In this document: piece after piece, positions 1 to 64,000 of the stretch
Numbering within the stretch: the stretch's first letter is position 1
How the letters are laid out: each line of letters starts with the position of its first letter
Assembly: GCA_035499655.1 (NCBI GenBank)
Contig: DATJYL010000185.1
Location: 843 to 64,842 of the forward strand
Source of the DNA: Pirellulales bacterium
Lineage (GTDB): Bacteria > Planctomycetota > Planctomycetia > Pirellulales > JADZDJ01
Direction of reading: 5' to 3'
DNA length: 64,000 nt
Translations under genes and position numbers: made by a program
Notes under the pieces: generated by a model
The model's input: the letters and a program-made list of their open reading frames with translations, nothing else
Database searches by the model: none
What the model was told of the DNA's origin: nothing

Positions 1-2
1 CG

Positions 3-182
3 GCAGGAAAAGATGAAAACATTTTGCTGCGGCCGCCGCGAGAAATGACGCTGGAAAGCGCGCTGGAGTACATCGAAGAAGATGAATTGGTGGAAGTCAC
101 GCCAGATGCCATCCGGCTGCGCAAAACTGTGCTCTCCGAACACGGCCGCCGGAAATTAGCCCGGGCCGCGGCGGGGGTATAG
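3..182 (+). CDS. typA: 3' end (C-terminal ~59 aa) of translational GTPase TypA/BipA, partial at window edge
   Basis: Frame-3 translation ...[46 protein letters not shown] closely resembles the conserved BipA C-terminus ([27 protein letters not shown]). Stop at 180-182. Confidence 0.55.
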
Positions 183-191
183 CGTGTTGAA

Positions 192-430
192 TGAACCGCA
201 GAGACGCAGAGGCACGGAGAAGCAATTTATAAGGAAGGCAGGAAACCACGAAGACACGAAAGACAAATGAAAATATGCTGCTTTGAATTTTGATTGATCA
301 AACTCACAGGCTTGCCTGTGAATACAAAAGCAGAGGGAGATTAGCCCACTCTCGGATTCCTGGGTTCATTTCTTCCTGGTTTCCTTATCCTGTCCGTGTC
401 CTCTCTGCGTCTCTGCGCCTTTGCGGTTCA
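192..430. repeat. MITE-like intergenic element with ~28 bp imperfect terminal inverted repeats (TGAACCGCAGAGACGCAGAGGCACGGAG ... CTCTGCGTCTCTGCGCCTTTGCGGTTCA), copy 1
   Basis: Left TIR 192-219 and near reverse-complement at 401-430. The same TIR pair recurs at 5271-5412. Sits in the typA-apgM intergenic spacer. Confidence 0.6.
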
Positions 431-445
431 ATCTGCTTCTTGCGA

Positions 446-1660
446 CTATGCGCCGTATTTGCCCATGCGGCCGGCATTGGATAGGGCCAGCGGCATGAGA
501 TATTTGGCTTCGAATAGACCCAGGCCGCCTCGCAGGGCTTCGCTCTCGCCGAATTTTTGGCAGCCGTCGGTGCGGCACACGTCTGAAACCAGCACCGTCG
601 GAACCGGATGCCAACTGTGACTTTTCAGCTTGGCTGGCGTGCTGTGATCGCCCGTGACAATGAGCACCGTGGGTTTCAGCGCCGTGATGCAGGGCAGGGC
701 ATTATCGAGTTCTTCAATCCGCTTCACTTTTGCTGCGAAGTTGCCATCTTCGCCGGTGCTGTCGGTGTATTTGAAGTGCATGAAGAAGAAATCGTACTCG
801 GTCCAATACCGTTTGAGCACGTCGGTTTGCTCGCCGAGCGTTTGGGCGTTGCCGACAATGTCCATGCCCACCAGGCGAGCCAGGCCTTTATACATGGGAT
901 ACACCGCGATGGCGGCAGCTTTCAGCCCGTACACTTCTTCGTACGTGGGAAGCTTCGGTTTTTCGGCAAAGCCCCGCAGCGTGAGACCGTTGGCTTTGGT
1001 TTCACCAGCGAGAATTTTGCGTGCCTGCGAGATGAACTCTTTGGCCACCTGCGCCGTTTTTTCGCTGCCCGGTTTGGCGACGGGATCGAGCGGCGGCACG
1101 CCGGTGGCTTGGGGATCGGTATCTGCCACGTCGCCGCCCAGGCCCTGTCCGCGGAAAACGACGACAAAGCGATGTTCCTTCACCGGTCGCACAAATACTT
1201 CCACGCCGGGAATTTTGACGGCGCCCAGTTTGTCGGCCAGCGGTGCGCTTTCTTCGCTGGCGAAGCGGCCGGCCCGGCGGTCGCTGATTTTTCCGGCCGC
1301 ATCGAGCGTGCAATAATTGCCGCGCACCGCCACGTCGTGCGGGCCCAGCTCGAAACCAATACCCGTGGCTTCCAGCGCGCCGCGGCCAATGACGTACTTG
1401 AGCGGATCGTAACCGAACAGCGCCAAGTGGCCAGGGCCGCTGCCCGGCGCGATGCCCAGCTTCACCGGAATGCTGCCGCCGCAGACGCCGCGCTGGGCCA
1501 GCTCATCGAGATGCGGCGTCTTGGCCGCTTCCAGTTCCGTCGGCCCGCCCGGATCCATCGGTAAGCCGCCTAAACCATCGGCGACGAGGAGCACAATTTT
1601 GGAATCGTTTTTACAGTGCAGCGAGCGCGTCAGCTCGTGCATGTCGAAATCGGTGTTCAT
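446..1660 (-). CDS. apgM: 2,3-bisphosphoglycerate-independent phosphoglycerate mutase, archaeal-type (ApgM family)
   Basis: 404 aa. N-terminal LLVADGLGGLP and TGDHSTP motifs typical of the ApgM/cofactor-independent PGM family. Confidence 0.8.
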   Translation of the reverse strand: MNTDFDMHELTRSLHCKNDSKIVLLVADGLGGLPMDPGGPTELEAAKTPHLDELAQRGVCGGSIPVKLGIAPGSGPGHLALFGYDPLKYVIGRGALEATGIGFELGPHDVAVRGNYCTLDAAGKISDRRAGRFASEESAPLADKLGAVKIPGVEVFVRPVKEHRFVVVFRGQGLGGDVADTDPQATGVPPLDPVAKPGSEKTAQVAKEFISQARKILAGETKANGLTLRGFAEKPKLPTYEEVYGLKAAAIAVYPMYKGLARLVGMDIVGNAQTLGEQTDVLKRYWTEYDFFFMHFKYTDSTGEDGNFAAKVKRIEELDNALPCITALKPTVLIVTGDHSTPAKLKSHSWHPVPTVLVSDVCRTDGCQKFGESEALRGGLGLFEAKYLMPLALSNAGRMGKYGA

Positions 1661-1747
1661 CGCAAATCCAGCGCGCGGTGAAAAATCAGCTTAGACAACG
1701 CCGCTATTGGACACTGCGGGCAGCAATCGGGCAAGAGGCCGCGAATT

Positions 1748-3070
1748 TCATGCGTATTCGCGGATGCGGCGGCCGATGGCTTCGCCCAATGCTTCACGCA
1801 CGCTGTCGATGGTGATGCGGTCGAACACTTGCTGGAAGAAGCCGGCCACGACCATCCGCGTGGCTTCCTTACGAGTCAGACCCCGGCACTGTGCGTAAAA
1901 AATCATTTCGTCGTCCACCCGGCCGGTAGTGGAACCGTGCGTGCAGCGGACATCGTCGGCCTGAATTTCCAAGCCGGGAATGGAATCGGCCCGGGCATGG
2001 TCGGAAAGCATCAGGTTGTCGTTGCGCTGGTAGCCGTCAGTTTTTTGAGCGCCGTGGTCGACTTTGATCATCCCGCGCCATACCAGCCGCGATTGATCTT
2101 GCAGTGCGCCTTTGTACAACAAATCGCTTTTGCAATACGGGGCCTGATGATGCTGCAACGTGTGATACGACAAATGCTGCTTGCCTTCGGTGAACATGAC
2201 ACCGTTCACCTGGGCGTGGGCATCGGAACCGGCCAGCGCCACATGCTGATTGACTTTGGCCAGCCGCGCGCCCAGCGCGCCAATGGTCCATTGCAGTTGC
2301 CCGCCGGCTTCGACGATCGCTTTTTGATGGGCGAAATGCCACACGCCGGTGCCCCAATTTTGCAGATTCACGTAGCGGAGCTTCGCGCCGGGACCGACGA
2401 TCAGCTCGATCGCGCCGCAGTGGAGACCCGGATGCGCATCGCTAACATTTTCCGCTAATATGGTGGCTTCTGCGCCGTCTTCGAGAATGATTAAGGCATG
2501 CCCAAAATCCACGCCGCCACCAACGATTTCGGTAACCATGTGGAGAGGTTCATTTACAACCACGCCCTTTGGGACGATTACAAGTATTGCGCCGGACCAG
2601 CAAGCTGCATGAAGAGCCGTAAATTTGTCAGCTCGAAAATTAACAGCGTGAAATAAATATCTCTTGATAATGCCTTCGTATTTTGGGTCATGCACCAACG
2701 AGTCGAGGCTTCCAAACACTACGCCTCGGGCATCCCATTTCGGATTAAGACTTGAGAAATACAAGTGATTATTCGTAGTAATATGCTGACCACCAAGTGA
2801 CACACCATGGCTTAGCAGCCCTTGGTTCGGAACGTGACTTAAGGAGTCGAAATGTGGCAAGCCCGTCCGGTCGAGCCCAAAGTTTTCTAGCCGGAACAGG
2901 CGGATGTCGGTGCGCATCCATTCTTCGTCGGCTCGACTGGGAAGCGGTAAATCTTGAAATATCTGCCAAGCTGTGCGGCGGGCCTTGAGAAGCCAATCGG
3001 GTTCCTGGCGAGCGGCGAGAAATTCTTCAAAGGTTTCGCCGCTGAAACCTGTAGAGGAAATAGTACTCAT
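1748..3070 (-). CDS. sufD: Fe-S cluster assembly protein SufD
   Basis: 440 aa. Beta-helix SufBD-family sequence, lies downstream of sufC/sufB. The ATG overlaps the stop of the upstream small ORF (ATGA). Confidence 0.8.
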   Translation of the reverse strand: MSTISSTGFSGETFEEFLAARQEPDWLLKARRTAWQIFQDLPLPSRADEEWMRTDIRLFRLENFGLDRTGLPHFDSLSHVPNQGLLSHGVSLGGQHITTNNHLYFSSLNPKWDARGVVFGSLDSLVHDPKYEGIIKRYLFHAVNFRADKFTALHAACWSGAILVIVPKGVVVNEPLHMVTEIVGGGVDFGHALIILEDGAEATILAENVSDAHPGLHCGAIELIVGPGAKLRYVNLQNWGTGVWHFAHQKAIVEAGGQLQWTIGALGARLAKVNQHVALAGSDAHAQVNGVMFTEGKQHLSYHTLQHHQAPYCKSDLLYKGALQDQSRLVWRGMIKVDHGAQKTDGYQRNDNLMLSDHARADSIPGLEIQADDVRCTHGSTTGRVDDEMIFYAQCRGLTRKEATRMVVAGFFQQVFDRITIDSVREALGEAIGRRIREYA

Positions 3071-3246
3071 GCAGGACGGCGCCGCTTTCGTTGGATAACT
3101 TTGCCATTACGCTGGACTTGGCCTTTGCTATTAATCAGTCCACTGTCCAACAGCGATTTGAACTGCTCGCTACGTGGTTTCTGGTGCGCCTTTGCGACAA
3201 TGCGCTTGGATTTATCGATCAATTCTCTGTCAAGATTCGACGACAT
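3067..3246 (-). CDS. Small, highly basic protein (59 aa; MSSNLDRELIDKSKRIVAKAHQKPRSEQFKSLLDSGLINSKGQVQRNGKVIQRKRRRPA), missing from the ORF track (<60 aa). Candidate partner or antitoxin-like component of the low-GC insert
   Basis: Manual reverse-complement translation. The ATG sits 7 nt after the X stop with an AGGTGA Shine-Dalgarno-like sequence. Its TGA overlaps the sufD ATG (ATGA). Low-GC DNA. K/R-rich. Confidence 0.5.
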   Translation of the reverse strand: MSSNLDRELIDKSKRIVAKAHQKPRSEQFKSLLDSGLINSKGQVQRNGKVIQRKRRRPA

Positions 3247-3253
3247 AGGTCAC

Positions 3254-3745
3254 CTATATGTTATGGAAATCCCGCAGTTGAATACATGTTGGGTCGCGGA
3301 CTGCAATTTGAATATGGGTTTGGCGACGAATAAACGATCCAGGGAACACTGGTTCTCCTTCTTCAAACGGACAACGCACCGTTTGATACTCAATAACCTC
3401 GTCTCCTAAACCATTTTCCATCAAATTGAGGAACTGTTTTATAACCAGACAATCAAGGTCTCGTAGCTTGCCTCGATTTCTAGGCAACGGCAACGCCTGT
3501 TCTTGGAACAATTCTGCCAAACTTTCGTAAGTATCGCGCAATACATCCAGGTATTCAGTATCTGTTAAGTCGAAACATCTTCCAAGAGAGATGTCGGCTT
3601 CGATAATCATCGGATCCGCAATGTTGCGTAAAGGATCGACAGCAAATTCCCTCGCTCTTCGTAAACTACCTTCCCAAAAATATATGCCCGGCCCCAACCA
3701 GTCGTATTGATTTTCACTCGGAACCCAATCGTCGATTATAAGCAT
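3254..3745 (-). CDS. Hypothetical acidic protein (~163 aa) encoded on a low-GC insert. Weak motif resemblance to ART-fold DarT/DUF3990-like proteins (GIYFWEGS vs DarT PFYFAPRS; N-terminal GFHAC vs YHFTH)
   Basis: The ORF-track ORF 3254..4096 has a GC-rich nonsense N-terminal extension overlapping the sufB 3' end. The real start is likely ATG 3745, or GTG 3817 which lies 2 nt after the sufB stop. The region 3080-3800 is visibly AT-richer than its surroundings. Confidence 0.5.
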   Translation of the reverse strand: MLIIDDWVPSENQYDWLGPGIYFWEGSLRRAREFAVDPLRNIADPMIIEADISLGRCFDLTDTEYLDVLRDTYESLAELFQEQALPLPRNRGKLRDLDCLVIKQFLNLMENGLGDEVIEYQTVRCPFEEGEPVFPGSFIRRQTHIQIAVRDPTCIQLRDFHNI

Positions 3746-3819
3746 CCCATCGCGTAGCTCTTCGGCAAATGAACGTTCACAAGCATGAAAGCCAATGACG
3801 TTTTGCGCGATTGTCACAA

Positions 3820-5226
3820 TTACCCCACCGAGCCTTCCATTTGCAGCTCGATCAGGCGGTTCATTTCCACGGCGTATTCCATCGGCAGCTCTTTCACCAA
3901 CGGCTCGATGAAACCGGAGACGATCATCGTGCTGGCCTCGGCTTCTGACAGGCCGCGGCTTTGCAGGTAGAACAATTGCTCCTCGCTGATGCGGGACACG
4001 CTGGCCTCGTGGCCAAGCTGGACGTTTTGCTCGTCGACTTCGATATACGGATACGTGTCGCTGCGGCTTTTGGAGTCGAGAATCAGGGCGTCGCACACCA
4101 CGTTCGATTTGGCTCGTTTCGCGCCGCGCTCCACTTTGACCAGGCCGCGATAACTGGCGCGGCCGCCGTTTTTGGAAATGCTTTTGCTGATGATGCGTCC
4201 GGATGTGTCGGGAGCACAGTGAACCAACTTCGCGCCGGCATCTTGATGCTGGCCGTGCGAGGCGAAGGCGATCGACAAAATTTCACCCCGCGCGCCCGGC
4301 TCCATCATGTACACGGCCGGATATTTCATCGTCAGGCGGCTGCCCAGGTTGCCGTCGATCCATTCCATCAGCGCGCCTTCATAAGCTAGGGCCCGCTTGG
4401 TGACGAGGTTGTAAATGTTGTTGGCCCAATTTTGGATGGTGGTGTAACGGCAGCGGGCGTGCTTGTTCACCACAATTTCCACCACGGCCGAGTGCAGGCT
4501 CTCGGTGGTATACATGGGAGCGGTGCAGCCTTCCACATAATGCACTTGGGCCCCTTCGTCGACAATGATCAGCGTGCGTTCGAACTGGCCCATGCTTTCG
4601 GCGTTGATGCGGAAATAAGCTTGCAGCGGGAATTCGATTTTCACTCCCTTGGGCACGTAAATGAATGACCCACCCGACCACACCGCCGAATTGAGTGCGG
4701 CGAATTTGTTGTCCGCCGGCGGGATGATGGTGGCGAAATACTTGCGGACCAATTCGGGATGTTCGCGGACCGCCGAATCGGTATCGGTGAAAATCACGCC
4801 TTGCCGGGCCAGGTCTTCCTTGAGCGAACCGTAAATCACTTCGCTTTCAAACTGAGCTTTGACGCCGGCGAGATATTTTTTCTCGGCCTCGGGAATGCCC
4901 AGGCGGTCGAAGGTCTTTTTGATTTCCTCGGGAACTTCGTCCCAAGTTTTGCCCTGCTCGTTGGTGGGCTTCAGGTAGTAGTAGATGTCCTGGAAATCGA
5001 GACTGATGTTGCCGCCCCAGCGCGGCATGGGCTTGGAGTTGAAAATCTCCAGCGCATTCAGGCGGAACTGCCGCATCCAATCCGGCTCCCCCTTGATGTC
5101 GGAAATTTGATTGACGACGGCGGCATCCAGCCCCTTGCGGGCTTTGAACACGGCCTTGGACTCCGTACGGAAATCGTACTTGTTGATTTCAGCCGGAACG
5201 GAGGTATCAAGCACTTCAGTAGACAT
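3820..5226 (-). CDS. sufB: Fe-S cluster assembly protein SufB
   Basis: 468 aa. Strong SufB-family sequence (…[22 protein letters not shown]…). Confidence 0.9.
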
Positions 5227-5270
5227 ATTTGGTTCTCCTTAAAAAGGAGACATGGGTTTTAAATATAAAT

Positions 5271-5412
5271 TGAACCGCAGAGACGCAGAGGCACGGAGCA
5301 ACAAAAATGGGAACGATAGCAATTGCCTTTTGCCACTTTGCCAATTTAATTCATTCGCATTCATTGTGGCCAAAGTTCTTTCTTCTCTGCGTCTCTGCGA
5401 CTCTGCGGTTAA
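5271..5412. repeat. MITE-like element, copy 2 (same TIRs as 192-430, shorter core)
   Basis: TGAACCGCAGAGACGCAGAGGCACGGAG at 5271-5298 and CTTCTCTGCGTCTCTGCGACTCTGCGGTTAA at 5383-5412. Lies in the sufC-sufB spacer. Confidence 0.6.
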
Positions 5413-5421
5413 ATGTTCCGT

Positions 5422-6285
5422 TCATGTAATTCCGGCCGGCTCCTTGGCGGTCATCGCTTTTTCTTCCGCGGCGGCGTCGGGGTAGGCTTGGCGGATGCGT
5501 TCGTAACCTTTCTTGTGTAATTCTGCTGCAAGTTCTGGGCCGCCCGTTTCCACAATCCGGCCGCCGAGCATCACATGAGTTTTCAGCGGTGTGTTGTGTT
5601 CCAGCAGTTGCTCGTGATGGGTGATAATTAAAATGCCCATAGCCGCGCCGCCGATTTCGGCGATGCTTTGGCTGGCCAGGCGGACAGCGTCGGCGTCAAG
5701 CCCGCTGTCGGTTTCGTCCAAAATGGCGAACTTGGGCTGCAACATAGCCAGTTGCAGGATTTCGGCCCGTTTCATTTCGCCGCCAGAAAAACCCTCGTTC
5801 ACATAGCGGCGGGCGAACTCGGCGTTGATTTTAAGTTGTTCCATCTTGGAGCGGAGTTCGGTGCGAAACTCCTTCATGGGAATCAGCTCTTCCCCTTCTT
5901 TGCGATCGGGCCGGCGCACATTGGTGGCGGCGTGACGCAAAAAGTCGGCCATTTTCACGCCGGGAATCGCCATCGGCCGCTGGAAGGCCAGGAAAATTCC
6001 GTGGCGGGCGCGTTCATTCGGCTCCATTGACAGGACGTCGTGAACTTTGCCTTCGGCGTCGATCAGTTCGACTTTGCCACTGGTTACTTCGTAACCGGGA
6101 TGACCGGCGATGGCGTAACCTAGCGTGCTTTTTCCGGAACCGTTAGGGCCCATCAGGGCGTGAACTTCGCCGCGGCGAATTTCCAAATTGACCCCTTTGA
6201 GAATCGGCTTACCGCCTACGGAGACGTGCAAATCGGTAATGCGGAGTGCTACGGGCATGGCGGTGGGTTTGGTGATGGCGACCAT
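5422..6285 (-). CDS. sufC: Fe-S cluster assembly ATPase SufC
   Basis: ABC ATPase Walker A GPNGSGKST, ABC signature LSGGE (…FSGGEMKR…) and SufC-like length. Confidence 0.9.
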   Translation of the reverse strand: MVAITKPTAMPVALRITDLHVSVGGKPILKGVNLEIRRGEVHALMGPNGSGKSTLGYAIAGHPGYEVTSGKVELIDAEGKVHDVLSMEPNERARHGIFLAFQRPMAIPGVKMADFLRHAATNVRRPDRKEGEELIPMKEFRTELRSKMEQLKINAEFARRYVNEGFSGGEMKRAEILQLAMLQPKFAILDETDSGLDADAVRLASQSIAEIGGAAMGILIITHHEQLLEHNTPLKTHVMLGGRIVETGGPELAAELHKKGYERIRQAYPDAAAEEKAMTAKEPAGIT

Positions 6286-6300
6286 AGTTTGTGGAAATGT

Positions 6301-6400
6301 CTAATGCCTAATGACGATTAAATGTCCAATGACCAAATCCCAATGACCAATGGGTGCGCTGCTGACTTGGTCATTCGTGCTTGGTCATTGGTCATTCCGG
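6301..6400. repeat. Palindromic cluster built from AATGACCAA / TTGGTCATT units in the nuoB-sufC spacer
   Basis: …tccaatgaccaaatcccaatgaccaatggg…gacttggtcattcgtgcttggtcattggtcattcc…. Multiple direct and inverted copies of a 9-mer. Confidence 0.5.
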
Positions 6401-7024
6401 CTAGCCTGTGATTTTTTGGTGATCGTAAACGGGCGGAAGATCTTCGGGAGCTTGCACGTAACCGCTGTGGTGCGGCACGGGCAATTCGTCTTCGCTTTTT
6501 TCGCCCAGGGCGGCAAAGCTCAATTCCGGTGAGGGTTTCCTTGTAAGTTTGTGTCCCTTGATTTTGTCTTGAATTCGCATCAGGCCTTCCAGCAGCGCTT
6601 CGGGCCGAGGCGGGCAACCGGGGACGTACACGTCGACCGGCACGACCAAGTCCACGCCTTTCACGACGTGGTAACCCCATTTGAAGTACGGTCCACCGCC
6701 GGTCGTGCACGCTCCCATGGCGATGACGAACTTCGGATCGGGCATCATGTTGTACAAGCGGCGCACACGGCTGGCCATTTTGTACGTGACCGTGCCGGCG
6801 ACAATCATCAAATCAGCCTGGCGAGGCGTGGCGCGGAAGGCGCCGGCGCCGAAACGGTCCATATCGAAGCGGCTGGCGCCGGTGGCCATCATTTCGATCG
6901 CGCAACAGGCCAGGCCGAACGTCAGCGGCCAAATGCTCGATTGGCGGGCCCAGTTGATGGCCTGCTCCACTGTAGTAGTGATGACGTTTTCTTCAAACCG
7001 ACCTTCGATCCAAGGTTGGGTCAT
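6401..7024 (-). CDS. nuoB: NuoB-family [4Fe-4S] protein (NADH-quinone oxidoreductase 20 kDa subunit homolog). Stand-alone inside the suf operon
   Basis: 207 aa. [21 protein letters not shown] and VPGCPPRPE cysteine motifs of the NuoB/Nqo6 family. No other nuo genes adjacent. Confidence 0.8.
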
Positions 7025-7107
7025 AGTTGTTTCAATCCCTTGCTTGCTGGGAACAGGAAATCTATAAGCCCGTTACTATAACTATTCATCAATTCATTTG
7101 AAACCGG

Positions 7108-7743
7108 CTAATTCTTTTCAAAGCGGCAGCAGGTGGCGCCATCCAGGCGGCAATCGCTGAGCCGCACTTTTTCTCCAAGGAGTTCGGTAAATAACATTTT
7201 TTCGACGGCGCAAATGCCCCGGTCTTGCTCGGCCAATTCAGGGTACGGGCAAGCGTAGGCTGTGAGCACGGGTAGTGGATCTTTGCGATCGGCGGTTTGA
7301 CGATGCTCTACGACGAAGGGCAAATTGCGCTCCGCCATGAGATCAGACACATTTTGCATTCGTTCGGCAGTGTTTTGACCTTTCATGCGATCGCCATACA
7401 AACCGGCCATCTTTTTGGCGATCCGCTGCAATACGCCGCCGCGAACTTCCGGATTCTTGATCGAACGAACTTCCTGCCACAGTGCCAACGTTAAGTCGGC
7501 GAAATTGGAGGCGGTTTGTCGACGGCCCTTTTCGGTGAGCGAATAACGGTGACTGGGCCGGCCCCGAAGTGGCTTGGCGGTTTCTCGTTTAATGATTCCC
7601 TGATTCATCAAGCGGTTAAGCCGTTGCCGCACAGCCGTGGCCGTAACGTGCATGGCCGTGGTGAGATCGCCAATGCCCAGCGCGCCGTGCTGCTGGAGCA
7701 ACTCGATTAAGCCGGTGTCGGAGGTTTCAGTGTGCATGGCCAT
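7108..7743 (-). CDS. sufR: SufR-like transcriptional regulator (DeoR-type wHTH plus C-terminal Cys-rich Fe-S sensing region)
   Basis: 211 aa. N-terminal HTH (…DLTTAMHVTATAVRQRLNRLMNQGII…). C-terminal C-x12-C-x13-C-x2-CC pattern (CPYPELAEQDRGICAVEK…SDCRLDGATCC). First gene of the suf operon. Confidence 0.65.
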   Translation of the reverse strand: MAMHTETSDTGLIELLQQHGALGIGDLTTAMHVTATAVRQRLNRLMNQGIIKRETAKPLRGRPSHRYSLTEKGRRQTASNFADLTLALWQEVRSIKNPEVRGGVLQRIAKKMAGLYGDRMKGQNTAERMQNVSDLMAERNLPFVVEHRQTADRKDPLPVLTAYACPYPELAEQDRGICAVEKMLFTELLGEKVRLSDCRLDGATCCRFEKN

Positions 7744-7799
7744 CGATGCGACCTACGGAAATGCCGCCGGAATCTACTCAATTCTATCCGCTGGGTGAT

Positions 7800-7823
7800 T
7801 TTTGACAACTCATTATGTCAAAA
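7800..7823. promoter_or_regulatory. Candidate operator palindrome TTTGACA-N9-TGTCAAA upstream of sufR
   Basis: Near-perfect 7 bp inverted repeat about 60-80 bp upstream of the sufR ATG. A nested larger inverted repeat GGTGGGCCAATTTGAA…TTCAAATTGTCCCACC lies at ~7855-7945. Confidence 0.35.
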
Positions 7824-8099
7824 ATATATCCCGTCTGCAAACGCCTTGATTTTCCGGTGGTGGGCCAATTTGAACATAGCCCGACTGTGTCAGTCGGGAA
7901 AAGCGGCTGTCGGAATTTCAAATTGTCCCACCACCAATTTTCCGTCAAAGAATAACGCAGAAATGGCCCGTCAGCGAGGGAAAAGGGGCTCGGGACGAAG
8001 GAAGAGACATGCCCGAGTAGAATCCAGAAATTTGAGGAACCGCTGGGTTTGTTTTTAAGGCCAGCAGCTTCGATGGCCACGACGTGGCACGTGCCAAAC

Positions 8100-10913
8100 T
8101 TAAAAACTATTTGCACCGCTGACGCTAACAGTGCCGTTGATTACTTTCCCGTCAAGCGTGGTGTCGCCGCTGCCGGTGGCCGGGCTGCTGTGAATGGAGT
8201 TGGCAACCACGGTGTTCGAATTCAGAGTTAGCGTAGCGCCCACAGCGTTGGCGGTGCCGCCGCCGAACATTTCGAGAGTGCCGTCGATGCCGTTGCCATC
8301 GCCTTGGCCGTCGGTGCCGGTGCTGGCGGGTGTTCCGCCGCCATCGTTTTGGCCGTCGTTTTTACCGTTGCTAACGGTACTGCTCAGCAAATTGCCGGCA
8401 ATGGTCGAGGAATGGACGGTGGCAGTTCCCGAATTGCCGATGCCACCGCCATAGATTTCGATGTCGCCAAACACGGCGTCGCCACAGTTGATGCCGCAAT
8501 CGTTGTGGGCGCCGTCGCTTTGGCCGTCGCTGTCGCCATCGTTGTTTCCGTTGGCAATGTTGCTGGTGATCAAATTCGCCACGAGCACGCATTGATCGAC
8601 ATCAAGAATGTCGAAATTCGCAATGCCGCCGCCTTCCATTCCGACGAAGCCGGAAACGGCGTTTCCGTTGGCGCGGCCGTCTTTATCTTCCTGGTTGTTA
8701 TTGCCGCAGTTGTTGCCGTCCTGGTTGCCGTTTTTGATAATGCTGGTGATGGAGTTGTCGGAAATCGTGCTTGCGCGAACGGTTAAATCGCCATTGTTGC
8801 AGATGCCCGCCCCTTGGAGCACGAGTACGGCGTCGGTGTTGACGCTGGCCAGGGCGTCGCCATCGCCGTCGTTGTTGCCATCCATGTTGCCGTTGTTGTT
8901 GCCGTTAGTGACGGTACTTTTGATGGAATTAGCCGCCACGACGCAATGGCTGATCGTGTCGGTATTGGTGGAAGATTCGTAGTCGATGCCGCCGCCAGAG
9001 ATGTACACGTATCCGGCCACACCGTTGCCGTTGTTTTTGCCTTCGCTGTTGCCTAGGCCGGCGTTGTTTTCGCCGTTGCCGTCGCCGTCGTTGTTGCCGT
9101 TGGTGATCTTCGAGATGATCGAGTTGGCTGAAATGACGCAATGTGTGATGGTCGCCGAGCCGTCGGTATCGGTGGCTATTGCGCCGCCAAACAGCGTGAT
9201 ATTGCCGGCCACGCCATTGCCGTTAGTGTTGCCGTTATCGTCTTGGGTGTGGACGCCATTGTTGTTGCCGTTGTTGTTGCCGTTGGTGACCGAGCAGACG
9301 ATGGAATTGGCGACATAGCTGCTGTTGGCAGTGGTGAAAGTACCGTCGTTGTACAGTCCGCCGCCGGCAATGGTGATGTTGCCGTATACACCGTTGCCGT
9401 TGTCGCTGCCGTTGTCGGTAGCGGCGACGTCGATGTCGTCGTCCCCGTTATTGTTGCCATTACCGGAGCCATTGGTAATGCTGCAGGTGATGGAATTGGC
9501 CGAGAGCGTACAGCGATTGAGGACTGCGGTTGAGTTCACGTCGTTCATCAAACCGCCGCCGAATAGCACGCTGTTACCGTCGACGCCGTTGCCGTTTTCG
9601 TTGCCGCCGTGGTTGCCGGTGTCGTCGTCGGACATTCCGCCGTTGCCATTGCCGTTACCGCCGCTGTTGGTTACGGAGAGGAAAATCGAATTGGCAACGA
9701 TGCTGGTTCCGCTGGCGTTAAGCGTGCCGGCGGCGTTGTAAATGCCTCCGCCGTAAACCGTAATACCATCGACAACGCTGACGATGCCGTTGCCGTTTTG
9801 GTTGCCACTGCTGGTGCCGTCGCTGCTATCGCCGTTGCTGTTGCCGTTTTCGCTGCCGTTGACCACCGTGCATCCGGCGCGGTTTCCGGAGATCACGTCG
9901 TTGGTCAAGGTGGCGGTGTTGCCAAAATTGTAAATTCCGCCTCCCTCGATGAGGATACTGTCCCAGTCGCCGTTGCCGTTAAGGTTGCCGTTGTCAGTGG
10001 TGCCGGGATCGTCGCCGTTGCCGTTGAAATTTCCGTTGCCGATGCTCGCGTTCTTGTTGCCATTGGTGATGGTGCAGGTGGCGGAATTATTCGACACTAC
10101 GCTGGCAGTGATCGTTAAGGCGCCCGAAGCGTTGTAAATTGCGCCGCCGGCGATGAACGGCTTGGCAATCCCCCCGTTCCCGTTGTCGTCGCCATTGTCG
10201 TTGGTCGTCGCGCCACTTCCTTGGTTGTTCCCCTGGTCAACTCCGTTGATGAGGGTAAACGCTACCGAGTTGCCCTTGAGGATGCTATTGTTCACCGTGG
10301 TAACGCCCGCGGTAAAAATGGCGCCTCCGGTCAGTGAAAAGTCTGTGCTGAAAAAAGAATTGGCCGTCAAACTTGCCGAGTTGCCGGTGAGGATGGCGGC
10401 ATTGAGCTTGAGCGTGGCGTTCTGCTCGACAAAGATCGCGCCTCCTTGGTACGAACCAGGCACGGCGCCGGATTCCAAGCCGTTTTTCAACGTGATCGTT
10501 TTCAACGACAGGGTGGCGCCCGATTCGACGTCGAAGAAGCGGAAATCGGAATTACCGCTGCTGGTGCTGCGGGCCAGAATATGGCCGACGCCGTTGATGG
10601 TAAGATTGTCGCCGGTGGTAATGGCTGGCAAGCCGTTGAAGCCGTCGCTGGTGTTGTCGGCCGTCGACTCGAACAGCGTAATGTTCTTGCCGAGAGTGAT
10701 AGTGTTGTTCCCGCCAGCGGCGTTGGCGGCGTTGATGGCGGCAATCAAACCGGCCTGGGTAGTCACGGTTGCAAGGAGGCGCCGGCCTTCGAGCGTTTCA
10801 AAGCATCGCCGCGAACGAGCAAATGGCAAATGGGAGCATCGCGTGTTTTTCCGCGGCGTTATTTTTTGGCGAGGAAATAGTCTGTCGAAAGAATTCCAGA
10901 AAGTGGAAAACAT
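8100..10913 (-). CDS. Giant secreted parallel beta-helix protein with Chlamydial-Pmp-type (GGxI…FxxN / ANSI…NGN) repeats. Planctomycete N-terminal FE.LE.RRLLA motif
   Basis: About 10 repeats of ~47 aa ([IV]ANSI.S.[IV]TNGNNNGN…GN[IV]…[FY]GGG[IL]YN…). Asn/Gly/Asp-rich. Probable start MFSTFWNSF… (10913) rather than the ORF-track 11144, which overlaps dus. Confidence 0.6.
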   Translation of the reverse strand: MFSTFWNSFDRLFPRQKITPRKNTRCSHLPFARSRRCFETLEGRRLLATVTTQAGLIAAINAANAAGGNNTITLGKNITLFESTADNTSDGFNGLPAITTGDNLTINGVGHILARSTSSGNSDFRFFDVESGATLSLKTITLKNGLESGAVPGSYQGGAIFVEQNATLKLNAAILTGNSASLTANSFFSTDFSLTGGAIFTAGVTTVNNSILKGNSVAFTLINGVDQGNNQGSGATTNDNGDDNGNGGIAKPFIAGGAIYNASGALTITASVVSNNSATCTITNGNKNASIGNGNFNGNGDDPGTTDNGNLNGNGDWDSILIEGGGIYNFGNTATLTNDVISGNRAGCTVVNGSENGNSNGDSSDGTSSGNQNGNGIVSVVDGITVYGGGIYNAAGTLNASGTSIVANSIFLSVTNSGGNGNGNGGMSDDDTGNHGGNENGNGVDGNSVLFGGGLMNDVNSTAVLNRCTLSANSITCSITNGSGNGNNNGDDDIDVAATDNGSDNGNGVYGNITIAGGGLYNDGTFTTANSSYVANSIVCSVTNGNNNGNNNGVHTQDDNGNTNGNGVAGNITLFGGAIATDTDGSATITHCVISANSIISKITNGNNDGDGNGENNAGLGNSEGKNNGNGVAGYVYISGGGIDYESSTNTDTISHCVVAANSIKSTVTNGNNNGNMDGNNDGDGDALASVNTDAVLVLQGAGICNNGDLTVRASTISDNSITSIIKNGNQDGNNCGNNNQEDKDGRANGNAVSGFVGMEGGGIANFDILDVDQCVLVANLITSNIANGNNDGDSDGQSDGAHNDCGINCGDAVFGDIEIYGGGIGNSGTATVHSSTIAGNLLSSTVSNGKNDGQNDGGGTPASTGTDGQGDGNGIDGTLEMFGGGTANAVGATLTLNSNTVVANSIHSSPATGSGDTTLDGKVINGTVSVSGANSF

Positions 10914-11055
10914 AGTTTGCCTTTCGCAAAGTTGCCGTTCGCAGCGTGCCCGATCGATTGCTGATTGCTGAGACCGCCAGCGGTATGCTCGCAGTCTGGC
11001 AAGCTGCGATGCCTTTGTCAACGAAATTGCCGCAAAATTTGCGACCGAGGGGCCG

Positions 11056-12126
11056 CTAAGATGTCGGGAAGAAGCGTTCCACAGCGTCGTTGAACTCCGC
11101 CGGAGTAGATACCCGCGCCACGCTGGCGCGAAAGTCGCGCGCACCGCGGCGGCCTTGAGCGTAGCAACATGCGAACTTGCGCATCAAAACCGTGCCCCGC
11201 TCAGCACCGAATCGCTGGCAGACTAATCGGTAATGATGATCAAGCAGGTCACGCTCTTCGTCCGGGGTAGGATCGGGCGGAATTGATTCGCCGCCAAGCG
11301 CCGCCGCACATTGGCGGAACAGCCACGGCTTACCCAGCGCAGCCCGGGCAATCATCACCCCATCGACGCCGTAATTTTGAAAGGCGTGGAGCACCGCTTG
11401 GGGCGAATCTAAATCGCCGTTGCCAATCAGCGGCATGCGTTTCAAATGCGGTTTGATCGATGCAATCCGCTGCCAATCGGCTTGCCCTTTGAAAAAATCT
11501 TGGGCCGTGCGGCCATGCACGGTAAGTGCCGCCGCGCCGGCCGATTCAATCGTCGTGGCAATTTCGACGGCAGTAATGTTGTCGCGTGTGCAGCCCAGGC
11601 GAATTTTGGCCGTGACTGGCGTTGGACGGCATGCCTGCACCACCCGCTCCACAATGCGGCCCACGCGCTGAGGATCTCGCAGTAAATACGAACCACTGTG
11701 AGCGCGCTGGGCGACGTCTTTCACCGGGCAACCGAAGTTGATGTCGACTACGCTGACTTTGTATTCCGTCGCCAAGCGATGACCCACGGCAGCCAGGGTT
11801 TCCGGATCGTTATCCCACATTTGCACGGCCAGCGGACGCGCTTCTTCCGCCACGCCCCACAGCCGATCAGGCGCTTCGGGCTGCTCTTTCTGATTCATCC
11901 AGGAGAACGCGCGGGCGGAAACCATTTCGGTGGCTTGCAGGCCGACGCCGCCAAATTCACGCACGACCTGCCGATAAGCGTAGTTCGTGAAACCCGCCAT
12001 GGGGGCCTGCAACAACGGCGGATCGACCACCAGCGAGCCGATGCGCAACGGGCGAATTTCCGGCAGCACCCCGAACGCCGATTCTGTATGATTGGGCGGC
12101 GGCAAGGTCATGGGCGGAATGCGCAT
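11056..12126 (-). CDS. dus: tRNA-dihydrouridine synthase (Dus family, FMN TIM barrel), paralog 1
   Basis: …PLLQAPMAGFTNYAYRQVVREFGGVGLQATEMVSARAF… Dus signature. Start ambiguous (M at 12126 or 12111; the ORF-track start 12204 is less likely). Confidence 0.8.
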   Translation of the reverse strand: MRIPPMTLPPPNHTESAFGVLPEIRPLRIGSLVVDPPLLQAPMAGFTNYAYRQVVREFGGVGLQATEMVSARAFSWMNQKEQPEAPDRLWGVAEEARPLAVQMWDNDPETLAAVGHRLATEYKVSVVDINFGCPVKDVAQRAHSGSYLLRDPQRVGRIVERVVQACRPTPVTAKIRLGCTRDNITAVEIATTIESAGAAALTVHGRTAQDFFKGQADWQRIASIKPHLKRMPLIGNGDLDSPQAVLHAFQNYGVDGVMIARAALGKPWLFRQCAAALGGESIPPDPTPDEERDLLDHHYRLVCQRFGAERGTVLMRKFACCYAQGRRGARDFRASVARVSTPAEFNDAVERFFPTS

Positions 12127-12238
12127 GGGTGCTATCCTACATTGCGGCGGTTGGCGCAAGGAAGACCTTTGCCCTATCGCTGTTTTCACGAAACATTTGC
12201 CCAATTGTCTCTAGTCATTTATTTGCGAGCATCACAGC

Positions 12239-12638
12239 AATGAAATCAACTCTCGTTCCCGGACTGAAAGCAGAGCTACAGCATCATGTGGTAACCCAGG
12301 AGCTGCTGAGCACCGTTTATCCTGGTGGTCCGCCTGTGTTTGCCACGCCATTTATGTTGGGGCTGATGGAGCATGCGGCGGCCCGCGCAGTGCATCCGCA
12401 TTTAGATTCGGGTGAAGCCTCAGTCGGCTACGGTTTCAATTTTCATCATTTAGCGCCTACGCCTGTGGGCGCAACAGTAGTGGCCACCGCCGAAGTGACG
12501 GCGGTAGACAAGAACATGGTCACCTTTGCCATTGAAGCCCGTGACGAGGTCGATCTGATCAGCCGCGGCACCCATGTTCGCGCAGTCATCGACATGGAGC
12601 GCTTTCTTAAGCGCGTGAAACGGAAATCGCCGGGGTGA
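12239..12638 (+). CDS. Hotdog-fold thioesterase (FlK/PaaI-like)
   Basis: ~133 aa from MKSTLVPG…. Hotdog-family sequence GYGFNFHHLAPTPVGATV. The ORF-track N-terminal extension is probably spurious. Confidence 0.5.
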
Positions 12639-12716
12639 AAAATGCGACGTATGCCCAGGCCAAGAAATAGGCATGGCACTTAGCTCAAGCGCGACCAGCG
12701 CTCGTGATGGAATGCG

Positions 12717-14771
12717 TCAGCGGCCTTCGGAGCGATAATCGTAGCGGTTGTCGTATTGATTATTGTAACGATTGTCCGCCGGAGGCATGGCGAAAGGATC
12801 GGGCTGCTGGCCTGCGCGGATGGGCGTTTCGATTTCGCGAGTTTGCTGTGGTGCCTCAGCGGATTTCGGCGAAGCGGCCCGCTGCGAAAAGCCAGTTGAC
12901 GGCGGGATGGAAGAACCAGCGCCCGGCGACGATTGCACCGATTGCAGCGGCTCGGGCTCGATGGGCCGTAAGGTGCTGGGAATCCAACCGTCGTTGCCAG
13001 GTGTCGGCGGCGGGGGCAACTGGCGCGCTTTTGCTCCGCGCAAGTTTTCCGGCTCCGCCGATAGGTTGCTGCCGAAAGTGCTGATTGCTGCTTTATCGGG
13101 CACGGCCGATAACCGCTCCGTAGGTTTGGAATGGATCAGCATGGCGACGAATTTTTCCGGCGACGTGCCGGGGGGCGCCGCGGCGGCGGCATACTCGGCA
13201 ACGTCAAGATTGTACTTCAATACAGCGTTCAAGAATTCGCGACGCTGGTTGTGCAAATCGTTAATACAACTGAGCACCGTGCCCAAATCCACTTCGCTTT
13301 TGGCATGCGCTTGCTCGGCATAGTGAATGGCACTGGCGGCAGATTGGACAGCGGCGGCGCGGTCGCTGATGGTCCGGCAGCAGGCGGGCAACGTGCGGTC
13401 AATTTCCCAAGCCCGCTCGTTTTCGCGGCCGGCAAAAATCTGGCTGTAGAAGGTGTTGTAGGGGGCGACGAGTGGCACATCCGTGGGACTGTACGTGGCG
13501 GTAACGGCAAAGTTGTGCGTGGCGATGCCGATGGCTGCCCAGGCTTTGGCCAAATCCAGTTCGGCGTCGGTCACGCGCGCGGCCGCGGCGGCGCGAGCCG
13601 TGCTGAGGATGGGACCTTCCACGGCGCCCAGCTTGCGGGCCACGGCAATTTCTTCCAGGCGTTTTTCCTCATCCTGGGCCCAATTAATGCTGGCAGAAGC
13701 CACGCTAAACCGCCAATAAGCTTGCACGGCGGCCACGCGCTGCGATTCCGGACAACGAGCAAGCAGTTGGCTAATCGACAGCGAATCGGAATGGCCGGCC
13801 GATGAATCTAGCGCGGTGGACAGCAATTCGGCGGCGGCGCGGGCGGCAGCCTGCTGACCCAAGTCGATTGTGCTTTCTGAAGTTTGCGTATTAGACGGGA
13901 CCACTTCCGCGTCGCTAATCGCAGGCCGATTGCCTGCGGGCATGGTTCGAATGAGCGTGCCAGAAGGGGCGGATTGGCTTTGATTTTCAGGCCGTTCGTC
14001 TGCAACTTTGTTGGTGGGAATTGAATCGCTGGGGGGCGCGGCTAGTTGGACGGGAGCGTTCAGCGGTTGCAATCCTTCTGGCCGGTCGCCTGGAATTTCG
14101 GAATTACCGTTGGTGTTAGGGGCCGGGCCAATTGGCGCGATCGGCTGGTCGTACTGGGCCGGCAGCACGCCGGATGGAACTACCGTGGTGGTCGCCGCCG
14201 GCGGCGGGGAAGCGGGATTAAGAGGAACTGCTCCCGCGACTTGCGATGGGGTAAGTGTTGCAGGCGCAACGTCCGTCAATGGGGCAGGCGCCTCGGTCGG
14301 GGAGACCGCGGTGGTCGCCGTTGGGCTGAGTCCAGACGCGGTGGTTGGCGTGACCCCCGGCGCGGCGCTTTGGGGACCTGCAAGTGTCGAAGGCGGAATC
14401 ATGACAGAAGCCGCTGGCGGCGCGGCCGCCGTCGCCGGCGGGTTGCGGCGCTTCATCACCGATACCAGCGGTCGGGGCGGCGGATTCGAAGTGTTGGCAT
14501 CCGTCGGCGGTGCTATGGCGATGCTGGCCGGCGCTTGTGCTGGAGGACCAGGAAGGTTCAGCGGGGCTGCTTGAGCCGTCGCTGGATTCCAGAGCGGAGC
14601 CTCGCCGGCATTTTGCGCCGAGTCGGGAATGCGATAGATAGGCGGCAACGGGTTAGCGCCGCCCGTGACGGCGCTGCCGTTCATGACGCTGCCTGCATCG
14701 TCGGCCGCGCTGAGTTGAGCAAACAGCATCCATGCCACACAAATCAGCGATGAAAGTTTCATCGGGACCAC
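12717..14771 (-). CDS. Secreted Pro/Ala/Thr-rich protein with signal peptide and a structured C-terminal helical region
   Basis: 684 aa. N-terminal signal MKLSSLICVAWMLFAQLSAADD. Long low-complexity P/A/T region. C-terminal ~300 aa is non-repetitive. Confidence 0.5.
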   Translation of the reverse strand: MVPMKLSSLICVAWMLFAQLSAADDAGSVMNGSAVTGGANPLPPIYRIPDSAQNAGEAPLWNPATAQAAPLNLPGPPAQAPASIAIAPPTDANTSNPPPRPLVSVMKRRNPPATAAAPPAASVMIPPSTLAGPQSAAPGVTPTTASGLSPTATTAVSPTEAPAPLTDVAPATLTPSQVAGAVPLNPASPPPAATTTVVPSGVLPAQYDQPIAPIGPAPNTNGNSEIPGDRPEGLQPLNAPVQLAAPPSDSIPTNKVADERPENQSQSAPSGTLIRTMPAGNRPAISDAEVVPSNTQTSESTIDLGQQAAARAAAELLSTALDSSAGHSDSLSISQLLARCPESQRVAAVQAYWRFSVASASINWAQDEEKRLEEIAVARKLGAVEGPILSTARAAAAARVTDAELDLAKAWAAIGIATHNFAVTATYSPTDVPLVAPYNTFYSQIFAGRENERAWEIDRTLPACCRTISDRAAAVQSAASAIHYAEQAHAKSEVDLGTVLSCINDLHNQRREFLNAVLKYNLDVAEYAAAAAPPGTSPEKFVAMLIHSKPTERLSAVPDKAAISTFGSNLSAEPENLRGAKARQLPPPPTPGNDGWIPSTLRPIEPEPLQSVQSSPGAGSSIPPSTGFSQRAASPKSAEAPQQTREIETPIRAGQQPDPFAMPPADNRYNNQYDNRYDYRSEGR

Positions 14772-14915
14772 CTCATATGGTCGAAGAACCGCCCGCAGGC
14801 GGGAAATCCATTTCGCGGCCCATCAACTTGACACACCCGGCTTGTGGGGTCAATTGCAGTCGGCGTGCTAGCATGACGCCGGGCCAGGATCGAAGGGAGA
14901 GGAACCAGATTTTGT

Positions 14916-17600
14916 TTAATTCTCGTCCCAATCGGAAATTAGTGAATCAATCAATTTTGGTTTCAACGATGTAGCACTCAAATGCGCAACGGACGAACTG
15001 GTCGAGGTGTTCGTGGAGTGAATCAAGCTGCTCGCCAAAGCGCCGCTTGCCGTCGAAGTGCTGGCCACGCTGACCTGCGTTGAGCTGGATGGCGGATAAG
15101 TCGACGTTGAGGTTGCATTTGTTGTGACGCTGGAGGAAATCGCCGGGCTCGAAATGCTGTGTGAGAGCGCATTGACCACCACCGCCACATTCACTGCTTG
15201 ATTGAAGGCCACCGGGTTGGAAGATATTCCGTTGGCAATCACGACCAAACTATACGAACCGGCGGGCATGCCCGAGGGCAAAGTGAATTGAGTTGTCTCC
15301 GACGTGGCGCCGGTTTGTACGCCCGAGCTGCTCCAATTGAAGGTGCGAGCATAGTAAACCAAACCGGTAACGGTGTTGGTAAGCCGGACGATCGGATAAT
15401 TGCTGGCGTTGGCGGTAATATCGCCCGATGAAGAACCATCTGACATACCCGTCAATTGCAGGCCGGTTACCGTAAAGGTGCCATCCATATTATCGACAAC
15501 ACTTTGGACGATCGGGCGCAAACTGTTTTGAATGGTGCTTACAGTCGGCGTATAAATTTGTAATGTGCTTGGCCCTCCAATTAGTACCTGGCCGGTCGGT
15601 AAATCGAGCATGCTGAAACGGTCGGCATTGGCAATGGCCAGGGACGTGGGAGTGACGTCCGTGAAGACTTTAGTTGTGGGATTAAGTTCATATAGGAAGG
15701 TGGGGGAGGGAAACGTGTAACTGGCTCCCGTGAGATCGAACGTCATCGGATCGTACGTGTAATTGACAATGCCTTCGGGGGACAATGTGATCAAAATATC
15801 GCCATTGGGCAGGACCACGCCTGGATTGCCGGTAGCGACCAGCGGAGTAGTAACTGTGTTGATAAGCCGTTCGGGCTCAGCCGGACCGGCAGTCCATGCA
15901 CCGGCGCCACTATTGGCCGTGGGATCGAAATAGGCGGTGGCTCCATCAGCCCCGAACACAAAGGCTTGCCCATTGGGAAGCAGGAAGGCGGGCCCGACAA
16001 AGCCAAGTTGTTCGAAGGTGGCCAGCGCGGCGGCCGGCTTGGTTGTGCTCTGGGTGCTGGCGTCGGTCCACATGCCCGTCGTTGGATCGTAAATTTCGGC
16101 GGCTAAGACGTTGTCGGAGCCACCAACCAGCGCATCGTACGAGAGCACATTGCCGTTGGCCAATTTCACCCAAGTATCGCCGCTTTGCACGAAGGGATAA
16201 ACCGGCGAAGTGGTCGAGCCGCCGGCGCTGGGAGCAGCTTCAAACTCCATGCTGCCGGTTGTAGGGCTCCACGTGCCTGTGGCCGGATCGAACAAATAGG
16301 TAGTGTTGGTCGTTGCGGAGCCGGCGAGTACGGTTCCATCGGGTAGTACTTCCGAAGGATTTTGCCCGATGAAAGTTTCTGGAAAATCGCCCACCTGGGT
16401 CCAAGTGTCCGCCACAGGATCATAGATTTCTGTGGCGGCCGGGTCGGTCATATCGGTATCGGCCCCGCCATAAATCAGCAGGTCGCCATTTTGCAGCACG
16501 TCGGTGGTGGCGCCGAGGCGCGCCACAGGATCTGGCGTAAGCACGGTCCAGGTTCCGTCGGCATAATTCCCGGCCGCGTCGGGAGTGAGCTTGTACCACG
16601 CAGTGCTGGCCACACCATTGCCTCCTTGCACCATTACAGAACCGTCTGACAACAGCACCAGGGCTTGAGTACTCGTGGGACCGGATTTGGCGTTTGTGGC
16701 CGCCACTTTTTGCCATGTTGGAATCACCGGAAGCGTGATGGTCAGGCTATAGTTGGGGTTAATAGTGCCCATGTAACCGTAGACGTGGATGTAATACGTT
16801 CCGGCCGGAAACCCAAAGAGCGAGACCGATTCGCTATTGCCAATTCCCGTGGAGGTGGCGATGGGCTTTGTCGAAGAGATAGCAGGGTTCCACAACTCCA
16901 GCTCCAAATCGCCTTGCGATTGCTGGAAGGCAATCGATACCGATTCGGAAGCCGTGCCCGCCGACGTGGTCGTGAACTTGTACCAATCGTCGCCGTCGAG
17001 CAGCGCCAAATTGGTGAGCGTTTTCAAAGTATTAAGCGCTCCCAAATTGTAGGCTGTCGCCAGTGTATTATTGTTGGTTTGAGTGGCACTGACCTTTTCG
17101 TAAGGATCGTCGATATAAGTGGTGTTGGGACCAGCGATAGCCCACGTGTAGCTTCCCTGCGGTGACCCTATGTTGTTGGTAATTCCCATGTAATAATGGG
17201 TGCCCGCAGTCAAAGAAACATTCAACCGACTGTCGGAATTGCTGGACGAGATGTCATTGATGTATTTCAACCGGGTTCCGGTGGCCGAGAAAATTCCCAG
17301 CACTGTGTCTAAGTTGCTGTTAGGAGTGGTGGCGGAAATGATGTAGTTGCCGCTGAAGCCGGCCGTGAACGAATAGTAATCCACCTCGCTGTTGACAATG
17401 GACGCATTTCCAGAGGCGCTGCTGAGCGCGTTGAGCTTCACAGCTGTGAAGACTTTTGGAACGGGAATGGTCGCGGGGGGGGCTGCCGTCCACGTTAACA
17501 CCCAGCGATCTTCTAGCGGCTCAAAACTCACACGACGGGGACGAACTGCCGCACGACGTTTTTCCCTCGTTGGAAAATGGAACGGTTTGCGACGAGCCAT
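14916..17600 (-). CDS. Secreted multidomain protein: planctomycete FEPLEDRWVL N-terminus, two pre-peptidase C-terminal (PPC, DxDxYxF) domains, a Kelch/galactose-oxidase-like beta-propeller and a Ser/Thr-rich tail
   Basis: SEVDYYSFTAG and GDDWYKFTT PPC motifs. Repeated …EIYDP.T..WT… Kelch-like blades. Start taken at MARRKPFHFP (17600). Confidence 0.6.
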   Translation of the reverse strand: MARRKPFHFPTREKRRAAVRPRRVSFEPLEDRWVLTWTAAPPATIPVPKVFTAVKLNALSSASGNASIVNSEVDYYSFTAGFSGNYIISATTPNSNLDTVLGIFSATGTRLKYINDISSSNSDSRLNVSLTAGTHYYMGITNNIGSPQGSYTWAIAGPNTTYIDDPYEKVSATQTNNNTLATAYNLGALNTLKTLTNLALLDGDDWYKFTTTSAGTASESVSIAFQQSQGDLELELWNPAISSTKPIATSTGIGNSESVSLFGFPAGTYYIHVYGYMGTINPNYSLTITLPVIPTWQKVAATNAKSGPTSTQALVLLSDGSVMVQGGNGVASTAWYKLTPDAAGNYADGTWTVLTPDPVARLGATTDVLQNGDLLIYGGADTDMTDPAATEIYDPVADTWTQVGDFPETFIGQNPSEVLPDGTVLAGSATTNTTYLFDPATGTWSPTTGSMEFEAAPSAGGSTTSPVYPFVQSGDTWVKLANGNVLSYDALVGGSDNVLAAEIYDPTTGMWTDASTQSTTKPAAALATFEQLGFVGPAFLLPNGQAFVFGADGATAYFDPTANSGAGAWTAGPAEPERLINTVTTPLVATGNPGVVLPNGDILITLSPEGIVNYTYDPMTFDLTGASYTFPSPTFLYELNPTTKVFTDVTPTSLAIANADRFSMLDLPTGQVLIGGPSTLQIYTPTVSTIQNSLRPIVQSVVDNMDGTFTVTGLQLTGMSDGSSSGDITANASNYPIVRLTNTVTGLVYYARTFNWSSSGVQTGATSETTQFTLPSGMPAGSYSLVVIANGISSNPVAFNQAVNVAVVVNALSHSISSPAISSSVTTNATSTSTYPPSSSTQVSVASTSTASGALASSLIHSTNTSTSSSVAHLSATSLKPKLIDSLISDWDEN

Positions 17601-17815
17601 GGCGTGTTCCTCAATGCAGCACATCAAAAGACGAAATGCCCCCGATCGATCCAGATTAAGAAGTATGGTAACTGGACACAATCCAGATTACAAGCAAATG
17701 GTGTCAGAACCGAGAGTTAACGCAATTTGACAGGCCATACATAAGGCCGGGCAAAATGGCTCTGCCATCCCACCGTGAGAGGAGGCGCTAAGCCGTGCAG
17801 AGTCTTGATTGAGCT

Positions 17816-19852
17816 TTAAGCCGGCGAATCGAGATAGGGATCCTGCCCCATTTGGACCAGCACTTTTTTGCGCTCCTTTTCGTGGTACATCAGCGATTTG
17901 CGGTCGCTGAAATAACGGCGCTCGATGCGCCGCTGCGCTTTGTGGAACCGTGGAGCCATCTCGTCAAACGGACCTGGAGATTGCTTTCCCAGTTCGCTGA
18001 GTCTATTCGCCTTTTTGGGGCCGAGGCCGTACAGCAATATGTCATCGTCCAGCGCTAAATACTGTCGGAACGAACCCGGATCGCCTTGCCGACCACAGCG
18101 GCCCACTAGCTGCCGATCGATGCGCGCGGCATCGTGCAGTTCGGTGCAAATGATGTGCAGTCCGCCCAATTCGGCCACGCCTTCACCCAGGCGAATGTCA
18201 GTGCCGCGGCCGGCCATATTGGTGGAAACCGTGACGCGGCCCGGTTGCCCGGCCTCGGCGATAATTTTTGCTTCGGTGGCAATTTGCCGGGCGTTGAGCA
18301 CTTGATGGGGCACATCGGCGGCGGTCAGCAGGGCCGAAAGCTTTTCCGATTTATCGATGGAGCGCGTGCCGATGAGAACGGGCCTGCCTGTTGCGCGCAC
18401 TTCCAGCACTTCTTGCACGAGGGCCGCAAATTTATCGTCTTCGGTGCCGAAGATGCGGTCTGGCAGCTTAGTACGGATCGGTGGCCGGTGGGTGGGAATC
18501 AGCACGACGCCGACTTTGTAAATTTTCCGCAGCTCACGGGCGCTGGTGGCGGCCGTTCCGGTCATGCCCGCCAAGCGCGGGTAACGTAGAAAATAATCTT
18601 GAATGGTGACGCGGGCGGCATGGCCGGTAGCGATGGTGACCGGCACGTTTTCCTTGGCTTCGATGGCCTGATGCAAACCGTCACGCCATTTGCGGCCTTC
18701 GGACAGACGGCCGGTAAACTCGTCGACAATGACGATTTCCCCTTCGCGGACAACATAGTGGCGATCGAGAATGAACGATTTTTCAGCTCGTACGGCGCGC
18801 TCTATGGCATCGTACAACGAGAGCATGCCCACCTGTTCCACCCAGCCGCTCCGCGGCAGGCTGCGAACAAAGCGGCGACCCTCGCCGGTGAGTTCGGCAG
18901 TGCGTTTTTCGTAATCGAACTCGTAATGTTCGTCTTCTACCAACTGCGGGGCGGCGGCGGCGCTCCACTTGTATAATTCTGCTTCGGCCTTTTGGGCTTC
19001 GTTGGGCAGGGCGCTGATAATGAGCGGCGTGCGAGCTTCGTCGATCAGAATGCTGTCGGCTTCGTCGACAATCACAAAACTGGCCGCGCGTTGCACCGGC
19101 TTTTCGCTTTCGGCACTGGAACCCTGACCGATCATTTGGGCCACAATATCGGTTTCGCCTTCCCGCGTGCGGCGCAGCAGCAAACGATCGCGGAGAAAAT
19201 CGAAACCGAATTCGTTGGCTGTACCGTAGGTAATGTCGCAGGCGTAGGCCTGGCGGCGCTGGTCGGAAGGCATTTGCGATTGAATGACGCCGACCGTCAT
19301 CCCCAGCGTTTCGTAAATGGGGCGCATCCAGTTGGCGTCGCGCATGGCCAGGTAATCGTTCACTGTGGCCAAATGCACGCCCTCGCCGGTAAGGGCCGCC
19401 AAGTATAATGGCAACGTGGCGGTGAGCGTTTTGCCTTCGCCGGTTTGCATTTCGGCAATCGCCCGATGGTGCAACGCAATGCCCCCCAGCAGTTGCACGT
19501 CGAAGTGCCGCATGTTCAGCTTGCGGCGACCCGCTTCGCGGACCAAGGCGTAAGCTTCCGGCAGGAGTTGATTCAACGACTCCTGACTCTTGGCCCGATA
19601 GCGCAGCGCCAAGCTCCGCTTGCGGATCTCTTCGTCGGTTTGCTGCATCAGTTCTTCTTCCAGCGCGCCGATGGCGGGCACTAATTGTGCCCAATGCGAA
19701 AGTTTCCACTTCGTCGGAGCCGTGGGCCACGAAGTGACGCGATCGAGCAGTTCTTGAGAGGCAGCGGGCACGGGCGGCGAAAAAATATGGCCAGTAGTAA
19801 GTGGTGAAAGAGGAACTGCGTGGTCCGGCGGCAAAAGATCGCAATGAATCAT
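17816..19852 (-). CDS. secA: SecA-family preprotein translocase ATPase, C-terminally truncated (motor domains only, ~680 aa; no HWD/SEC-C tail)
   Basis: …PEAYALVREAGRRKLNMRHFDVQLLGGIALH…MQTGEGKTLTATLP…TNMAGRGTDI…. The protein ends shortly after IRA1 (…YHEKERKKVLVQMGQDPYLDSPA*). Confidence 0.85.
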   Translation of the reverse strand: MIHCDLLPPDHAVPLSPLTTGHIFSPPVPAASQELLDRVTSWPTAPTKWKLSHWAQLVPAIGALEEELMQQTDEEIRKRSLALRYRAKSQESLNQLLPEAYALVREAGRRKLNMRHFDVQLLGGIALHHRAIAEMQTGEGKTLTATLPLYLAALTGEGVHLATVNDYLAMRDANWMRPIYETLGMTVGVIQSQMPSDQRRQAYACDITYGTANEFGFDFLRDRLLLRRTREGETDIVAQMIGQGSSAESEKPVQRAASFVIVDEADSILIDEARTPLIISALPNEAQKAEAELYKWSAAAAPQLVEDEHYEFDYEKRTAELTGEGRRFVRSLPRSGWVEQVGMLSLYDAIERAVRAEKSFILDRHYVVREGEIVIVDEFTGRLSEGRKWRDGLHQAIEAKENVPVTIATGHAARVTIQDYFLRYPRLAGMTGTAATSARELRKIYKVGVVLIPTHRPPIRTKLPDRIFGTEDDKFAALVQEVLEVRATGRPVLIGTRSIDKSEKLSALLTAADVPHQVLNARQIATEAKIIAEAGQPGRVTVSTNMAGRGTDIRLGEGVAELGGLHIICTELHDAARIDRQLVGRCGRQGDPGSFRQYLALDDDILLYGLGPKKANRLSELGKQSPGPFDEMAPRFHKAQRRIERRYFSDRKSLMYHEKERKKVLVQMGQDPYLDSPA

Positions 19853-20021
19853 TATCCTTCTGCCTATTCTACGCCAACTTACGCCGCTTGTCCGCTTCCA
19901 TTCGCATTGAATGCGCAGCAGGCATCGCAAAAATCATTTGACCGGCATTTTCCACCTATTTAGACTGGAATTTGAATCTTGCCGAGTCTTGACGGAGGCA
20001 AAGCACGTATAATTTGCGGCG

Positions 20022-21656
20022 ATGGCGTGCCGTTGGAGAGTTCAGTCCATGCAGATTGTGCGACTCAACGCCGCTTTAGTCTTCCTCTGCTGCCTGTCGG
20101 CGGTGAGCGGAATTGCCCAGGCGGCGACGCCGTACTCGATGGATTGGCTTGAGCAATTCGGCACCAGCGCTTGGGACCAGGCGTACGGCGTTTCGGCGGA
20201 TGGTACAGGCAACGTTTATGTGACAGGCGAAACCGCCGGCTCGCTGGGCGGGACCAACGCTGGTTTTTATGACGCGTTCGATGCGAAATACAACATTCAA
20301 GGCGTCGCCCAGCAAACCACCCAGTATGGCGACACCGGCAGTGACGTCGGCACCGGCATTTCTGCGGACAGCTTGGGAAACGTCTTCGTGGCCGGTTACT
20401 CGCAAGGCCCGCTCAACGGACCAAATAATGGCGGCTTTCAAGCGCAGTTAAGCAATTACACTCCGGCTGGAACGCTGCAATGGTCGCAATATATAGGTCC
20501 GGTGCAAACTTACGCCTATGGCGTTTCCGCCGATGGCCAGGGGAACGCTTATATCGCCGGTTATACCACGGGTTCGTTGAATCAACCGAACGCCGGCGGA
20601 TACGACGCCTACGTCGCTAAGTATGATTCGACAGGCAACGCGCTGTGGACACATCAGTTTGGAACGAGTGCACAAGATCAAGCCCTTGGAGTCGCCGCCG
20701 ACGGTGCGAACAGCGTGTACGTAACGGGATCGACGCAAGGCTCGCTGGGCGGAACCAATGCCGGCGGGTACGACGCTTTCGTCAGAAAATACGATGCGGC
20801 GGGCAATTTGCAATGGACTCAACAGCTGGGCTCGGCTGGCAATGACATCGCTGAAGCGGTGGCCGCCAAATCGGGTTGCTTGTACATCGTGGGCAATACT
20901 TCTGGGTCATTGGGTGGAACCAACGCCGGCTTGGCCGACGCTTTCATCAGCAAATTCAGCTCGGCCGGAGTGCTGCAATGGACCAAGCAATTTGGCACCA
21001 GCGGCAACGATTACGCCGACGGTGTGGCCGCCGATGCTAATGGCAATGTTTTTGTGGTGGGCTATACCCAGGGGGCGCTCGGCGGAACCAACGTCGGCGG
21101 TTATGACGCTTTTTTGAGCGAATTCAATGCTGCCGGAAATCTGCAGTGGACCCAACAACTGGGCAGCCCTGGAAACGATTTTGCCACGTCCGTTTCGGTC
21201 GACGGTTTTGGTCATGTGTTTGTCGCTGGCGACACAACCGGCTCGCTGGGCGGGACAAATGCGGGATCGTATGACGCCTGGCTGGCGCGGTTTTCGCCCG
21301 TGCCAATGCTGGGCGATTTCAATCGAGATGGAGTCGTCGACAGCGCCGACATCAACGCGATGATGGCCGCCTTGACCAATTTGTCCAATTACACAACAGA
21401 CTACGATCTGTCCCCCGCCCAACTTTTGGCCATCGGAGATTTCAACGGCGATGGCGTCATTACCAACGCCGATCTGCAGGGACTGTTAAAAGCCCTAATT
21501 GACGACAGTTGGCAGTATCAGCCTGTCCCGGAGCCGGCAAGTTTTCTGCTGCTGGCGATGGCCGGAGCGCTGTGCCTGTGGGAAAGAAAGCGCCGCAGTG
21601 GGGTTTTTGCGAGGCCGAATCCCGAATTGAACTTTCTTCGCGACCAATCGGGTTAA
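20022..21656 (+). CDS. Secreted SBBP beta-propeller-repeat protein with dockerin-like repeats and a PEP-CTERM sorting signal
   Basis: Repeating …GTS..D.A.GVA.D..GNVYVTG.T.GSLGGTNAG.YDAF… units. DFNRDGVVDSADI / DFNGDGVITNADL dockerin motifs. C-terminal PVPEPASFLLLAMAGALCLWERKRRS. Confidence 0.7.
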   Translation: MACRWRVQSMQIVRLNAALVFLCCLSAVSGIAQAATPYSMDWLEQFGTSAWDQAYGVSADGTGNVYVTGETAGSLGGTNAGFYDAFDAKYNIQGVAQQTTQYGDTGSDVGTGISADSLGNVFVAGYSQGPLNGPNNGGFQAQLSNYTPAGTLQWSQYIGPVQTYAYGVSADGQGNAYIAGYTTGSLNQPNAGGYDAYVAKYDSTGNALWTHQFGTSAQDQALGVAADGANSVYVTGSTQGSLGGTNAGGYDAFVRKYDAAGNLQWTQQLGSAGNDIAEAVAAKSGCLYIVGNTSGSLGGTNAGLADAFISKFSSAGVLQWTKQFGTSGNDYADGVAADANGNVFVVGYTQGALGGTNVGGYDAFLSEFNAAGNLQWTQQLGSPGNDFATSVSVDGFGHVFVAGDTTGSLGGTNAGSYDAWLARFSPVPMLGDFNRDGVVDSADINAMMAALTNLSNYTTDYDLSPAQLLAIGDFNGDGVITNADLQGLLKALIDDSWQYQPVPEPASFLLLAMAGALCLWERKRRSGVFARPNPELNFLRDQSG

Positions 21657-22762
21657 TGCATCGGCGCGACAATGGTCGTCTGCGATGGAGCCGCGGCAAC
21701 CGGCGGAGTTGGATAGTAGGGCGCCGCATTATACGGAGTCGCTGCCGGCAGCTCGGAAATATCTGGAATTCGTCCGCTCGCGGTCGATGCATTACCGACC
21801 GAAGCTCCACTCGCAGCCGAATTAGCGAGCGATTGATTCAATGTGGCGGACGAGCTGCTTCCGCTCGTTTGGCTGCTTGCGCCCGCTGGAACTGCAGACA
21901 TTGTGCCACTGGGACGGAACAAGCCCGGCGCTGCGCCGCCCGCCGCATTGGGCGGTGTATTTGAATTTGATGAATTGATGGAGTTAGATAGTTCAATAAT
22001 GCGAATCGGACTCTGAGACGACGTTGTCGATGCACTGCTTTGACCCGCGCCTCCGGAACCTTGGGTTCCGTTTGCGGAACTCTTTCCCGCCGGTTCCCAA
22101 TGCGTAGCGGGGGTCACCGCATTTCCGGAGGCGCCTGCCCCACCCGATGCAAGAGTGACGCCAGCCGGCGGGCTGGCTAATGTTGGTGTGCCGGTCGAAT
22201 TCGGCGGCGAACCATTTGTCGCGGCCAAGACGTTCGCGCCGGGCATTGTGGACGGCGGTTGCGCCAAGGTGGGCGTGCCATATTGAGGCCCCGTTGCCAC
22301 CTGCGGATAACCAGGATAAGGATTTGTTGTGCCGCCTGGCGGACCGTAAATCGGTCGAGTGGCGGCGGAAATCGGATAAGCCGCCGGGCTTGCCCCGGGG
22401 GGTGTGGCTGGCGTAGGTTGCGGCGACACGTTCGGCGTGAATGAAGACATGCCGCCGGCTGGCGCTGGCGAAAAATTCATCGGCACACCGCCACGCGGCA
22501 GTGTGGGAATGGCTCCCGCAGGAGCCGGGCTGCCCATCGGCGGGCTGGTAACCGGCGCGGTTGCAGGCGGCGTAGCATAGCTTCCAGCGGGCGTGCCGTA
22601 ATAAGGTTGACCCGGCGGCGGAGTGGCAGTAGCCGGCGGCGGAGTGGCAGTAGCCGGCGGCGGAACAACCGTCGGACCCAAAAACGGATCGTTCACCGGC
22701 TGCGGGCTACGGCAACCGGCGCACAGGGCCACAGCCATCAACAGGCCCGAGATCCGCTTCAT
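21653..22762 (-). CDS. Pro/Ala/Thr/Ser-rich putative lipoprotein
   Basis: Lipobox LMAVALCAGC. Tandem PPPATATPPPATATPPP encoded by a 24 bp direct DNA repeat at ~22600-22680. Confidence 0.5.
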   Translation of the reverse strand: MKRISGLLMAVALCAGCRSPQPVNDPFLGPTVVPPPATATPPPATATPPPGQPYYGTPAGSYATPPATAPVTSPPMGSPAPAGAIPTLPRGGVPMNFSPAPAGGMSSFTPNVSPQPTPATPPGASPAAYPISAATRPIYGPPGGTTNPYPGYPQVATGPQYGTPTLAQPPSTMPGANVLAATNGSPPNSTGTPTLASPPAGVTLASGGAGASGNAVTPATHWEPAGKSSANGTQGSGGAGQSSASTTSSQSPIRIIELSNSINSSNSNTPPNAAGGAAPGLFRPSGTMSAVPAGASSQTSGSSSSATLNQSLANSAASGASVGNASTASGRIPDISELPAATPYNAAPYYPTPPVAAAPSQTTIVAPMH

Positions 22763-22997
22763 CGGGGAACTCCTTTTCGCCCTTCGCCTTATCACTGTGC
22801 GATTTCGAAGACAGATGTCTTGGAAAAAACTTTGGCCCCGAGAATCAATGCTGCCATGCAAGATGAGGGGCGAGTAGATTAACGAAATAGCCCGTTTTGT
22901 CCAGACCGATTTTTAGGCTTTCATCGGTGCTGGCTGTCAATAAAAACGGAGAGCGCGGAACAAGTCCGCAACTCTCCGCGAAGAGGAACCGCCGCGA

Positions 22998-23456
22998 CTA
23001 TTGGCTAATGATTTGCGTGCTAGCTGTGGCAGCGACCAGGCCCGAGGACTTGATGAATGGATTGATCAACACTTGCGGCACTTTGGGTGTGTAGGAGGCC
23101 GTATGTGCCGACGATGGTTTGGCCGGCTTGCTTTCTTTATTTTGCGGCACGTACGGATTGATGATTTCCTGCGGCACGTCGGCGGTCACTTCCGGAGTCA
23201 TGGTTCCCGGCGGATATGCAAACGGGCTCCAGCCGTAACTGCGCGGCACAGGCAGGCTGTAATATACTGGCGGGAACATGGAGAAGTACGGCACTTCTTC
23301 TACACGCGAACCGTACAGCCCATACGGAAAGTTCACGCCGCACCCACCCCAGCCGCCACATCCGCCGCAGTACGGACTTTGCGCCGTTGCGCGCGAACTG
23401 TAACACATGGCCACGATCGCCAGCGCCACCCCAGTAATTGCTATGATTCGACTCAT
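22998..23456 (-). CDS. Small secreted Cys/Gly/Tyr/Pro-rich protein
   Basis: Signal peptide MSRIIAITGVALAIVAMCYSS. CGGCGGWGGCG motif. Y/P-rich body. Confidence 0.4.
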   Translation of the reverse strand: MSRIIAITGVALAIVAMCYSSRATAQSPYCGGCGGWGGCGVNFPYGLYGSRVEEVPYFSMFPPVYYSLPVPRSYGWSPFAYPPGTMTPEVTADVPQEIINPYVPQNKESKPAKPSSAHTASYTPKVPQVLINPFIKSSGLVAATASTQIISQ

Positions 23457-23630
23457 TGCCAGGTCCCTCACAGAATGTAAAACAACGATCTAAGAAGTTG
23501 AATTCAGCGTTCCGCTAAAACCATCTTCTACACTAAACAGCCGCCAGTGCGGTTACAACAGTTGAGGAATGACAATTTCCAGCCTTCTTTCTGACTTCGG
23601 CGCGGGTCGAGAATTCTCGGCCATTGATGG

Positions 23631-24761
23631 ATGACTAACCTGATGGCGAAAACTTCGATCACGGTTGAACTTAAAGCCCAAGCGGCGCGGCTGGGGTTCG
23701 ATTTGTGCGGGATTTGCCCGGCTTTCGAGCCGCCGGGAGTGGATCGGCTGCAAACTTGGCTGGCGGCTGGCTATGCCGGGCAAATGCATTATTTGCCAGA
23801 CAGAGCTAAAGCCGCCGCACATCCGCGGCATGTGTTGGACGGTGCCCGCAGCATTGTGATGCTGGCGATGAATTACCGCACGGCCGAACCGGCAGAACCC
23901 AAGTCAGGGCAGGGGAGAGTTTCGCGGTATGCCTGGGGCGCCGATTACCACGATGTGATCCGCTTGCGGCTGACGGAATTGGCCGACTGGTTGAGAGTGC
24001 AATCGCCGGGCGCGAATGTGCGGGGCGTGGTCGATACGGCGCCCTTATTGGAACGGGAGTTTGCACAGTTGGCCGGCCTGGGCTGGATCGGCAAAAACAC
24101 GCTGCTGCTCAATAAACAAATTGGAAGCTGGTTCTTCCTGGCCGCGCTTTTGACGGATGTTGAACTAGAATATGACACGCCGCATGAAACCGATCATTGC
24201 GGCACGTGTCGTGCTTGCCTGGATGCCTGTCCCACCGGCGCGTTTGTCGATGCCTATGTGCTTGATGCCCGGCGGTGCATTAGTTATTTGACGATTGAGC
24301 TGCGAGAAGCCATTCCTACTGAATTGCGCAGCGGCGTGGGACAGTGGCTGTTCGGCTGCGACGTGTGCCAAGATGTTTGTCCGTGGAACACTCGAGCGCC
24401 GATTTCCACCGAGCCGACCTTTCAGCCCGTCGAGGGAATGAATGCGATCGAATTGGCCGCGCTGTTTGAATTGGACGACGCCGGCTTTCGCCAGCGGTTC
24501 CGGCACACCCCGTTGTGGCGTGCTAAACGCCGCGGTTTGCTGCGCAACGCAGCGATTGTGCTGGGCAACATGCCGGATGCGGCAGCGCTGCCGGCGCTGA
24601 TTCGTGGATTGAATGATGGCGAACCGCTGGTCCGCGCCGCCTGCGCTTGGGCGCTGGGAAGTTATGATTGTGGTCCGGCGGCTATGGAAGTAGACAAACG
24701 ACTGGCGGTCGAACAGGACGACGCCGTGAGAAAAGAAATCCAACATAGCCGACAGCGCTAG
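23631..24761 (+). CDS. queG: Epoxyqueuosine reductase QueG (4Fe-4S, cobalamin-dependent) with C-terminal HEAT repeats
   Basis: CGTCRACLDACPTGAF and CDVCQDVCPWN ferredoxin motifs in a QueG-like context. C-terminal …LPALIRGLNDGEPLVRAACAWALG HEAT repeat. Confidence 0.8.
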   Translation: MTNLMAKTSITVELKAQAARLGFDLCGICPAFEPPGVDRLQTWLAAGYAGQMHYLPDRAKAAAHPRHVLDGARSIVMLAMNYRTAEPAEPKSGQGRVSRYAWGADYHDVIRLRLTELADWLRVQSPGANVRGVVDTAPLLEREFAQLAGLGWIGKNTLLLNKQIGSWFFLAALLTDVELEYDTPHETDHCGTCRACLDACPTGAFVDAYVLDARRCISYLTIELREAIPTELRSGVGQWLFGCDVCQDVCPWNTRAPISTEPTFQPVEGMNAIELAALFELDDAGFRQRFRHTPLWRAKRRGLLRNAAIVLGNMPDAAALPALIRGLNDGEPLVRAACAWALGSYDCGPAAMEVDKRLAVEQDDAVRKEIQHSRQR

Positions 24762-24763
24762 AA

Positions 24764-25903
24764 TCACTCAACGACTTCGCACTCGGCGGTTTCGTCGACA
24801 TCCAATTCTGGATGCCGGCCGGGTAAATCTTCGGCGTAATACGCTTCGAGTACTTGTTGCAATTCATGCGGCCGGCGGACGGCAATGAAGGCATCTCGAA
24901 CTTTCAGCGACTCCGGATGCAGCCGCGAATACTTGATGCCGAATTTGCGCATTTGTCGGCCGCAGGCTTCGGGGCCATAAATTTCGGCCGCGAGGCGATA
25001 GTGTTCCGCGATGATGCGGCGCTGCTCGTGCAAGCGGGGCGGATCGGGGAGTCCCGGCGCGCCGGGAGCGGCCAAGGCGCACACTTGCGAAAAAATCCAC
25101 GGGTTGCCGATCGCGCCGCGGGCGACGGTGACGCCATCAACGCCCGTGTAACGCAGCATCTCCAAACATGCTTGCGGTGTGAATAAATCGCCGCTGCCCA
25201 AAACGGTGCGCTGGCCGGCATGCTGCTTTACTTCGCGCAAAAAATCCCACGAGCTGGCACCGACGTAGCGCTGCTCCACCGTGCGGCCGTGAACGGTGAT
25301 GGCAGCAACGCCACGATGGAATGCGCCGTCGAAAATGGTGAAGAACTTGTCACGGCTGGCGGCGCTATCATCCAGGCCGCGGCGCATTTTCACCGTGACG
25401 GGAATGTGCGGCGGAACGGCCGCTCGCACTCGGGAAACAATTTCCAGCGCGGTTTCCACTTGCCCCAACAGAAATCCGCCGCGGCATCGGCCCAACACTT
25501 TTTTTACCGGGCAGCCGAAATTGATGTCGATGATGTCGAACCCCGCCTGCACCAATCGCTGGGCCGCGGGAGCAAAATCGTCGGGATTGGCTCCCATCGA
25601 TTGACCGCCCACGGGATGTTCTTCGTCGGCCACGTGCAAGCGCCGGTTGCTTTTTTTAGAGTGCCCGGTCGTGTTGACGAATTGATCGAGCAGCACTTCA
25701 CACAGCGTGTAGGGCGCGCCAAGGCGGCGGGCAATCACCCGCATGGCTGCGTCGCTGTAACCAGACAGCGCCGCCTGCACGACGGGAAAGCCGATGTGCA
25801 CGTTGCCGATGCGAAGATCGGGCAGGCGACTGGCAGTAGGCGGTAGACAGTGGGTAACTGCTTCCGCAGCAATCGGTGGTTGAACGCTGGCCATGAACGG
25901 CAT
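24764..25903 (-). CDS. dus: tRNA-dihydrouridine synthase (Dus family), paralog 2
   Basis: …PVVQAALSGYSDAAMRVIARRLGAPYTLCEVL…IDINFGCP… Dus/TIM-barrel signature. Confidence 0.8.
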   Translation of the reverse strand: MPFMASVQPPIAAEAVTHCLPPTASRLPDLRIGNVHIGFPVVQAALSGYSDAAMRVIARRLGAPYTLCEVLLDQFVNTTGHSKKSNRRLHVADEEHPVGGQSMGANPDDFAPAAQRLVQAGFDIIDINFGCPVKKVLGRCRGGFLLGQVETALEIVSRVRAAVPPHIPVTVKMRRGLDDSAASRDKFFTIFDGAFHRGVAAITVHGRTVEQRYVGASSWDFLREVKQHAGQRTVLGSGDLFTPQACLEMLRYTGVDGVTVARGAIGNPWIFSQVCALAAPGAPGLPDPPRLHEQRRIIAEHYRLAAEIYGPEACGRQMRKFGIKYSRLHPESLKVRDAFIAVRRPHELQQVLEAYYAEDLPGRHPELDVDETAECEVVE

Positions 25904-25948
25904 TTTGCATCGCGATTGTCACTCGATGCAACACCGGGCAGAAAATAC

Positions 25949-27403
25949 TCAATGTAACACCGGGCAGAAATCGAACCATTCGCGGCCTTGGGATTGCATC
26001 CATTGGCTCGATTCTTCCGGTCCCCACAGCCCGGGCTCGTAAATGTACAGCTTGGGTTCGCGGCGCTCCTGCCACGTCTTGAGAATGGGGTTGATCACGC
26101 CCCAGGCGGTTTCCACCTCGTCGGCGCGAGCAAACAGCCCGGGGTCGCCTTGCATGGCATCGAGCAGCAAGCGTTCGTATGCCTCGGGCATGACGCCGTG
26201 AAATTCGCGCTGAAAGCTAAAATCCAAATCGGCCTGGCGCAGCTTCATGCCGGCATCAGGAATTTTTGTTTGGAACAAAAGTTGAATGCCTTCAGCCGGC
26301 TGGACTTGAATCACCAGCCGATTGCCCCCTTGAATGCCGCGCGGGCCGCAAGGAAACAACATCAGTGGCGGAGCGTTGAACTGGATGACAATTTGCGAAG
26401 TGCGGCACGACATGGCCTTGCCGCTGCGCAAATAAAACGGCACGCCCTGCCAGCGCCAATTTTCCACGCACAGTTTGGCGACCGCAAAAGTAGCGGTTTG
26501 GCTGTCCGCCGGCACATCTTTCTCCGTCGTGTAACCCCGATATTGGCCGCGGAGCGTGTTGCGGACGACGTCATCCGACGACATGACGCGAATGGCGGAC
26601 AGCACCTTCAATTTTTCATCGCGCACAGCATCCGCCTGATACCGGGCCGGGCATTCCATCGCCGTCATGGCAAGCAATTGCAGCAAATGGTTTTGAAACA
26701 TGTCGCGCAGCACGCCGCTTTTGTCGTAATACCCACCACGGTGTCCGACGGTGACATCCTCGGCGGCGGTGATTTGCACGTGATCGATATAGCGGCGGTT
26801 CCAGACCGGCTCAAAAATGCTGTTGGCGAACCGCAGCACCAACATGTTTTGCACGGTTTCCTTGCCCAGGTAATGATCGATGCGATATACCTGCTTTTCG
26901 GCGAACACTTTGTGTACGGCGGCGTTCAAGTGCTGCGCGCTGGCCAAATCGGTGCCGAAAGGCTTTTCGATAATCACGCGGCGCGGGCCTTGGCTTTCGT
27001 CGGCCAGACCGGCCGAGCCCAAATTCGCCACGGCCTGTTCGTACAATTGCGGCGCGGTGGACAGATAATACAACCGTGTGCTTGGCCGACCTTGTTCAAT
27101 TTCGGCGAGCGTTTTAGCCAGCGCGGCAAAATCGGACGGCTGGCTAATATCGCCGGCTTGATAAAACAACGACGGCGCGAACTGCTGCCAGAAGGCGTCG
27201 TTCCATTCCTTTTCGGTGAATTTTTGCGTCGAAGCGGCTAAATCTTTCCGCCACTCGTCGTGCGAAAATTTCGACCGCGAAACACCCACCACCCGCGTCC
27301 CCGGCGGCAACCGTTCCTTCCGCGCCAATGAAAATAGCGCGGGAATCAGCTTCCGGCTGGTCAAATCGCCCGAGGCGCCGAAGATAACAATGGTATTCGG
27401 CAT
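25949..27403 (-). CDS. zwf: Glucose-6-phosphate 1-dehydrogenase
   Basis: MPNTIVIFGASGDLTSRKLIPALF… and RIDHYLGKE active-site motif. Confidence 0.9.
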   Translation of the reverse strand: MPNTIVIFGASGDLTSRKLIPALFSLARKERLPPGTRVVGVSRSKFSHDEWRKDLAASTQKFTEKEWNDAFWQQFAPSLFYQAGDISQPSDFAALAKTLAEIEQGRPSTRLYYLSTAPQLYEQAVANLGSAGLADESQGPRRVIIEKPFGTDLASAQHLNAAVHKVFAEKQVYRIDHYLGKETVQNMLVLRFANSIFEPVWNRRYIDHVQITAAEDVTVGHRGGYYDKSGVLRDMFQNHLLQLLAMTAMECPARYQADAVRDEKLKVLSAIRVMSSDDVVRNTLRGQYRGYTTEKDVPADSQTATFAVAKLCVENWRWQGVPFYLRSGKAMSCRTSQIVIQFNAPPLMLFPCGPRGIQGGNRLVIQVQPAEGIQLLFQTKIPDAGMKLRQADLDFSFQREFHGVMPEAYERLLLDAMQGDPGLFARADEVETAWGVINPILKTWQERREPKLYIYEPGLWGPEESSQWMQSQGREWFDFCPVLH

Positions 27404-27477
27404 GACGGCGCCTCCACGAATTAAGGCTTAGGAATCAGGGCGCAAGACACACCATTGTAGAAGCCTGGGTGATTTTT

Positions 27478-28296
27478 TCAAATCGTCATGGATGTGAACC
27501 CGCCGTCGACATACAACTCCGCTCCGGTAATAAAGCTGCCAGCCCGTGGTGAAAGCAATAATAGCGCGGCACCAATCAACTCGCTGGGTTCGCCGAAGCG
27601 GTCCATCGGCGTGTGCCGCATGATATTTTCGACGCGAGTTTTATCCAGAATTTTTCGATTCTGCTCTGCCGGAAAAAAACCGGGACAAAGCACGTTCACG
27701 CGCACTTTGTGCGGCGCCAACTCGCGGGCCACGTTTTTGGTGAGGTTCACTACGGCAGCTTTCGAGGCCGAATAAGCGAAAACGCGCGATAATGGCACGC
27801 CTGACGACGCACTGCCGATGTTCAAAATTGCTCCGCCGCCATTTTTCGCCATATGCCCGCCGAATATTTGGCAGCCCCAATGTGTGCTAGTGAGATTGGT
27901 GAGTAAAACTTTGTTCCAGTCCTCATCAGTTGCTTCCAAGTACGGTGTAGCGGCGTTGACGCCGGCACAGTTCACGAGCAGATCGACACGGCCGCACACT
28001 TTCAACGTATCGGCGAGCAATTCTTCGATCGACTTTCGCTGCGTCACGTCGACCGGCAAGAATTTTGCTTGCCCGCCGAGTTTTACGATAGAGGCCACTC
28101 GGGCGTTGCCGCGTTCTTCGCCCCGGCCGGCCACCACGGTGAGCGCGCCGGCTTGAGCAATTCCCTCGGCCAGCGCACCGCCGAGCACGCCCGTGCCGCC
28201 GATGACGACGGCGACCTGACCGGTCAGATTGAACAAGTTTTCAACGAATGATAGAGCCATGGCGGTTATTTCGGTTGGCGGCGGAGATGGATCCAT
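27478..28296 (-). CDS. SDR-family oxidoreductase (short-chain dehydrogenase/reductase)
   Basis: VAVVIGGTGVLGGALAEG Rossmann motif and a conserved YxxxK (YSASK). Confidence 0.8.
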   Translation of the reverse strand: MDPSPPPTEITAMALSFVENLFNLTGQVAVVIGGTGVLGGALAEGIAQAGALTVVAGRGEERGNARVASIVKLGGQAKFLPVDVTQRKSIEELLADTLKVCGRVDLLVNCAGVNAATPYLEATDEDWNKVLLTNLTSTHWGCQIFGGHMAKNGGGAILNIGSASSGVPLSRVFAYSASKAAVVNLTKNVARELAPHKVRVNVLCPGFFPAEQNRKILDKTRVENIMRHTPMDRFGEPSELIGAALLLLSPRAGSFITGAELYVDGGFTSMTI

Positions 28297-29699
28297 TCAG
28301 TATGGAACGCGCCGGGTTTGTCGAGGCGTTGGTAGGTGTGCGCGCCAAAATAATCGCGCTGCGCCTGCAGCAAGTTGGCGGGCAATCGTTCCTGGCGAAT
28401 ACCATCATAATATGCCAGCGCGGTCATGAAGGCGGGCGTCCAAATGCCAAGACTGACGGCGGTTGTGACGGCGTGTCGCCAGGCGGTTTGCGCTTTTTGC
28501 AAAACGTCGCGAAAATACGGAGCCAGCAGCAGGTTCTCCAAATTTTTGTCGGCGTCGAACGCTTCTTTAATGCGTTCCAGAAATGCGGCCCGAATGATGC
28601 AGCCGCCGCGCCACAACAGGGCAATGCTGCCGAAATCCAAGGGCCATTTGTGTTCTTTGGCCGCCGCTTGCATCTGCACAAAGCCCTGGGCGTAGCTGCA
28701 GATTTTGGAAGCGTACAGCGCCTGGCGAACAGATTCGATAAATTGCTTCGGGTCGTCCTCGTAACGGCCGGTCGGACCGGGCAACACTTTGCTGGCGCGA
28801 ACACGCTCTTCTTTCAGCGCCGATAAGCAACGGGCATACACGGCCTCGGTGACCAACGTGCTGGGCACGCCCAGATCGAGGGCAAGTTGGCTCATCCATT
28901 TTCCAGTGCCTTTGGCGCCCGCCGCGTCGAGAATGACATCGACCATGTCCTTGCCGGTCTCAGAATCTTTCACGCTGAAAATATCGCGGGTAATTTCAAT
29001 GAGGTAACTGTCCAGCTCCCCTTTGTTCCACTCGGCGAAGACATCGTACAGTTGGGCATTAGTGAGATTCAGGCCCGAGTGGAGCATGTTGTAGGCTTCG
29101 CAAATGAGCTGCATGTCGCCGTACTCGATGCCGTTGTGAACCATTTTTACGTAATGGCCGGCACCTCGGGGACCGACCCAATCGCAGCAGGGAATGTCGT
29201 TGTTCGGACCAACTTTGGCGGCGATGGCTTGAAAAATGGGCTTGATCATCGGCCACGCCGCCGGGCTGCCGCCGGGCATCAGGCTGGGGCCTTTCAGTGC
29301 TCCTTCTTCGCCGCCCGACACTCCGCTGCCAATGTAAAGCAGTCCCTTGCTTTCGACATATTGCGTGCGGCGTTCGGTATCGGAAAACAGCGTGTTGCCG
29401 CCGTCGATGATGATGTCCCCCCTTTCCAACAACGGCAGCAATTGCTCGATAAGCCCATCGACCGCGGGGCCGGCTTTGACCATCAGCATGACTGTGCGTG
29501 GCCGGCTGAGACTTTTGACCAGCTCTTCCAGCGAATGGCAGCCGACGAATTTTTTGCCGGCGGCGCGGCCTTGAATGAAATCGTCGACCACGCTGGTTGT
29601 GCGGTTGAACACCGCCACGCGATAGCCCCGGCTTTCGACGTTCAGCGCCAGGTTTTCGCCCATCACGGCCAGGCCGACGAGTCCGAAATCGCAGTTCAT
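28266..29699 (-). CDS. gnd: 6-phosphogluconate dehydrogenase, decarboxylating
   Basis: MNCDFGLVGLAVMGENLALNVESRGY… Length and motifs of Gnd. Confidence 0.9.
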   Translation of the reverse strand: MNCDFGLVGLAVMGENLALNVESRGYRVAVFNRTTSVVDDFIQGRAAGKKFVGCHSLEELVKSLSRPRTVMLMVKAGPAVDGLIEQLLPLLERGDIIIDGGNTLFSDTERRTQYVESKGLLYIGSGVSGGEEGALKGPSLMPGGSPAAWPMIKPIFQAIAAKVGPNNDIPCCDWVGPRGAGHYVKMVHNGIEYGDMQLICEAYNMLHSGLNLTNAQLYDVFAEWNKGELDSYLIEITRDIFSVKDSETGKDMVDVILDAAGAKGTGKWMSQLALDLGVPSTLVTEAVYARCLSALKEERVRASKVLPGPTGRYEDDPKQFIESVRQALYASKICSYAQGFVQMQAAAKEHKWPLDFGSIALLWRGGCIIRAAFLERIKEAFDADKNLENLLLAPYFRDVLQKAQTAWRHAVTTAVSLGIWTPAFMTALAYYDGIRQERLPANLLQAQRDYFGAHTYQRLDKPGAFHTEWIHLRRQPK

Positions 29700-29840
29700 G
29701 GTGGGGAACAGGGTGAGGAGGTGAGTGGTGAGGGAGTGAGTGGTGAGAGTGTAACTGGTGTCTGCATAAAGCCGCGCCGCTGGTCGCGCTGCCTCGAATT
29801 TTGGTCAAACGGTACTTCAGCGCGACCAGCGGTCGCGGCT

Positions 29841-30749
29841 TTATGATTTCTTCTCCCACGGCGGGTGTTCGGGCAAATACGATTCGAACTCGGCCAACAG
29901 TTTTTGCTGATATTCTCCGGCGAATGTGCCTTTGAGGAAACGGTCGATGCCCTCGTCGTAAAAACGCTTCCAACTGGCTTCTTCCGCGCCGGGATTGATG
30001 GGGAAAAATAAGGCGTGATTAGCCTCAGCCGCTTTATAATCGCCCGGGGCGTCGCCGATCATCAGGGTGTGGTGGGCTTCGTATTTTTTGGACGCGGCCA
30101 GCAGTTCTTTTTTCGTGCCCAACTCCTGGCCGCAAATGGCGATCACATATTTGGCCAGATCGTGCTCTTCCCATTCGCGCTTCAGCGCCTCGGTTGGCGT
30201 GGCGGAGACGACGAGCAAATCGGCGTGCGACTTCAGCTTTTCAAAACTTTCACGGACGAATGGAAACGGCGGCACCCAGCGAACGATTTTTTCCACCGCT
30301 TCGTTCACTTCCTTACTCCAGGCAATGGCTTGTTTCAGATCGGGATGGCCGCTCGTTTCGGCCGCCTTGGCCAGTGCGGGATTGGCGAGCTTGGTTTCGA
30401 CCTTGATCCACTCGACCAAGCCCTGCGGCATGGTGATTGTGACGCCTCGGGCCTGCACTTCCGGCCGCTTTTGCAGCCACTCCAAGGTTTCGATGAGCGC
30501 GGGAAAGCGGTTGATGCCGCGACTTTTGGAATACAAGTTCACAAACTCCGCCGCCTCGCGGGCATATTTGCTCACGCCTTGCAGGCCGTAGTGGTTGATG
30601 ATTTGCGGAATGAAGCATTCTTTGTGCTTCAGCTCCATGGTGTCGAAGGCGCAGCCGTCGCTGTCGATGCCGACAAGAAATTTGTGCTTAGGCGTGAAGT
30701 CGATCATGTTCGGGGCGAGAGGCAGTTGCGACTTGATGTGTTGCGGCAA
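29841..30749 (-). CDS. HAD-superfamily hydrolase/phosphatase
   Basis: VGIDSDGC (DxD motif I), VVSATP and GDAPGD HAD motifs. Sits between gnd and pfk. Confidence 0.65.
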   Translation of the reverse strand: MPQHIKSQLPLAPNMIDFTPKHKFLVGIDSDGCAFDTMELKHKECFIPQIINHYGLQGVSKYAREAAEFVNLYSKSRGINRFPALIETLEWLQKRPEVQARGVTITMPQGLVEWIKVETKLANPALAKAAETSGHPDLKQAIAWSKEVNEAVEKIVRWVPPFPFVRESFEKLKSHADLLVVSATPTEALKREWEEHDLAKYVIAICGQELGTKKELLAASKKYEAHHTLMIGDAPGDYKAAEANHALFFPINPGAEEASWKRFYDEGIDRFLKGTFAGEYQQKLLAEFESYLPEHPPWEKKS

Positions 30750-30949
30750 AAAACGGGAAAAACGGGGGAAAACGGTTCAATAAACGGTATTAAACGGCAA
30801 GAAAACCGTGGGAAACGGTCGGGGCGATTTTGGGCACGGATGATCGGGAAAACGGCGTCGGTGTTCGTAAGTGATCATATGTACAAACTCCATCGCTATT
30901 ATGCCAACAGCGCTGGCTCAGTTTCAAGGGAAAAATTGGGCCACCGTAA

Positions 30950-32275
30950 TCATTTCGCGTCGGCAGATGAATCGTAAATCAGCGACTTTTTGCGTTCGGC
31001 TTGGGGAATATATTTTGGCAGCTTTTGTGCGGCGTAAATCGGCTTGAATTTTGTCAGGCGTTGGCGGCCGTCGAGCATGGGGAGCGTGACCAGATCGTCG
31101 CCGACCAGCGGACGGCAGTAGCGGACAAAATCGTCGGTTACGTCGCAGCCGTTTTTGGTGATCCAGTGCTTGGGGAACGTGCGGTCAGCGGCAGCCACTT
31201 TTTCCAGCGGCACTTTGTCGTATCGCGCCGAGTAAATCGGTCCAGGCTCACGCAAAATCGTGGCCATGAAGCCGCCTTCGCCACGGGCGGCCAGCAGCGC
31301 GGCCATTTGACCGCTGCGGTAGGCTTCTTCCAGATCGACCGTGGAAGCGTAGGCCATGGCGTGGCGCTGATCGGTGCCGGGCACATTACCGCGGGCCGCT
31401 CCTTTGGCAGCCAGCCCGACTTTGTTCAAGTGATTGACCACGATTTGCGCTACGGTAAGCTGGCTGGCGCTGAAGGAAGTGTGGCCAAACGAATCTTTCA
31501 CCGCGCCGATGTCGCCGACGTCGAACCCTTCGCTGATGACGACGAGGCAGCGGCCGGACTGTTTCAGTTCATCGTTCACGTTGTCGGCCAGTTGTGCCAG
31601 CGTTGAGGGACTTTCGGCCAGGTAAATTTGCAGCGGCATTTCGCGGGCCGGATCAGCCAACCGGGCGGCGGCCGGAATGTAACCGATTTTGCGCCCCATG
31701 GCTTGCATCACCAGCACCGGATCGGCCGGCGAGCTGCCGGCGTTTTCTTCGTTGGCGTTTTGCACCATGTGCATCCAGTATTTGGCGGTGCTGCCGTAGC
31801 CGGGCGTGTGATCGACGAGTTTGAACTCGCTGTCGCCCACGTCATTGTCGATGGTCTTCGGCACGCCGACGGCAATTAAATCCAGCCCACGCTCCCGGGC
31901 GAGGGCGGCAATTTTGTGGGCGGTGTCCATCGAATCGTTGCCGCCGATGTACAAAAAATAGCCGACGTCGTGAGCTTTCAGCACGTCGATGGTGCGGTTG
32001 AAATCTTCGGTCTGTGCCGGCTTCAGCTTGTAGCGGCACGTGCCAATGGAGCCGGCCGCCGGAGTGAAACGCAGGAGCGAAACCTCTTCGGCATCTTGCG
32101 CGGTTAGATCAAGCAGTTCTTCCTTAAGCACCCCTTCGATGCCGTGGCGTGCTCCGTAGACCGTGCCAATTTCCGACAGTTGCCGTGCGGTTTCGATGAT
32201 GCCGCGCAGGCTGTTATTGATAACGGCGCTGGGCCCGCCGCTTTGGGCCACGACCATGTTGCGAGGTTTTGCCAT
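30950..32275 (-). CDS. pfp: Phosphofructokinase, long (PPi-dependent-like) type
   Basis: MAKPRNMVVAQSGGPSAVIN… PFK family, ~440 aa long form. Confidence 0.75.
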   Translation of the reverse strand: MAKPRNMVVAQSGGPSAVINNSLRGIIETARQLSEIGTVYGARHGIEGVLKEELLDLTAQDAEEVSLLRFTPAAGSIGTCRYKLKPAQTEDFNRTIDVLKAHDVGYFLYIGGNDSMDTAHKIAALARERGLDLIAVGVPKTIDNDVGDSEFKLVDHTPGYGSTAKYWMHMVQNANEENAGSSPADPVLVMQAMGRKIGYIPAAARLADPAREMPLQIYLAESPSTLAQLADNVNDELKQSGRCLVVISEGFDVGDIGAVKDSFGHTSFSASQLTVAQIVVNHLNKVGLAAKGAARGNVPGTDQRHAMAYASTVDLEEAYRSGQMAALLAARGEGGFMATILREPGPIYSARYDKVPLEKVAAADRTFPKHWITKNGCDVTDDFVRYCRPLVGDDLVTLPMLDGRQRLTKFKPIYAAQKLPKYIPQAERKKSLIYDSSADAK

Positions 32276-32585
32276 GAAAGGTGCCGTAGACAGCGAGAGC
32301 GTGGAATGGCTGCGGAACGGCACATTTTAACGCCTATATTGCAGGGCAGCAATGCACCGGCGGCGGCAGAAATGGCCCACACTGAACAAGAACTATGCAA
32401 TTACCGCAGCGGGGATGCCTGCGTTGGCTGGTCTGGGACGCCGGAGCGAAACATGAGCAGTTCGTAATGACTGACCTGACGGTCAAGATGGCGATGATCC
32501 AACCACCAACCGACGCCTAGAGCCAACACGAAGATGAGCCAGAAGATGTCGCGGATCGTGAAGCGAAAAAGCATGACCAGGAAAA

Positions 32586-34298
32586 TTAGCTGCTGGGTTC
32601 TTCGGTCAATGTGTCGAGCTTTTGCTGGAATTCCTTGGTGGCCTTCGTGGCATCATCGCCCAACGCTTTATTGTCACGCGTGATGATGCTGCGGAGCATC
32701 GCCAGAATTCGCGGATTGAAATACTGCCTGGCGCGGGGCGAATTCCGATCGGCCGGCAGGAATTTATCCAAGTCCGAAATCTTTTGGAGGCTGCCTTTAT
32801 AATCGTTGTCGAGCGAAAGGACGATGGCTTGACCGGCCAGGCCGTCGGCGCGCCATTGGGTATCGTCATCGGGATAATCTTTCGCCAGGCGTTCGAACAG
32901 TTGCAGTGCTTTCGCGCGGTCCTGTTTGTCAAACGTATCGAGATACTTTAAGGCCAGTTCTTCTTCGGCCATCGGTACGTACAGCCGATCGTGGAAATTC
33001 GTAATGACGCTTTGCCAGGCGGTTTCGGTCCCCTGGCTTTGTGCGTATAAAAACTGCTGCTCCGGGGTGGCCATCAGCTCCAGTTTGGGTAATTCGGAGG
33101 CCGGCACGTCAAGCAGGAACGAACCGTGCAGTGCCCACGCCGATCCGGCGCCAATGAACAACGCCGCCAGCGAGCTGGCCGCGGCGTACCAGAGCCAACG
33201 GCGATTATGGATTTGAAGCATGGCCTGGGTGTGCATGACTGTTTGCAACCGCTGCGTGGCGGCCCAACCTCCTTGGGCCAAGGCGATGGATTCCACGCCG
33301 CTTAGTTCGTCCAATTCGGCGGGCCACTGCATGTCGACGCCTTCGAATTGCAACGCACGCAATTCCTGCAACAATTCGCGGGGACCCTGTTGGCGCTCGG
33401 TGGGATCTTTGGCCAACATTTTATGGATGATGCGGCATAAGGCCGGCGGCAAATCGGGCCGCAAATTCTCCAGCCGTTCCGGCTGGGTGCGCACGTGCTG
33501 TATGGCCACGCTCAGCGCGGTGTCGCCGCGAAACGGCGGTTGTCCGCTCAGCAAGTGGTAACAAGTCACGCCTAAGCTGTAGACATCGCTGCGTGGATCA
33601 AGTTGGCGGCCTTCGACTTGCTCCGGGCTCATGTACAGCGGCGTGCCCATGGTGATGCCCACTTGCGTCAGCTTCAGCGTCTCTTCATCGCCGGTACCGA
33701 TGCGGGCCAGGCCGAAATCGGCGACTTTCACCTCGCCGCTGCGGGCCAGCATAATGTTTTCCGGTTTGATGTCGCGATGGACGATGCCGCGTTCGGCGGC
33801 TTTGCACAAGGCGGCGGCCACCTGCCGCATTAACGCCACGGCCAGTTTCACCGGCGGTGCGCCGTTGCGGCTTATGTATTGCGACAGGTTTTGACCTTCG
33901 ACATATTCTTGGGCAATGTAGTGCCAACCATCGATGCAGCCGACTTCGTAAATTTGCACGATGTTGGCTTGCACCAGCGAAGCCGCCGCCTGGGCTTCCA
34001 TGTGGAAGCGGCGGACATAGGTGTGGTCGTTAGCCAGCTCGCGCTTGAGCGCTTTGAAAGCCACTTGCCGGCGAAGCGAACCTTGTTCGGCTAAGTAAAC
34101 GTCAGCCATTGCCCCGCGCCCCAGGCGGCGCAGCAGGCGATAATCACCCAACTGGCGGCCGGAAAGATCGAGATCGAAGCCGGCTTTGTCAACACCGCTG
34201 CCGGCAGCGCCGCTACCGGCGCCAAGGGGAGCCGTTTCACCGGTGGTATGTGCCTGGCTCATTTCCTTAAGTATCGCTGGGGTAGGCGCGGTTGACAA
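32586..34298 (-). CDS. Ser/Thr protein kinase with C-terminal TM segment and TPR-like extracytoplasmic region
   Basis: YRLLRRLGRGAMADVYLA…VAFK, HRDIKPENIML, DFGLA and SPEQ kinase subdomains. Confidence 0.85.
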   Translation of the reverse strand: MSTAPTPAILKEMSQAHTTGETAPLGAGSGAAGSGVDKAGFDLDLSGRQLGDYRLLRRLGRGAMADVYLAEQGSLRRQVAFKALKRELANDHTYVRRFHMEAQAAASLVQANIVQIYEVGCIDGWHYIAQEYVEGQNLSQYISRNGAPPVKLAVALMRQVAAALCKAAERGIVHRDIKPENIMLARSGEVKVADFGLARIGTGDEETLKLTQVGITMGTPLYMSPEQVEGRQLDPRSDVYSLGVTCYHLLSGQPPFRGDTALSVAIQHVRTQPERLENLRPDLPPALCRIIHKMLAKDPTERQQGPRELLQELRALQFEGVDMQWPAELDELSGVESIALAQGGWAATQRLQTVMHTQAMLQIHNRRWLWYAAASSLAALFIGAGSAWALHGSFLLDVPASELPKLELMATPEQQFLYAQSQGTETAWQSVITNFHDRLYVPMAEEELALKYLDTFDKQDRAKALQLFERLAKDYPDDDTQWRADGLAGQAIVLSLDNDYKGSLQKISDLDKFLPADRNSPRARQYFNPRILAMLRSIITRDNKALGDDATKATKEFQQKLDTLTEEPSS

Positions 34299-34412
34299 CG
34301 GTGGAAACGGGGCGTGTAAAAGTCAGTTCGTTGGGACACGGCTTTTATTGATTTCACGATGGTTTGATATGCAGATTCGCACAGTTATGGCTTCGTTTGG
34401 TGCATATTCTGC

Positions 34413-35483
34413 TTACGGCAAACCCGTCGGCTCGCCGCCAGCGCGGCTGGCCAGGGCCTTCCATAAAGCCGTGCTGATCGTATCCGACACAAAGTGTGTA
34501 GAGCCGTCCGCTAACAATAAGTTTACGCCACCCTGGTGCAAGCTGCGGGCGGTGCGCCAACCGAACGGGGTAAACTCGTACTGGGGGCCGCCGCCTCGCA
34601 GTGCGCCCATGCAGTCAGGCAGGACGTGGTTTGGCGGGTAATAGTGGTTGTACATGGCACAGCGAAATTCCCCGCTAACCCAGGCGAAGCCGCGCGGATC
34701 GGTGAAATTCCATTGCGTCGCGGCGGCACAAGCGTTATCGGTCAGAGGCGCGCTGAGAACAAATTTATAATCTGTGCGCGGGTTGCCTTTCGTGACGTTC
34801 GAGTTGCCGAGCACGCCCAGCGTGCTTTCCGACATCAATGCCGTTTTGCTGGCGCCATCAGTGATTTGTGCGAACTTAATGTGCGAGTTGACAAAAAACG
34901 GCCCATCCGTGTTCAACGGGGTGCCTCCGTTCAGGCCGGTTCCTCCGCACACGGCATAATTCGTGGGAGCAAAGCCTGGCGAAACCACTTGGCCGTGATC
35001 GCTGGGACACAGGAACAGTGAAATCACTTGCGCGATGCCCTGGATGTTCGTGGCATTGGCGACAAACACTCCGTCGGCATTTGGCGCGTACAGCGGCGCC
35101 TCTAAATTCAACAGGCTGGCGGCGTTTTTCTCTTCGAGGTAGGGGGCCAAATGCGCCAGCGCCGACCAGCGATAAAACGTCCAGGCGTTGGCCGGATCGC
35201 CGGGATCGGCCTTGGAATCGAAGCCACTGGGCAAGCTGCCGCGTGCCGCATGATAGTGATGCGCCGCAATTCCCAACTGCCGCAAATTATTGGCGCATTC
35301 GGAACGCCGGGATGCTTCGCGAGCGCTTTGCACCGCCGGCAAGGCGAGCGCCATCAGCAATCCAATTATGGCAATCACGGCCAGCAACTCGATTAGCGTG
35401 AATGCCCGACGCCCATCGCAGGCATCAAGCGGACATTTGAAAGTCGCTGGCGATTGAAAATAGATAGGGCAGGGGGTGGTCAT
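34413..35483 (-). CDS. DUF1559 (H-X9-DG) protein with prepilin-type N-terminal cleavage/methylation domain
   Basis: RAFTLIELLAVIAIIGLL pseudopilin N-terminus. C-terminal HQGGVNLLLADGSTHFVSD = H-X9-DG. Confidence 0.85.
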   Translation of the reverse strand: MTTPCPIYFQSPATFKCPLDACDGRRAFTLIELLAVIAIIGLLMALALPAVQSAREASRRSECANNLRQLGIAAHHYHAARGSLPSGFDSKADPGDPANAWTFYRWSALAHLAPYLEEKNAASLLNLEAPLYAPNADGVFVANATNIQGIAQVISLFLCPSDHGQVVSPGFAPTNYAVCGGTGLNGGTPLNTDGPFFVNSHIKFAQITDGASKTALMSESTLGVLGNSNVTKGNPRTDYKFVLSAPLTDNACAAATQWNFTDPRGFAWVSGEFRCAMYNHYYPPNHVLPDCMGALRGGGPQYEFTPFGWRTARSLHQGGVNLLLADGSTHFVSDTISTALWKALASRAGGEPTGLP

Positions 35484-36877
35484 TTCAGCGATCGCCGACG
35501 ACGGGTGTGGAAACCGAGTGCCGCCAGCGCCAGGCCGGCCAGCGCAACAGCGTTGGGTTCGGGAACGCTCGCGGTCGACGAGCCCCCTTGGTTCTGCAGC
35601 AAAACCAATAGCGCCTGCAAATCTGCGTTGGTAATCTTCCCATCGCCGTTGACGTCGGCGATGGTATCCAATTGTTGGTCGGTTAATTGCTTCAGCGATT
35701 CGAAATCACTCAAATTGGCCAAGGCCCTAGTCAATGCTTGGACGTCGGCGGCATCGACCAAGCCATCTAAATTCAAATCCCCCCGCCGCACGCCAATTGC
35801 GACCGACGAGGCGGCAAATCCCGAGGCAATGGTCGTGGGATCGCCGCTTGCCTGCACGAGACCATCGGAGTCGATGGTGAAGCTGTATTGAAGCACTTTG
35901 CCGTCCGGCGTTGGATTGGGATCCATCGGATTCATCGGGTTGCCATCGCCCAGCACGGCCACGTAAATGCTTTTGCCGTCCGGACTCAAGACCAAGTCGG
36001 AGGGAAAATTATTAGGCACGTCCGCCGGACCGGGAATGGTGGCGAACACGCCTTTGTAATTCCCGTTGGCGTCGTACTTCAAAATGTTATTCCCTTCCAG
36101 GTCGACCACCAGCAACGTATTGTGGACGAACAGCAAACCCGCTGGATCTAACGGAGATACAGGGCTTGCCGTGTTGCCTGACTCGTCGGTTGCCGGGTAA
36201 GCAAAATTGGTTTGCACGCCATTGCTAACCTTTACCACGGCGGGCACATAAGGCGGAGAACCTGCTGGATCGCCGTAGAGCGGGCCGGCAAAACTGCTGG
36301 CATAGAGGTCGCCATTGGGAGCAATGGTAAACGAGCCAGCGCCATACAAACCAGAAGCGGCATCCGTGGGAGAAGCGGCTGCCGTGAGCGCTCCCGTGGT
36401 GGGATTTTTGGTTACGGCAAACTGTTCCACGCTGTCGCCGTTGTTATCTGCCACGTACAAGGAGCCGTTGTAAAATTGCAGGTGCGCGGGCGCCGCGGGA
36501 ATGTACCCTCCAACGGCTGGGCTGTAATCATCGGGCAGCGTGGCAAACGCACTCAAGAAAGTGCCATTGGGGCTGTATTGGAGCACCTGGCCGACGCCAT
36601 TGGGATTCTCGTCGTTAACTGTGTTGCTGCTGACATAAACATTGCCGTCCGGGCCTATGGTGACTCCCGTCGTTAGGTTCAGGCCGCCGCTTCCGGAAGG
36701 AACAAGGGTGGTGAAATTCGACCCCGAGTCCCCAATTTGCTGCACGCTGCTGCCGAAATAATTGCTGACCAATAAATCAAACGAGTCGGCCCGCGACGCG
36801 GAAGTCATCGTGTTCCACAACAATGTGATGAGTGCCAAATTCGTAACGCATGCCAACCGCACACTTATCTTGTTCAT
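35480..36877 (-). CDS. Secreted beta-propeller (NHL/SBBP-like) protein with dockerin-like pair and PEP-CTERM sorting signal
   Basis: DLNLDGLVDAADV / DVNGDGKITNADL dockerin motifs. C-terminal SVPEPNAVALAGLALAALGFHTRRRRSLK. Confidence 0.7.
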   Translation of the reverse strand: MNKISVRLACVTNLALITLLWNTMTSASRADSFDLLVSNYFGSSVQQIGDSGSNFTTLVPSGSGGLNLTTGVTIGPDGNVYVSSNTVNDENPNGVGQVLQYSPNGTFLSAFATLPDDYSPAVGGYIPAAPAHLQFYNGSLYVADNNGDSVEQFAVTKNPTTGALTAAASPTDAASGLYGAGSFTIAPNGDLYASSFAGPLYGDPAGSPPYVPAVVKVSNGVQTNFAYPATDESGNTASPVSPLDPAGLLFVHNTLLVVDLEGNNILKYDANGNYKGVFATIPGPADVPNNFPSDLVLSPDGKSIYVAVLGDGNPMNPMDPNPTPDGKVLQYSFTIDSDGLVQASGDPTTIASGFAASSVAIGVRRGDLNLDGLVDAADVQALTRALANLSDFESLKQLTDQQLDTIADVNGDGKITNADLQALLVLLQNQGGSSTASVPEPNAVALAGLALAALGFHTRRRRSLK

Positions 36878-37204
36878 GGTAAATTTTCTCAGAGAATGTG
36901 TAGGGGGTGGAAAGCACGAGGCGAGTTGCTCCGGAGCCTGCCAGATCGCCAAAAAACTCGACATCGGGGGGACAAACAACCGGGGGGCAATGGGAAACTG
37001 TCGCGATCCCCGAAACGCGGCAAACGGAGGGTGGGAAATCGACCGACCGAGATTTTATGGACCCAAGGCTATAAATTCAGTTGGCGATTGCCCCAGATTC
37101 TAACAGAGGTAAATTGGGATTTCAACAAAAGGGGAAGGGGCTTGCCTCGGCACCGCACTAGAAGAGTGTAGGGCCACAATCAGCGGCGAAAAGCCAATCT
37201 ATGG

Positions 37205-37711
37205 TTGACTTCGAATCTGTTGTTAAGGAACCGAGTTGCGAGCCACAGCATGATTGAATCGGCAGGATTGCTTGTTTATCGCCGGCTGGGTGAACGGTTG
37301 GAAGTGCTGCTGGTGCACCCGTCGGGCAATTACAATCGGCGGGCGCCGTGGAGCATTCCCAAAGGATTGCCCGACGCAGGCGAAACCTTGGCGGCGGCAG
37401 CGGTGCGGGAAACGCTGGAAGAAACCGGCGTGGACGTGGGCCAATCGGAAACGGCGGCGGCCAGGGTTGAGAATACTTCGTCGGCACAAAATTTAGCACC
37501 GCTGGGGCACATCGATTACACTCGCAGCCGCAAACGGGTTCACGCCTTTGCCATTGCAGCGCCGGTCAATGCCACGCCGCGTGCGGCCAGTTGGGAGGTC
37601 GATCGGGCCGAGTTTTTCCCGCTCGACGAAGCAGTGCGGTTAATCCATCCCGATCAGCGGCTTTTTTTGGACCGGCTGGAAAAACTGCTGGCGGGCGGCG
37701 AAATGGCGTGA
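37205..37711 (+). CDS. NUDIX hydrolase
   Basis: NUDIX box GETLAAAAVRETLEETGV. Start may be the internal M at 37247. Confidence 0.75.
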   Translation: MTSNLLLRNRVASHSMIESAGLLVYRRLGERLEVLLVHPSGNYNRRAPWSIPKGLPDAGETLAAAAVRETLEETGVDVGQSETAAARVENTSSAQNLAPLGHIDYTRSRKRVHAFAIAAPVNATPRAASWEVDRAEFFPLDEAVRLIHPDQRLFLDRLEKLLAGGEMA

Positions 37712-37740
37712 AAGATAATGCTGCGCCGAGTTGGAATCAA

Positions 37741-38877
37741 ATGCCTGCATTCGCGGCTAATCCCCGCTATATTCAAAAGATGCTCAACGACGAATCGATC
37801 TTACGCGGCACGCTGCACGTATTCGTGGCGTTCGATTGGGGAGACGAAATCAATTTGGAACGTGCGCGGCAGTTGTTGCCGACACAAAGCGAAGAGTTGG
37901 CGCGGCGGCGGCGCACGCCCAGTTCCATTGGTTATCGGCCGGCGCCGCTGCGGTATCCGCTGCGCGTGCCCCCCATCACGCTGCCGGAATTAGACGCGGT
38001 TCAAACTGCCGCCGAAGCGATTGTCTTCGATTTCGGCGGCGTCAGCGTGTCGTTACAAATTCCCTTCGCACTAACTGCTGCAGCATTGGCGCGGCTAGCA
38101 GGCGCACTGGCCGATCCGCAATCGCTGGTCGATACCGCCCGCTCGGCAACGGCGGAACTGTTCCAAAAGCTGCGGCCCGCAATCCAAGACCCCGACTGGA
38201 GTCCGCTCGGGGAAGAATATTTCGTGTTCCAAATTCCGCCGTGCGATGCCGTTCCGCCACCAGAGGCGCTATTGGAAAATCATGCCGGCTGGCTGGCAGG
38301 GCTGGTGCGTTTGGAATCGGAACCGCTGAGCTCCAGCGAGATCGAAGCGGCCCTGCAATCGCGCATCAGTTACACCCCCGGCGACGTGCTGTTGGCCGCC
38401 TGGTCAGCTTCGGTATTGATCGACCGAGACTGTGAAGAAACGCTGCAGGCCATCGAGTTCGCCAATTTGCAATTGCTGGAGTACCGCTACATCGACAACT
38501 TGCTGGACGAGCGGCTCGCGGCGGCGTACACAACCATTCATCGCACCGTCCAACGCGTGTTGCCATTTTGGCGCAGCCACAGCCGCCCCCTGCGTCAATT
38601 GGGAGAACTGCGAATTGACGCCATTAACTTATTCGAACGCACCACCAATGCGCTCAAAATGGTGGGCGACCAGTATTTAGCTCGGGTCTATCGTATGATC
38701 GCCGCTCGCTTCCATTTGAACGAATGGGAACAAAGCATTCGCGCCTCGCTGGATGTCGTCGAGGGAGCATACCAAGTGGTCAGCGATCAATCGTCCACGG
38801 TCCGGGTAGAGCTGCTGGAGATCACCGTAATTTTGCTGATTGCCCTGGAGATTCTATTGGCGCTATTCCGGCACTGA
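37741..38877 (+). CDS. Hypothetical protein with extreme C-terminal tail-anchor TM (…LLEITVILLIALEILLALFRH). Possibly DUF155/RMD1-like
   Basis: Start at MPAFAANPRY (37741) or MLNDESI (37780). The ORF-track 37591 start overlaps NUDIX. Only one TM, at the C-terminus. Confidence 0.4.
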   Translation: MPAFAANPRYIQKMLNDESILRGTLHVFVAFDWGDEINLERARQLLPTQSEELARRRRTPSSIGYRPAPLRYPLRVPPITLPELDAVQTAAEAIVFDFGGVSVSLQIPFALTAAALARLAGALADPQSLVDTARSATAELFQKLRPAIQDPDWSPLGEEYFVFQIPPCDAVPPPEALLENHAGWLAGLVRLESEPLSSSEIEAALQSRISYTPGDVLLAAWSASVLIDRDCEETLQAIEFANLQLLEYRYIDNLLDERLAAAYTTIHRTVQRVLPFWRSHSRPLRQLGELRIDAINLFERTTNALKMVGDQYLARVYRMIAARFHLNEWEQSIRASLDVVEGAYQVVSDQSSTVRVELLEITVILLIALEILLALFRH

Positions 38878-38981
38878 ACGAATCCGGGGATCGGCCGAGA
38901 GTCGTAAAAGGTGCGGAAAAAACGAGACGGATAGATGTGCTGATTTTCTGCGCGAGATGATTGGCATACCGCCTACAAGGG

Positions 38982-39012
38982 CGGCGGAAGAGCGCCGCTA
39001 GAGCATTTTTTA
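38982..39012 (+). terminator. Candidate intrinsic terminator (GCGGCG-GAAGAG-CGCCGC followed 7 nt later by TTTTTT)
   Basis: GC hairpin followed by a short spacer and a T-tract, downstream of the 37741..38877 gene. Confidence 0.35.
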
Positions 39013-39093
39013 GGGTCGGCATCGAATTTGCTCATCTTTCCCCGCCATTTTCTCACGCTCCCTCCCACCATCTTATCCCGCCATAAAACCTCA

Positions 39094-41445
39094 ATGAGTG
39101 TCGATTCTCTTCCGGCATCGCCTTCGATGCCTGCGCTTCCTGCGACTCCTAAGAGTGACATCCATGTCGCCGAATTGACTTCACCCGAAGCAAAGGCCAC
39201 CGCAGTTTCGGCTGCGAGGTCGTCGCCAGTGGAAGGGCCCGTTCGCCGGTTGCCTACCATCTTTCACGAGCAGACAAAACCGCTGGTCACCGGCGGCGGA
39301 CCTCAATGGCTGGGTTTGATGTTTGCGCTGACCATTCTGGTTAGCGCCTTTTTGTTGTTTCAGGTGCAGCCGCTGATTAGTAAGTTCATTTTGCCCTGGT
39401 TCGGCGGCAGCCCCGCGGTTTGGACAACTTGCATGTTGTTTTTTCAATTGACGCTGTTCGGCGGGTACGCATACGCCCATATACTGACGCGATTTTTTTC
39501 CCCACGCAAGCAGGGCGTGGTGCATCTCTCGCTCATTGCACTGGCCCTGGCACTGGCACTGCCCACGATCGCGCCGTCGGTGAGTTGGAAACCGCTCGAT
39601 CCCAGCCATCCCACAGGTCGCATTTTATGGCTTCTGGCGGCCACAGTCGGCATGCCCTATTTCTTGCTTTCGACCACGGGCCCCTTGGTGCAAGCCTGGT
39701 TTGCGCGGGCATGGCCGGGGCGCTCGCCTTACCGGCTGTACGCGCTGTCCAACGCCGGCTCGTTGGCGGCGCTGGTAACTTTTCCGTTCGTGTTCGAACC
39801 GGCCTTCGCCTCCGACACGCAGGCGGGAATGTGGACCGCGGCTTTCGGATTGTTTGCGGCGTTGTGCGGCGCATGCGCCGTGTGGATTTTACGGTTGCCG
39901 CAAACCGAACCGGGCGCGGCTGGCGCGGCAGCCCTTGCGACCCATGACACTCTGACCGACGTCCATCGCTTAACGCTTGTTGCACAACGGCCCACCGTCG
40001 GTCGGCGCATGCTGTGGATCGCGCTGCCTGCTTGCGCATCGCTGATGTTGTTGGCCACCACCAATTACGTGTGCCAAGACGTGGCCGTGATTCCGTTTTT
40101 ATGGGTCGTGCCGCTATCGTTGTATTTGTTGACGTTCATCATTTGCTTCGATCATCCACGCTGGTATCGGCCCATGCTGATGGGCGTGGCGGCACTAGCG
40201 CTACTGATTTTATCTGCCGGCGCGGCGGACGATCTGTTCGATCTATTCCAAATTCGGATGACGTTTGTGCATGAGCTGGCGCTCTATTTCAGCACCATGT
40301 TTTTCGCCTGCCTGGTGTGTCACGGTCAGTTGGTCCGATTGCGCCCGGCGCCCCGCTTTTTAACAGAATTTTATTTGCTGATTTCGGCCGGCGGTGCCCT
40401 GGGAGGCGTGTTTGTAACCCTGATTGCGCCGCATATTTTCCGCACCCATTTCGAATGGACCTTAGCCCTCGGGGCCAGCCTGATCGTGGCCGCAGCGGTT
40501 TTGATTGAGGGCATCCTTCGCTGGGCCGGCAACGCGCCTCCGCGCAATCTCGGAAAGTGGCTGGCATTTGCGGCCGTCGGAATTGCGGCACTCGGAAGTG
40601 TCCATTGGTTAATCGAAACTGCCAGCGGCAGCTCCGAGGCCATTTACCGGGCCAGGAATTTCTACGGCACCGTTTCGGTCTTGGAAAGCGACCGTGACAA
40701 TCCCGACATGCACCATCGCACGTTTGTTAGCGGCACGACTCGGCACGGACGACAGTTCATGGCGCCGGACAAGCGGCGCATTCCAATTTCCTATTTCGCG
40801 GAGCATACCGGCATCGGCCAAACCCTGAAGTACTTTCAAAATCTGCCCGGCGCTCGTTTCGGCGTTGTAGGCATGGGCGTGGGCGTGGTGGCCACGTATG
40901 CCAAGCCGGGGCAGTACGTTCGGTTTTACGAAATCAACGAGCAAGTGAACGACATCGCCCACCATTATTTTACGTTTTTAAGCGATTGCCTCTGTCCATA
41001 CGACGTGGTGTTATCGGACGCCCGCTTGGCATTAGAGCGTGAACTGGCCGCCGGCCAGCCGCAACATTTCGACGTGTTGGCATTGGACGCCTTCACCGGC
41101 GATGCTCCTCCCGTGCATTTGCTCACCGACGAGGCTTTCGCCATCTATCTGAAACACCTCAATCCCGACGGCGTGATTGTCGTAAACATTACCAATCGGT
41201 ACATCAACCTGGCGCCGGTCATCAACGCCGTCGCCAAAAAATACGGCCTGGGCGTGACGCGGGTCATGACCGACTACGAGCCGGAAAAGCTGCTCTACCG
41301 CACCGATTTTATGATGCTCACCCGCAACCAAAATTTCTTGGCGGCCGTGCCGCCCGTGCTGTTGGCAGAATATCTCCAGCCCGACTACGATGTGCCTCTG
41401 TTCACCGACAAGTTCAGCAACTTATTTACCATTTTGAAAAAATAG
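39094..41445 (+). CDS. Polytopic membrane domain fused to C-terminal spermidine/spermine-synthase-like (aminopropyltransferase/methyltransferase fold) domain
   Basis: Many N-terminal TM helices. C-terminal …FGVVGMGVGVVATYAKPGQYVRFYEINEQV…DVLALDAFTGDAPPVHLLTDEAF…NPDGVIVVN spermidine-synthase-like motifs. Confidence 0.7.
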   Translation: MSVDSLPASPSMPALPATPKSDIHVAELTSPEAKATAVSAARSSPVEGPVRRLPTIFHEQTKPLVTGGGPQWLGLMFALTILVSAFLLFQVQPLISKFILPWFGGSPAVWTTCMLFFQLTLFGGYAYAHILTRFFSPRKQGVVHLSLIALALALALPTIAPSVSWKPLDPSHPTGRILWLLAATVGMPYFLLSTTGPLVQAWFARAWPGRSPYRLYALSNAGSLAALVTFPFVFEPAFASDTQAGMWTAAFGLFAALCGACAVWILRLPQTEPGAAGAAALATHDTLTDVHRLTLVAQRPTVGRRMLWIALPACASLMLLATTNYVCQDVAVIPFLWVVPLSLYLLTFIICFDHPRWYRPMLMGVAALALLILSAGAADDLFDLFQIRMTFVHELALYFSTMFFACLVCHGQLVRLRPAPRFLTEFYLLISAGGALGGVFVTLIAPHIFRTHFEWTLALGASLIVAAAVLIEGILRWAGNAPPRNLGKWLAFAAVGIAALGSVHWLIETASGSSEAIYRARNFYGTVSVLESDRDNPDMHHRTFVSGTTRHGRQFMAPDKRRIPISYFAEHTGIGQTLKYFQNLPGARFGVVGMGVGVVATYAKPGQYVRFYEINEQVNDIAHHYFTFLSDCLCPYDVVLSDARLALERELAAGQPQHFDVLALDAFTGDAPPVHLLTDEAFAIYLKHLNPDGVIVVNITNRYINLAPVINAVAKKYGLGVTRVMTDYEPEKLLYRTDFMMLTRNQNFLAAVPPVLLAEYLQPDYDVPLFTDKFSNLFTILKK

Positions 41446-41507
41446 CGGAAGCTCAACGCGCTGTTTCTCTTTGCCTTTTCACCCGCTGCCGCACGACTGC
41501 TTTGCCG

Positions 41508-42587
41508 TTACTGTGCCTCGTCCAGCTTGCCCACCACTGGCCAACCGTCGGCGCCCCAAGTAAGTGGGCGGACGCTCAACTTGCTGACGCCGCGATCGGT
41601 GCCGTCGTAAAAGTGGCAACTGAACCAATATTTGCCCTGATCTTCGATGATTCCCGCGTGACCGGGACCAATGAACGGTCCGTCACGATCGAGCAGAATC
41701 GTGCCACCGGTAAGCAACATGTCTTTCCCGTCTTTGTCGAGGTACGGCCCGGTAACTTTATCGGCCCGGCCGATGCAAATGCGATACGTGCTGTTGACTC
41801 CGCGGCAACACAGTCCCTGGTTCACAAACAGGTAATAGCGGCCGTCGTGAAAATAAATGTACGGCGCCTCGATGGAATCCCAGTGCGCCAACGAAACCAT
41901 CGGCGAGTCGGGCGAAATGCGCAAGCCGGTGGCGGGGTCCAACTCGATGAGCTTGATGCCGCTCCAAAAAGAACCAAATGACAGCCACAGCTTCCCGTCT
42001 TGATCCAAAAAGGCGGCCGGATCAAGGGCATTAAAATCGTCGGTTTCTTTCGATTGCACGACGATGCCACCGTCGGTCCAATGGTAAGCGGGATCCGAAG
42101 GATCAAGCGTTGGATTCGTGGCCACGCCGATCGCCGAAGTGTTTTTTCCAAAACTCGACGCGGCAAAGAACAGCAGGTACTTATCGCCCACGTGAATGAT
42201 GTCGGGCGCCCAAAAATCGTTGCCGCGGTTGCGCGGAATCGCTTGCTTGACCCAAGCCGGAGGATTGGCGTTGGCTCGCGGACCACGGATCCAATGTTCT
42301 AAATCCTTGGAATGAAACGACGGCGTGTTGGTTCCCGTGGCAAAGACCCAAAATTCATCTTTGCATTTGACGATGGTGGATGGATCATGAACCCGAATGC
42401 CGCGGTTCCCATCGCGCCGCAACATTTCTTGCTGTTCATCCGTGGAAGGCGCCGCCGGATTCGAAACTGCCGGTTTCGAAGCCGATGGATTCGAATCCGA
42501 CGGATTTTGCGCAAACATGACCACCGCGGCATAGGCCGTCATAAATCCAACCGCACCCACGGCAAACAATTGCCACCGGAATTTCAT
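41508..42587 (-). CDS. Glycoside hydrolase family 43 (5-bladed beta-propeller arabinanase/xylosidase-like), secreted
   Basis: Signal peptide. …DEFWVFATGT…FWAPDIIHVGDKYLLFFAASS…HAGIIEDQGKYWFSCHFY typical of GH43. Confidence 0.75.
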   Translation of the reverse strand: MKFRWQLFAVGAVGFMTAYAAVVMFAQNPSDSNPSASKPAVSNPAAPSTDEQQEMLRRDGNRGIRVHDPSTIVKCKDEFWVFATGTNTPSFHSKDLEHWIRGPRANANPPAWVKQAIPRNRGNDFWAPDIIHVGDKYLLFFAASSFGKNTSAIGVATNPTLDPSDPAYHWTDGGIVVQSKETDDFNALDPAAFLDQDGKLWLSFGSFWSGIKLIELDPATGLRISPDSPMVSLAHWDSIEAPYIYFHDGRYYLFVNQGLCCRGVNSTYRICIGRADKVTGPYLDKDGKDMLLTGGTILLDRDGPFIGPGHAGIIEDQGKYWFSCHFYDGTDRGVSKLSVRPLTWGADGWPVVGKLDEAQ

Positions 42588-42597
42588 GCGCGCTCCA

Positions 42598-43212
42598 TTA
42601 TTTGGCAGACGACGGTGTTACGGTTCGCGGTGTCAGCTTTAAATCGTCCAGCCAAATCGAAGTCGGCTCGATGGGAGTAATGACCAAATGCGCGTGGGAA
42701 TCGGTCCCGCGGGCATGAAGACTAACCGTGTAATTCCGCCAGGGGCTGGCCGCGGCCTCAGCCGGTGTGTCGGGGTTATCTCGTTCGCTGTGGCCAATTT
42801 CCGGCAGCGTGGTTCGTGCCAGAACTTTGCCCTCCGCTGTTTCGAGCGAAAAAACCAGGCCGATCGAGCCGCCCTCCGTGACGGCGGAAAAGCTGATGTC
42901 GTACCAGTGGTCGTCGTAAACGTCGATGGGCGTGCTGTTGGTCGCGCCGGCGCGGCCTTTGCCGGAGTCCGCGGTTTTGGTAACGCTGATGTGCAACAGA
43001 TGTGGGCTGGTGCGCTGCGGATGCTTCGCATCTTGCTCGATAGTTCCCGCGGCTTCCCCCTCTCTCAACAGCGACCAGCCGGTTGGAAAGTTGATTCCGG
43101 CCCAATGCGCGTGGGGAAAATCCGATTTGGTCTGCGCAATGGCACTTCGGCAACTGTAGAGCGCATAAAGGGCGAGCGCAATCGACCAGAGCTTGCGATG
43201 GTGCATTGGCAT
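42598..43212 (-). CDS. Secreted hypothetical protein (possible carbohydrate-binding/jelly-roll)
   Basis: Signal peptide MPMHHRKLWSIALALYALYSCRSAIAQ. Adjacent to GH43. Confidence 0.4.
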   Translation of the reverse strand: MPMHHRKLWSIALALYALYSCRSAIAQTKSDFPHAHWAGINFPTGWSLLREGEAAGTIEQDAKHPQRTSPHLLHISVTKTADSGKGRAGATNSTPIDVYDDHWYDISFSAVTEGGSIGLVFSLETAEGKVLARTTLPEIGHSERDNPDTPAEAAASPWRNYTVSLHARGTDSHAHLVITPIEPTSIWLDDLKLTPRTVTPSSAK

Positions 43213-43277
43213 CCCCCAAGGACACAGCCGTTGGCATTACCGCATCGACGGAGCCGGCCCTTATGTTCGCGGCGCTT

Positions 43278-46200
43278 TCAGTGCCTGTCAAGTTGCCGGC
43301 TGATTTGCTGTTTGGCTTTGAGCAAACGCGTGGTGTACTCTTCCGAAGCAGCTTCCTCACCGGCCGCGGCAGCCATGGGTGGTTTCTCCAGTGCCTTGTC
43401 TTCATTCATCGTCGTCGCCTCGAGCAGGGCGGTAGTCGAGCCTCTTGAAAACTCATGACCGTCAGCCACGGGTTCCCAGCGCAAGGACGATTTCTGCGAT
43501 CCCACTGATTCTACAACCGCCGCCTTGCGGCTGCGCAACCGGGCAATCGTTTCTATCACCGCCGGCGTCTGGCGCCGCAGAAAACGGTTGCGAATACGCT
43601 GGGGAAGCCGCACGAGCCAGCCGAAATTAAATCGGACTCGCCGCACAATAATGTCGCACAGGAAAACGTAACTGGCCCATAACAGCAACTGCGGCCACGC
43701 ATCTTGGCTGCTGACGGCCGGACGCAAATCGTGCCGAAACACGTCGGCCGAGAGCAAACCGGGAAGGCCGTAGTGGTCTTCATCCTGGATCACTCGTCCC
43801 GGCCGGCCTCCGGCGGGCGTGATGCCCGCCAGTTCGGCCAGGAAATGGTCGTTCGATTGCCGGTCGAGAAATTCGGAAGAGTAGGGGACGTTGACTCCGC
43901 TCAATATCGGCGCCGACCCCGGCGACGGCGTGAGCGTGAAAAAGTAACTGCCGGCGTCGGGCACATTCACTTCGCCCACGTAGCGGCCCGGCGCAGTCTG
44001 GCGAAGCTGCACCGCGTGCGACCGCATGTCGGGCCCGATGACACTGCCGCTAGGCGTAAGAAAATTCAGATAATTGTCGTTCTGATCGAAGGCGTTGATC
44101 GTCAGCCGCAGTTTGCCATCGCGGACTTCCGAATCGATCACATACTGTCCCTGATTACCCGCCGGACGCAACGACCAGCGGACCATTTGGCTAAATAGTT
44201 TGTCGTAATCGGACCAATCGGTCCAACGACTGGCCCAGCGGTGCCCGGCATCGGTGGTGAAGGCCACCACTTTTCCCAGGCCGTACGTCCACGTCGCCAA
44301 CAGGCTGCGGTTTTCGTCTTCGACCGGCAGCGGCGAAACCAGCGGCACTTCGACCAACGGGTTTTCTTTCCGCGTGGTCAATACAAAACCCGTGATGGGC
44401 GGTGGCGGCGTCGCGATGCCTTTGAGAATTTCGTGCGGAAATTTGATTTGCGGCTGCAAGCCCGACTCGCGCTCGAAAACCAGCGGCCGGGTTACAAGTC
44501 GTGTTTCTTGTTGAAAAATGCGAGGCAGCACACGGGGCACCTTTGCATTGTAGTAGCGTCCGCCACCGGCGTGGGCCATTTGCTCCAGCAGTGCAAAGTC
44601 GGCATCGGCGCCCAGGGCCACGGTTGAGGTGGTGATTTTTTCCTGGTGCAACTGCTGGATGAGTTGTGGATAATCGCTGCCCTCGGTCTCGCCGTCGGTC
44701 ATAATCACCATGTGCCGAACCGTGGCATCGGCGGCGTGCTGCAACTGTTCGTGTGCCATCATAATGGCCGGCTGCATGTTGGTGCCGCCGTCGGCGCCCA
44801 ATTCATCGATCCGCGATTTGATGGTTTGCGAATCGCCTTTGCGAACCAATGGCACCACCGGGAAGGCGACCGCGTCGAACGCAATGACGGTGACATAATC
44901 GGAGTCGGACAACATGTCGACCGAAGCGCCGGCGGCGGCTTTTGCCATGGCCAGCTTTTCGCCGGTCATCGAGCCCGATCGATCAATTACCAAAGCCACC
45001 GCATTCACCGGCCGCACCTTGGGGTCTTTCACCTGGCAATCGACGGGCAGCGCCTCTTCCAGTTCGGTATGAGCCCAACCGCCGGCGCCGAAACTGTTGG
45101 GACCGCCCAGCATAATCAGCCCCGCTCCCAATTGTTGTGTGTTGGTCACCAGCATTTTAATTTGCGAATCAGTGAAATCTTCCCGCGGCACGTCGGCCAA
45201 AATGACGGTGTCGAACGCCTGCAATTGGCCCAGCGATGCGAACAGGTCGTCCGTGGTCATTACCCGCACTTCCAGCTTTTCGTGCTGCAGGCGCTCGATC
45301 AGCGGGCGGAAATCGTCCGGCCGCAGCGCATCCACAATAAACAGCACCCGCCCCTGGCCCCGCACCTGCGTGAAGGCAGTAGCAACATTGTTTTCCTTCA
45401 AGTAATCGTCCGCGGGATTGTCGGGCACCAAGCGGGCCGTGTACGTGTAAGAATTGGCGACGTCGATTTTTTCGCGCAGGCTGAACACCCGCTTGCCAGG
45501 CGGGAGTTCGATGGGTTGATCGATCAACTGCTGTTCGTCGCCGTCGGACTTCCGAAAAATCTGCACGTGGGCCGGGATAGATTTGGCCTCGGGCATGTCG
45601 GACGCCAGATTTGCCAACACCACGTGCAGTTCGAACGGCACGCCAATTTGAATTTCAGCCGGTAGCGACAGCTTTTCGACCGCGATTTCCGACCGCGCCT
45701 GGTAACGAATGGGAACCACGTCGATCCCCATGCCGTGGGCGGCCAGTTGCCGGGCTTCCTCGGCTGCGTTGCCCAGGTTTTCGTTGCCATCGGTGACGAT
45801 GACGACGCGGCCAGCGGAATCGGCCGGCAGCGTGGCCATGGCCAAACGCATAGCGCCGGCCAGATTAGTGTAACTACCGTCAAGCGACGTTTCTGCGTGG
45901 TTAGTCAGGCGGAGGTTTTCGTCGACGGGTGGATTTTCGACGGCCGGCTCTTTGGCGAACATGATCACCCCGGCCCGATCTTGCCGCTGCGCGCTGCGAT
46001 GCTGCGCGATCGATTGATTCACATACTCCGACATTGCGATCCGCTGAGTTTCCGGGATGCTGATCGATTGATCCAGCAAATATAACACCGTCAAACGGTC
46101 GCTGGTGCGCACATTTTGCATTTGCGCAAGCGCCAGGACAATTAGCACGAATACGGCGGTGCGGAGTGTCAGGATGACCGCTCGCCGCAAGCCGCCAAAA

Positions 46201-46373
46201 CTGGCCAAACTGCGATAGCCCAACGCCCACAAGACGGGCGCAAATAGCAGCAGCGTCAGATACCAGGGATGTTCGAACGCAACAGACACGTGAAAAACAC
46301 CTTCGCGGCCTGAAAAACCGCGAGCACAACGGCAGAACAAAGGCAGCGGGAGCAGCCGATTGCGAACTCCCAA
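43278..46373 (-). CDS. Large membrane-anchored von Willebrand factor A (vWA) domain protein, BatA/BatB-like, with a DJ-1/GATase1-like central domain
   Basis: N-terminal TM pair. vWA motif LVIDRSGSMTGEKL (DxSxS MIDAS). GATase1-like …RVLFIVDALRPDD…VILADVPRE. Confidence 0.65.
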   Translation of the reverse strand: MGVRNRLLPLPLFCRCARGFSGREGVFHVSVAFEHPWYLTLLLFAPVLWALGYRSLASFGGLRRAVILTLRTAVFVLIVLALAQMQNVRTSDRLTVLYLLDQSISIPETQRIAMSEYVNQSIAQHRSAQRQDRAGVIMFAKEPAVENPPVDENLRLTNHAETSLDGSYTNLAGAMRLAMATLPADSAGRVVIVTDGNENLGNAAEEARQLAAHGMGIDVVPIRYQARSEIAVEKLSLPAEIQIGVPFELHVVLANLASDMPEAKSIPAHVQIFRKSDGDEQQLIDQPIELPPGKRVFSLREKIDVANSYTYTARLVPDNPADDYLKENNVATAFTQVRGQGRVLFIVDALRPDDFRPLIERLQHEKLEVRVMTTDDLFASLGQLQAFDTVILADVPREDFTDSQIKMLVTNTQQLGAGLIMLGGPNSFGAGGWAHTELEEALPVDCQVKDPKVRPVNAVALVIDRSGSMTGEKLAMAKAAAGASVDMLSDSDYVTVIAFDAVAFPVVPLVRKGDSQTIKSRIDELGADGGTNMQPAIMMAHEQLQHAADATVRHMVIMTDGETEGSDYPQLIQQLHQEKITTSTVALGADADFALLEQMAHAGGGRYYNAKVPRVLPRIFQQETRLVTRPLVFERESGLQPQIKFPHEILKGIATPPPPITGFVLTTRKENPLVEVPLVSPLPVEDENRSLLATWTYGLGKVVAFTTDAGHRWASRWTDWSDYDKLFSQMVRWSLRPAGNQGQYVIDSEVRDGKLRLTINAFDQNDNYLNFLTPSGSVIGPDMRSHAVQLRQTAPGRYVGEVNVPDAGSYFFTLTPSPGSAPILSGVNVPYSSEFLDRQSNDHFLAELAGITPAGGRPGRVIQDEDHYGLPGLLSADVFRHDLRPAVSSQDAWPQLLLWASYVFLCDIIVRRVRFNFGWLVRLPQRIRNRFLRRQTPAVIETIARLRSRKAAVVESVGSQKSSLRWEPVADGHEFSRGSTTALLEATTMNEDKALEKPPMAAAAGEEAASEEYTTRLLKAKQQISRQLDRH

Positions 46374-46586
46374 TTTCTATTCTAGCTATGCCGGCCCGGT
46401 TGGACCAAGCCGCGGCAAATAATCAAGAAAAGTCAGAAAACCGTTCGGGTTTGGGTGCACATTCTTGCACTCAGATAACGGGGTGGGTTGCTAACGGGCA
46501 GAATTAGGCGGATGCTGATTGGAATCGGCTTAAGAGGCGGACAGAAAAATCACCTACACCTATGCAAACCAGCGAAGGAGAGCTTC

Positions 46587-47600
46587 ATGGCTACCATGCG
46601 CGTGGCGCAAGTTTCGCGTCCGAAGGGTCCTTTCGAATTAGTCGAACGGCCCATTCCGGAACCCGCCGCCGGCTGGGTCCGGATCAAAGTGCAAGCCTGC
46701 GGCATCTGTCACAGCGATAGCATTGTGAAAGAAGGATCGTTTCCGAACATTCCCTACCCACGCGTGCCCGGTCATGAAGTGGCGGGCGTCATCGATGCCG
46801 TAGGGCAGGGGGTGGCCGCATGGCAGAAGGGGCAGCGCGTGGGCGTGGGTTGGTTCGGCGGTAACTGCGGCTACTGCGATTTCTGCCGCCGCGGCGAATT
46901 TTTTGCCTGCAGCAATCTCAAAACCACCGGCATTTCGCACGACGGCGGATACGCCGAATACATGGTCGCGCCCGCCAGTTCGGTCGCGCTGATGCCAAAT
47001 GATTTATCGCCCGTCGAGGCTGCGCCCTTGATGTGCGCTGGCGTGACGACTTTCAACGCACTACGAAACAGCGGCGCGCGGGGCGGCGACGTCGTGGCCG
47101 TTTTCGGCCTGGGCGGGCTGGGACATTTAGGCGTGCAATACGCCGCGAAGATGGGTTTTCGCACCGTGGCCATTGCGAGGGGAAAAGACAAGGAACCGCT
47201 GGCCAAAAAATTGGGTGCGGCGATTTACATTGACAGCGCAGCCGGCGATGCCGCGGCGGAACTGCAGAAACTGGGCGGCGCCAAAGCGATTTTGGCTACC
47301 GTGACCAGCGGCGAAGCAATGAGCGCCATCACCTATGGGTTGGCCATGAACGGCACGATCCTGGTGATTGGAGCGGACTCGTCGATGGAAGTGTCGCCAA
47401 TATTTCTGTTGACGGGCTGCCGGTCGGTTAAAGGCTGGTACAGCGGCACTTCGATCGATTCGCAAGATACTCTGTCCTTTAGCGCCCGTAGCGGCGTGCG
47501 GTCGATGAACGAAGTGTTGCCGTTCGATCGCGCGGCCGAAGGTTACGACCGGATGATCAGCGGGAAGGCTCGGTTCCGTGTCGTGCTGACCATGGGGTAG
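46587..47600 (+). CDS. adh: Zinc-dependent alcohol dehydrogenase (MDR family)
   Basis: GICHSD catalytic Zn motif, CGYCDFCRRGEFFAC structural Zn motif, GLGGLGHLG Rossmann. Confidence 0.85.
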   Translation: MATMRVAQVSRPKGPFELVERPIPEPAAGWVRIKVQACGICHSDSIVKEGSFPNIPYPRVPGHEVAGVIDAVGQGVAAWQKGQRVGVGWFGGNCGYCDFCRRGEFFACSNLKTTGISHDGGYAEYMVAPASSVALMPNDLSPVEAAPLMCAGVTTFNALRNSGARGGDVVAVFGLGGLGHLGVQYAAKMGFRTVAIARGKDKEPLAKKLGAAIYIDSAAGDAAAELQKLGGAKAILATVTSGEAMSAITYGLAMNGTILVIGADSSMEVSPIFLLTGCRSVKGWYSGTSIDSQDTLSFSARSGVRSMNEVLPFDRAAEGYDRMISGKARFRVVLTMG

Positions 47601-47703
47601 CAGTGCATCTCTGGAAGGCGTGACGGATAGAGTGGCCGCTGTCTCTGCGGCTGAGGACAGCCACCCCATTCACAAAATTTACACCAGCCGGCAGACGAGA
47701 ATG

Positions 47704-49404
47704 TTACGCATCGCGGCCGAAAACCACTAGGCACATGTCGTCACTTTGAGCCCGATTGTTGGCGTGCCGCTTCACGTCGTCTAAGATCGTACGACCCAGC
47801 GTGGCAGCGTTTTCGGCGTCCTTTTCTTCTTGCGCTTTCAGCCGCTCCAGGGTGTACAGCTCGTTGTCGGGATTCAGAGCTTCGCTAATGCCGTCAGTAA
47901 ACAGTGTAATGACTTCGCCGGGGGCTAAGGTCAGCTCGGCGGCGTCATACGTGAAGCCATCGGTAACTCCCAAAGGAAGACCGGAAATCTCCGGAGCCAC
48001 TTCTTCAACTTTGCCAACGCCGTGTCGCACAAACGGCGGCATGTGCCCTGCGTTGACAAGGGTGACCATATTCGTTTTTGGGTCCAACAGTGCCAGCACA
48101 AACGTGGCAAAGCGGCCTTCCCAGCCGGCGCTACAAAAACTTTCGTTGATCCGGTTCACCGCCTCGGCGGCCGTGGGCTCGCTGGCGAGAGAGTATCGAA
48201 CCTCGGCGGACAGCTTGGCCATCACCAACGCGGCGGCCACGCCTTTGCCGGAAACGTCGGCCAGCACCACCGCCACGCGGCCGTCTCGCAGCGGCACATA
48301 ATCGTAAAAATCGCCGCCGACTTCGTTGGCCGCTTCATAGAAATCGAAAAACTGATAACCCTCCACCATCGGCGGCGCAGTGGGCAGCAGGCTTTTTTGC
48401 ACTTGTCGGGCGGCGTTCAAATCGGCCTGCACTTTTTGCTGTTGCAGTTGCCGTTCGTGCAGTCGAGCATTCTCAATCGCGAACGCCGCCTGCGAAGCCA
48501 CGCTGGCCAGCACGTCCAAATCGTCGTTGGTAAAACGGGCCCGTTGATCGAGCGTGTCGATTTGAATCACCCCCAGCACGTTCCCCTCGCCGGTGACCAG
48601 CGGCGCACACATCATGGAGCGGATGCGGAAATCGGCAATGCTTTGGCTCAGCTCAAAGCGCGCGTCGCTGGCGGCATCGGCCGAAAGAATGGCATGCCGC
48701 TGCTTGACCACCTCGTTAATAATGGTCCGGCTCATCCGGGCGCCTTCCTCTTCTTTTCCCTTGCGCTGCTTAAACGCTTTGGGAATCAACCGGCCTTCGG
48801 CCGTGCACAGGACCACAAAACCCCGATCGGCCTGCGCAAAAATGTTGAACAAACTGTCCAGCACCTTCGGCAAAATTTGTTCCAAGGCCGTCGCCTGGCT
48901 GAGATTCTGCGTGATCTCGATCAAAGCCCGCAATTTGGTTTCCGGGTTCACCGTCAGCCGCGCGGTATCGGCGCTGGAAGTCAGGTCGATCTTCCACATC
49001 ACCGTGCTGCTGCGGCTCACCTGGGCATTATCTTCCGTGACTTCAAACGGGCTGGCTTCCAGCGCCGCCCCGTCCCCCGCCGCACCGGCGCCGACCGCCG
49101 CCCGAGCGGGCGCATTGTCCGAGTGGAACGCCAGCGTATGATCGCAGATTTTCAACTCATCGCCGTCGTGCAGCGGCTGCGGCGCTTGCACCAATTGGCC
49201 GTTTACCAAGGTGCCGTTGCGACTGCGAAGATCTTCGATGACATACTCGCCGTCGATGTACGAGATTTGCGCATGTTGTCGGCTGACGGCTCCCTGATCG
49301 AGCACGATATCACACTCTGGATGCCGGCCCAAAATAGATTTTTGCTCAGGCAGGGTCAGCTGCTGACCGGTGCGATCGCCATTCAAATATTCCAAAATGG
49401 CCAT
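47704..49404 (-). CDS. FHA domain - GAF domain - PP2C/SpoIIE-type Ser/Thr phosphatase
   Basis: FHA: …ILGRHPECDIVLDQGAVSRQHAQISY…NGTLVNG. C-terminal GDFYDY…VVLADVSGKGVAAAL…TDGISEA PPM motifs. Confidence 0.75.
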   Translation of the reverse strand: MAILEYLNGDRTGQQLTLPEQKSILGRHPECDIVLDQGAVSRQHAQISYIDGEYVIEDLRSRNGTLVNGQLVQAPQPLHDGDELKICDHTLAFHSDNAPARAAVGAGAAGDGAALEASPFEVTEDNAQVSRSSTVMWKIDLTSSADTARLTVNPETKLRALIEITQNLSQATALEQILPKVLDSLFNIFAQADRGFVVLCTAEGRLIPKAFKQRKGKEEEGARMSRTIINEVVKQRHAILSADAASDARFELSQSIADFRIRSMMCAPLVTGEGNVLGVIQIDTLDQRARFTNDDLDVLASVASQAAFAIENARLHERQLQQQKVQADLNAARQVQKSLLPTAPPMVEGYQFFDFYEAANEVGGDFYDYVPLRDGRVAVVLADVSGKGVAAALVMAKLSAEVRYSLASEPTAAEAVNRINESFCSAGWEGRFATFVLALLDPKTNMVTLVNAGHMPPFVRHGVGKVEEVAPEISGLPLGVTDGFTYDAAELTLAPGEVITLFTDGISEALNPDNELYTLERLKAQEEKDAENAATLGRTILDDVKRHANNRAQSDDMCLVVFGRDA

Positions 49405-49621
49405 AAGAGCCCACAAGGTGGCAGGCACCGTAAGGACTAGGGCGCGGTGCAAACAGTTTGCCGCAGCCAAGATCACCCGCGAACCCATCTTGCCGCGCGA
49501 TCCTCGATTTTACGAAGGCTTCACCGGGAGCGTCAACCGGCGGCAGCGAAGGCAATGGTGGCAATTCTATTGACGCACCCCGACGGCCGCTTTACGCTTA
49601 ACTGCCCTGAATCGGAGATTC

Positions 49622-49693
49622 TGGGGAATAGTGTAACGGTAGCACGAATGGCTCTGGACCATTTAGTCTAGGTTCAAATCCTAGTTCCCCAGC
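49622..49693 (+). tRNA. tRNA-Gln (anticodon CTG)
   Basis: Manual fold: acceptor UGGGGAA/UUCCCCA (U1-A72, G73 as in E. coli tRNA-Gln), D-arm GUG…CAC, anticodon stem AAUGG/CCAUU with loop CUCUGGA, T-arm CUAGG-UUCAAAU-CCUAG. Confidence 0.8.
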
Positions 49694-50370
49694 TTTTTGC
49701 CACACAAAACCCATGCTTTGGCGACACAAATGCCACACAGGGAACTAGGTTGTCAACGCAATCACTATAGAGTTTGCATGGCATTAGGACACCAATTCAC
49801 TCGGTCCGATAAGTGGATTGCTTCCGAAGTGTCTCTTAACAACTGCAAAACGCTGGTAAAATCGACCTCGTTATCAATCGCTACTCTGTGTGAATCCGGC
49901 TAGAACACAATCTGGCTGATTGTTTTTGTACTCTCCGGATTTCAAATCACAGCTTCCATATAGGGACGGATTACGTTCGTCATGCGGCACACTTTGGCAG
50001 CCTTCCAAAGTTCGTCGCTGCTGGCCAGCTTTTTGCGCCAGCAGTCACGCAGCGCTTCCAGTGCCACATCCAGTCCCACTTGGTTGCGGAATTTGAAACA
50101 GTCGGCCACCGTCTTGGCGGGAGAGTAAATCTTCACGTCTACACCGTCAATCCGATGGGCTTGAATGCCGAAGCGCTGCGCCGCATCAGCATATCGCACA
50201 ATCCGCAGTGGCGGATACTCGATTTTCGGCGGGCGAGTTTTTTTGGGGATTGCCAGCCAGATCTGATGCGGGTTTTCCGTGGTCATCTCGTGAAAGGCCA
50301 GCGCCCAGCAGGCGGACCACTCCTTGCGGCGTTCGTTTGGCGACCTCGGCGAGCCGCGCGAAACGGCTCG
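49673..50370. repeat. Direct repeat copy A (~700 bp, ~90% identical to 54827-55525). Starts with the 3' 21 nt of tRNA-Gln and contains the C-terminal part of an AbiEi-like gene
   Basis: Visible alignment ttcaaatcctagttccccagctttttgcca…ggaactaggttg… through …cgaggtcgccaaacgaacgccgc…. Copies diverge at ~50370 / 55525. Confidence 0.75.
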
Positions 50371-50400
50371 GCTTAGCAATTCGCCTTCTTTATTGGCCGG
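49942..50400 (-). pseudogene. Frameshifted/truncated AbiEi-like gene copy (C-terminal ~145 aa match the intact paralog 55100..55726)
   Basis: ORF-track ORF 49942..50604: C-terminal half …HEMTTENPHQIWLAIPKKTRPPKIEYPPLRIVRYADAAQRFGIQAHRIDGVDVKIY… is ~90% identical to the 55100..55726 product. Upstream part is out of frame. Confidence 0.65.
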
Positions 50401-50776
50401 GAGGCGGTTGCCACAACTCGATCTTATTCTCCTCGGGATCGATGACCCAGGCAAACGTACCGTATTCAGATTCGTCAATCTTGTCGAGGACGTTGCAGCC
50501 CTCTTCTTTAAGAACCTTGACAAGACCGTGAAGGTCTTCGACACGATAGTTGACCATAAAGGATGCCTTGCTTGGAGCGAAGTGGTTGCTTTCCGTAGGA
50601 TCAATCAACCAGGCAGTGGTCCCAGCGGTGGGTTTGCCCTCCGCATCGGTCCAGTTGAAGGCTGCACCTCCCCATTCCTGCACGTCGATGCCGAGGTGAC
50701 GCTTGTACCAGGCCTGCAACGCAGGCGCGTCTTTAGCCTTGAAGAAGATGCCGCCGATGCCAGTGACTCGCTTCAT
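50390..50776 (-). CDS. VOC-family (glyoxalase/bleomycin-resistance fold) protein
   Basis: 128 aa. …VTGIGGIFFKAKDAPALQAWYKRHLG… typical of the VOC/glyoxalase I-like fold. Confidence 0.6.
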   Translation of the reverse strand: MKRVTGIGGIFFKAKDAPALQAWYKRHLGIDVQEWGGAAFNWTDAEGKPTAGTTAWLIDPTESNHFAPSKASFMVNYRVEDLHGLVKVLKEEGCNVLDKIDESEYGTFAWVIDPEENKIELWQPPPGQ

Positions 50777-51076
50777 CTCGACCTCCCATAACGCGTGGTT
50801 TGAAAGTGCTTTCTGCGGCCTGACTTGTAATCATCTAGCCAGATTACGGAGACATTAAGCGCCCATGGATTCCTATATCCTGAAGCATTACAAGCGCACG
50901 AAGTTGGCCCGCAGTGGGGGCAACCATTCCATTAAGATACGAATGGTCGTGCCTTTGCACCCTGTTCCGTTCCGAAAGGCCTATCGGGCATACACGAGAG
51001 GCCGTCAATGACAGATTATCCAGTGCGTTGGTTAAGCGATGCATAAATTTATATTTGGCTGGAAATAGAAAGAAAA

Positions 51077-52240
51077 TCATTTCGTGTTCAAACACGCCCA
51101 TAAAGTTTCACGAATCTCCCTCAGCCCGCGATATTGCGCCAATTCATACTCCGTTGCGGCGACAACTAAGGCGATTGCGCACATCGGCAACAGCGACTGG
51201 GCAACTCTGGCGCAGTTCCACGTTGTCGTTGCGACGAAGCTGATGCCACCGATGAAAGTGACAGCTATGATCAACAAAATGCACAAAATTACTCGGCTCA
51301 GTGATTTGGAACTCCAAATCGGTCCGTACAGAGCATCACGCGTTTTATAGTAAAGCAGACCAAGCACAAATTGAACCGTCGGCATAAATGTTAGGACTGC
51401 CGCCGTGGTCCGAACAATTTCCCACGATACTCCTCGCCAACCAGAGAAGTATGCTGTGGCCCCAATGCTGACGAAACACACGACGGCCAGGATGATGAAT
51501 GACTGTAGCGACTGACGAAACATAAATTGCGCGGCTGATTCCGGCGCGCGCCAGCCGAACCAGTTTTCGACGTAGCGCCTGCGGCGCTCGGACACGGGCA
51601 AAACTGCTGCCAATTCCTGGGCCAATTCTGACGGATCACCGAAGCGGCTGGCCGCTTCTTTCATCGCCGCCGCTGGATTGTGCAGTCGTTCGTACTCTTC
51701 GCTATAGATTGCCGTTAAATGCGCGAACAGTTCCTCACGTGCGTCCTGTTTCCAAGCAGTGCCTGCCGGCACGGGGCCAACGGCGCGTTCCACCAATTGC
51801 ATTCGTTCCCGAAAATTGCGAAATACTCCCTCGATGACCTGACCAATATGCTGACCCAGGTTTTGCAAAACTCGAGGGGCCACGCCTTCCCGCTCGCGAT
51901 ATAGCCCTAGAAGCAGATGCTCGGGGTCGATGGACGGAACGTTCATGAAAGCGGCCTCGTCGCAGGCGAATTCGATGGCGCGTTGTGCCCGGGTCGTCAT
52001 AGGGAGCGCGCCGGTAGCGATGCGTTTCGGACCGCGTTGGGCGAGCCGTTCGATCTCTTGCCGAACCTCAGCTGCAGCGATGCCCAATGTCTTGAAGGCG
52101 TCGATTACAATGGCAGAGCCTATTTGAATAAGCCCTAAGAGGATGTGTTCCGTGCCGACGTATTCGTGATGTAAATCACGCGCTTCGAGTTCAGCCCGGC
52201 CCAGAACCTTCTTTGCTGCTTCTGAAAAGTTGTTAGCCAT
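51077..52240 (-). CDS. Clp N-terminal (Clp_N repeat) domain fused to a C-terminal polytopic membrane domain
   Basis: Two Clp_N-like repeats (…YVGTEHILLGLIQ… / …IDPEHLLLGLYRE…), followed by ~200 aa with ≥4 predicted TM helices. Confidence 0.55.
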   Translation of the reverse strand: MANNFSEAAKKVLGRAELEARDLHHEYVGTEHILLGLIQIGSAIVIDAFKTLGIAAAEVRQEIERLAQRGPKRIATGALPMTTRAQRAIEFACDEAAFMNVPSIDPEHLLLGLYREREGVAPRVLQNLGQHIGQVIEGVFRNFRERMQLVERAVGPVPAGTAWKQDAREELFAHLTAIYSEEYERLHNPAAAMKEAASRFGDPSELAQELAAVLPVSERRRRYVENWFGWRAPESAAQFMFRQSLQSFIILAVVCFVSIGATAYFSGWRGVSWEIVRTTAAVLTFMPTVQFVLGLLYYKTRDALYGPIWSSKSLSRVILCILLIIAVTFIGGISFVATTTWNCARVAQSLLPMCAIALVVAATEYELAQYRGLREIRETLWACLNTK

Positions 52241-52312
52241 CTCGTTTTGCTCCTAGCAACTCGTCTCGCGAATTGGTCTGTAATAGGGTCTTTATTCAAT
52301 CAATTAAGATGA

Positions 52313-54022
52313 TCAGTTTTGCGCTGGCTTAGCCGTCAGCGCGATGAGTCCATCGGCAAGAGTCCCGCGCCACGTTTGATAATCGTGTCCGCCGCTGAAT
52401 TCGGAATACTGCACGGCGTATCCCTTGGCCTCTAGGACATCCCGAAAACGACGGTTTTCAGCGAGCAAGCTGAAAGGAAAACTGTCTTCGAACCGCCCCG
52501 CTTCAAGATAGAACCGAATCGGCTGCTGCGGCGCCATCGCATATTGGCGCGTCAGCCAACCCGGTTCCGCGCCAGGTGGAATCGATTCCCCAAGGGCACC
52601 GGGAAACCATTGATAGGACCCGGATTGTGATAACACGTTACCGAATACCTCCGGGTAACGAAGTGCACAGAATGCCCCCATCAGCCCTCCCTGGCTCAGA
52701 CCTCCTATGATCGTGTTTTTTGGATCGGCACTAACGTGATACGTGCTTTGCAACCAGGGGACCAATTCCTTAGCGATAAAGTCGGCAAACGGTTCCGAGC
52801 AAGCCAACTCTGTTGCGCGATTTTGTGAAGCGTGTGTCACGAATACCGCCACCAGCGGTGGAATTTTGCCCTTGTCGATCAGGTTATCGAGAATTGTCGG
52901 TCCCGGGATCTCATCGCTTGATTCATAAGACGGCCCATCAAACAAAATAAGCAGCCCAGGCTTCTTTGCGTCGCTGTCGGGTTTCGCAGGAGTGTAGACC
53001 GTCAACACGCGCTGCTGTTTTAGGATTTCGCTTTGAAACTTCCGTTCCGCCAATTGCCCCTCAGGCACTTCGGGAATTCGTTCGAGCCACGGTTGGTGGG
53101 GGGCTGCGGGCATTTCCAGTAGCGATTTCAAGCTCGACTGGATCGTCACCTCATGCGGATTCAAGGGATCGAGTTTGGGTACCAATCGCAGCATCAGTTT
53201 GAACTGACTTAGTTGGTCTTCTGGCAGATTCGTAGGCCAGTTAATTTGAAATGAATATGCGAACCGAGCATCATTCGGAATCCGTTCGGTTCGATACCAA
53301 ATGTCGGAACCGTCTAAATGGGCAAGAGGCTTGTCCTTCTCGCCTGTGGGTAGACCGCCGCTGAGGCCGACACGATGTGTTTTATCATTGCCGCGCCAAA
53401 CAAACGTCACCCAAGAATCATGCGGGTCGTCGGGAATAGGCTCAATCAGCGGCGCTTTCTCCTGCAGATTTTTCCAAAACTGCTCGACCACGACGTGATC
53501 GCCGTTCTTTAACTCCTTTGCCAAGGCCGCCAGGTGAGGACTCTTCAACGACTCGCTGGGTTCCCTGAAATCTTCCTCAGGCAGGATCGCCTTCGAAATT
53601 TTCTTGGCGGTTAGCTTGTCGGCGCCTTGCCCAAGGACCAGGCCGATAACTTGCCCTTTCTCATCCTGCTGGATGGTGAAGTGCGCCTCAACGATCTTCC
53701 AAAAAAATTTCGTTTCGCTTTCGGGAAAGACTTCCAACCGCGGCTGGCCTGTAATCTGAGCGAAAAGGTGCTGTCGTTCGCGGTCGAGCACAAGAATCGC
53801 ATTCGGGCCTAACTCATATTGCCCGACATAAGTGTCCAGCAGCTTTGGATCGATGGATATCACATGCTGCCGTTGGGGATCTGAAGCTACCTGATTTGAT
53901 GATTCTTTGGCAGTTTTTACGGGTTCTTCTGCACGGATCACCTCAATCGGCAGTTGAATCGGAAACAATAACAACATCACGATCCAACGGATCGACTCAC
54001 GAAACAAGCGGATCTTGATCAT
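52313..54022 (-). CDS. Secreted esterase, alpha/beta-hydrolase (enterochelin-esterase/putative-esterase family) with N-terminal extra domains
   Basis: …IGGLSQGGLMGAFCALRYPEVFGNVLSQSGSY… (GxSxG-like serine hydrolase). Start 54022 (M in MIKIRLF…) lies 3 nt from the padR stop. Confidence 0.65.
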   Translation of the reverse strand: MIKIRLFRESIRWIVMLLLFPIQLPIEVIRAEEPVKTAKESSNQVASDPQRQHVISIDPKLLDTYVGQYELGPNAILVLDRERQHLFAQITGQPRLEVFPESETKFFWKIVEAHFTIQQDEKGQVIGLVLGQGADKLTAKKISKAILPEEDFREPSESLKSPHLAALAKELKNGDHVVVEQFWKNLQEKAPLIEPIPDDPHDSWVTFVWRGNDKTHRVGLSGGLPTGEKDKPLAHLDGSDIWYRTERIPNDARFAYSFQINWPTNLPEDQLSQFKLMLRLVPKLDPLNPHEVTIQSSLKSLLEMPAAPHQPWLERIPEVPEGQLAERKFQSEILKQQRVLTVYTPAKPDSDAKKPGLLILFDGPSYESSDEIPGPTILDNLIDKGKIPPLVAVFVTHASQNRATELACSEPFADFIAKELVPWLQSTYHVSADPKNTIIGGLSQGGLMGAFCALRYPEVFGNVLSQSGSYQWFPGALGESIPPGAEPGWLTRQYAMAPQQPIRFYLEAGRFEDSFPFSLLAENRRFRDVLEAKGYAVQYSEFSGGHDYQTWRGTLADGLIALTAKPAQN

Positions 54023-54363
54023 GTCAATCCTCCCAATATCGTTCCCAAAACCTGCACAAATTGTCGCCACTCCGCTCGACCCGCGCTCAATTGCCGCTTG
54101 CCCTTAGTAGTCAGCCGATAGATTCTGCGCCGCGCGCCGCGACGTCCGTGTTGCTCTTTTTCCCAAACTGCCTGCACGTCGCCAGCGGATTCAAGCCGGT
54201 ATAAAGCCGGATAGAGCGAGCCCTCTTTGAGCTGCAGCAATCCACAGCCAGCGGCCTCTAATCGGTGCAGGATTTCCAGTCCGTGGGCGTCACCACGTTC
54301 GAGCGCCGACAGGATCATCGCTTCCAAATGACCGCGCAATTTGTCGCCATGGATCGTAGTCAC
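54019..54363 (-). CDS. PadR-family transcriptional regulator
   Basis: …LEAMILSALERGDAHGLEILHRLEAAGCGLLQLKEGSLYPALYRLESAG… PadR wHTH. Confidence 0.8.
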   Translation of the reverse strand: MTTIHGDKLRGHLEAMILSALERGDAHGLEILHRLEAAGCGLLQLKEGSLYPALYRLESAGDVQAVWEKEQHGRRGARRRIYRLTTKGKRQLSAGRAEWRQFVQVLGTILGGLT

Positions 54364-54826
54364 GCCGTAATACTAGACAGTCTATAATTAAGAGTCAAGA
54401 GGCCAGCCGCACCGTTCGGCCGAGACCGCTTTCCGTTGTCCAAAAGCGTTTGAAATTTAGTTGTTGATCCAGGTTAGATACGACTTGGCGATTAAAGTCG
54501 CTATTGCCCGAACGGTGCTAATTCATCGAATCAGACGACGATTTAGGCTTAATTATGGATGCGCAGGCGATACAAACAATTGATGGTTGCCACGCAACCC
54601 AAATGCGGCGGGTGAAGAACTCAAATTCAGTGTCTGATCAGTTCAGATTCGGTGCCGAAACAGTTGACGCAAAGTTGACGCAGAATGGGCTACACAAGCT
54701 CCCCATAGTCGCCCTGCAACCGCAATAGAAAATCGGTCCCGGACCTGATATAAACCATTCCGGGGACGCGAACTGCTACCCAAATGTCCTGCAAGTACAA
54801 CGCGCAGTCGTTCATTTTTTGGCCGC

Positions 54827-55525
54827 TTCAAATCCTAGTTCCCCAGCTTTTTGCCATGCAAAACCCACGCTTTGGCGATGCAAATGCCACACAGGGAACT
54901 AGGTTGTTAGCGCAATCACGATTGATTTTGCATAGCATTAGGACACCAATTCACTTGGTCCGATAAGTGGATTGCTTCCGAATTCGCCGTGTCTCATAAC
55001 AACTGCAAAGCGCTGGCAAAATCGAACTCGTTATCAATCGCTACTGTGTGAATCCGGCTTGGACACAATCTGGTAACTTGCTTTTCGGCTGACCGGATTT
55101 CAAATGACAGCTTCCATGTAGGGGCGGATGACATGCGTCATGCGGCAAACTTTAGCAGCCTTCCACAGCTCGTCGCCGGTGGCCAGCTTTTTACGCCAGC
55201 AATCGCGCAGCGCTTCCAGCGCCACATCCAGTCCCACTTGGTTGCGGAATTTGAAGCAGTCGGCCACCGTCTTGGCGGGAGAGTAAATCTTCACCTGCAC
55301 GCCGTCAAGCGGATGGACCTGGATGCCGAACCGCTGCGCTGCATCAGCATATCGCACAATGCGCAGGGGCGGATACTCAATTTTCGGCGGACGAGATTTT
55401 TTGGGAATCGCCAGCCAGATTTCATGCGGGTTTTCTGTGGTCAGGCCGTGAAAGGCCAGCGCTGACAGCAGGCAGACCACAGCCTGCGGCGTGCGTTTGG
55501 CAACTTCGGCGAGCTGCGCGAAGCG
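54827..55525. repeat. Direct repeat copy B (begins with tRNA-Gln 3' 21 nt fragment ttcaaatcctagttccccag at 54827-54847)
   Basis: See copy A. The tRNA 3'-end fragment here is not preceded by the rest of a tRNA. Confidence 0.75.
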
Positions 55526-55726
55526 GCCTGATTTGGCCTTCGCCAGGCGATACAGTCCGCGTCCGGGTCGTTCCAGGATGCCTTCCACATAGAGCTTGTT
55601 CAGGTACTCGGGGGCAATCCCCAGAGGTTCCAGGTCCCGGGGGCGCAGAAGCCCATTTTTACGGGCGAGCGTGAGAATTTGCTCCCGTTTTTGCCCGGCA
55701 TCGTTAGTTAGATTATGTCGTACCAT
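55100..55726 (-). CDS. AbiEi-like (type IV TA antitoxin / COG5340-type) wHTH regulator, intact copy
   Basis: 208 aa. …ILERPGRGLYRLAKA…VVCLLSALAFHGLTTENPHEIWLAIPKKSRPPKIEYPPLRIVRYAD… resembles the AbiEi antitoxin family. No AbiEii nucleotidyltransferase partner adjacent. Confidence 0.5.
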   Translation of the reverse strand: MVRHNLTNDAGQKREQILTLARKNGLLRPRDLEPLGIAPEYLNKLYVEGILERPGRGLYRLAKAKSGRFAQLAEVAKRTPQAVVCLLSALAFHGLTTENPHEIWLAIPKKSRPPKIEYPPLRIVRYADAAQRFGIQVHPLDGVQVKIYSPAKTVADCFKFRNQVGLDVALEALRDCWRKKLATGDELWKAAKVCRMTHVIRPYMEAVI

Positions 55727-56194
55727 ATTAATATCTACCTACATAATCTTACCACGCAATTTGGCAGGAGGGAACGAGAAACGATTAGGGGCCAAAACCC
55801 CTCAAAATCGGCCAACAAAGGCAGCTCGGACTGGAGGGAGCAGGGGAGGGACTCATTGCAGGCCTTCTCTGGCCTTCCTCGTCGGGGCCAAGGGCCTTCG
55901 GCCTCAGCGGGGCGAGCCCCGACGATGAATGCCGACGAAGGCAGGTGAAAACCAAACGGAAAAAGCCCATGAAAACGACCGCGTTACCACGACACACCGT
56001 GGGGACAGCAATGCCACCCGGCGCTTAATAGTTTTGAGAATAAATCGCTTGCCCAATCGGACCTGTCGTAAATCATGGCGAGAAACTCGCCTTGACGAAG
56101 AGGAACGTTGCATGGTATTTGGTTATCCGAATTTGCTAAACCAAATTAGCGTGTCAATTCAGCGATGAAATCAATGTTTTAGGAGAACCGCCTC

Positions 56195-56581
56195 ATGGCC
56201 CGACCCGCTGCAAAGGAACTCACTCATCGCGAATTGGAAGTCTTGCAGGCGTTTTGGCAAAACGGTGAGTTGACTGCATCCGAAGCTCGTGACCAACTGG
56301 CAAAGCGAGGCCTAGACCTAGCCTATGTGACGGTCGCCAACCTGGTGCGAATCGTGGAAGACAAGGGATTCTTAATCAAGACGAATCAGGAACGGCCGTT
56401 TACTTATCGTGCGGCAAGGTCGTTCGATGATGTTTCGGACAGTTTGGTACATGATCTTGTCCGCCGCGTGTTCAAAGGTTCGCGCGAGCAATTATTGCTG
56501 AATGTGTTGAAGCGACGGCGACTGACGGCCAAAGAGCGTGTTCTGTTGCGAGAAATACTCGACGAGGAGTCAGAAACATGA
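56195..56581 (+). CDS. BlaI/MecI/CopY-family transcriptional repressor
   Basis: …LTHRELEVLQAFWQNGELTASEARDQL…VTVANLVRIVEDKGFLI… Penicillinase-repressor wHTH. Confidence 0.8.
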   Translation: MARPAAKELTHRELEVLQAFWQNGELTASEARDQLAKRGLDLAYVTVANLVRIVEDKGFLIKTNQERPFTYRAARSFDDVSDSLVHDLVRRVFKGSREQLLLNVLKRRRLTAKERVLLREILDEESET

Positions 56582-58872
56582 ATTCACTGAGCATTGACCT
56601 GGTTTTTTCACTGCTGCACGCTTCGGTAGTGGTCGTTGGAGTGCTGCTGGTGCGATCCTGTGTTCCAAGTCGTTTCATCGCCAGCCGAGCAGGCGTCGGC
56701 GGGGTTGGTTTGGGCTGCGTTCTGTTGGTGACCGTGCTGACATTTCTGCCCCTGCCGTACATTGGGCCAATTTCAAGCAGTGCTCTGCCGCAAGCAGACC
56801 AAACATTCTCCAAATTCGCAAAACCTCCTGAGGCCACTGCGACCTTCCCATCTCGTACCTCGGGATCGGAAACTACCGTTAAAACGACTGCAAGCGGCTT
56901 GTCCATTCCCGTGACTTGGCTGCATCGCATCAGCAACAGCGTTACCACTTCAATAACCACCGTCGATGCTGCGCCACGAATCTTCCTAAATGTTTTCATT
57001 GCAATCTTACTTTTCGGCATCGCCATCAACCTGCTGCGGTTCTCAGCAGCGCTGTATCACGTGCATCGGTTGTACAAAAAAAGCATCGTCATTGCAGACG
57101 AGGGTGTCGCTAGACTGTTGGAGGAGTTTCAAACTCGTTGCAATTACCGGCGCAAAATTGAACTACGAGAAAGCACCGAATTAAACAGCGCCGCCACGTT
57201 TGGGTTTCTGAAGCCAGTGATCCTGTTTCCGACTGCCTGGAGACTGTGGTTGCACGATGAACTGGCTGCAGTTTTGGCTCACGAAGTGGCCCACATCCGA
57301 CGGCATGATTTTTTACAACGATTGATTTCCCAGTTTTGTGTAGCCCTTCACTGCTATCATCCGTTAGTCAAAGCGACGGCTCGGCGGCTGGCCATCGATC
57401 AGGAATACGCCGCTGATAATTTGGCCAGCCATTTGCAAACGAACAGCCAAACCTACATTCGCGGTTTGGCAAAATTGGCTTTACGATTTCATGACTCGTT
57501 TCTGGACTGCCCGGCATCACTCATGCCCAACTCATCCGATTACCTTGCAAGGAGGCTTCAAATGTTGCGAACTAAGGAAGGTTCTGTCCGCCATCACCAC
57601 ACGTCACTCGTGACGACATGCGCCACGCTCATGATTGTTGTTATTACTCTGGCTACCGCATTGCTCTACAGTTCAATATCTCTGGCCGACAAGCCAAAAG
57701 CAAATTCACAATCTCCCCGAATTGCATCGCTCCCCAATGCAACCCCGAGCGCTACGCAGACATCGAAGTCCGATCGTTCCGCATCGGATGCTGATTCTGC
57801 AAAAGTGAAGTCGGCAGTCGATCAACAAGTCGAACCACTGTTTGTCCGCAGCCCATTTGATCTATCAATTCTGCAACACGCTGATGAAGGTGCTGCTCTG
57901 ATTCGCTTAGGCGAAATATTACGCCATCCTGATATTGCGCCGCTAGTCGATGGGTACAACTCGCAGTTGACCAACGCTCTGCGCGGGTGGACCAAAAAAA
58001 ACACCTCGGTCGATCTGCGGCAAGTCGAGTGGATTGCATTCTGTACGACCGTGACGATTAAAGCTGCCACTCCCGACCAGAATCAGTCTGACAAAAAAGT
58101 GCCAGATAAGGATGGGCCGCACGGCACCTTGATGCTGGGTGCAGGCTACATGTATATCCGCATGGCGCATGCTGCGAATTGGCAGCAGATCGTTTTAGAT
58201 AGCGTCCCCGGATCAACGCTGGAAACGTTTGAGGGGCATCAATATGTCCACATGCCGAAAATCACATTTCTGGGTCCCTCTGGTTTCCGGCTACGATTTC
58301 CTGACGACAGAACCGTTGTTTGGGCCTGCGATTACAAACCGGAAGACGCCGAGGAGTCAAACAAACTGTTTTTCGACGACAAACCTCGAACAGAACCCTA
58401 TGCTTGGGAATCAACCTGGCGCGGGGTCGAAGGTGGTTTGATCACTTTCGTTTTTGACCACACCAAAGACGGCTGGTCAAAACTACCCGAACCTAATCGC
58501 CATCAACAAGAATGCCCCGAACAGGTCTTGCCACTTGTGGATGAGGCCAAGTACTACGCCTTAGGCTGGGACTGCACCGAAAAGAGCCGAGAGACGGGCA
58601 TTAAAATTCGCGCGACCTGCGACGATGATACTACGGTTCAGAAATTCTATCTTGCAGCATCGCTCCTGTTGAATCGCTGGCCCGATTTGTTCCAAGACAG
58701 CCCGAAAAACCTAGAAACATATCACACTCGGTTAATTCAATTCTTCTCCGGGATAAAAATCCAAGCTAGTCCCGTTAGCAGCGACCAGCACTTTATAGAG
58801 ATGACGGGCGATGCTGGGCTAAAAGAAGGTGAGTTGAAATTGATCGCGCAACAAATCTTTAGTGGCATTTGA
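56578..58872 (+). CDS. BlaR1-like M56 peptidase/sensor with large C-terminal extracytoplasmic domain
   Basis: N-terminal TMs. HEXXH in …LAAVLAHEVAHIRRHDFLQRL…. ATGA overlap with the upstream blaI-like gene. Confidence 0.75.
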   Translation: MNSLSIDLVFSLLHASVVVVGVLLVRSCVPSRFIASRAGVGGVGLGCVLLVTVLTFLPLPYIGPISSSALPQADQTFSKFAKPPEATATFPSRTSGSETTVKTTASGLSIPVTWLHRISNSVTTSITTVDAAPRIFLNVFIAILLFGIAINLLRFSAALYHVHRLYKKSIVIADEGVARLLEEFQTRCNYRRKIELRESTELNSAATFGFLKPVILFPTAWRLWLHDELAAVLAHEVAHIRRHDFLQRLISQFCVALHCYHPLVKATARRLAIDQEYAADNLASHLQTNSQTYIRGLAKLALRFHDSFLDCPASLMPNSSDYLARRLQMLRTKEGSVRHHHTSLVTTCATLMIVVITLATALLYSSISLADKPKANSQSPRIASLPNATPSATQTSKSDRSASDADSAKVKSAVDQQVEPLFVRSPFDLSILQHADEGAALIRLGEILRHPDIAPLVDGYNSQLTNALRGWTKKNTSVDLRQVEWIAFCTTVTIKAATPDQNQSDKKVPDKDGPHGTLMLGAGYMYIRMAHAANWQQIVLDSVPGSTLETFEGHQYVHMPKITFLGPSGFRLRFPDDRTVVWACDYKPEDAEESNKLFFDDKPRTEPYAWESTWRGVEGGLITFVFDHTKDGWSKLPEPNRHQQECPEQVLPLVDEAKYYALGWDCTEKSRETGIKIRATCDDDTTVQKFYLAASLLLNRWPDLFQDSPKNLETYHTRLIQFFSGIKIQASPVSSDQHFIEMTGDAGLKEGELKLIAQQIFSGI

Positions 58873-58913
58873 TGCGATCTTCCCGATTGCAGCGTGATTA
58901 CGACATAAGAGAA

Positions 58914-58952
58914 TCGGCCGGATAGTGCGAATCTATCCGGCCGATCTTTTGG
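58914..58952 (+). terminator. Rho-independent terminator (11 bp GC stem TCGGCCGGATAG / CTATCCGGCCGA, 7 nt loop, TCTTTTGG tail)
   Basis: Perfect hairpin plus T-tract 40 nt downstream of the blaR1-like stop. Confidence 0.6.
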
Positions 58953-59126
58953 ATTTCAAGGCGATAGCCGGGGTGCTGACCGCACTGGATTCTTAAGTTG
59001 GCTGCACCAAGTCCGAACGGATTCTTTGCGAACAAAGCATGTTTTTTTACTGGCTCGAATTAAACTATAAAGCTTCACCACTTTGCTCGTTCTAAAACTC
59101 TCCCCACTCATCTGCATTGCGTTGGG

Positions 59127-60131
59127 ATGAAATTTATGGCGGAAAAACTATCACGTAATGCGCCATGCCCGTGCGGCAGCGGTAAGAAATACAAACACTG
59201 CTGCATCCGCAAAGACTTCGAGTGGGTAGAAATGGACGACGGCACGATTGGACGAAGCGTGGAATTGTCGGACGATGTCAGGGAATCACTTGAAAAACTC
59301 CGAGAGCACCAAAGGCGAGCCTTCGGCCGAGAGCCGGAAGGCGCATTTGAAGGTGCACCGCCCTTTGAACATATTGAGCACTGGACCGTTGAAGCCATGA
59401 AAAAAGGCAACGTGGATCCGGCTCTGATCTATGCCTATGAAAAAACCAATGGTTTGCTGCTCAATCACCACAATGAGAATAAGCTGCCTGATTGCGAGAT
59501 TGCTGAGTGGGAGGCCGCCATTGATGAATACGAGATTAGAACGGGAACGAAAGCAGCGCGGCGCCGCCTGACGGATGAGGACTTTGATGCCATCATGCAA
59601 AATGGTCCCGTGGACCGCCCTCAACCAGGATTTGTCATGCGACTATCGCTACCACCGCCGTTCACCAAAGAAGAATGGGGACAGCGGCAGGTGTCTGACA
59701 TTATCGAGGATCAGAAGTGCTTCGATTATCTGCAAAGCTGCATTCAGGAAATCAGCCGTAGTGGAAGAGGAAAGCTCTACCTGAATATGTTCCTCACGAT
59801 GGCTAATCTTGGTGGTCCAGCGAGCGGACGCAGTGACTATGAGGAAGTCTTGAAAGAAGCGACTGAACGAGACTTTTCTGTGGACGAATTAAATCACACA
59901 CTTGAGTCGCTGTTTCTCACCTGCAAGCCTAAGAGTTCAATGCCAAGCGCTGCCGCAGCATTCGAGGTGCTTGGTTTCATCGGTGATTTTATGAACAGCT
60001 ATGCCGAACATCTCGATGACGGGGACGAATTGTCTGATGTGCTGCAAAAGATCAACGGATTAGCACTGCTCGCTTTCATAGCCGCCGTCAACACCGAACT
60101 CGGTATTCAACCCAATACTTGGTCGGGTTAA
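59127..60131 (+). CDS. SEC-C motif (zinc-ribbon CPCGSGKKYKHCC) N-terminal domain protein, otherwise uncharacterized. Low-GC gene
   Basis: MKFMAEKLSRNAPCPCGSGKKYKHCC… SEC-C metal-binding motif at residues ~12-26. AT-richer than flanks. Confidence 0.55.
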   Translation: MKFMAEKLSRNAPCPCGSGKKYKHCCIRKDFEWVEMDDGTIGRSVELSDDVRESLEKLREHQRRAFGREPEGAFEGAPPFEHIEHWTVEAMKKGNVDPALIYAYEKTNGLLLNHHNENKLPDCEIAEWEAAIDEYEIRTGTKAARRRLTDEDFDAIMQNGPVDRPQPGFVMRLSLPPPFTKEEWGQRQVSDIIEDQKCFDYLQSCIQEISRSGRGKLYLNMFLTMANLGGPASGRSDYEEVLKEATERDFSVDELNHTLESLFLTCKPKSSMPSAAAAFEVLGFIGDFMNSYAEHLDDGDELSDVLQKINGLALLAFIAAVNTELGIQPNTWSG

Positions 60132-60235
60132 ACGTATACGTATCCTTGGATTCTGTCGGCTATTGAACACGGCGTTTGATTGACCTTAGCAAAGAGCCCG
60201 TGAGCCGGAACCTCCAGCATCACGGGCTATCTCGA

Positions 60236-61348
60236 CTACAACAAATTGACCACGCGGTCGGCAAGGCCCTTTTCGCCGAGCAGGACGTTCAGCTTCGACG
60301 TGGCAGCAATCTTCTCCAGTACTTCCAGCTCGCGCAAACGCATGAGCGTCGGGTTGTCCTGGAGCAGCTTCGCCGTGTTGACCTGGCTGCGCATGGCGGC
60401 CGTTTCCTCGCGACGGACGATGAGGTTGGCTTCGGCAGCCTTCTTGGCCTCCGTCACCTTGTTCATCAGGTCTTTCATCTCGCCCGGCAGGATGATGTCG
60501 CGGATGCCGACCGAAATCAGTTCCAGACCAAGCGACTTGGCGCGCGGGCGGACGATTTCAGCCAGTTCATTAGCCACCGCATCCTTATCGGTCAAGAACG
60601 AATCGAGTTCGCGGGCACCGACCACGGCGCGGAGCGCTAACTGCACCTCGCGGTACAGCGCCTGCCGCACGTCGTCGGCCACGCTGACGGCCTGCCGGGC
60701 ATCGACCACGCGGTAGGTCACGACAGCGTTCATCCGCAGCGTCACCTTATCGGCGGTCATGATGTCCTGGCCAGCCACGTCAAACATCGCCTCGCGCATA
60801 TCTTCCTGAACAAACTTGACCGTGGCCAAGTTCTTCCAAAAAGCGTAACGACCCGGCGGCAACGTTTCGACGAAATCGCCGTCGACGAACAGCACGCCCA
60901 CATGGTGTGGCTCAACCGTGCCAATTTCCAGCACGCGGTCGACCGCAGTCGAGCGCATGATGACGCGCAAGTCCGTGTGTACGAAACGCACCTTGCGGGC
61001 ATCGATCACTTCGACCTTCACGGCGCGCAGTGTCGTCCAGTAGGCATACAAGCCCGGCGGCAGGATGTGGCTGAAGCGACCTTCGATCCACACCAAGGCC
61101 CGCTCATAATCCTTCAGGTCCAAAACCACCGCGCGGTCCTGCAGCGCACCCGACTTGACGATCACATCGAGCTTCTCGTGCACGAGCCACGGCTCACGCA
61201 TCGAGACAACCTCGACGCGGACCTTGCTCCACGGGTCGAACAGCCAGTGGCGACCGCGCGCCAGCAGGCCCTTGAACTCCCGGTTGCGGAAGTACAGACC
61301 GATTTCGTAGCTGCGGATATTAACATACTTAAGAATTGGAGTGTTCAT
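60236..61348 (-). CDS. SPFH/band-7 (slipin-like) domain protein without obvious N-terminal TM
   Basis: Central band-7 region …DVAGQDIMTADKVTLRMNAVVTYRVVD… followed by a coiled coil (…EAKKAAEANLIVRREETAAMRSQ…). Confidence 0.6.
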   Translation of the reverse strand: MNTPILKYVNIRSYEIGLYFRNREFKGLLARGRHWLFDPWSKVRVEVVSMREPWLVHEKLDVIVKSGALQDRAVVLDLKDYERALVWIEGRFSHILPPGLYAYWTTLRAVKVEVIDARKVRFVHTDLRVIMRSTAVDRVLEIGTVEPHHVGVLFVDGDFVETLPPGRYAFWKNLATVKFVQEDMREAMFDVAGQDIMTADKVTLRMNAVVTYRVVDARQAVSVADDVRQALYREVQLALRAVVGARELDSFLTDKDAVANELAEIVRPRAKSLGLELISVGIRDIILPGEMKDLMNKVTEAKKAAEANLIVRREETAAMRSQVNTAKLLQDNPTLMRLRELEVLEKIAATSKLNVLLGEKGLADRVVNLL

Positions 61349-61805
61349 AGTTCACCGCCTTTCATTCTTGCTGCTGTACCGACTGACAATATCAATGGAT
61401 GCGTCGTTCGCCTGATTTCAAAAAACCCGCTGGCGACGGAGCGAATTGCCGATCACACGGCTCGATGCGGAGTGCGGTTAAGTCGGAATTGATTTCAGCT
61501 CAGAGCGTAGGGCACGATTTACTGTCGAGCGCTTGCACGCTCGAATCAGCAAACCCGCGTCTGCGATCCTCTGCTAACGTCAATTACCGGCGGTATCCGC
61601 GCACTACAGGGCACGAGCACGTGCTGCTGATAGCCAGCGGCTCACTTCGGCAACCAGGTCACCCAACTGCCGACCCGAAGATCAGCCCATCGAAATTCCT
61701 CGTCACCTGATGAACACACCGAACTGCCAGCCGATCAAACAACCGTCCGACGCCGTTGGGCCTTGGTGGTGGACGCTTTCACGCCCGGAGCGAGTTTGCA
61801 CTCGC

Positions 61806-61878
61806 GGTTTGGTACGGGAGTCGAACCCGCGACAGCCAGATTCATGGTCTGGTGCTCTAACCTCTGAGCTAACCAAGT
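61806..61878 (-). tRNA. tRNA-like gene, Met/Ile2-like body but atypical (anticodon loop CCAUGAA with C33; two acceptor-stem mismatches). Possible pseudo-tRNA
   Basis: Manual fold of reverse complement: D-arm UAGCUCAGAGGUUAGAGCA, anticodon stem CCAGA/UCUGG, T-arm GCGGG-UUCGACU-CCCGU. Confidence 0.4.
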
Positions 61879-62010
61879 GGTAGTCGCACACAGCCTTCGT
61901 TAGAACCCATTCGCGGAACACGTTTCGCCAATCGTTTTCGCGAGACGAATCGCGCCGCTGGCCTAGCTGCGCCAACTTTGCTTGTAATTCCTTTCTGTCT
62001 TCGTTGATGA

Positions 62011-62082
62011 AGACGCCGGTGGGAGTCGAACCCACTTCGAACTGCTTTGCAGGCAGTTGCCGTGCCGTCTGGCTCCAGCGTC
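62011..62082 (-). tRNA. tRNA-Cys (anticodon GCA)
   Basis: Acceptor GACGCUG/CGGCGUC, discriminator U73 (Cys identity), anticodon stem ACUGC/GCAGU with loop CUGCAAA, T-arm GUGGG-UUCGACU-CCCAC. Confidence 0.75.
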
Positions 62083-62129
62083 AAAAGTTGCCCGCCGAAG
62101 CGAGCAACCAAATTCAGTCTCTAAAAGTA

Positions 62130-62306
62130 GTGATTACGATTAGCGCCGTCGAAACGAGCCTTTCTTCAGGCAGCATTTTTTGAATCGCTTGCCGCTACCA
62201 CAGGGACACAAGTCATTTCGACCGAGCTTCTCTTCGAGCAGCTTCGTGTTGTGTACGATGCGGACACCGCGTTTGACTTTTTGCTCGGACGGGAAACCTT
62301 TCCGTC
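62130..62306 (-). CDS. Small SEC-C motif protein (58 aa; [58 protein letters not shown]), missing from ORF track
   Basis: Manual translation. C-terminal [15 protein letters not shown] = SEC-C zinc-binding motif (as in SecA C-terminus/YchJ). Confidence 0.55.
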
Positions 62307-62404
62307 GTTTGCTCATCCGTTCGAAAAAAATGGTTGATCGTCAAAATCGTGCCTGTGCATGGGACACCTCCTTAGAAAATCATCCCGAGACAAAGAATCC
62401 GCAG

Positions 62405-62477
62405 TGTCCTCGCCAGGAATCGAACCTGGTCCTCGACCTTCGCGGGGTCGCATGCAAATCCGGCACACCCCGAGGAC
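62405..62477 (-). tRNA. tRNA-like gene, probable Arg-type (anticodon loop CCGCGAA: reads GCG if canonical; C at position 33)
   Basis: Perfect acceptor GUCCUCG/CGAGGAC, anticodon stem CGACC/GGUCG, T-arm CCAGG-UUCGAUU-CCUGG, 73 nt. Confidence 0.5.
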
Positions 62478-62482
62478 AATCT

Positions 62483-62947
62483 TTATTTGATTCTCAACGC
62501 TTCAACTTGCTGAAGTGCGTCACTAGGCAATTCGTTGCCATAAATTACGGATAAAATAGCTGGAAGATAAATATCGAATGCTTCTCGCGTCATTCCAATC
62601 AAGCGATCGACAGTTTCATTCTCAAGTCGATCTCCAAGCAAAGTCTCGGCGGTTTCAAACCGCAACTCTGAAGTCTCAAAGTTCATCTCGAATCCGCCAC
62701 AAGGAAGTGCAGAGTTAACAAGACGGATGCTTTCAACCACTCCTGACTGACAACCTTTAGAAACACACAACCGCAATTGGCCTGTTGCCTGGAATTGACC
62801 GACTTCGTTATTAATCCTCGCAAACACACGATAGGAACCGACAATTCCAGGAAAATCCACGCAAATTGCTTGTTGCTCATCGTTGGACCAATGGCCGATT
62901 TGCAATTGCTTCATGCGCGACAGCAGCTTTTCGTACGCAGTGTTCAT
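62483..62947 (-). CDS. Hypothetical 154 aa protein on low-GC DNA between tRNAs (possibly YbjN-like)
   Basis: ORF-track ORF. Region is AT-richer than genome average. No recognizable catalytic motif. Confidence 0.35.
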   Translation of the reverse strand: MNTAYEKLLSRMKQLQIGHWSNDEQQAICVDFPGIVGSYRVFARINNEVGQFQATGQLRLCVSKGCQSGVVESIRLVNSALPCGGFEMNFETSELRFETAETLLGDRLENETVDRLIGMTREAFDIYLPAILSVIYGNELPSDALQQVEALRIK

Positions 62948-62966
62948 AAATATTGCTCCCGTTCAG

Positions 62967-63038
62967 TACCTCGCCGAGGAATTGAACCCCGTCTTGCAGC
63001 TTCGAACGCTGCCGTGCTATCCGTCACACTCGCAAGGC
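62967..63038 (-). tRNA. tRNA-Arg (anticodon TCG)
   Basis: Acceptor GCCUUGC/GCGAGGU (two G-U pairs), anticodon stem GCAGC/GCUGC with loop GUUCGAA, T-arm CGGGG-UUCAAUU-CCUCG. Confidence 0.65.
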
Positions 63039-63053
63039 GCATTCGCTGTGCAG

Positions 63054-63125
63054 TATCCCGACCTGGAGTCGAACCAGGACCTGGACCTTCGGAGAGTCCA
63101 ATGCGATCCGCTACACTATCGGGAT
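63054..63125 (-). tRNA. tRNA-Arg (anticodon CCG)
   Basis: Acceptor AUCCCGA/UCGGGAU, anticodon stem GGACU/GGUCC with loop CUCCGAA, T-arm CCUGG-UUCGACU-CCAGG. Standard numbering fits. Confidence 0.7.
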
Positions 63126-63217
63126 GTCACAGAGCCGACGACTGGATTCGCACCAGCATTGACCGGTTTACGGGACCGGCGCCTTTCTCAATCGAGCCAC
63201 GTCGGCATTTTTTCCAG

Positions 63218-63287
63218 CACGAGCGTGAGGATTCGAACCCCATGTGACGGCTTTGGAGGCCGCTTGCCCTCCCAGGAGCACACTCGT
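63218..63287 (-). tRNA. tRNA-Trp-like (anticodon CCA) with shortened/irregular D-arm (70 nt)
   Basis: Acceptor ACGAGUG/CGCUCGU, anticodon stem GCGGC/GCCGU with loop CUCCAAA, T-arm UGGGG-UUCGAAU-CCUCA. The D-region does not form a canonical 4 bp stem. Confidence 0.45.
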
Positions 63288-63321
63288 GTGAAGCCCAGGA
63301 GCTTTCGCTCCCGGGCTTGGT

Positions 63322-63930
63322 TCACTCTTCCAGCTTGACGTTCCAGTACGCCTCGCTGACGAATTTCGACCAGCTTTCAATGCGCACCGTGTGCCGGGCA
63401 TACATCGGCTTCCACAATGGACGAACCGGCGTATGCCGTAGCTTCAAATTGGACTGCTGCGGTGTGCGGTCGGCCTTGCGCTTGTTGCAAGTCACGCACG
63501 CCAAGACGCAGTTTTCCCAAGTCGAAGTGCCGCCCTGCGACCGCGGCACAACGTGGTCGATCGTCAGCTCGTCGGCGCCTGGTTGTACACCGCAATACTG
63601 GCAGGTCCAATGGTCCCGCTTGAACAGGTTGCGGCGACTGAAGCTCACGGCAGCGCTCGGCAGCCGATCGTAATCGGCCAGCACGATCACCTCCGGCGTC
63701 CGTAGCCGCATTCGAATCGCCTGGATGAACGGATCGCCTTCGCGCACACGCAATTGCGACCAATCAGCCCAGGTGTAGGTCTGGTAGTTTTCTGGGTCGA
63801 CCACACGCGCCGACTCGTTCCACAGCAGCACCAGCGCCCGGCCAACCGTAGCTACGTTCACCGGCTGCCAGTTGCGATTCAGCACCAGCGTCGGACGTTC
63901 GAGTGCCTTGGCAACCATGTTGATCTCCAA
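63322..63930 (-). CDS. HNH endonuclease family protein
   Basis: …CQYCGVQPGADELTIDHVVPRSQGGTSTWENCVLACVTCNKRK… = HNH motif with zinc-ribbon cysteines. Confidence 0.8.
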   Translation of the reverse strand: MEINMVAKALERPTLVLNRNWQPVNVATVGRALVLLWNESARVVDPENYQTYTWADWSQLRVREGDPFIQAIRMRLRTPEVIVLADYDRLPSAAVSFSRRNLFKRDHWTCQYCGVQPGADELTIDHVVPRSQGGTSTWENCVLACVTCNKRKADRTPQQSNLKLRHTPVRPLWKPMYARHTVRIESWSKFVSEAYWNVKLEE

Positions 63931-64000
63931 TCGTGAATATCAAAATAAATTCGAATGCAAGATGACTTAACTACAACAACAACGTTCGCATAATTCCAAC

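Follow-up and report, generated by a model that had tools for sequence, protein, structure and literature searches.

Probable tandem stacking of related integrative islands in the T-loop of a Pirellulales tRNA-Gln(CTG) gene

The locus described here occupies part of a 64 kb window, the whole stretch of Pirellulales DNA that was analysed, and is organized around an intact tRNA-Gln(CTG) gene and a 21 nt core, TTCAAATCCTAGTTCCCCAGC, that extends from the first base of the T-loop to the tRNA 3' end (Table 1). This 21-mer occurs exactly twice in the 64 kb (chance expectation 0), at 49673-49693 within the tRNA gene and at 54827-54847, where neither a tRNA scan nor the alignment reveals a tRNA body 5' of it. 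Each core opens one copy of a direct repeat, with 5154 bp from start to start, that consists of the core, a spacer of about 250 bp and the C-terminal two-thirds of an AbiEi gene. The segments 49673 to ~50377 (copy A) and 54827 to ~55535 (copy B) align in five gap-free blocks with 619 matches and 82 mismatches (88.3 % identity; 87.5 % over 704 columns by BLAST), the longest identical runs being 38, 35 and 30 nt. A sequence-only reading of this DNA had described a tRNA-Gln gene followed by cargo between ~700 bp direct repeats that start with the tRNA 3' end, the second having the same 21 nt fragment and no tRNA body, and this is borne out by ARAGORN, Rfam, the exact 21-mer search and the alignment; its estimate of ~90 % identity was slightly generous. 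Both junctions are found again in independent assemblies from other samples (L002, 99.97 % over 47684-54696; L004, 100 % over 54471-61608), and an assembly artefact is therefore ruled out.

Table 1. Features of the tRNA-Gln(CTG) locus, with positions counted from the start of the window
Feature	Position	Strand	Evidence or remarks
tRNA-Gln(CTG), intact, putative integration target (attB side of attL)	49622-49693	+	ARAGORN; Rfam RF00005, 66 bits
Core copy A, 21 nt, first T-loop base to tRNA 3' end	49673-49693	+	Exact 21-mer search; junction alignment
Island E2, 5154 bp, apparently decayed and CIME-like	49673-54826		Between tRNA-Gln and E1
P'-arm/spacer of E2, non-coding	49694-49941	.	Junction alignments; ORF list
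AbiEi pseudogene (copy A), residues ~66-208 kept	49942-50377	-	tblastn; alignment; dN/dS
VOC/glyoxalase-family protein, 128 aa, E2 cargo	50390-50776	-	Pfam PF18029/PF00903
Clp_N protein, 387 aa, N-terminal Clp_N and long C-terminal extension, E2 cargo	51077-52240	-	Pfam PF02861, 1.1e-20
DUF3471 and enterochelin-esterase-like hydrolase, E2 cargo	52313-54070	-	Pfam; gene callers' start 54022 (569 aa)
PadR-family regulator, E2 cargo	54019-54363	-	Pfam PF03551, 6.5e-19
P-arm, conserved right end of E2	54611-54826	.	Two AGTTGACGCA repeats 11 bp apart, 54663-54683
Core copy B, tRNA-Gln 3' fragment without tRNA body; hybrid E2/E1 junction	54827-54847	+
P'-arm/spacer of E1	54848-55099	.	88.6 % to spacer A, 90.5 % to L012-J1
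AbiEi copy B, intact, orphan, 208 aa, under purifying selection	55100-55726	-	Pfam; PADLOC; dN/dS
AbiEi upstream region	55707-55955	.	Palindrome 55707-55752 across start codon; inverted repeat, 27 nt arms, 55862-55942 (repeat search)
E1, visible remainder	56195-64000	.	Pfam; tRNA scan; synteny
BlaI, E1	56195-56581	+
BlaR1/M56, E1	56578-58872	+
SEC-C protein, E1	59127-60131	+
Band_7, E1	60236-61348	-
Seven tRNA genes, E1	61806-63287	-
HNH endonuclease, E1	63322-63930	-

The AbiEi gene of copy B is intact, and its product has the N-terminal wHTH and C-terminal domain of an AbiEi antitoxin, matching Pfam AbiEi_4 (1.9e-12) and, across residues 12-207, the PADLOC AbiEi model (1.9e-81). In copy A, residues 89-208 are in frame at 49942-50304 and are followed by a 2 nt deletion and a frameshift near 50304-50306; the N-terminal wHTH domain and the promoter are lost, and homology stops ~15 nt short of the stop codon of the VOC gene. 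The proposal that the repeat covers two-thirds of an AbiEi-like gene, intact in one copy and frameshifted in the other, was upheld by tblastn and alignment, as was its statement that no AbiEii partner is present: tblastn with three AbiEii proteins detected no AbiEii remnant in the window, spacer included. Only 252 bp of non-coding DNA separates the AbiEi stop codon from the core, with no bicistronic AbiEi-AbiEii operon. The relatives P0003, P0008, P0027 and P0088 do have AbiEii, and the nearest AbiEi homologues outside this context accompany AbiEii; those of L005-L007 and L010 are in plasmid-like or transposon-rich settings. The conserved module ends in the AbiEi upstream region, where homology with L009, L012 and L005-L007 stops at ~55945-55955.

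Two contigs, L009 and L012, carry related junctions (one in L009; J1 and J2 in L012) and allow the histories of the copies to be compared. Copy B has dN/dS values of 0.13-0.15 against L009 and against L012-J2, which places the orphan AbiEi under purifying selection in three genomes. As no AbiEii is present, it cannot act as a complete AbiE system. Between copies A and B the dS is 0.44 and the dN/dS 0.11, so each was a working gene for the greater part of the time since they split; this divergence matches that of copies from different genomes. The nearest relative of copy A is L012-J2 (dS 0.09, 95 % identity), not its neighbour. Two direct copies 5.15 kb apart, one of them a pseudogene, could suggest that the tRNA-proximal region was duplicated locally, in tandem, and one copy then decayed, or that the assembly is at fault, and the sequence-only reading had set segmental duplication against an island. 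We regard either as extremely improbable: the copies are not each other's closest relatives, their dS and dN/dS carry no signature of neutral drift, the DNA between them is unrelated cargo, and the two other assemblies reproduce both junctions.

The region between the copies, E2, contains only the AbiEi pseudogene and genes for VOC, Clp_N, esterase and PadR proteins, Pfam agreeing with the VOC, Clp_N, PadR and esterase domains named previously for this cargo; the long C-terminal extension of the Clp_N protein, which the sequence-only reading called TM, is putatively transmembrane. It retains both att cores and is devoid of recombination and transfer genes, the combination that characterizes a CIME. 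The closest esterase homologues elsewhere are only 60 % identical, and the cargo was not found as a mobile unit elsewhere, a PadR/Clp_N/esterase trio in L027 being without these att ends. A promoter-like site (54398-54370) lies near the PadR gene, while promoter and terminator scans overall did no better than on shuffled sequences. The first ~100 nt of the E2 spacer are conserved in all five junctions examined and include ATGCAAA-type repeats and, at 49741-49750, the tRNA end in inverted orientation; the spacer copies have no reading frame in common. At matching positions the E2 P-arm is 90 % identical to that of L012-J2 and 77 % to that of L012-J1.

The DNA that begins at copy B, E1, is visible for ~9 kb, the contig ending 12 bp past the window. 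By synteny with L009 and L012, the latter only 82-88 % identical, E1 would continue into an array of ~38 tRNA genes and have its right end at a P-arm/core joint. GC3 values are 0.67-0.72 in the backbone (SufB lower, at 0.61), 0.58-0.66 in E2 and 0.54-0.80 in E1. The repeat is the shared end module, comprising the tRNA 3' end, spacer and AbiEi antitoxin gene, that opens each of two related islands, and it runs ~680 bp past the tRNA fragment because copy B is the beginning of the second of them.

We compared five junctions: A and B of the window, that of L009, and L012-J1 and L012-J2. In all five the core 21-mer is identical and the break falls at one and the same position, the T that opens the T-loop, with left sides of three unrelated kinds (tRNA body, P-arm and other DNA). 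Junction B is an attP-like hybrid of a ~215 bp P-arm, the 21 nt core and a P'-arm. This joint of P-arm, core and P' is present once in the window and twice in L012, where the two joints bracket a different ~4.9 kb cargo (AraC, two SDRs and a Zn-ADH) and also adjoin the tRNA array, no tRNA-Gln body being nearby; in L009 the core joint lies beside unrelated DNA, and PHROGs gave no phage signal among the L009 insert genes. Conservation of the arms exceeds that of adjacent synonymous sites about threefold (p = 1.7e-5 and 4.6e-9), the former value being that of Fisher's test for the E1 spacer (54848-55099) against its adjoining gene. The arms contain 6-9 repeated 8-mers, compared with ~1.5 in shuffles, including AGTTGACGCA twice with 11 bp phasing, and these repeated motifs are putative integrase binding sites. 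The core and its downstream inverted copy, considered as an RNA hairpin, give z-scores of -1.3 to -2.3, too weak for a structured RNA; with this as the sole hairpin across the core and no integrase, an integron-like cassette array was rejected.

While the upstream SpoIIE-tRNA-Gln backbone is kept in relatives (the full GH43-VWA-ADH-SpoIIE run only in L024 and L025), homology to the window stops at 49694/5, the tRNA 3' end, in each of L022-L025, and different DNA follows there and in L028, for which gene content alone was compared. In L022 the gene for a 421 aa tyrosine integrase lies downstream of the tRNA at a distance of 77 bp, and genes for HTH_17, SIR2, Piwi, methyltransferase and ResIII come next, an island that combines a tyrosine integrase with pAgo/restriction defence; L024 has small ORFs, L028 a bestrophin-like gene, and L023 ends at the tRNA. 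The occupancy of the site is therefore variable among related strains, as expected of a tRNA-targeted island, and in the window the intact tRNA stands on one side, the direct repeat of its 3' end on the other, and the boundary lies in the T-loop. The T-loop start of every junction, the loss of synteny in relatives, the integrase island and the difference in composition all favour the original suggestion that the repeats mark att sites and that a decayed island occupies a tRNA hot spot. The single-island layout that went with it stands only in part, since the att and island assignments hold and copy B marks the start of E1, not the far end of a single island on the chromosome.

A different reading of the right-hand side is that the AbiEi module, the spacer and everything beyond them are native chromosome, into which a single element, E2, integrated together with a copy of the flank that it had picked up, as by imprecise excision in another strain. 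L009 and L012 show synteny for the orphan AbiEi, Band_7 and the tRNA array, which could be read as a conserved chromosomal neighbourhood. We nonetheless think this highly unlikely, as four relatives that share the upstream backbone have no AbiEi after tRNA-Gln, and L012 has joints of P-arm, core and P' on both sides of other cargo and beside the tRNA array without a tRNA-Gln body. The E1 genes, moreover, have atypical GC3, and the nearest outside homologues of AbiEi sit with AbiEii, in part in the plasmid-like or transposon-rich settings noted above.

The sequence-only reading had found no integrase, and none of the 48 long ORFs of the window that were scanned against Pfam, all E2 and visible E1 genes included, matches a recombinase domain (PF00589 or other). 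No integrase or excisionase was found in E2, the visible 9 kb of E1, L009, the visible part of L012 or elsewhere in the 64 kb window; nor does the visible DNA, as far as the contig end, contain a helper element with a cognate integrase. Scans of genome, metagenome, viral, plasmid and phage collections brought up no relative of these elements that carries an integrase, and neither a circular form nor an empty site of this exact genome was seen. An exact-pattern scan of genome contigs returned only an unrelated Phycisphaerales tRNA-Gln; among metagenomes, L012 came up together with three tRNA-Gln genes that are unrelated. Four scans of viral contigs with P'-arm or P-arm motifs yielded nothing relevant, and blastn of P-arm, core and spacer against plasmid and phage collections gave no match. 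L020 and L021 were discarded, as they match only the 18-mer TTGACGCAAAGTTGACGC and have no similarity beyond it. The core 21-mer alone led to two viral contigs, L018 and L019, with tyrosine integrases beside tRNA-Gln(CTG) or a fragment of it; the L018 fragment begins upstream of the T-loop, on its 5' side, and this points to another class of crossover.

From the anatomy of the locus, the constant boundary in the T-loop, a joint that recurs around other cargo, copies with separate histories and a site whose content varies among relatives, we propose that two or more related integrative islands are probably stacked in tandem in the T-loop of this tRNA-Gln(CTG) gene. Members of the family would share a layout of 21 nt core, ~100 nt conserved P'-arm inside a ~250 bp spacer, AbiEi gene toward the tRNA, and a terminal P-arm of ~215 bp. 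E1 would begin at 54827 with its intact orphan AbiEi and run past the contig end, the long tRNA array lying further inside. E2 may have entered the tRNA that E1 had regenerated, or the two may have arrived as a pair; either way the outcome would be an attL, in which tRNA and core adjoin the P' of E2, and an attP-like hybrid, in which the core lies between the P-arm of E2 and the P' of E1. E2 would afterwards have lost the 5' third of its AbiEi gene; carrying no recombination genes, it would be CIME-like, would need an integrase provided in trans in order to move, and could be deleted when the repeats recombine with each other. The joints were presumably made by a tyrosine-type integrase that acts in trans or has since been lost; as no integrase was found, we infer this site-specific catalysis rather than demonstrate it. 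This is an ordinary kind of island stacking and calls for no new mechanism.

Homologous recombination also acts here, as is evident from modules that are mosaic between genomes: copy A and L012-J2 are 95 % identical in the gene part and only 69 % in the spacers, and recombination has therefore reshuffled modules besides any site-specific stacking. The earlier suggestion of cargo exchange by homologous recombination thus receives support from the mosaicism without excluding the island reading, and such recombination could have produced part of the present arrangement. It might even account for the insertion or swap itself, if circular or linear DNA with a ~0.7-1.1 kb module of core, spacer and AbiEi recombined via RecA (Campbell-type) and duplicated the module around the cargo. 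No integrase would then be needed, which fits its absence as well as the mosaic modules and the length of the repeats (~700 bp) with their identical runs. We consider this unlikely, since it leaves unexplained both the T-loop break in five of five junctions beside three unrelated left sides and the conserved P-arm that abuts the core, and RecA recombination is inefficient at 88 % identity. The incoming DNA must, in addition, already have borne an attP made by site-specific recombination, and the RecA route therefore touches the last step only.

Beyond the stack itself, a family of small, integrase-less cassettes, each with a P-arm at one end and core, P'-arm and orphan AbiEi at the other, may stack at tRNA-Gln in Pirellulales and be inserted, excised or exchanged singly by a recombinase encoded elsewhere, although we think this rather unlikely. 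If true, it would constitute a tRNA-anchored, trans-served cassette platform whose cassettes include metabolic and regulatory modules and the ~38-gene tRNA array; the orphan AbiEi that is retained might shield the host from AbiEii toxins encoded on related plasmids, or assist at the att site. The tRNA-Gln(CTG) gene behaves as a hot spot that exchanges regulators, hydrolases, a long tRNA array and, in relatives, defence genes. For annotation, the lesson is that, where a long repeat opens with a piece of a tRNA gene, it can represent an end module common to two stacked islands and not the att sites of one.

Several components of this arrangement have counterparts in known systems. AbiE is a type IV toxin-antitoxin and abortive-infection system (Dy et al. 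2014, PMC3985639) that is able to stabilize an ICE (PMC11062541). The AbiEi of copy B resembles those of AbiE systems in being full length, in having close homologues that are followed by AbiEii, and in the palindrome across its gene start, as expected of an autoregulated antitoxin (PMC7319586), but it differs in being an orphan without AbiEii. It offers a clear case of an orphan AbiEi antitoxin at an island edge, kept by purifying selection, and fits the view that antitoxin-only genes can be useful alone. Mycobacteriophage Ms6, which integrates at tRNA-Ala with a T-loop-targeting tyrosine integrase (PMC1762012), likewise has an identity block from T-loop to tRNA 3' end and regenerates the tRNA on integration, although its integrase is known and its attP core short, whereas no integrase was found in E2 or the visible part of E1.

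The origin of CIMEs by decay and then accretion has been described for the ICESt1/ICESt3 family of Streptococcus thermophilus (Pavlovic 2004 and Bellanger 2011, as summarized in PMC5704250), and E2 similarly shares its att site with a related element, the two being stacked via a chimeric internal att, seen at junction B and in the joint that recurs twice in L012. Unlike those CIMEs, it has no visible helper ICE or IME, and conjugation and relaxase genes are absent from every part seen; E2 probably arose by decay of an autonomous element. The closest parallel in organization is with the ssrA-GIs of Dehalococcoides, tandem islands with t(m)RNA 3'-end repeats and a T-loop break, many of them, about half, without the integration module (McMurdie et al. 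2011, PMC3146451). In both cases islands are stacked downstream of one small-RNA gene, each bounded by a ~20 bp repeat of the gene's 3' end, with the break in the T-loop, extra conserved sequence beside the repeat, and a conserved end module that is phylogenetically discordant with the variable cargo. The two differ in that the Dehalococcoides module next to attL consists of the serine recombinase DsiB and its partners, where here there is an AbiEi gene, and in that the present family, in none of whose members a recombinase was found, targets tRNA-Gln in a planctomycete host. On the reading that we favour, island stacking of the kind known from Streptococcus and Dehalococcoides is now documented in an uncultured soil planctomycete lineage.

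An intact tRNA-Gln(CTG) gene, on which ARAGORN and Rfam agree, ends in the 21-nt core TTCAAATCCTAGTTCCCCAGC, and this core recurs once in the window; no further copy is present there even when three mismatches are allowed, the chance expectation being none. Both cores open a direct repeat that consists of the core, a non-coding spacer of ~250 bp and the 3' two thirds of a minus-strand gene for the antitoxin AbiEi, the two copies sharing 619 matches against 82 mismatches (88.3 % identity, four small indels) and stretches of perfect identity as long as 38 nt. The sequence-only reading had described such a repeat of the tRNA 3' end, at ~90 % identity, with an AbiEi-like gene intact in the second copy (B) and frameshifted in the first (A), and both descriptions hold. 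Copy B encodes a complete protein of 208 aa, for which the profile search proposed in that reading returns AbiEi (Pfam AbiEi_4, 1.9e-12; PADLOC AbiEi, 1.9e-81, residues 12-207), while copy A retains residues ~66-208, is frameshifted after residue ~88 by a 2-nt deletion, and loses homology ~15 nt short of the next gene's stop codon. The window is nearly the whole of a 64.8-kb metagenomic contig that NCBI assigns to Pirellulales; since junction A is also found in a contig of another ENA sample (99.97 %) and junction B in a JGI contig (100 %), the two-copy structure is real.

Features of the locus and of related contigs
Feature	Position	Strand	Remarks
tRNA-Gln(CTG)	49622-49693		
Second core copy	54827-54847		no tRNA body before it
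Direct repeat, copy A	49673-~50377		~700 bp
Direct repeat, copy B	54827-~55535		~700 bp
Island E2	49673-54826		
Island E1	54827 onwards		
Inverted copies of tRNA 3' end	49741-49750, 54895-54904		10 bp, 47 nt past core
Imperfect palindrome	55707-55752		23+23 nt, centred on AbiEi start codon
Inverted repeat	55862-55942		27-nt arms
BlaI/BlaR1 pair	56195-58872		penicillinase repressor/M56 peptidase
tRNA cluster	61806-63287	-	seven genes (ARAGORN)
HNH endonuclease	63322-63930	-	next to seven-tRNA cluster
Defence island in L022	1-9600		same tRNA-Gln site
PadR/Clp_N-fusion/esterase trio in L027	1039-4326		
HNH and tRNAs in L012	9691-13429		syntenic HNH and tRNA-Trp, then 30 more tRNAs
tRNAs in L009	2514-3750		first 13 of array

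Three further junctions of this kind occur in related JGI contigs. L009, whose AbiEi is 88 % identical, carries the gene, spacer and core followed by unrelated DNA, and L012 has two junctions spaced 4.9 kb, with a full AbiEi gene at J2, ~40 bp of it at J1, and an AraC regulator, two short-chain dehydrogenases and a zinc alcohol dehydrogenase between them. When all five junctions are aligned the core is identical in each, similarity starts in every case at the first T of the T-loop, and the first ~100 nt to the right are kept throughout (71-94 %), the remaining spacer being replaced in L012-J2. To the left, a P-arm of ~215 bp is common to window B, L012-J1 and L012-J2 (77-90 % identity), with the tRNA body in its place at window A and unrelated sequence in L009. 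Junction B accordingly has the make-up of an attP or a hybrid att site (P-arm, core, P'-arm), and junction A that of an attL (tRNA, core, P'-arm). Conservation of the non-coding arms exceeds that of adjacent synonymous sites about threefold: the spacers of A and B differ at 11 % of positions versus 33 % at synonymous sites (p = 1.7e-5), and the P-arms of window B and L012-J2 at 10 % versus 35 % (p = 4.6e-9). They also contain 6-9 repeated 8-mers, versus ~1.5 in shuffles, among them ATGCAAA-type motifs, both direct and inverted; AGTTGACGCA occurs twice in the P-arm, 11 bp apart, and a third time in the L012-J2 P'-arm. Such motifs are candidate protein-binding sites. An inverted copy of the tRNA end, GGGAACTAGG, is present in every junction, including those of L009 and L012; the hairpin it could form with the core is not clearly stabler than shuffles (z -1.3 to -2.3).

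The intact orphan AbiEi genes of window B, L009 and L012-J2 show pairwise dN/dS of 0.12-0.15, and are thus kept by selection. Copies A and B differ by as much as copies of different genomes do, with the signature of working genes (dS 0.44, dN/dS 0.11, 120 in-frame codons), and copy A is nearest to L012-J2 (dS 0.09, 95 % identity), yet the spacers of these two are just 69 % identical, which shows that AbiEi/P'-arm modules have been reshuffled by recombination. Local duplication is ruled out by this divergence and affinity and, with the junctions recovered from other assemblies, duplication or assembly artefact is together most improbable.

As had been noted, the gene lacks an AbiEii toxin partner; our search for an AbiEii remnant found none, so that a complete AbiE system is lacking here. 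Outside this island context, the closest AbiEi homologues (72-78 %) are all directly followed by AbiEii, and some, those of L005-L007 and L010, have plasmid-like or transposon-rich surroundings. The nearest complete pairs are in L005-L007, which carry the AbiEi protein P0003 (78 % identical) close to ParA and a replication-protein gene (PF10134); L005-L007 probably represent a Pirellulales plasmid, from which the AbiEi module may have come. The 27-nt-armed inverted repeat forms a sharp outer limit to the conserved module: similarity to L009, L012-J2 and L005-L007 all stops at ~55945-55955, past which the genomes diverge. The palindrome on the start codon may serve the orphan antitoxin as an operator for autoregulation.

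We located the same chromosomal site in relatives through orthologues of the upstream SpoIIE phosphatase. The SpoIIE-tRNA-Gln order is kept in L024/L025 (88 % aa identity) and L022/L023 (82 %), the full GH43-VWA-ADH-SpoIIE run in L024/L025 only, and the similarity of L022-L025 to the window ends immediately after the tRNA (49694/5). In L022 a 421-aa tyrosine integrase (PF00589, 5e-25) lies 77 bp past the tRNA, followed by an HTH_17 protein, SIR2_2, a Piwi-domain protein, a methyltransferase (N6_N4) and a ResIII enzyme; the SIR2_2 and Piwi pair is short-pAgo-like. Small unrelated ORFs follow the tRNA in L024, the L023 contig stops there, and L028 (81 %) has a bestrophin-like gene, with no core repeat found within 9 kb. 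AbiEi is at this site in none of L022-L025 and L028. Composition agrees with a foreign origin: GC3 is 0.67-0.72 in backbone genes (SufB lower, 0.61), 0.58-0.66 in E2 cargo, 0.54-0.55 in BlaI/BlaR1/SEC-C and 0.76-0.80 in Band_7/HNH. Relatives thus do not share this arrangement independently of the tRNA, and that the sequence beyond it is simply native flank is very unlikely, being contradicted by their loss of synteny at the tRNA and by the L012 junctions.

The 4.2 kb between the repeats encode four proteins, namely a VOC protein, a Clp_N protein, a DUF3471/enterochelin-esterase-like hydrolase and a PadR regulator, in agreement with the domains assigned earlier; the proposed Clp_N-transmembrane fusion we record only as a long C-terminal extension. 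The PadR, Clp_N-fusion and esterase genes recur in another organism (L027) in different order, with the esterase 60 % identical, which suggests that the three act together; there they adjoin a type III CRISPR-Cas locus. E1 of the window has a BlaI/BlaR1 pair that the syntenic regions of L009 and L012 lack. ARAGORN gives some of the clustered tRNAs odd anticodons (His-ATG, Arg-GCG), and with Rfam the cluster scores only 42-50 bits or below threshold; together with those of L012 and L009 these tRNAs make up a ~38-gene tRNA array inside E1, comparable to the horizontally spread L-arrays (PMC8421152).

The earlier observation that no integrase is visible is sustained: E2, the 9 visible kb of E1 and the visible parts of L009 and L012 contain no gene for an integrase, an excisionase, a relaxase or replication, no other long ORF scanned in the window matches a recombinase, and the left 49 kb carries backbone genes of housekeeping type (Suf, SecA, G6PD, 6PGD, PFK, Dus, QueG). 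Sequence scans recovered no integrase-bearing member of this island family. Tyrosine integrases adjoin tRNA-Gln(CTG) in two viral contigs, at least one of which seems to rely on a longer block of identity.

We consider it likely that these islands accreted in tandem by site-specific integration at tRNA-Gln, E2 being a remnant resembling a CIME (a decayed element with both att ends and no recombination or transfer genes) stacked on E1. Related elements would have integrated in turn, each into the tRNA regenerated by its predecessor, from which an attL-like junction A and a hybrid junction B are expected; the repeat is long because both islands begin with the same P'-arm/AbiEi module. The decayed tRNA-targeted island of the sequence-only reading is therefore supported, with the refinement that junction B opens a second island. 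The unvarying T-loop boundary and the attP-like architecture lead us to infer an integrase step, and the enzyme may be encoded elsewhere or have been lost, E2 today retaining both att ends and the accessory PadR/esterase/Clp_N/VOC module; recombination between the repeats could still delete it. The exchange of cargo by homologous recombination, offered earlier as the alternative, is borne out in so far as the modules are mosaic; as the route of the most recent insertion, or of a swap of cargo, within the shared module it is the main rival, though an unlikely one, and would still need an att-bearing donor. That the conserved ends define cassettes served in trans and stacking at tRNA-Gln, one with the ~38-gene tRNA array, is a further and rather doubtful reading.

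The closest described case is that of the tandem ssrA-specific islands of Dehalococcoides (PMC3146451). These insert in the T-loop and are marked by a 20-bp repeat of the 3' end of ssrA, next to which further sequence is conserved; their conserved end module and their cargo are discordant, and integration genes are present in only 16 of the 31 islands. Decay followed by accretion yields CIMEs in streptococcal ICEs (PMC5704250), and phage Ms6 is an established case of T-loop crossover (PMC1762012). Here, in contrast, an orphan AbiEi occupies the place of the recombinase, no recombinase is seen in any member of the family, and the host phylum is different. Since the locus does not encode its own integrase, we place it within this known kind as a new member that is decayed or non-autonomous.

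Follow-up and report, generated by a model that had tools for sequence, protein, structure and literature searches.

Accessory tRNA arrays are known from several groups of bacteria. L-arrays are composed of supernumerary tRNA genes that spread horizontally, have been listed for Planctomycetes and possess a conserved HNH neighbour, and the L-array of Anabaena is induced by translational stress (PMC8421152, PMC4758250). Arrays of mycobacteria contain a conserved embedded HNH gene and have been viewed as a putative anti-defence system (PMC5966550, PMC12803027). Two giant RNAs, GOLLD and ROOL, are placed in or next to tRNA clusters, optionally with an embedded tRNA (PMC12286853, PMC12990946). As for the tRNAs themselves, U33 is almost invariant in elongator tRNAs (PMC5041475), and phage tRNAs may evade anticodon nucleases through anticodon-loop changes (PMC10264068).

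The window analysed here, a stretch of 64,000 nt from a Pirellulales metagenome, ends in such a locus. The region probably represents the 3' end of an accessory tRNA operon with all genes on one strand, known as a "tRNA array unit" or "L-array", in the chromosome of a member of the Pirellulales, that is, a spare decoding set with an embedded HNH gene, followed by an RNA of about 550 nt that carries a tRNA-like domain and lies beside a slipin gene. A third large RNA is thereby seen in the same context as GOLLD and ROOL.

Organization of the tRNA array

Seven tRNA-type elements, six tRNAs and one tRNA-like element, were detected with ARAGORN and Rfam on the minus strand at 61806-63287. ARAGORN made seven calls on one strand within 1.5 kb (7 in 1.48 kb) and a single call in the other 62.5 kb; this clustering is not due to chance. 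All six elements given in the preliminary description were recovered at their positions, and a seventh, tRNA-Thr(CGU), had been missed. Since the contig stops at the window edge, 82 nt upstream of the HNH gene, only seven of about 40 members had come into view. Metagenome assemblies tend to break in such arrays, so that these are under-reported.

In contigs nearly identical to the window tail (95-97%), 30 further ARAGORN tRNAs are located upstream of the HNH gene, together with Ala-CGC, Tyr-GUA and a Met-like CAU element recognized by Rfam or by eye. The number of approximately 33 upstream tRNA genes is thus derived from 95-97% identical contigs of an assembly different from that of the window. 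One related locus (L003, 96.6% identical to the window) has 37 ARAGORN calls and 3 more at the same locus; its approximately 40 genes at 1516-6665 correspond to 7.8 per kb, ORFs included. Related loci have 30-40 tRNA genes per array. These values exceed the 2016 definition of an array, which asks for at least 20 tRNA genes in one region and at least 2 per kb. In close relatives, the full array comprises about 40 tRNA genes with all 20 amino acids and about 40 anticodons.

All array genes are on one strand with a median spacer of 20 nt, an arrangement that agrees with the orientation and co-transcription of L-arrays. Of 1488 array tRNAs, 0.2% encode CCA, and in 77% the discriminator is followed by C74-U75. 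The sequence ahead of the first array tRNA showed no sigma-70-like promoter. From 61200 to 64000, this strand has a single terminator-like site, a hairpin with a U-run at 61440-61426.

Among 81 related Planctomycetota loci, at least 57, namely those with 10 tRNAs or more, have the same gene order and the HNH slot between tRNA-His and tRNA-Trp; many of the remaining loci are short contigs. Arrays occur in Mb-scale chromosomes of many MAGs, and some genomes have two arrays on one contig (L018 and L026). Across the arrays the upstream flank is not conserved and the downstream flank is conserved in about half. Identities of the HNH protein and of slipin between loci both fall within a narrow band of 69-82%, values that are distorted by insertions in two HNH genes. 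Ordinary chromosomal genes are called on either side of the array (AraC, dehydrogenases, slipin, BlaR/BlaI-like, PadR, esterase), and no capsid, tail, terminase or integrase gene was observed among the called genes of the flanks. Outside the arrays, a few canonical tRNAs, including a long-arm Leu(CAA), are present in related loci. A standalone canonical tRNA-Gln(CUG) is located at 49622 of the window (66 bits), 12 kb away, and duplicates the very different Gln(CUG) of the array; it represents the one direct case, seen within the window, of a housekeeping duplicate of an array tRNA.

Array tRNAs and their departures from the consensus

The order after the HNH gene is Trp, Thr-CGU, Arg-CCG, Arg-UCG, Arg-GCG and Cys, with two small cargo ORFs. 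All six were called by ARAGORN and fold into cloverleaves, in accordance with the folds drawn previously for Cys, Arg-UCG and Arg-CCG. tRNA-Trp(CCA) (63217-63287, 71 nt, Rfam 29.7 bits) has A1-U72 and G73. Its D-arm, formerly described as degenerate, is instead compact, with a 4-bp stem and a 6-nt loop (CUGGGA), and the stem covaries between loci (GCUC/GAGC, CCUC/GAGG, GCUUG/CAAGC). Each of 46 Trp orthologues keeps 7 of 7 acceptor pairs, with compensatory changes, and 45 of the 46 have G73. tRNA-Thr(CGU) (63132-63206, 42.3 bits) combines C33 (loop CCCGUAA) with G55 in the T-loop UGCGAAU; in most arrays its slot is occupied by Thr(UGU), which has G55 in 28 of 33 cases. tRNA-Arg(CCG) (63053-63125, 49.1 bits) has a canonical anticodon loop, CUCCGAA. 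tRNA-Arg(UCG) (62966-63038, local match of 25.6 bits) has G8, as do 30 of 37 orthologues, and G32. tRNA-Arg(GCG) (62404-62477, local match of 19.7 bits) has C33 (loop CCGCGAA) and G8, which are seen in 8 and 38 of 41 orthologues, respectively; the stems are kept in 40 distinct orthologues with compensatory changes, and the discriminator is A73 or G73. The final true tRNA of the array, tRNA-Cys(GCA) (62011-62082, 49.9 bits), has G8 and U73. Position 8 of this tRNA is G or A, never U, in 38 of 38 sequences, U73 is present in 35 of 35, and compensatory changes occur at 29:41, 27:43 and 50:64. U33 is therefore missing from Thr-CGU and Arg-GCG, U8 from Arg-UCG, Arg-GCG and Cys, and U55 from Thr-CGU. 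Together with the element at 61806-61878 (CCAUGAA), there are three C33 loops, rather than the two reported before.

Throughout these arrays, C33 amounts to 16% and is unevenly distributed: 41/41 in Leu-GAG, 32/40 in Glu-CUC, 13/14 in Pro-GGG and 23/34 in Thr-CGU. The rate is 2.6% in tRNAs with A or U at both 35 and 36 versus about 20% in the others. Such avoidance of weak (A/U-rich) anticodons is as expected if decoding still matters. C33, non-U at position 8, G55 and short-arm Leu are all lineage-conserved departures. In the three tRNA families examined (Trp, Cys, Arg-GCG), pairing is retained by 90-100% of sequences at most positions of the stems. As judged from comparison of orthologues, these three are functional molecules under purifying selection, and C33 and G8 are isoacceptor-specific and conserved features, not random decay. 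The pseudo-tRNA interpretation of the aberrant members is thus not supported: Arg-GCG and Trp show compensatory changes and conserved discriminators over 40-46 orthologues, and the Met-like element is a domain of a larger RNA. In view of the covarying stems of Arg-GCG, Trp and Cys, failure to match the consensus does not indicate loss of function in the tail tRNAs, and the C33, G8 and G55 tRNAs might still decode poorly. C33 fixed in given isoacceptors over dozens of genomes provides a natural data set on the U-turn requirement, one also suited to asking whether such changes protect against anticodon nucleases.

HNH endonuclease and cargo genes

The HNH gene (63322-63918, minus strand, 198 aa) is located between tRNA-His(GUG), beyond the window end, and tRNA-Trp. 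Residues 106-151 match Pfam HNH (PF01844, E=5e-16). C106, C109, D121, H122, N136, C141, C144 and N145 are invariant in 26 homologues, which gives the catalytic His/Asn and the two CxxC zinc pairs of the motif. No annotated domain covers the N-terminal 95 or so residues, PDB matches are confined to the HNH domains of IscB and Cas9, and an AlphaFold2 model from the 26 homologues was too poor for use (pLDDT 42, pTM 0.31). For this protein, PADLOC returned only generic HNH models, e.g. PtuB and Cas9, and it assigned neither slipin nor the 154-aa ORF to a defence system. Homologues number in the thousands at 70-95% identity; the gene occupies the same array slot across L004-L083, and phrog_16726 matches it nearly full-length (E=2.6e-37). 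Array-free homologues were seen at 12 of 81 loci, on one Acaryochloris plasmid and on one Tsukamurella plasmid. The link between cassette and endonuclease that had been suggested is borne out, and it is the linkage expected of an L-array. The gene does not follow the array, as previously thought: in the sense of transcription (63918-63322) it lies upstream of the seven elements and downstream of about 33 tRNAs, and is therefore embedded.

Two further ORFs on the minus strand are sporadic cargo genes within the array. The 154-aa ORF (62483-62947) is weakly YbjN-like (Pfam YbjN, E=0.0024, below the family cut-off) and has a homologue of 39-45% identity in the same slot of six other loci. The 58-aa ORF with a SEC-C motif (62140-62316; Pfam SEC-C, E=8e-10) is found at 82-85% identity in the arrays of four other loci; in L017, which was checked, it lies between Arg-GCG and Cys. 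The low GC content ascribed to both is true of the 154-aa ORF (0.449 versus 0.566 for the window) and only weakly so of the 58-aa ORF (0.52).

Large structured RNA and slipin gene

Between tRNA-Cys and the slipin gene, an RNA of about 550 nt is predicted on the minus strand at about 61983-61415, starting about 40 nt past tRNA-Cys and ending about 70 nt ahead of the slipin/SPFH gene. An nhmmer profile gave full-length matches in 31 loci. RNAalifold predicted 93 pairs for the whole RNA, and in 53 of them both partners have changed; paired cells make up 93.5%, compared with 33-46% for slid controls, and none of 500 shuffles reached the observed values. Because the sequences compared are related, the shuffle control overestimates the significance of the covariation counts, and the slid-partner control is more relevant. 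Indels with lengths not divisible by three far outnumber divisible ones (390 versus 63), and all frames are closed.

According to this prediction, the RNA has three domains. The 5' domain (61888-61972, helices 1-3 of RNAalifold) consists of an irregular hairpin, which has conserved internal loops and is closed by an outer helix, and 10 of its 19 pairs show compensatory changes. The 3' domain (61425-61761, about 335 nt, helices 8-16) shows them in 36 of 58 pairs and contains the long-range helices 61761-61733/61454-61425, 61731-61721/61636-61626 and 61624-61586/61487-61455. Located in the middle is the element at 61806-61878, called Met-like in the preliminary description, where a suppressor or decayed tRNA was considered, and "His-AUG" (7-nt loop) by ARAGORN. 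Its C33 loop CCAUGAA and its two acceptor mismatches (A1·C72 and C2·A71) had been correctly noted. Orthologues in at least 26 loci conserve the D-arm, anticodon stem and T-arm, with an acceptor stem of 3-5 bp in which GGU/ACC (3 pairs) alone is conserved. Loop identity is 46% versus 86% for the body, and 26 sequences have 23 different 7-nt loops. Neither a conserved anticodon nor a complete acceptor stem is thus present, as would be expected of a tRNA-Met or tRNA-His, and comparison of the orthologous sequences identifies the element as a tRNA-like domain amid the structured RNA, not a tRNA. The plus strand (loop UUCAUGG, CAU with U33) was rejected as a real gene because canonical D- and T-loops are read correctly on the minus strand only. 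tRNA finders will keep reporting this domain as a tRNA whose anticodon is random (among others His-AUG, Stop-UUA and Asp-AUC). A tRNA-shaped module in a longer transcript, keeping elbow and stems and not acting as a decoder, is familiar from MALAT1/mascRNA. The Rfam mascRNA model matches Cys and Arg-GCG weakly and does not match the tRNA-like domain.

No Rfam family matched the large RNA, even at E<=10 on an isolated 671-nt stretch, and permuted tmRNA, RNase P RNA, intron and riboswitch were discarded as identities on the same ground. In seven related loci, neither GOLLD nor ROOL reached the gathering threshold among the best 150 of 189 matches listed, and a literature search for a large RNA of Planctomycetes or a slipin-linked RNA gave no match. 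The RNA appears to be undescribed; it resembles GOLLD and ROOL in context. A 19-nt motif conserved in the RNA gave 5 matches in IMG/VR, of which only L104 is the RNA, and it shares its contig with L089. The remaining four matches were considered chance, since they have no tRNAs and no profile match.

The slipin/SPFH gene (60236-61348, minus strand, 370 aa; Pfam Band_7, E=5e-31) encodes a protein 100% identical to an NCBI "slipin family protein [Pirellulales bacterium]"; nothing relevant to slipin was found in the phage collection. Slipin lies downstream of the RNA in 20 of 22 RNA-positive arrays versus 0 of 26 RNA-negative arrays. The large RNA is also found upstream of slipin in four array-free loci, picked regardless of arrays, with 0-3 tRNAs in front. 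On this comparative evidence, the RNA and slipin form a module conserved in Pirellulales, usually with some tRNA genes or a whole array in front. A single protein gene co-occurs almost perfectly with the RNA, which offers a concrete partner to test.

Proposed model

The array unit would be transcribed as a single precursor, as suggested by the shared strand, the short spacers and the lack of a terminator-like site before its end. RNase P and RNase Z would cleave this precursor, and CCA, not being encoded, would be added after processing. Most likely the array is a spare decoding set distinct from the housekeeping tRNAs, which could come into play during translational stress or once tRNA-targeting toxins have depleted the housekeeping tRNAs; this spare or toxin-resistant role is drawn by analogy from cyanobacteria, mycobacteria and phages. 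The HNH enzyme may maintain or spread the array unit. At the downstream end, the upstream tRNA and the internal tRNA-like domain may act as RNase P/Z processing handles or as a structural elbow, and the large RNA may act together with slipin or upon it.

A bolder reading is possible, though on balance doubtful. The interval from Cys to slipin would then be a new class of large structured bacterial RNA with three domains, in which a tRNA fold has been co-opted as an internal module; made downstream of real tRNAs, it would function as an RNP together with slipin/SPFH, a cage-forming protein, and so be a counterpart to GOLLD and ROOL whose protein partner can be identified, and the C33 elongator tRNAs of the array would be a working exception to the U-turn rule. 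If this is true, the RNA and slipin might store, shield or hand over the tRNAs of the adjacent spare array, and the conserved C33 tRNAs would represent a naturally selected exception to a near-universal rule.

Alternative explanations

The RNA of about 550 nt could also be a giant cis-regulatory leader of the slipin mRNA, similar to an attenuator or riboswitch and not free-standing, in which the long-range closing helix would compete with a local hairpin and U-run that immediately precede the ribosome-binding site of slipin. RNA and slipin are tightly associated and lie on the same strand, the hairpin and U-run at 61440-61426 overlap the 3' strand of the covarying long-range helix in the window, and a GGAGG-type ribosome-binding site is situated between this hairpin and slipin. 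However, the U-run is not kept at other loci, where the tails are GTTGCC, GTCTCT and GCCAAC, and at one locus (L113) two ORFs, one of them on the opposite strand, separate RNA and slipin. Three separately closed domains with an inner tRNA-like module go far beyond known leaders, and the same context fits the trans-acting GOLLD and ROOL (PMC12286853). A leader is thus considered rather unlikely. Decay, or a decoy function in soaking up tRNA-targeting nucleases, has been weighed for the aberrant members (C33, G8, G55, "His-AUG"). Several have low Rfam scores (19.7-29.7 bits), C33 and non-U8 break near-invariant positions (PMC5041475), and a "sponge" role has been proposed for the operonic tRNAs of Anabaena (PMC8421152). 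Against the conserved discriminators and compensated stems of Trp, Cys and Arg-GCG, deviations fixed per isoacceptor over more than 40 loci, the avoidance of A/U-rich anticodons by C33, and the placement of "His-AUG" as a domain of the larger RNA, this explanation is improbable.

A phage origin, in which a prophage or phage owns the cassette and its tRNAs serve phage translation, was implied by the earlier characterization as a phage or island cassette. Accessory tRNA cassettes of this kind do occur on islands, plasmids and phages, and tRNA-rich phages often have a member of the HNH family (449 phage records, phrog_16726, and contigs of jumbo phages at 40-51% identity); one IMG/VR "viral" contig contains the same array and RNA. 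For this copy, "phage-borne" fails because no phage gene is among those called in the flanks. The downstream RNA and slipin form a chromosomal module found also without arrays, the array resides in large chromosomes of many MAGs, and the remaining viral pattern matches are chance, making phage ownership very improbable. Still less credence can be given to the array as the housekeeping tRNA set of the organism in one operon, even with its complete amino acid coverage and an order conserved over many genomes: a higher-scoring canonical Gln(CUG) of very different sequence is located nearby, canonical long-arm Leu(CAA) and other tRNAs exist outside arrays in related loci, some genomes have two arrays and some HNH loci none, the T-loop of the array's sole CAU tRNA is aberrant, many members deviate from the consensus at near-universal positions, and surveys call such arrays supernumerary (PMC8421152). 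An accessory array unit followed by a large RNA beside slipin is therefore preferred.

Comparison with known systems

The module at the end of the array can be compared with three RNAs. In MALAT1/mascRNA (PMC8457004), a tRNA-shaped module likewise lies in a longer RNA, plausibly as an RNase P/Z handle; that system is eukaryotic and nuclear, and has no homology to the RNA here. ROOL (RF03087) is of similar size (mean 581 nt), has many helices and occurs near tRNA clusters (PMC5737381, PMC12286853). In contrast, the RNA here has no match to its covariance model and no prophage context, and neither an embedded tRNA-like domain nor a conserved protein neighbour has been reported for ROOL. GOLLD (RF01998) is a large multi-domain RNA in or next to tRNA arrays that may carry a tRNA between its 5' and 3' parts (PMC12286853; PMC12990946, citing Morgado 2020). 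The present RNA, at the array end, has a comparable layout, in which a tRNA-like domain lies between the 5' domain and a 3' domain that is larger and conserved. Unlike GOLLD, it has no covariance-model match at E<=10 on the isolated 671-nt region, measures about 550 nt instead of more than 800 nt, contains a presumably non-chargeable tRNA-like domain with a free loop in place of a real embedded tRNA, and is chromosomal and tied to a slipin gene.

With respect to the array, the units of Mycobacterium (Morgado & Vicente 2018, PMC5966550; Yano et al. 2026, PMC12803027) also have a single embedded HNH as the conserved protein; they are redundant with chromosomal tRNAs and have been viewed as a potential anti-defence or backup set. 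In the M. avium plasmid array, tRNAs flank the HNH gene on either side, and no GOLLD was detected in this array at the gathering threshold. These units differ in that they reside on plasmids or phages at variable insertion sites, their HNH proteins match the HNH core only (about 50% of the query), and their tRNAs have canonical scores of 45-69 bits. L-arrays (Tran et al. 2016, PMC4758250; Santamaria-Gomez et al. 2021, PMC8421152; trn operon of Anabaena PCC 7120) share dozens of dense same-strand tRNAs for nearly all amino acids, with CCA not encoded, and are supernumerary to dispersed housekeeping genes, of which one duplicate (Gln-CUG) was seen here. On a Nostoc plasmid, an HNH homologue 34% identical over 84% of the query lies directly upstream of a 21-tRNA array with a short-variable-arm tRNA-Leu. 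However, C33 is present in 1 of those 21 tRNAs compared to 16% here, the gene order of the cyanobacterial array is unrelated to that of Planctomycetota, and its HNH gene is upstream rather than embedded. The array is thus a further member of the known "L-array / tRNA array unit" kind, and it is distinguished from the scattered L-arrays by synteny over a whole order or phylum and by the RNA-slipin module that it abuts.

The array tail in the window

Run on the whole 64 kb, ARAGORN places 7 tRNA-type genes in the window tail, all of them minus-strand and within 61806-63287. In order from 61806 to 63287, they were named "His-AUG", Cys-GCA, Arg-GCG, Arg-UCG, Arg-CCG, Thr-CGU, and Trp-CCA, and all 7 elements are backed by the Rfam tRNA model with scores of 19.7 to 49.9 bits. 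The 6 tRNA or tRNA-like genes of the preliminary description are present, but its count was short, Thr-CGU at 63132-63206 being the overlooked seventh. Likewise, 2 loops with C33 had been claimed, while the aligned loops show C33 in 3 elements: CCAUGAA in 61806-61878, CCGCGAA in Arg-GCG, and CCCGUAA in Thr-CGU. Additionally, G8 replaces U8 in Arg-UCG, Arg-GCG, and Cys, and Thr-CGU bears G55.

Between the array tRNAs lie a 154-aa ORF, weakly YbjN-like and with a GC content of 0.449, and a 58-aa SEC-C ORF. The 198-aa HNH endonuclease gene occupies 63918-63322 on the minus strand. The spacer separating the HNH stop codon from tRNA-Trp holds a GC-rich hairpin without a U-run, CCCGGGAGC-GAAA-GCUCCUGGG (63292-63320, minus strand), which may have a role in processing or stability; this region also gives a weak match to Rfam Transposase-2 (16 bits).

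The complete array and its conservation

The 154-aa protein has an identical sequence on 3 metagenome contigs, namely the window source and L002 and L003, which belong to close relatives. On the window source contig, 82 nt separate the start of HNH from the contig end. L002 and L003, 99.98% identical to each other and 95-96.6% identical to the window tail, carry 30 further tRNA genes upstream of HNH; in the gaps of this part, Rfam and inspection located Ala-CGC, Tyr-GUA, and an aberrant, Met-like element with CAU. The full unit therefore spans 5.2 kb and numbers about 40 tRNA genes, on a single strand and covering all 20 amino acids. Given the 95-97% identity of the relatives, the upstream part probably also exists in the window's own genome.

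The Arg anticodons of the unit are GCG, UCG, CCG, and UCU, with no ACG, and those of Ile are GAU and UAU. Most arrays are without any A34 tRNA (Arg being GCG, UCG, and CCG) but possess Ile-UAU, and thus the array set would need neither A34 deamination (TadA) nor lysidine (TilS) for AUA. Arg-ACG was seen in only a few loci (L018, L026, and L028). The sole CAU tRNA of the array, at about 3737-3806 in L003, was called as Met(CAU) of 69-72 nt in 20 loci, with G8 in 17 of the 20, a T-loop that is abnormally short or has G55, and an initiator-like GGG/CCC anticodon stem. The L003 element itself received no call from ARAGORN or the Rfam tRNA model.

Homologues of the HNH protein at 70-95% identity run into the thousands. 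A scan of species-representative genomes gave 80 loci, essentially all from Planctomycetota MAGs and belonging to Pirellulales, Planctomycetaceae, and Thermoguttaceae, some of them on chromosomes of several Mb. At least 10 tRNAs are present in 57 of 81 loci, and many of the remaining loci are short contigs. The anatomy of the locus and the conservation of the array can be observed directly across these genomes, and gene order is recognisably constant among related loci: Phe Glu Pro Ile Lys Ile-UAU Lys Thr Gly Pro Asn Ser Gly Gln Gln Val Leu Leu Asp Leu Tyr Glu Leu Met Leu Val Thr Ala Ala Ser Arg His before HNH, and Trp Thr Arg Arg Arg Cys after it. The 2 small ORFs of the window occupy the same slots in only 4-6 loci and are therefore regarded as sporadic cargo.

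Several variations were also seen. Some contigs bear 2 array copies, such as L018 and L026, 48 kb apart on CAWDRV010000004.1, and 2 HNH-tRNA array copies per genome also occur as L015/L042 and L019/L022. Most arrays have Thr-CGU in slot 8 and Thr-UGU in the slot after HNH; the window lineage is reversed, with UGU in slot 8 (L003 2218-2291) and CGU after HNH (window 63132-63206). Group II intron matches (Rfam Intron_gpII, 64-67 bits) inside or at the edge of arrays (L010 5229-5305 and L013 14428-14504) may explain some kb-scale gaps between array tRNAs.

Structure of the array tRNAs and their departures from the consensus

Stem pairing was tested in distinct orthologues of the tail families Trp (n=46), Cys (n=35), and Arg-GCG (n=40). 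Nearly all stem positions of Trp and Cys are paired in 97-100% of sequences, the exception being Trp 31:39 (28/46), and every stem position of Arg-GCG is paired in 35-40 of 40. Compensatory changes are many, for example at Trp 2:71 (CG 27, GC 17, UA 2) and Cys 29:41 (UA 18, CG 17), and the discriminator is kept as U73 in all 35 Cys and G73 in 45 of 46 Trp sequences. The D-arm of Trp, previously described as degenerate, is instead a conserved, covarying 4-bp stem with a CUGGGA loop. The tested tail tRNAs are thus functional-looking, with their structure under selection.

Departures from the consensus are fixed by isoacceptor, not scattered. C33 is found in Leu-GAG (41/41), Glu-CUC (32/40), Pro-GGG (13/14), Thr-CGU (23/34), and Arg-GCG (8/41); G8 in Cys (33/38, U never occurring) and Arg-GCG (38/41); A8 in Thr-GGU (22/22); and G55 in Thr-UGU (28/33). 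U33 is described as almost invariant among elongator tRNAs (PMC5041475). Among 1480 array tRNAs, C33 reaches 16% overall; in counts that are not phylogenetically independent, it stands at 2.6% among tRNAs with A/U at both 35 and 36, compared with about 20% among the others. This pattern points to tolerance of C33 in tRNAs whose codon-anticodon pairing is strong, and hence to continued decoding by the array tRNAs.

CCA is encoded in 0.2% of 1488 array tRNAs, and 77% have C74-U75 after the discriminator (CUG, CUU, or CUC), a trailer that may be a processing signal; the window trailers considered follow 63217, 63132, 63053, 62966, and 62404. Since the standalone Gln-CUG is also CCA-less, with the same CUU trailer, the absence of CCA is a trait of the organism and not of the array. 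As a separate observation, array Leu(UAA), (UAG), (CAA), and (GAG) are 73-80 nt long with a short, class-I-like variable arm (L003 3076-3408 and 3807-3883; same isoacceptors in L004-L083), and Leu(CAG) has mostly retained the long arm.

A large structured RNA linked to slipin

The element at 61806-61878 had been read as a Met-like tRNA. It is instead a domain of a large RNA, its loop being hypervariable and its acceptor stem a stub. An orthologous element lies 100-230 nt past tRNA-Cys in at least 26 loci, with an almost invariant body, UAGCUCAG.GG.AGAGCACCAGA-N7-UCUGGCUGUCGCGGGUUCGACUCCCGUACC. The 7-nt loop differs nearly every time (46% identity versus 86% for the body), so that ARAGORN labels vary among His-AUG, Leu-GAG, Stop-UUA, Ile-GAU, Asp-AUC, Thr-CGU, and others, and the acceptor stem is conserved only as a GGU/ACC stub. 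In the flank alignment, block-wise conservation extends over the entire stretch between tRNA-Cys and the next gene (662 nt in the window, 576-825 nt elsewhere).

On the minus strand, the large RNA covers about 61983-61415 and ends at the sole terminator-like site of that strand between 61200 and 64000, and an nhmmer profile gave full-length matches in 31 loci. For 26 sequences, RNAalifold predicted 93 pairs in 16 helices, arranged in 3 domains, each closed on its own: the 5' part, the tRNA-like part, and a 3' part of about 335 nt that includes long-range helices. Paired cells amount to 93.5% (33-46% in slid-partner controls), pairs with changes on both sides to 53 (19-27), and cells with changes on both sides to 239 (42-53). 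None of 500 shuffles reached the observed values, although among related sequences this control overstates significance and the slid-partner control is more relevant. Indels that are not multiples of three number 390 against 63 that are, and every frame is closed. A 110-aa ORF at 61703-62035 (minus strand), overlapping tRNA-Cys and the structured RNA, is almost certainly no gene. No Rfam family matched the large RNA, even when the 671-nt stretch was searched alone at E<=10, and no description of it was found in Rfam 15 or the searchable literature.

The downstream protein is a 370-aa SPFH/Band-7 protein, named by NCBI "slipin family protein [Pirellulales bacterium]". Among arrays with the RNA, 20 of 22 have slipin immediately after it; among 26 RNA-negative arrays, none is followed by slipin. 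In 4 slipin loci picked regardless of HNH or arrays, the RNA was upstream in all 4, preceded by only 0-3 tRNA genes; in one of them, L113, 2 ORFs separate RNA and slipin. Both the structured RNA and its slipin linkage are real features of these genomes, and their co-occurrence with or without an array indicates a conserved chromosomal module, which the large HNH-tRNA array precedes in about half of arrays, the window's included.

Origin and possible working of the array

Outside the array, ARAGORN called only one more tRNA in the 64 kb, a canonical Gln(CUG) at 49622-49693 on the plus strand, scoring 66 bits with the Rfam tRNA model, which provides an internal housekeeping comparator. The array Gln-CUG is strongly unlike this gene 12 kb away, and the array may be supernumerary, few direct duplicates having been seen. 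A phage- or island-borne cassette had been proposed, and the HNH family is indeed common in tRNA-rich phages and plasmid arrays; 449 phage records match, and one IMG/VR contig bears this very array. However, the genes around the array are of ordinary chromosomal types, none having a phage or integrase function, and a phage origin is not upheld for this copy. The accompanying proposal of a tRNA cassette linked to HNH is supported. In gene number, density, shared orientation, and a linked HNH gene, the array corresponds to what is defined as a tRNA array unit or L-array. AbiEi-type antitoxin genes were noticed near both array sides (window 55100-55726, minus strand, and L002 1-170; PADLOC E=2e-81), with no AbiEii toxin gene called adjoining the window's copy.

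The array would be transcribed as a single precursor from upstream of tRNA-Phe to the RNA end, matured by RNase P and RNase Z, and then completed by CCA addition. It may represent a spare decoding set distinct from housekeeping tRNAs; the analogues are the Anabaena operon that stress induces (PMC8421152) and mycobacterial and phage tRNAs in their anti-defence interpretation (PMC12803027, PMC10264068). HNH could be a factor for array maintenance or spread. The upstream tRNA and the internal tRNA-like domain might act as processing handles or a structural elbow of the large RNA, which is possibly linked in function to slipin.

Comparison with known systems

The closest analogues of the large RNA are GOLLD and ROOL, large RNAs that occur in tRNA arrays; GOLLD at times has an embedded tRNA (PMC12286853, PMC12990946). 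The present RNA fails their covariance models and is set apart by its size, its insert, which is not a tRNA, and its linkage to slipin. Among plasmid homologues of HNH, the best (41% identity; L085, Acaryochloris marina plasmid pREB6, 7989-10379) has no tRNA array and adjoins a plasmid-borne methionine-tRNA ligase gene. On a Nostoc plasmid, an HNH homologue is the immediate upstream neighbour of a 21-tRNA array, and this L-array has short Leu(CAA) and Leu(UAA) as in the present array. In the M. avium plasmid array, tRNAs flank the HNH gene on both sides. Planctomycetes are already among the phyla listed with L-arrays or tRNA array units (PMC4758250, PMC8421152); the present array stands out by being syntenic throughout an order and by its conserved tRNAs with C33, G8, and G55.
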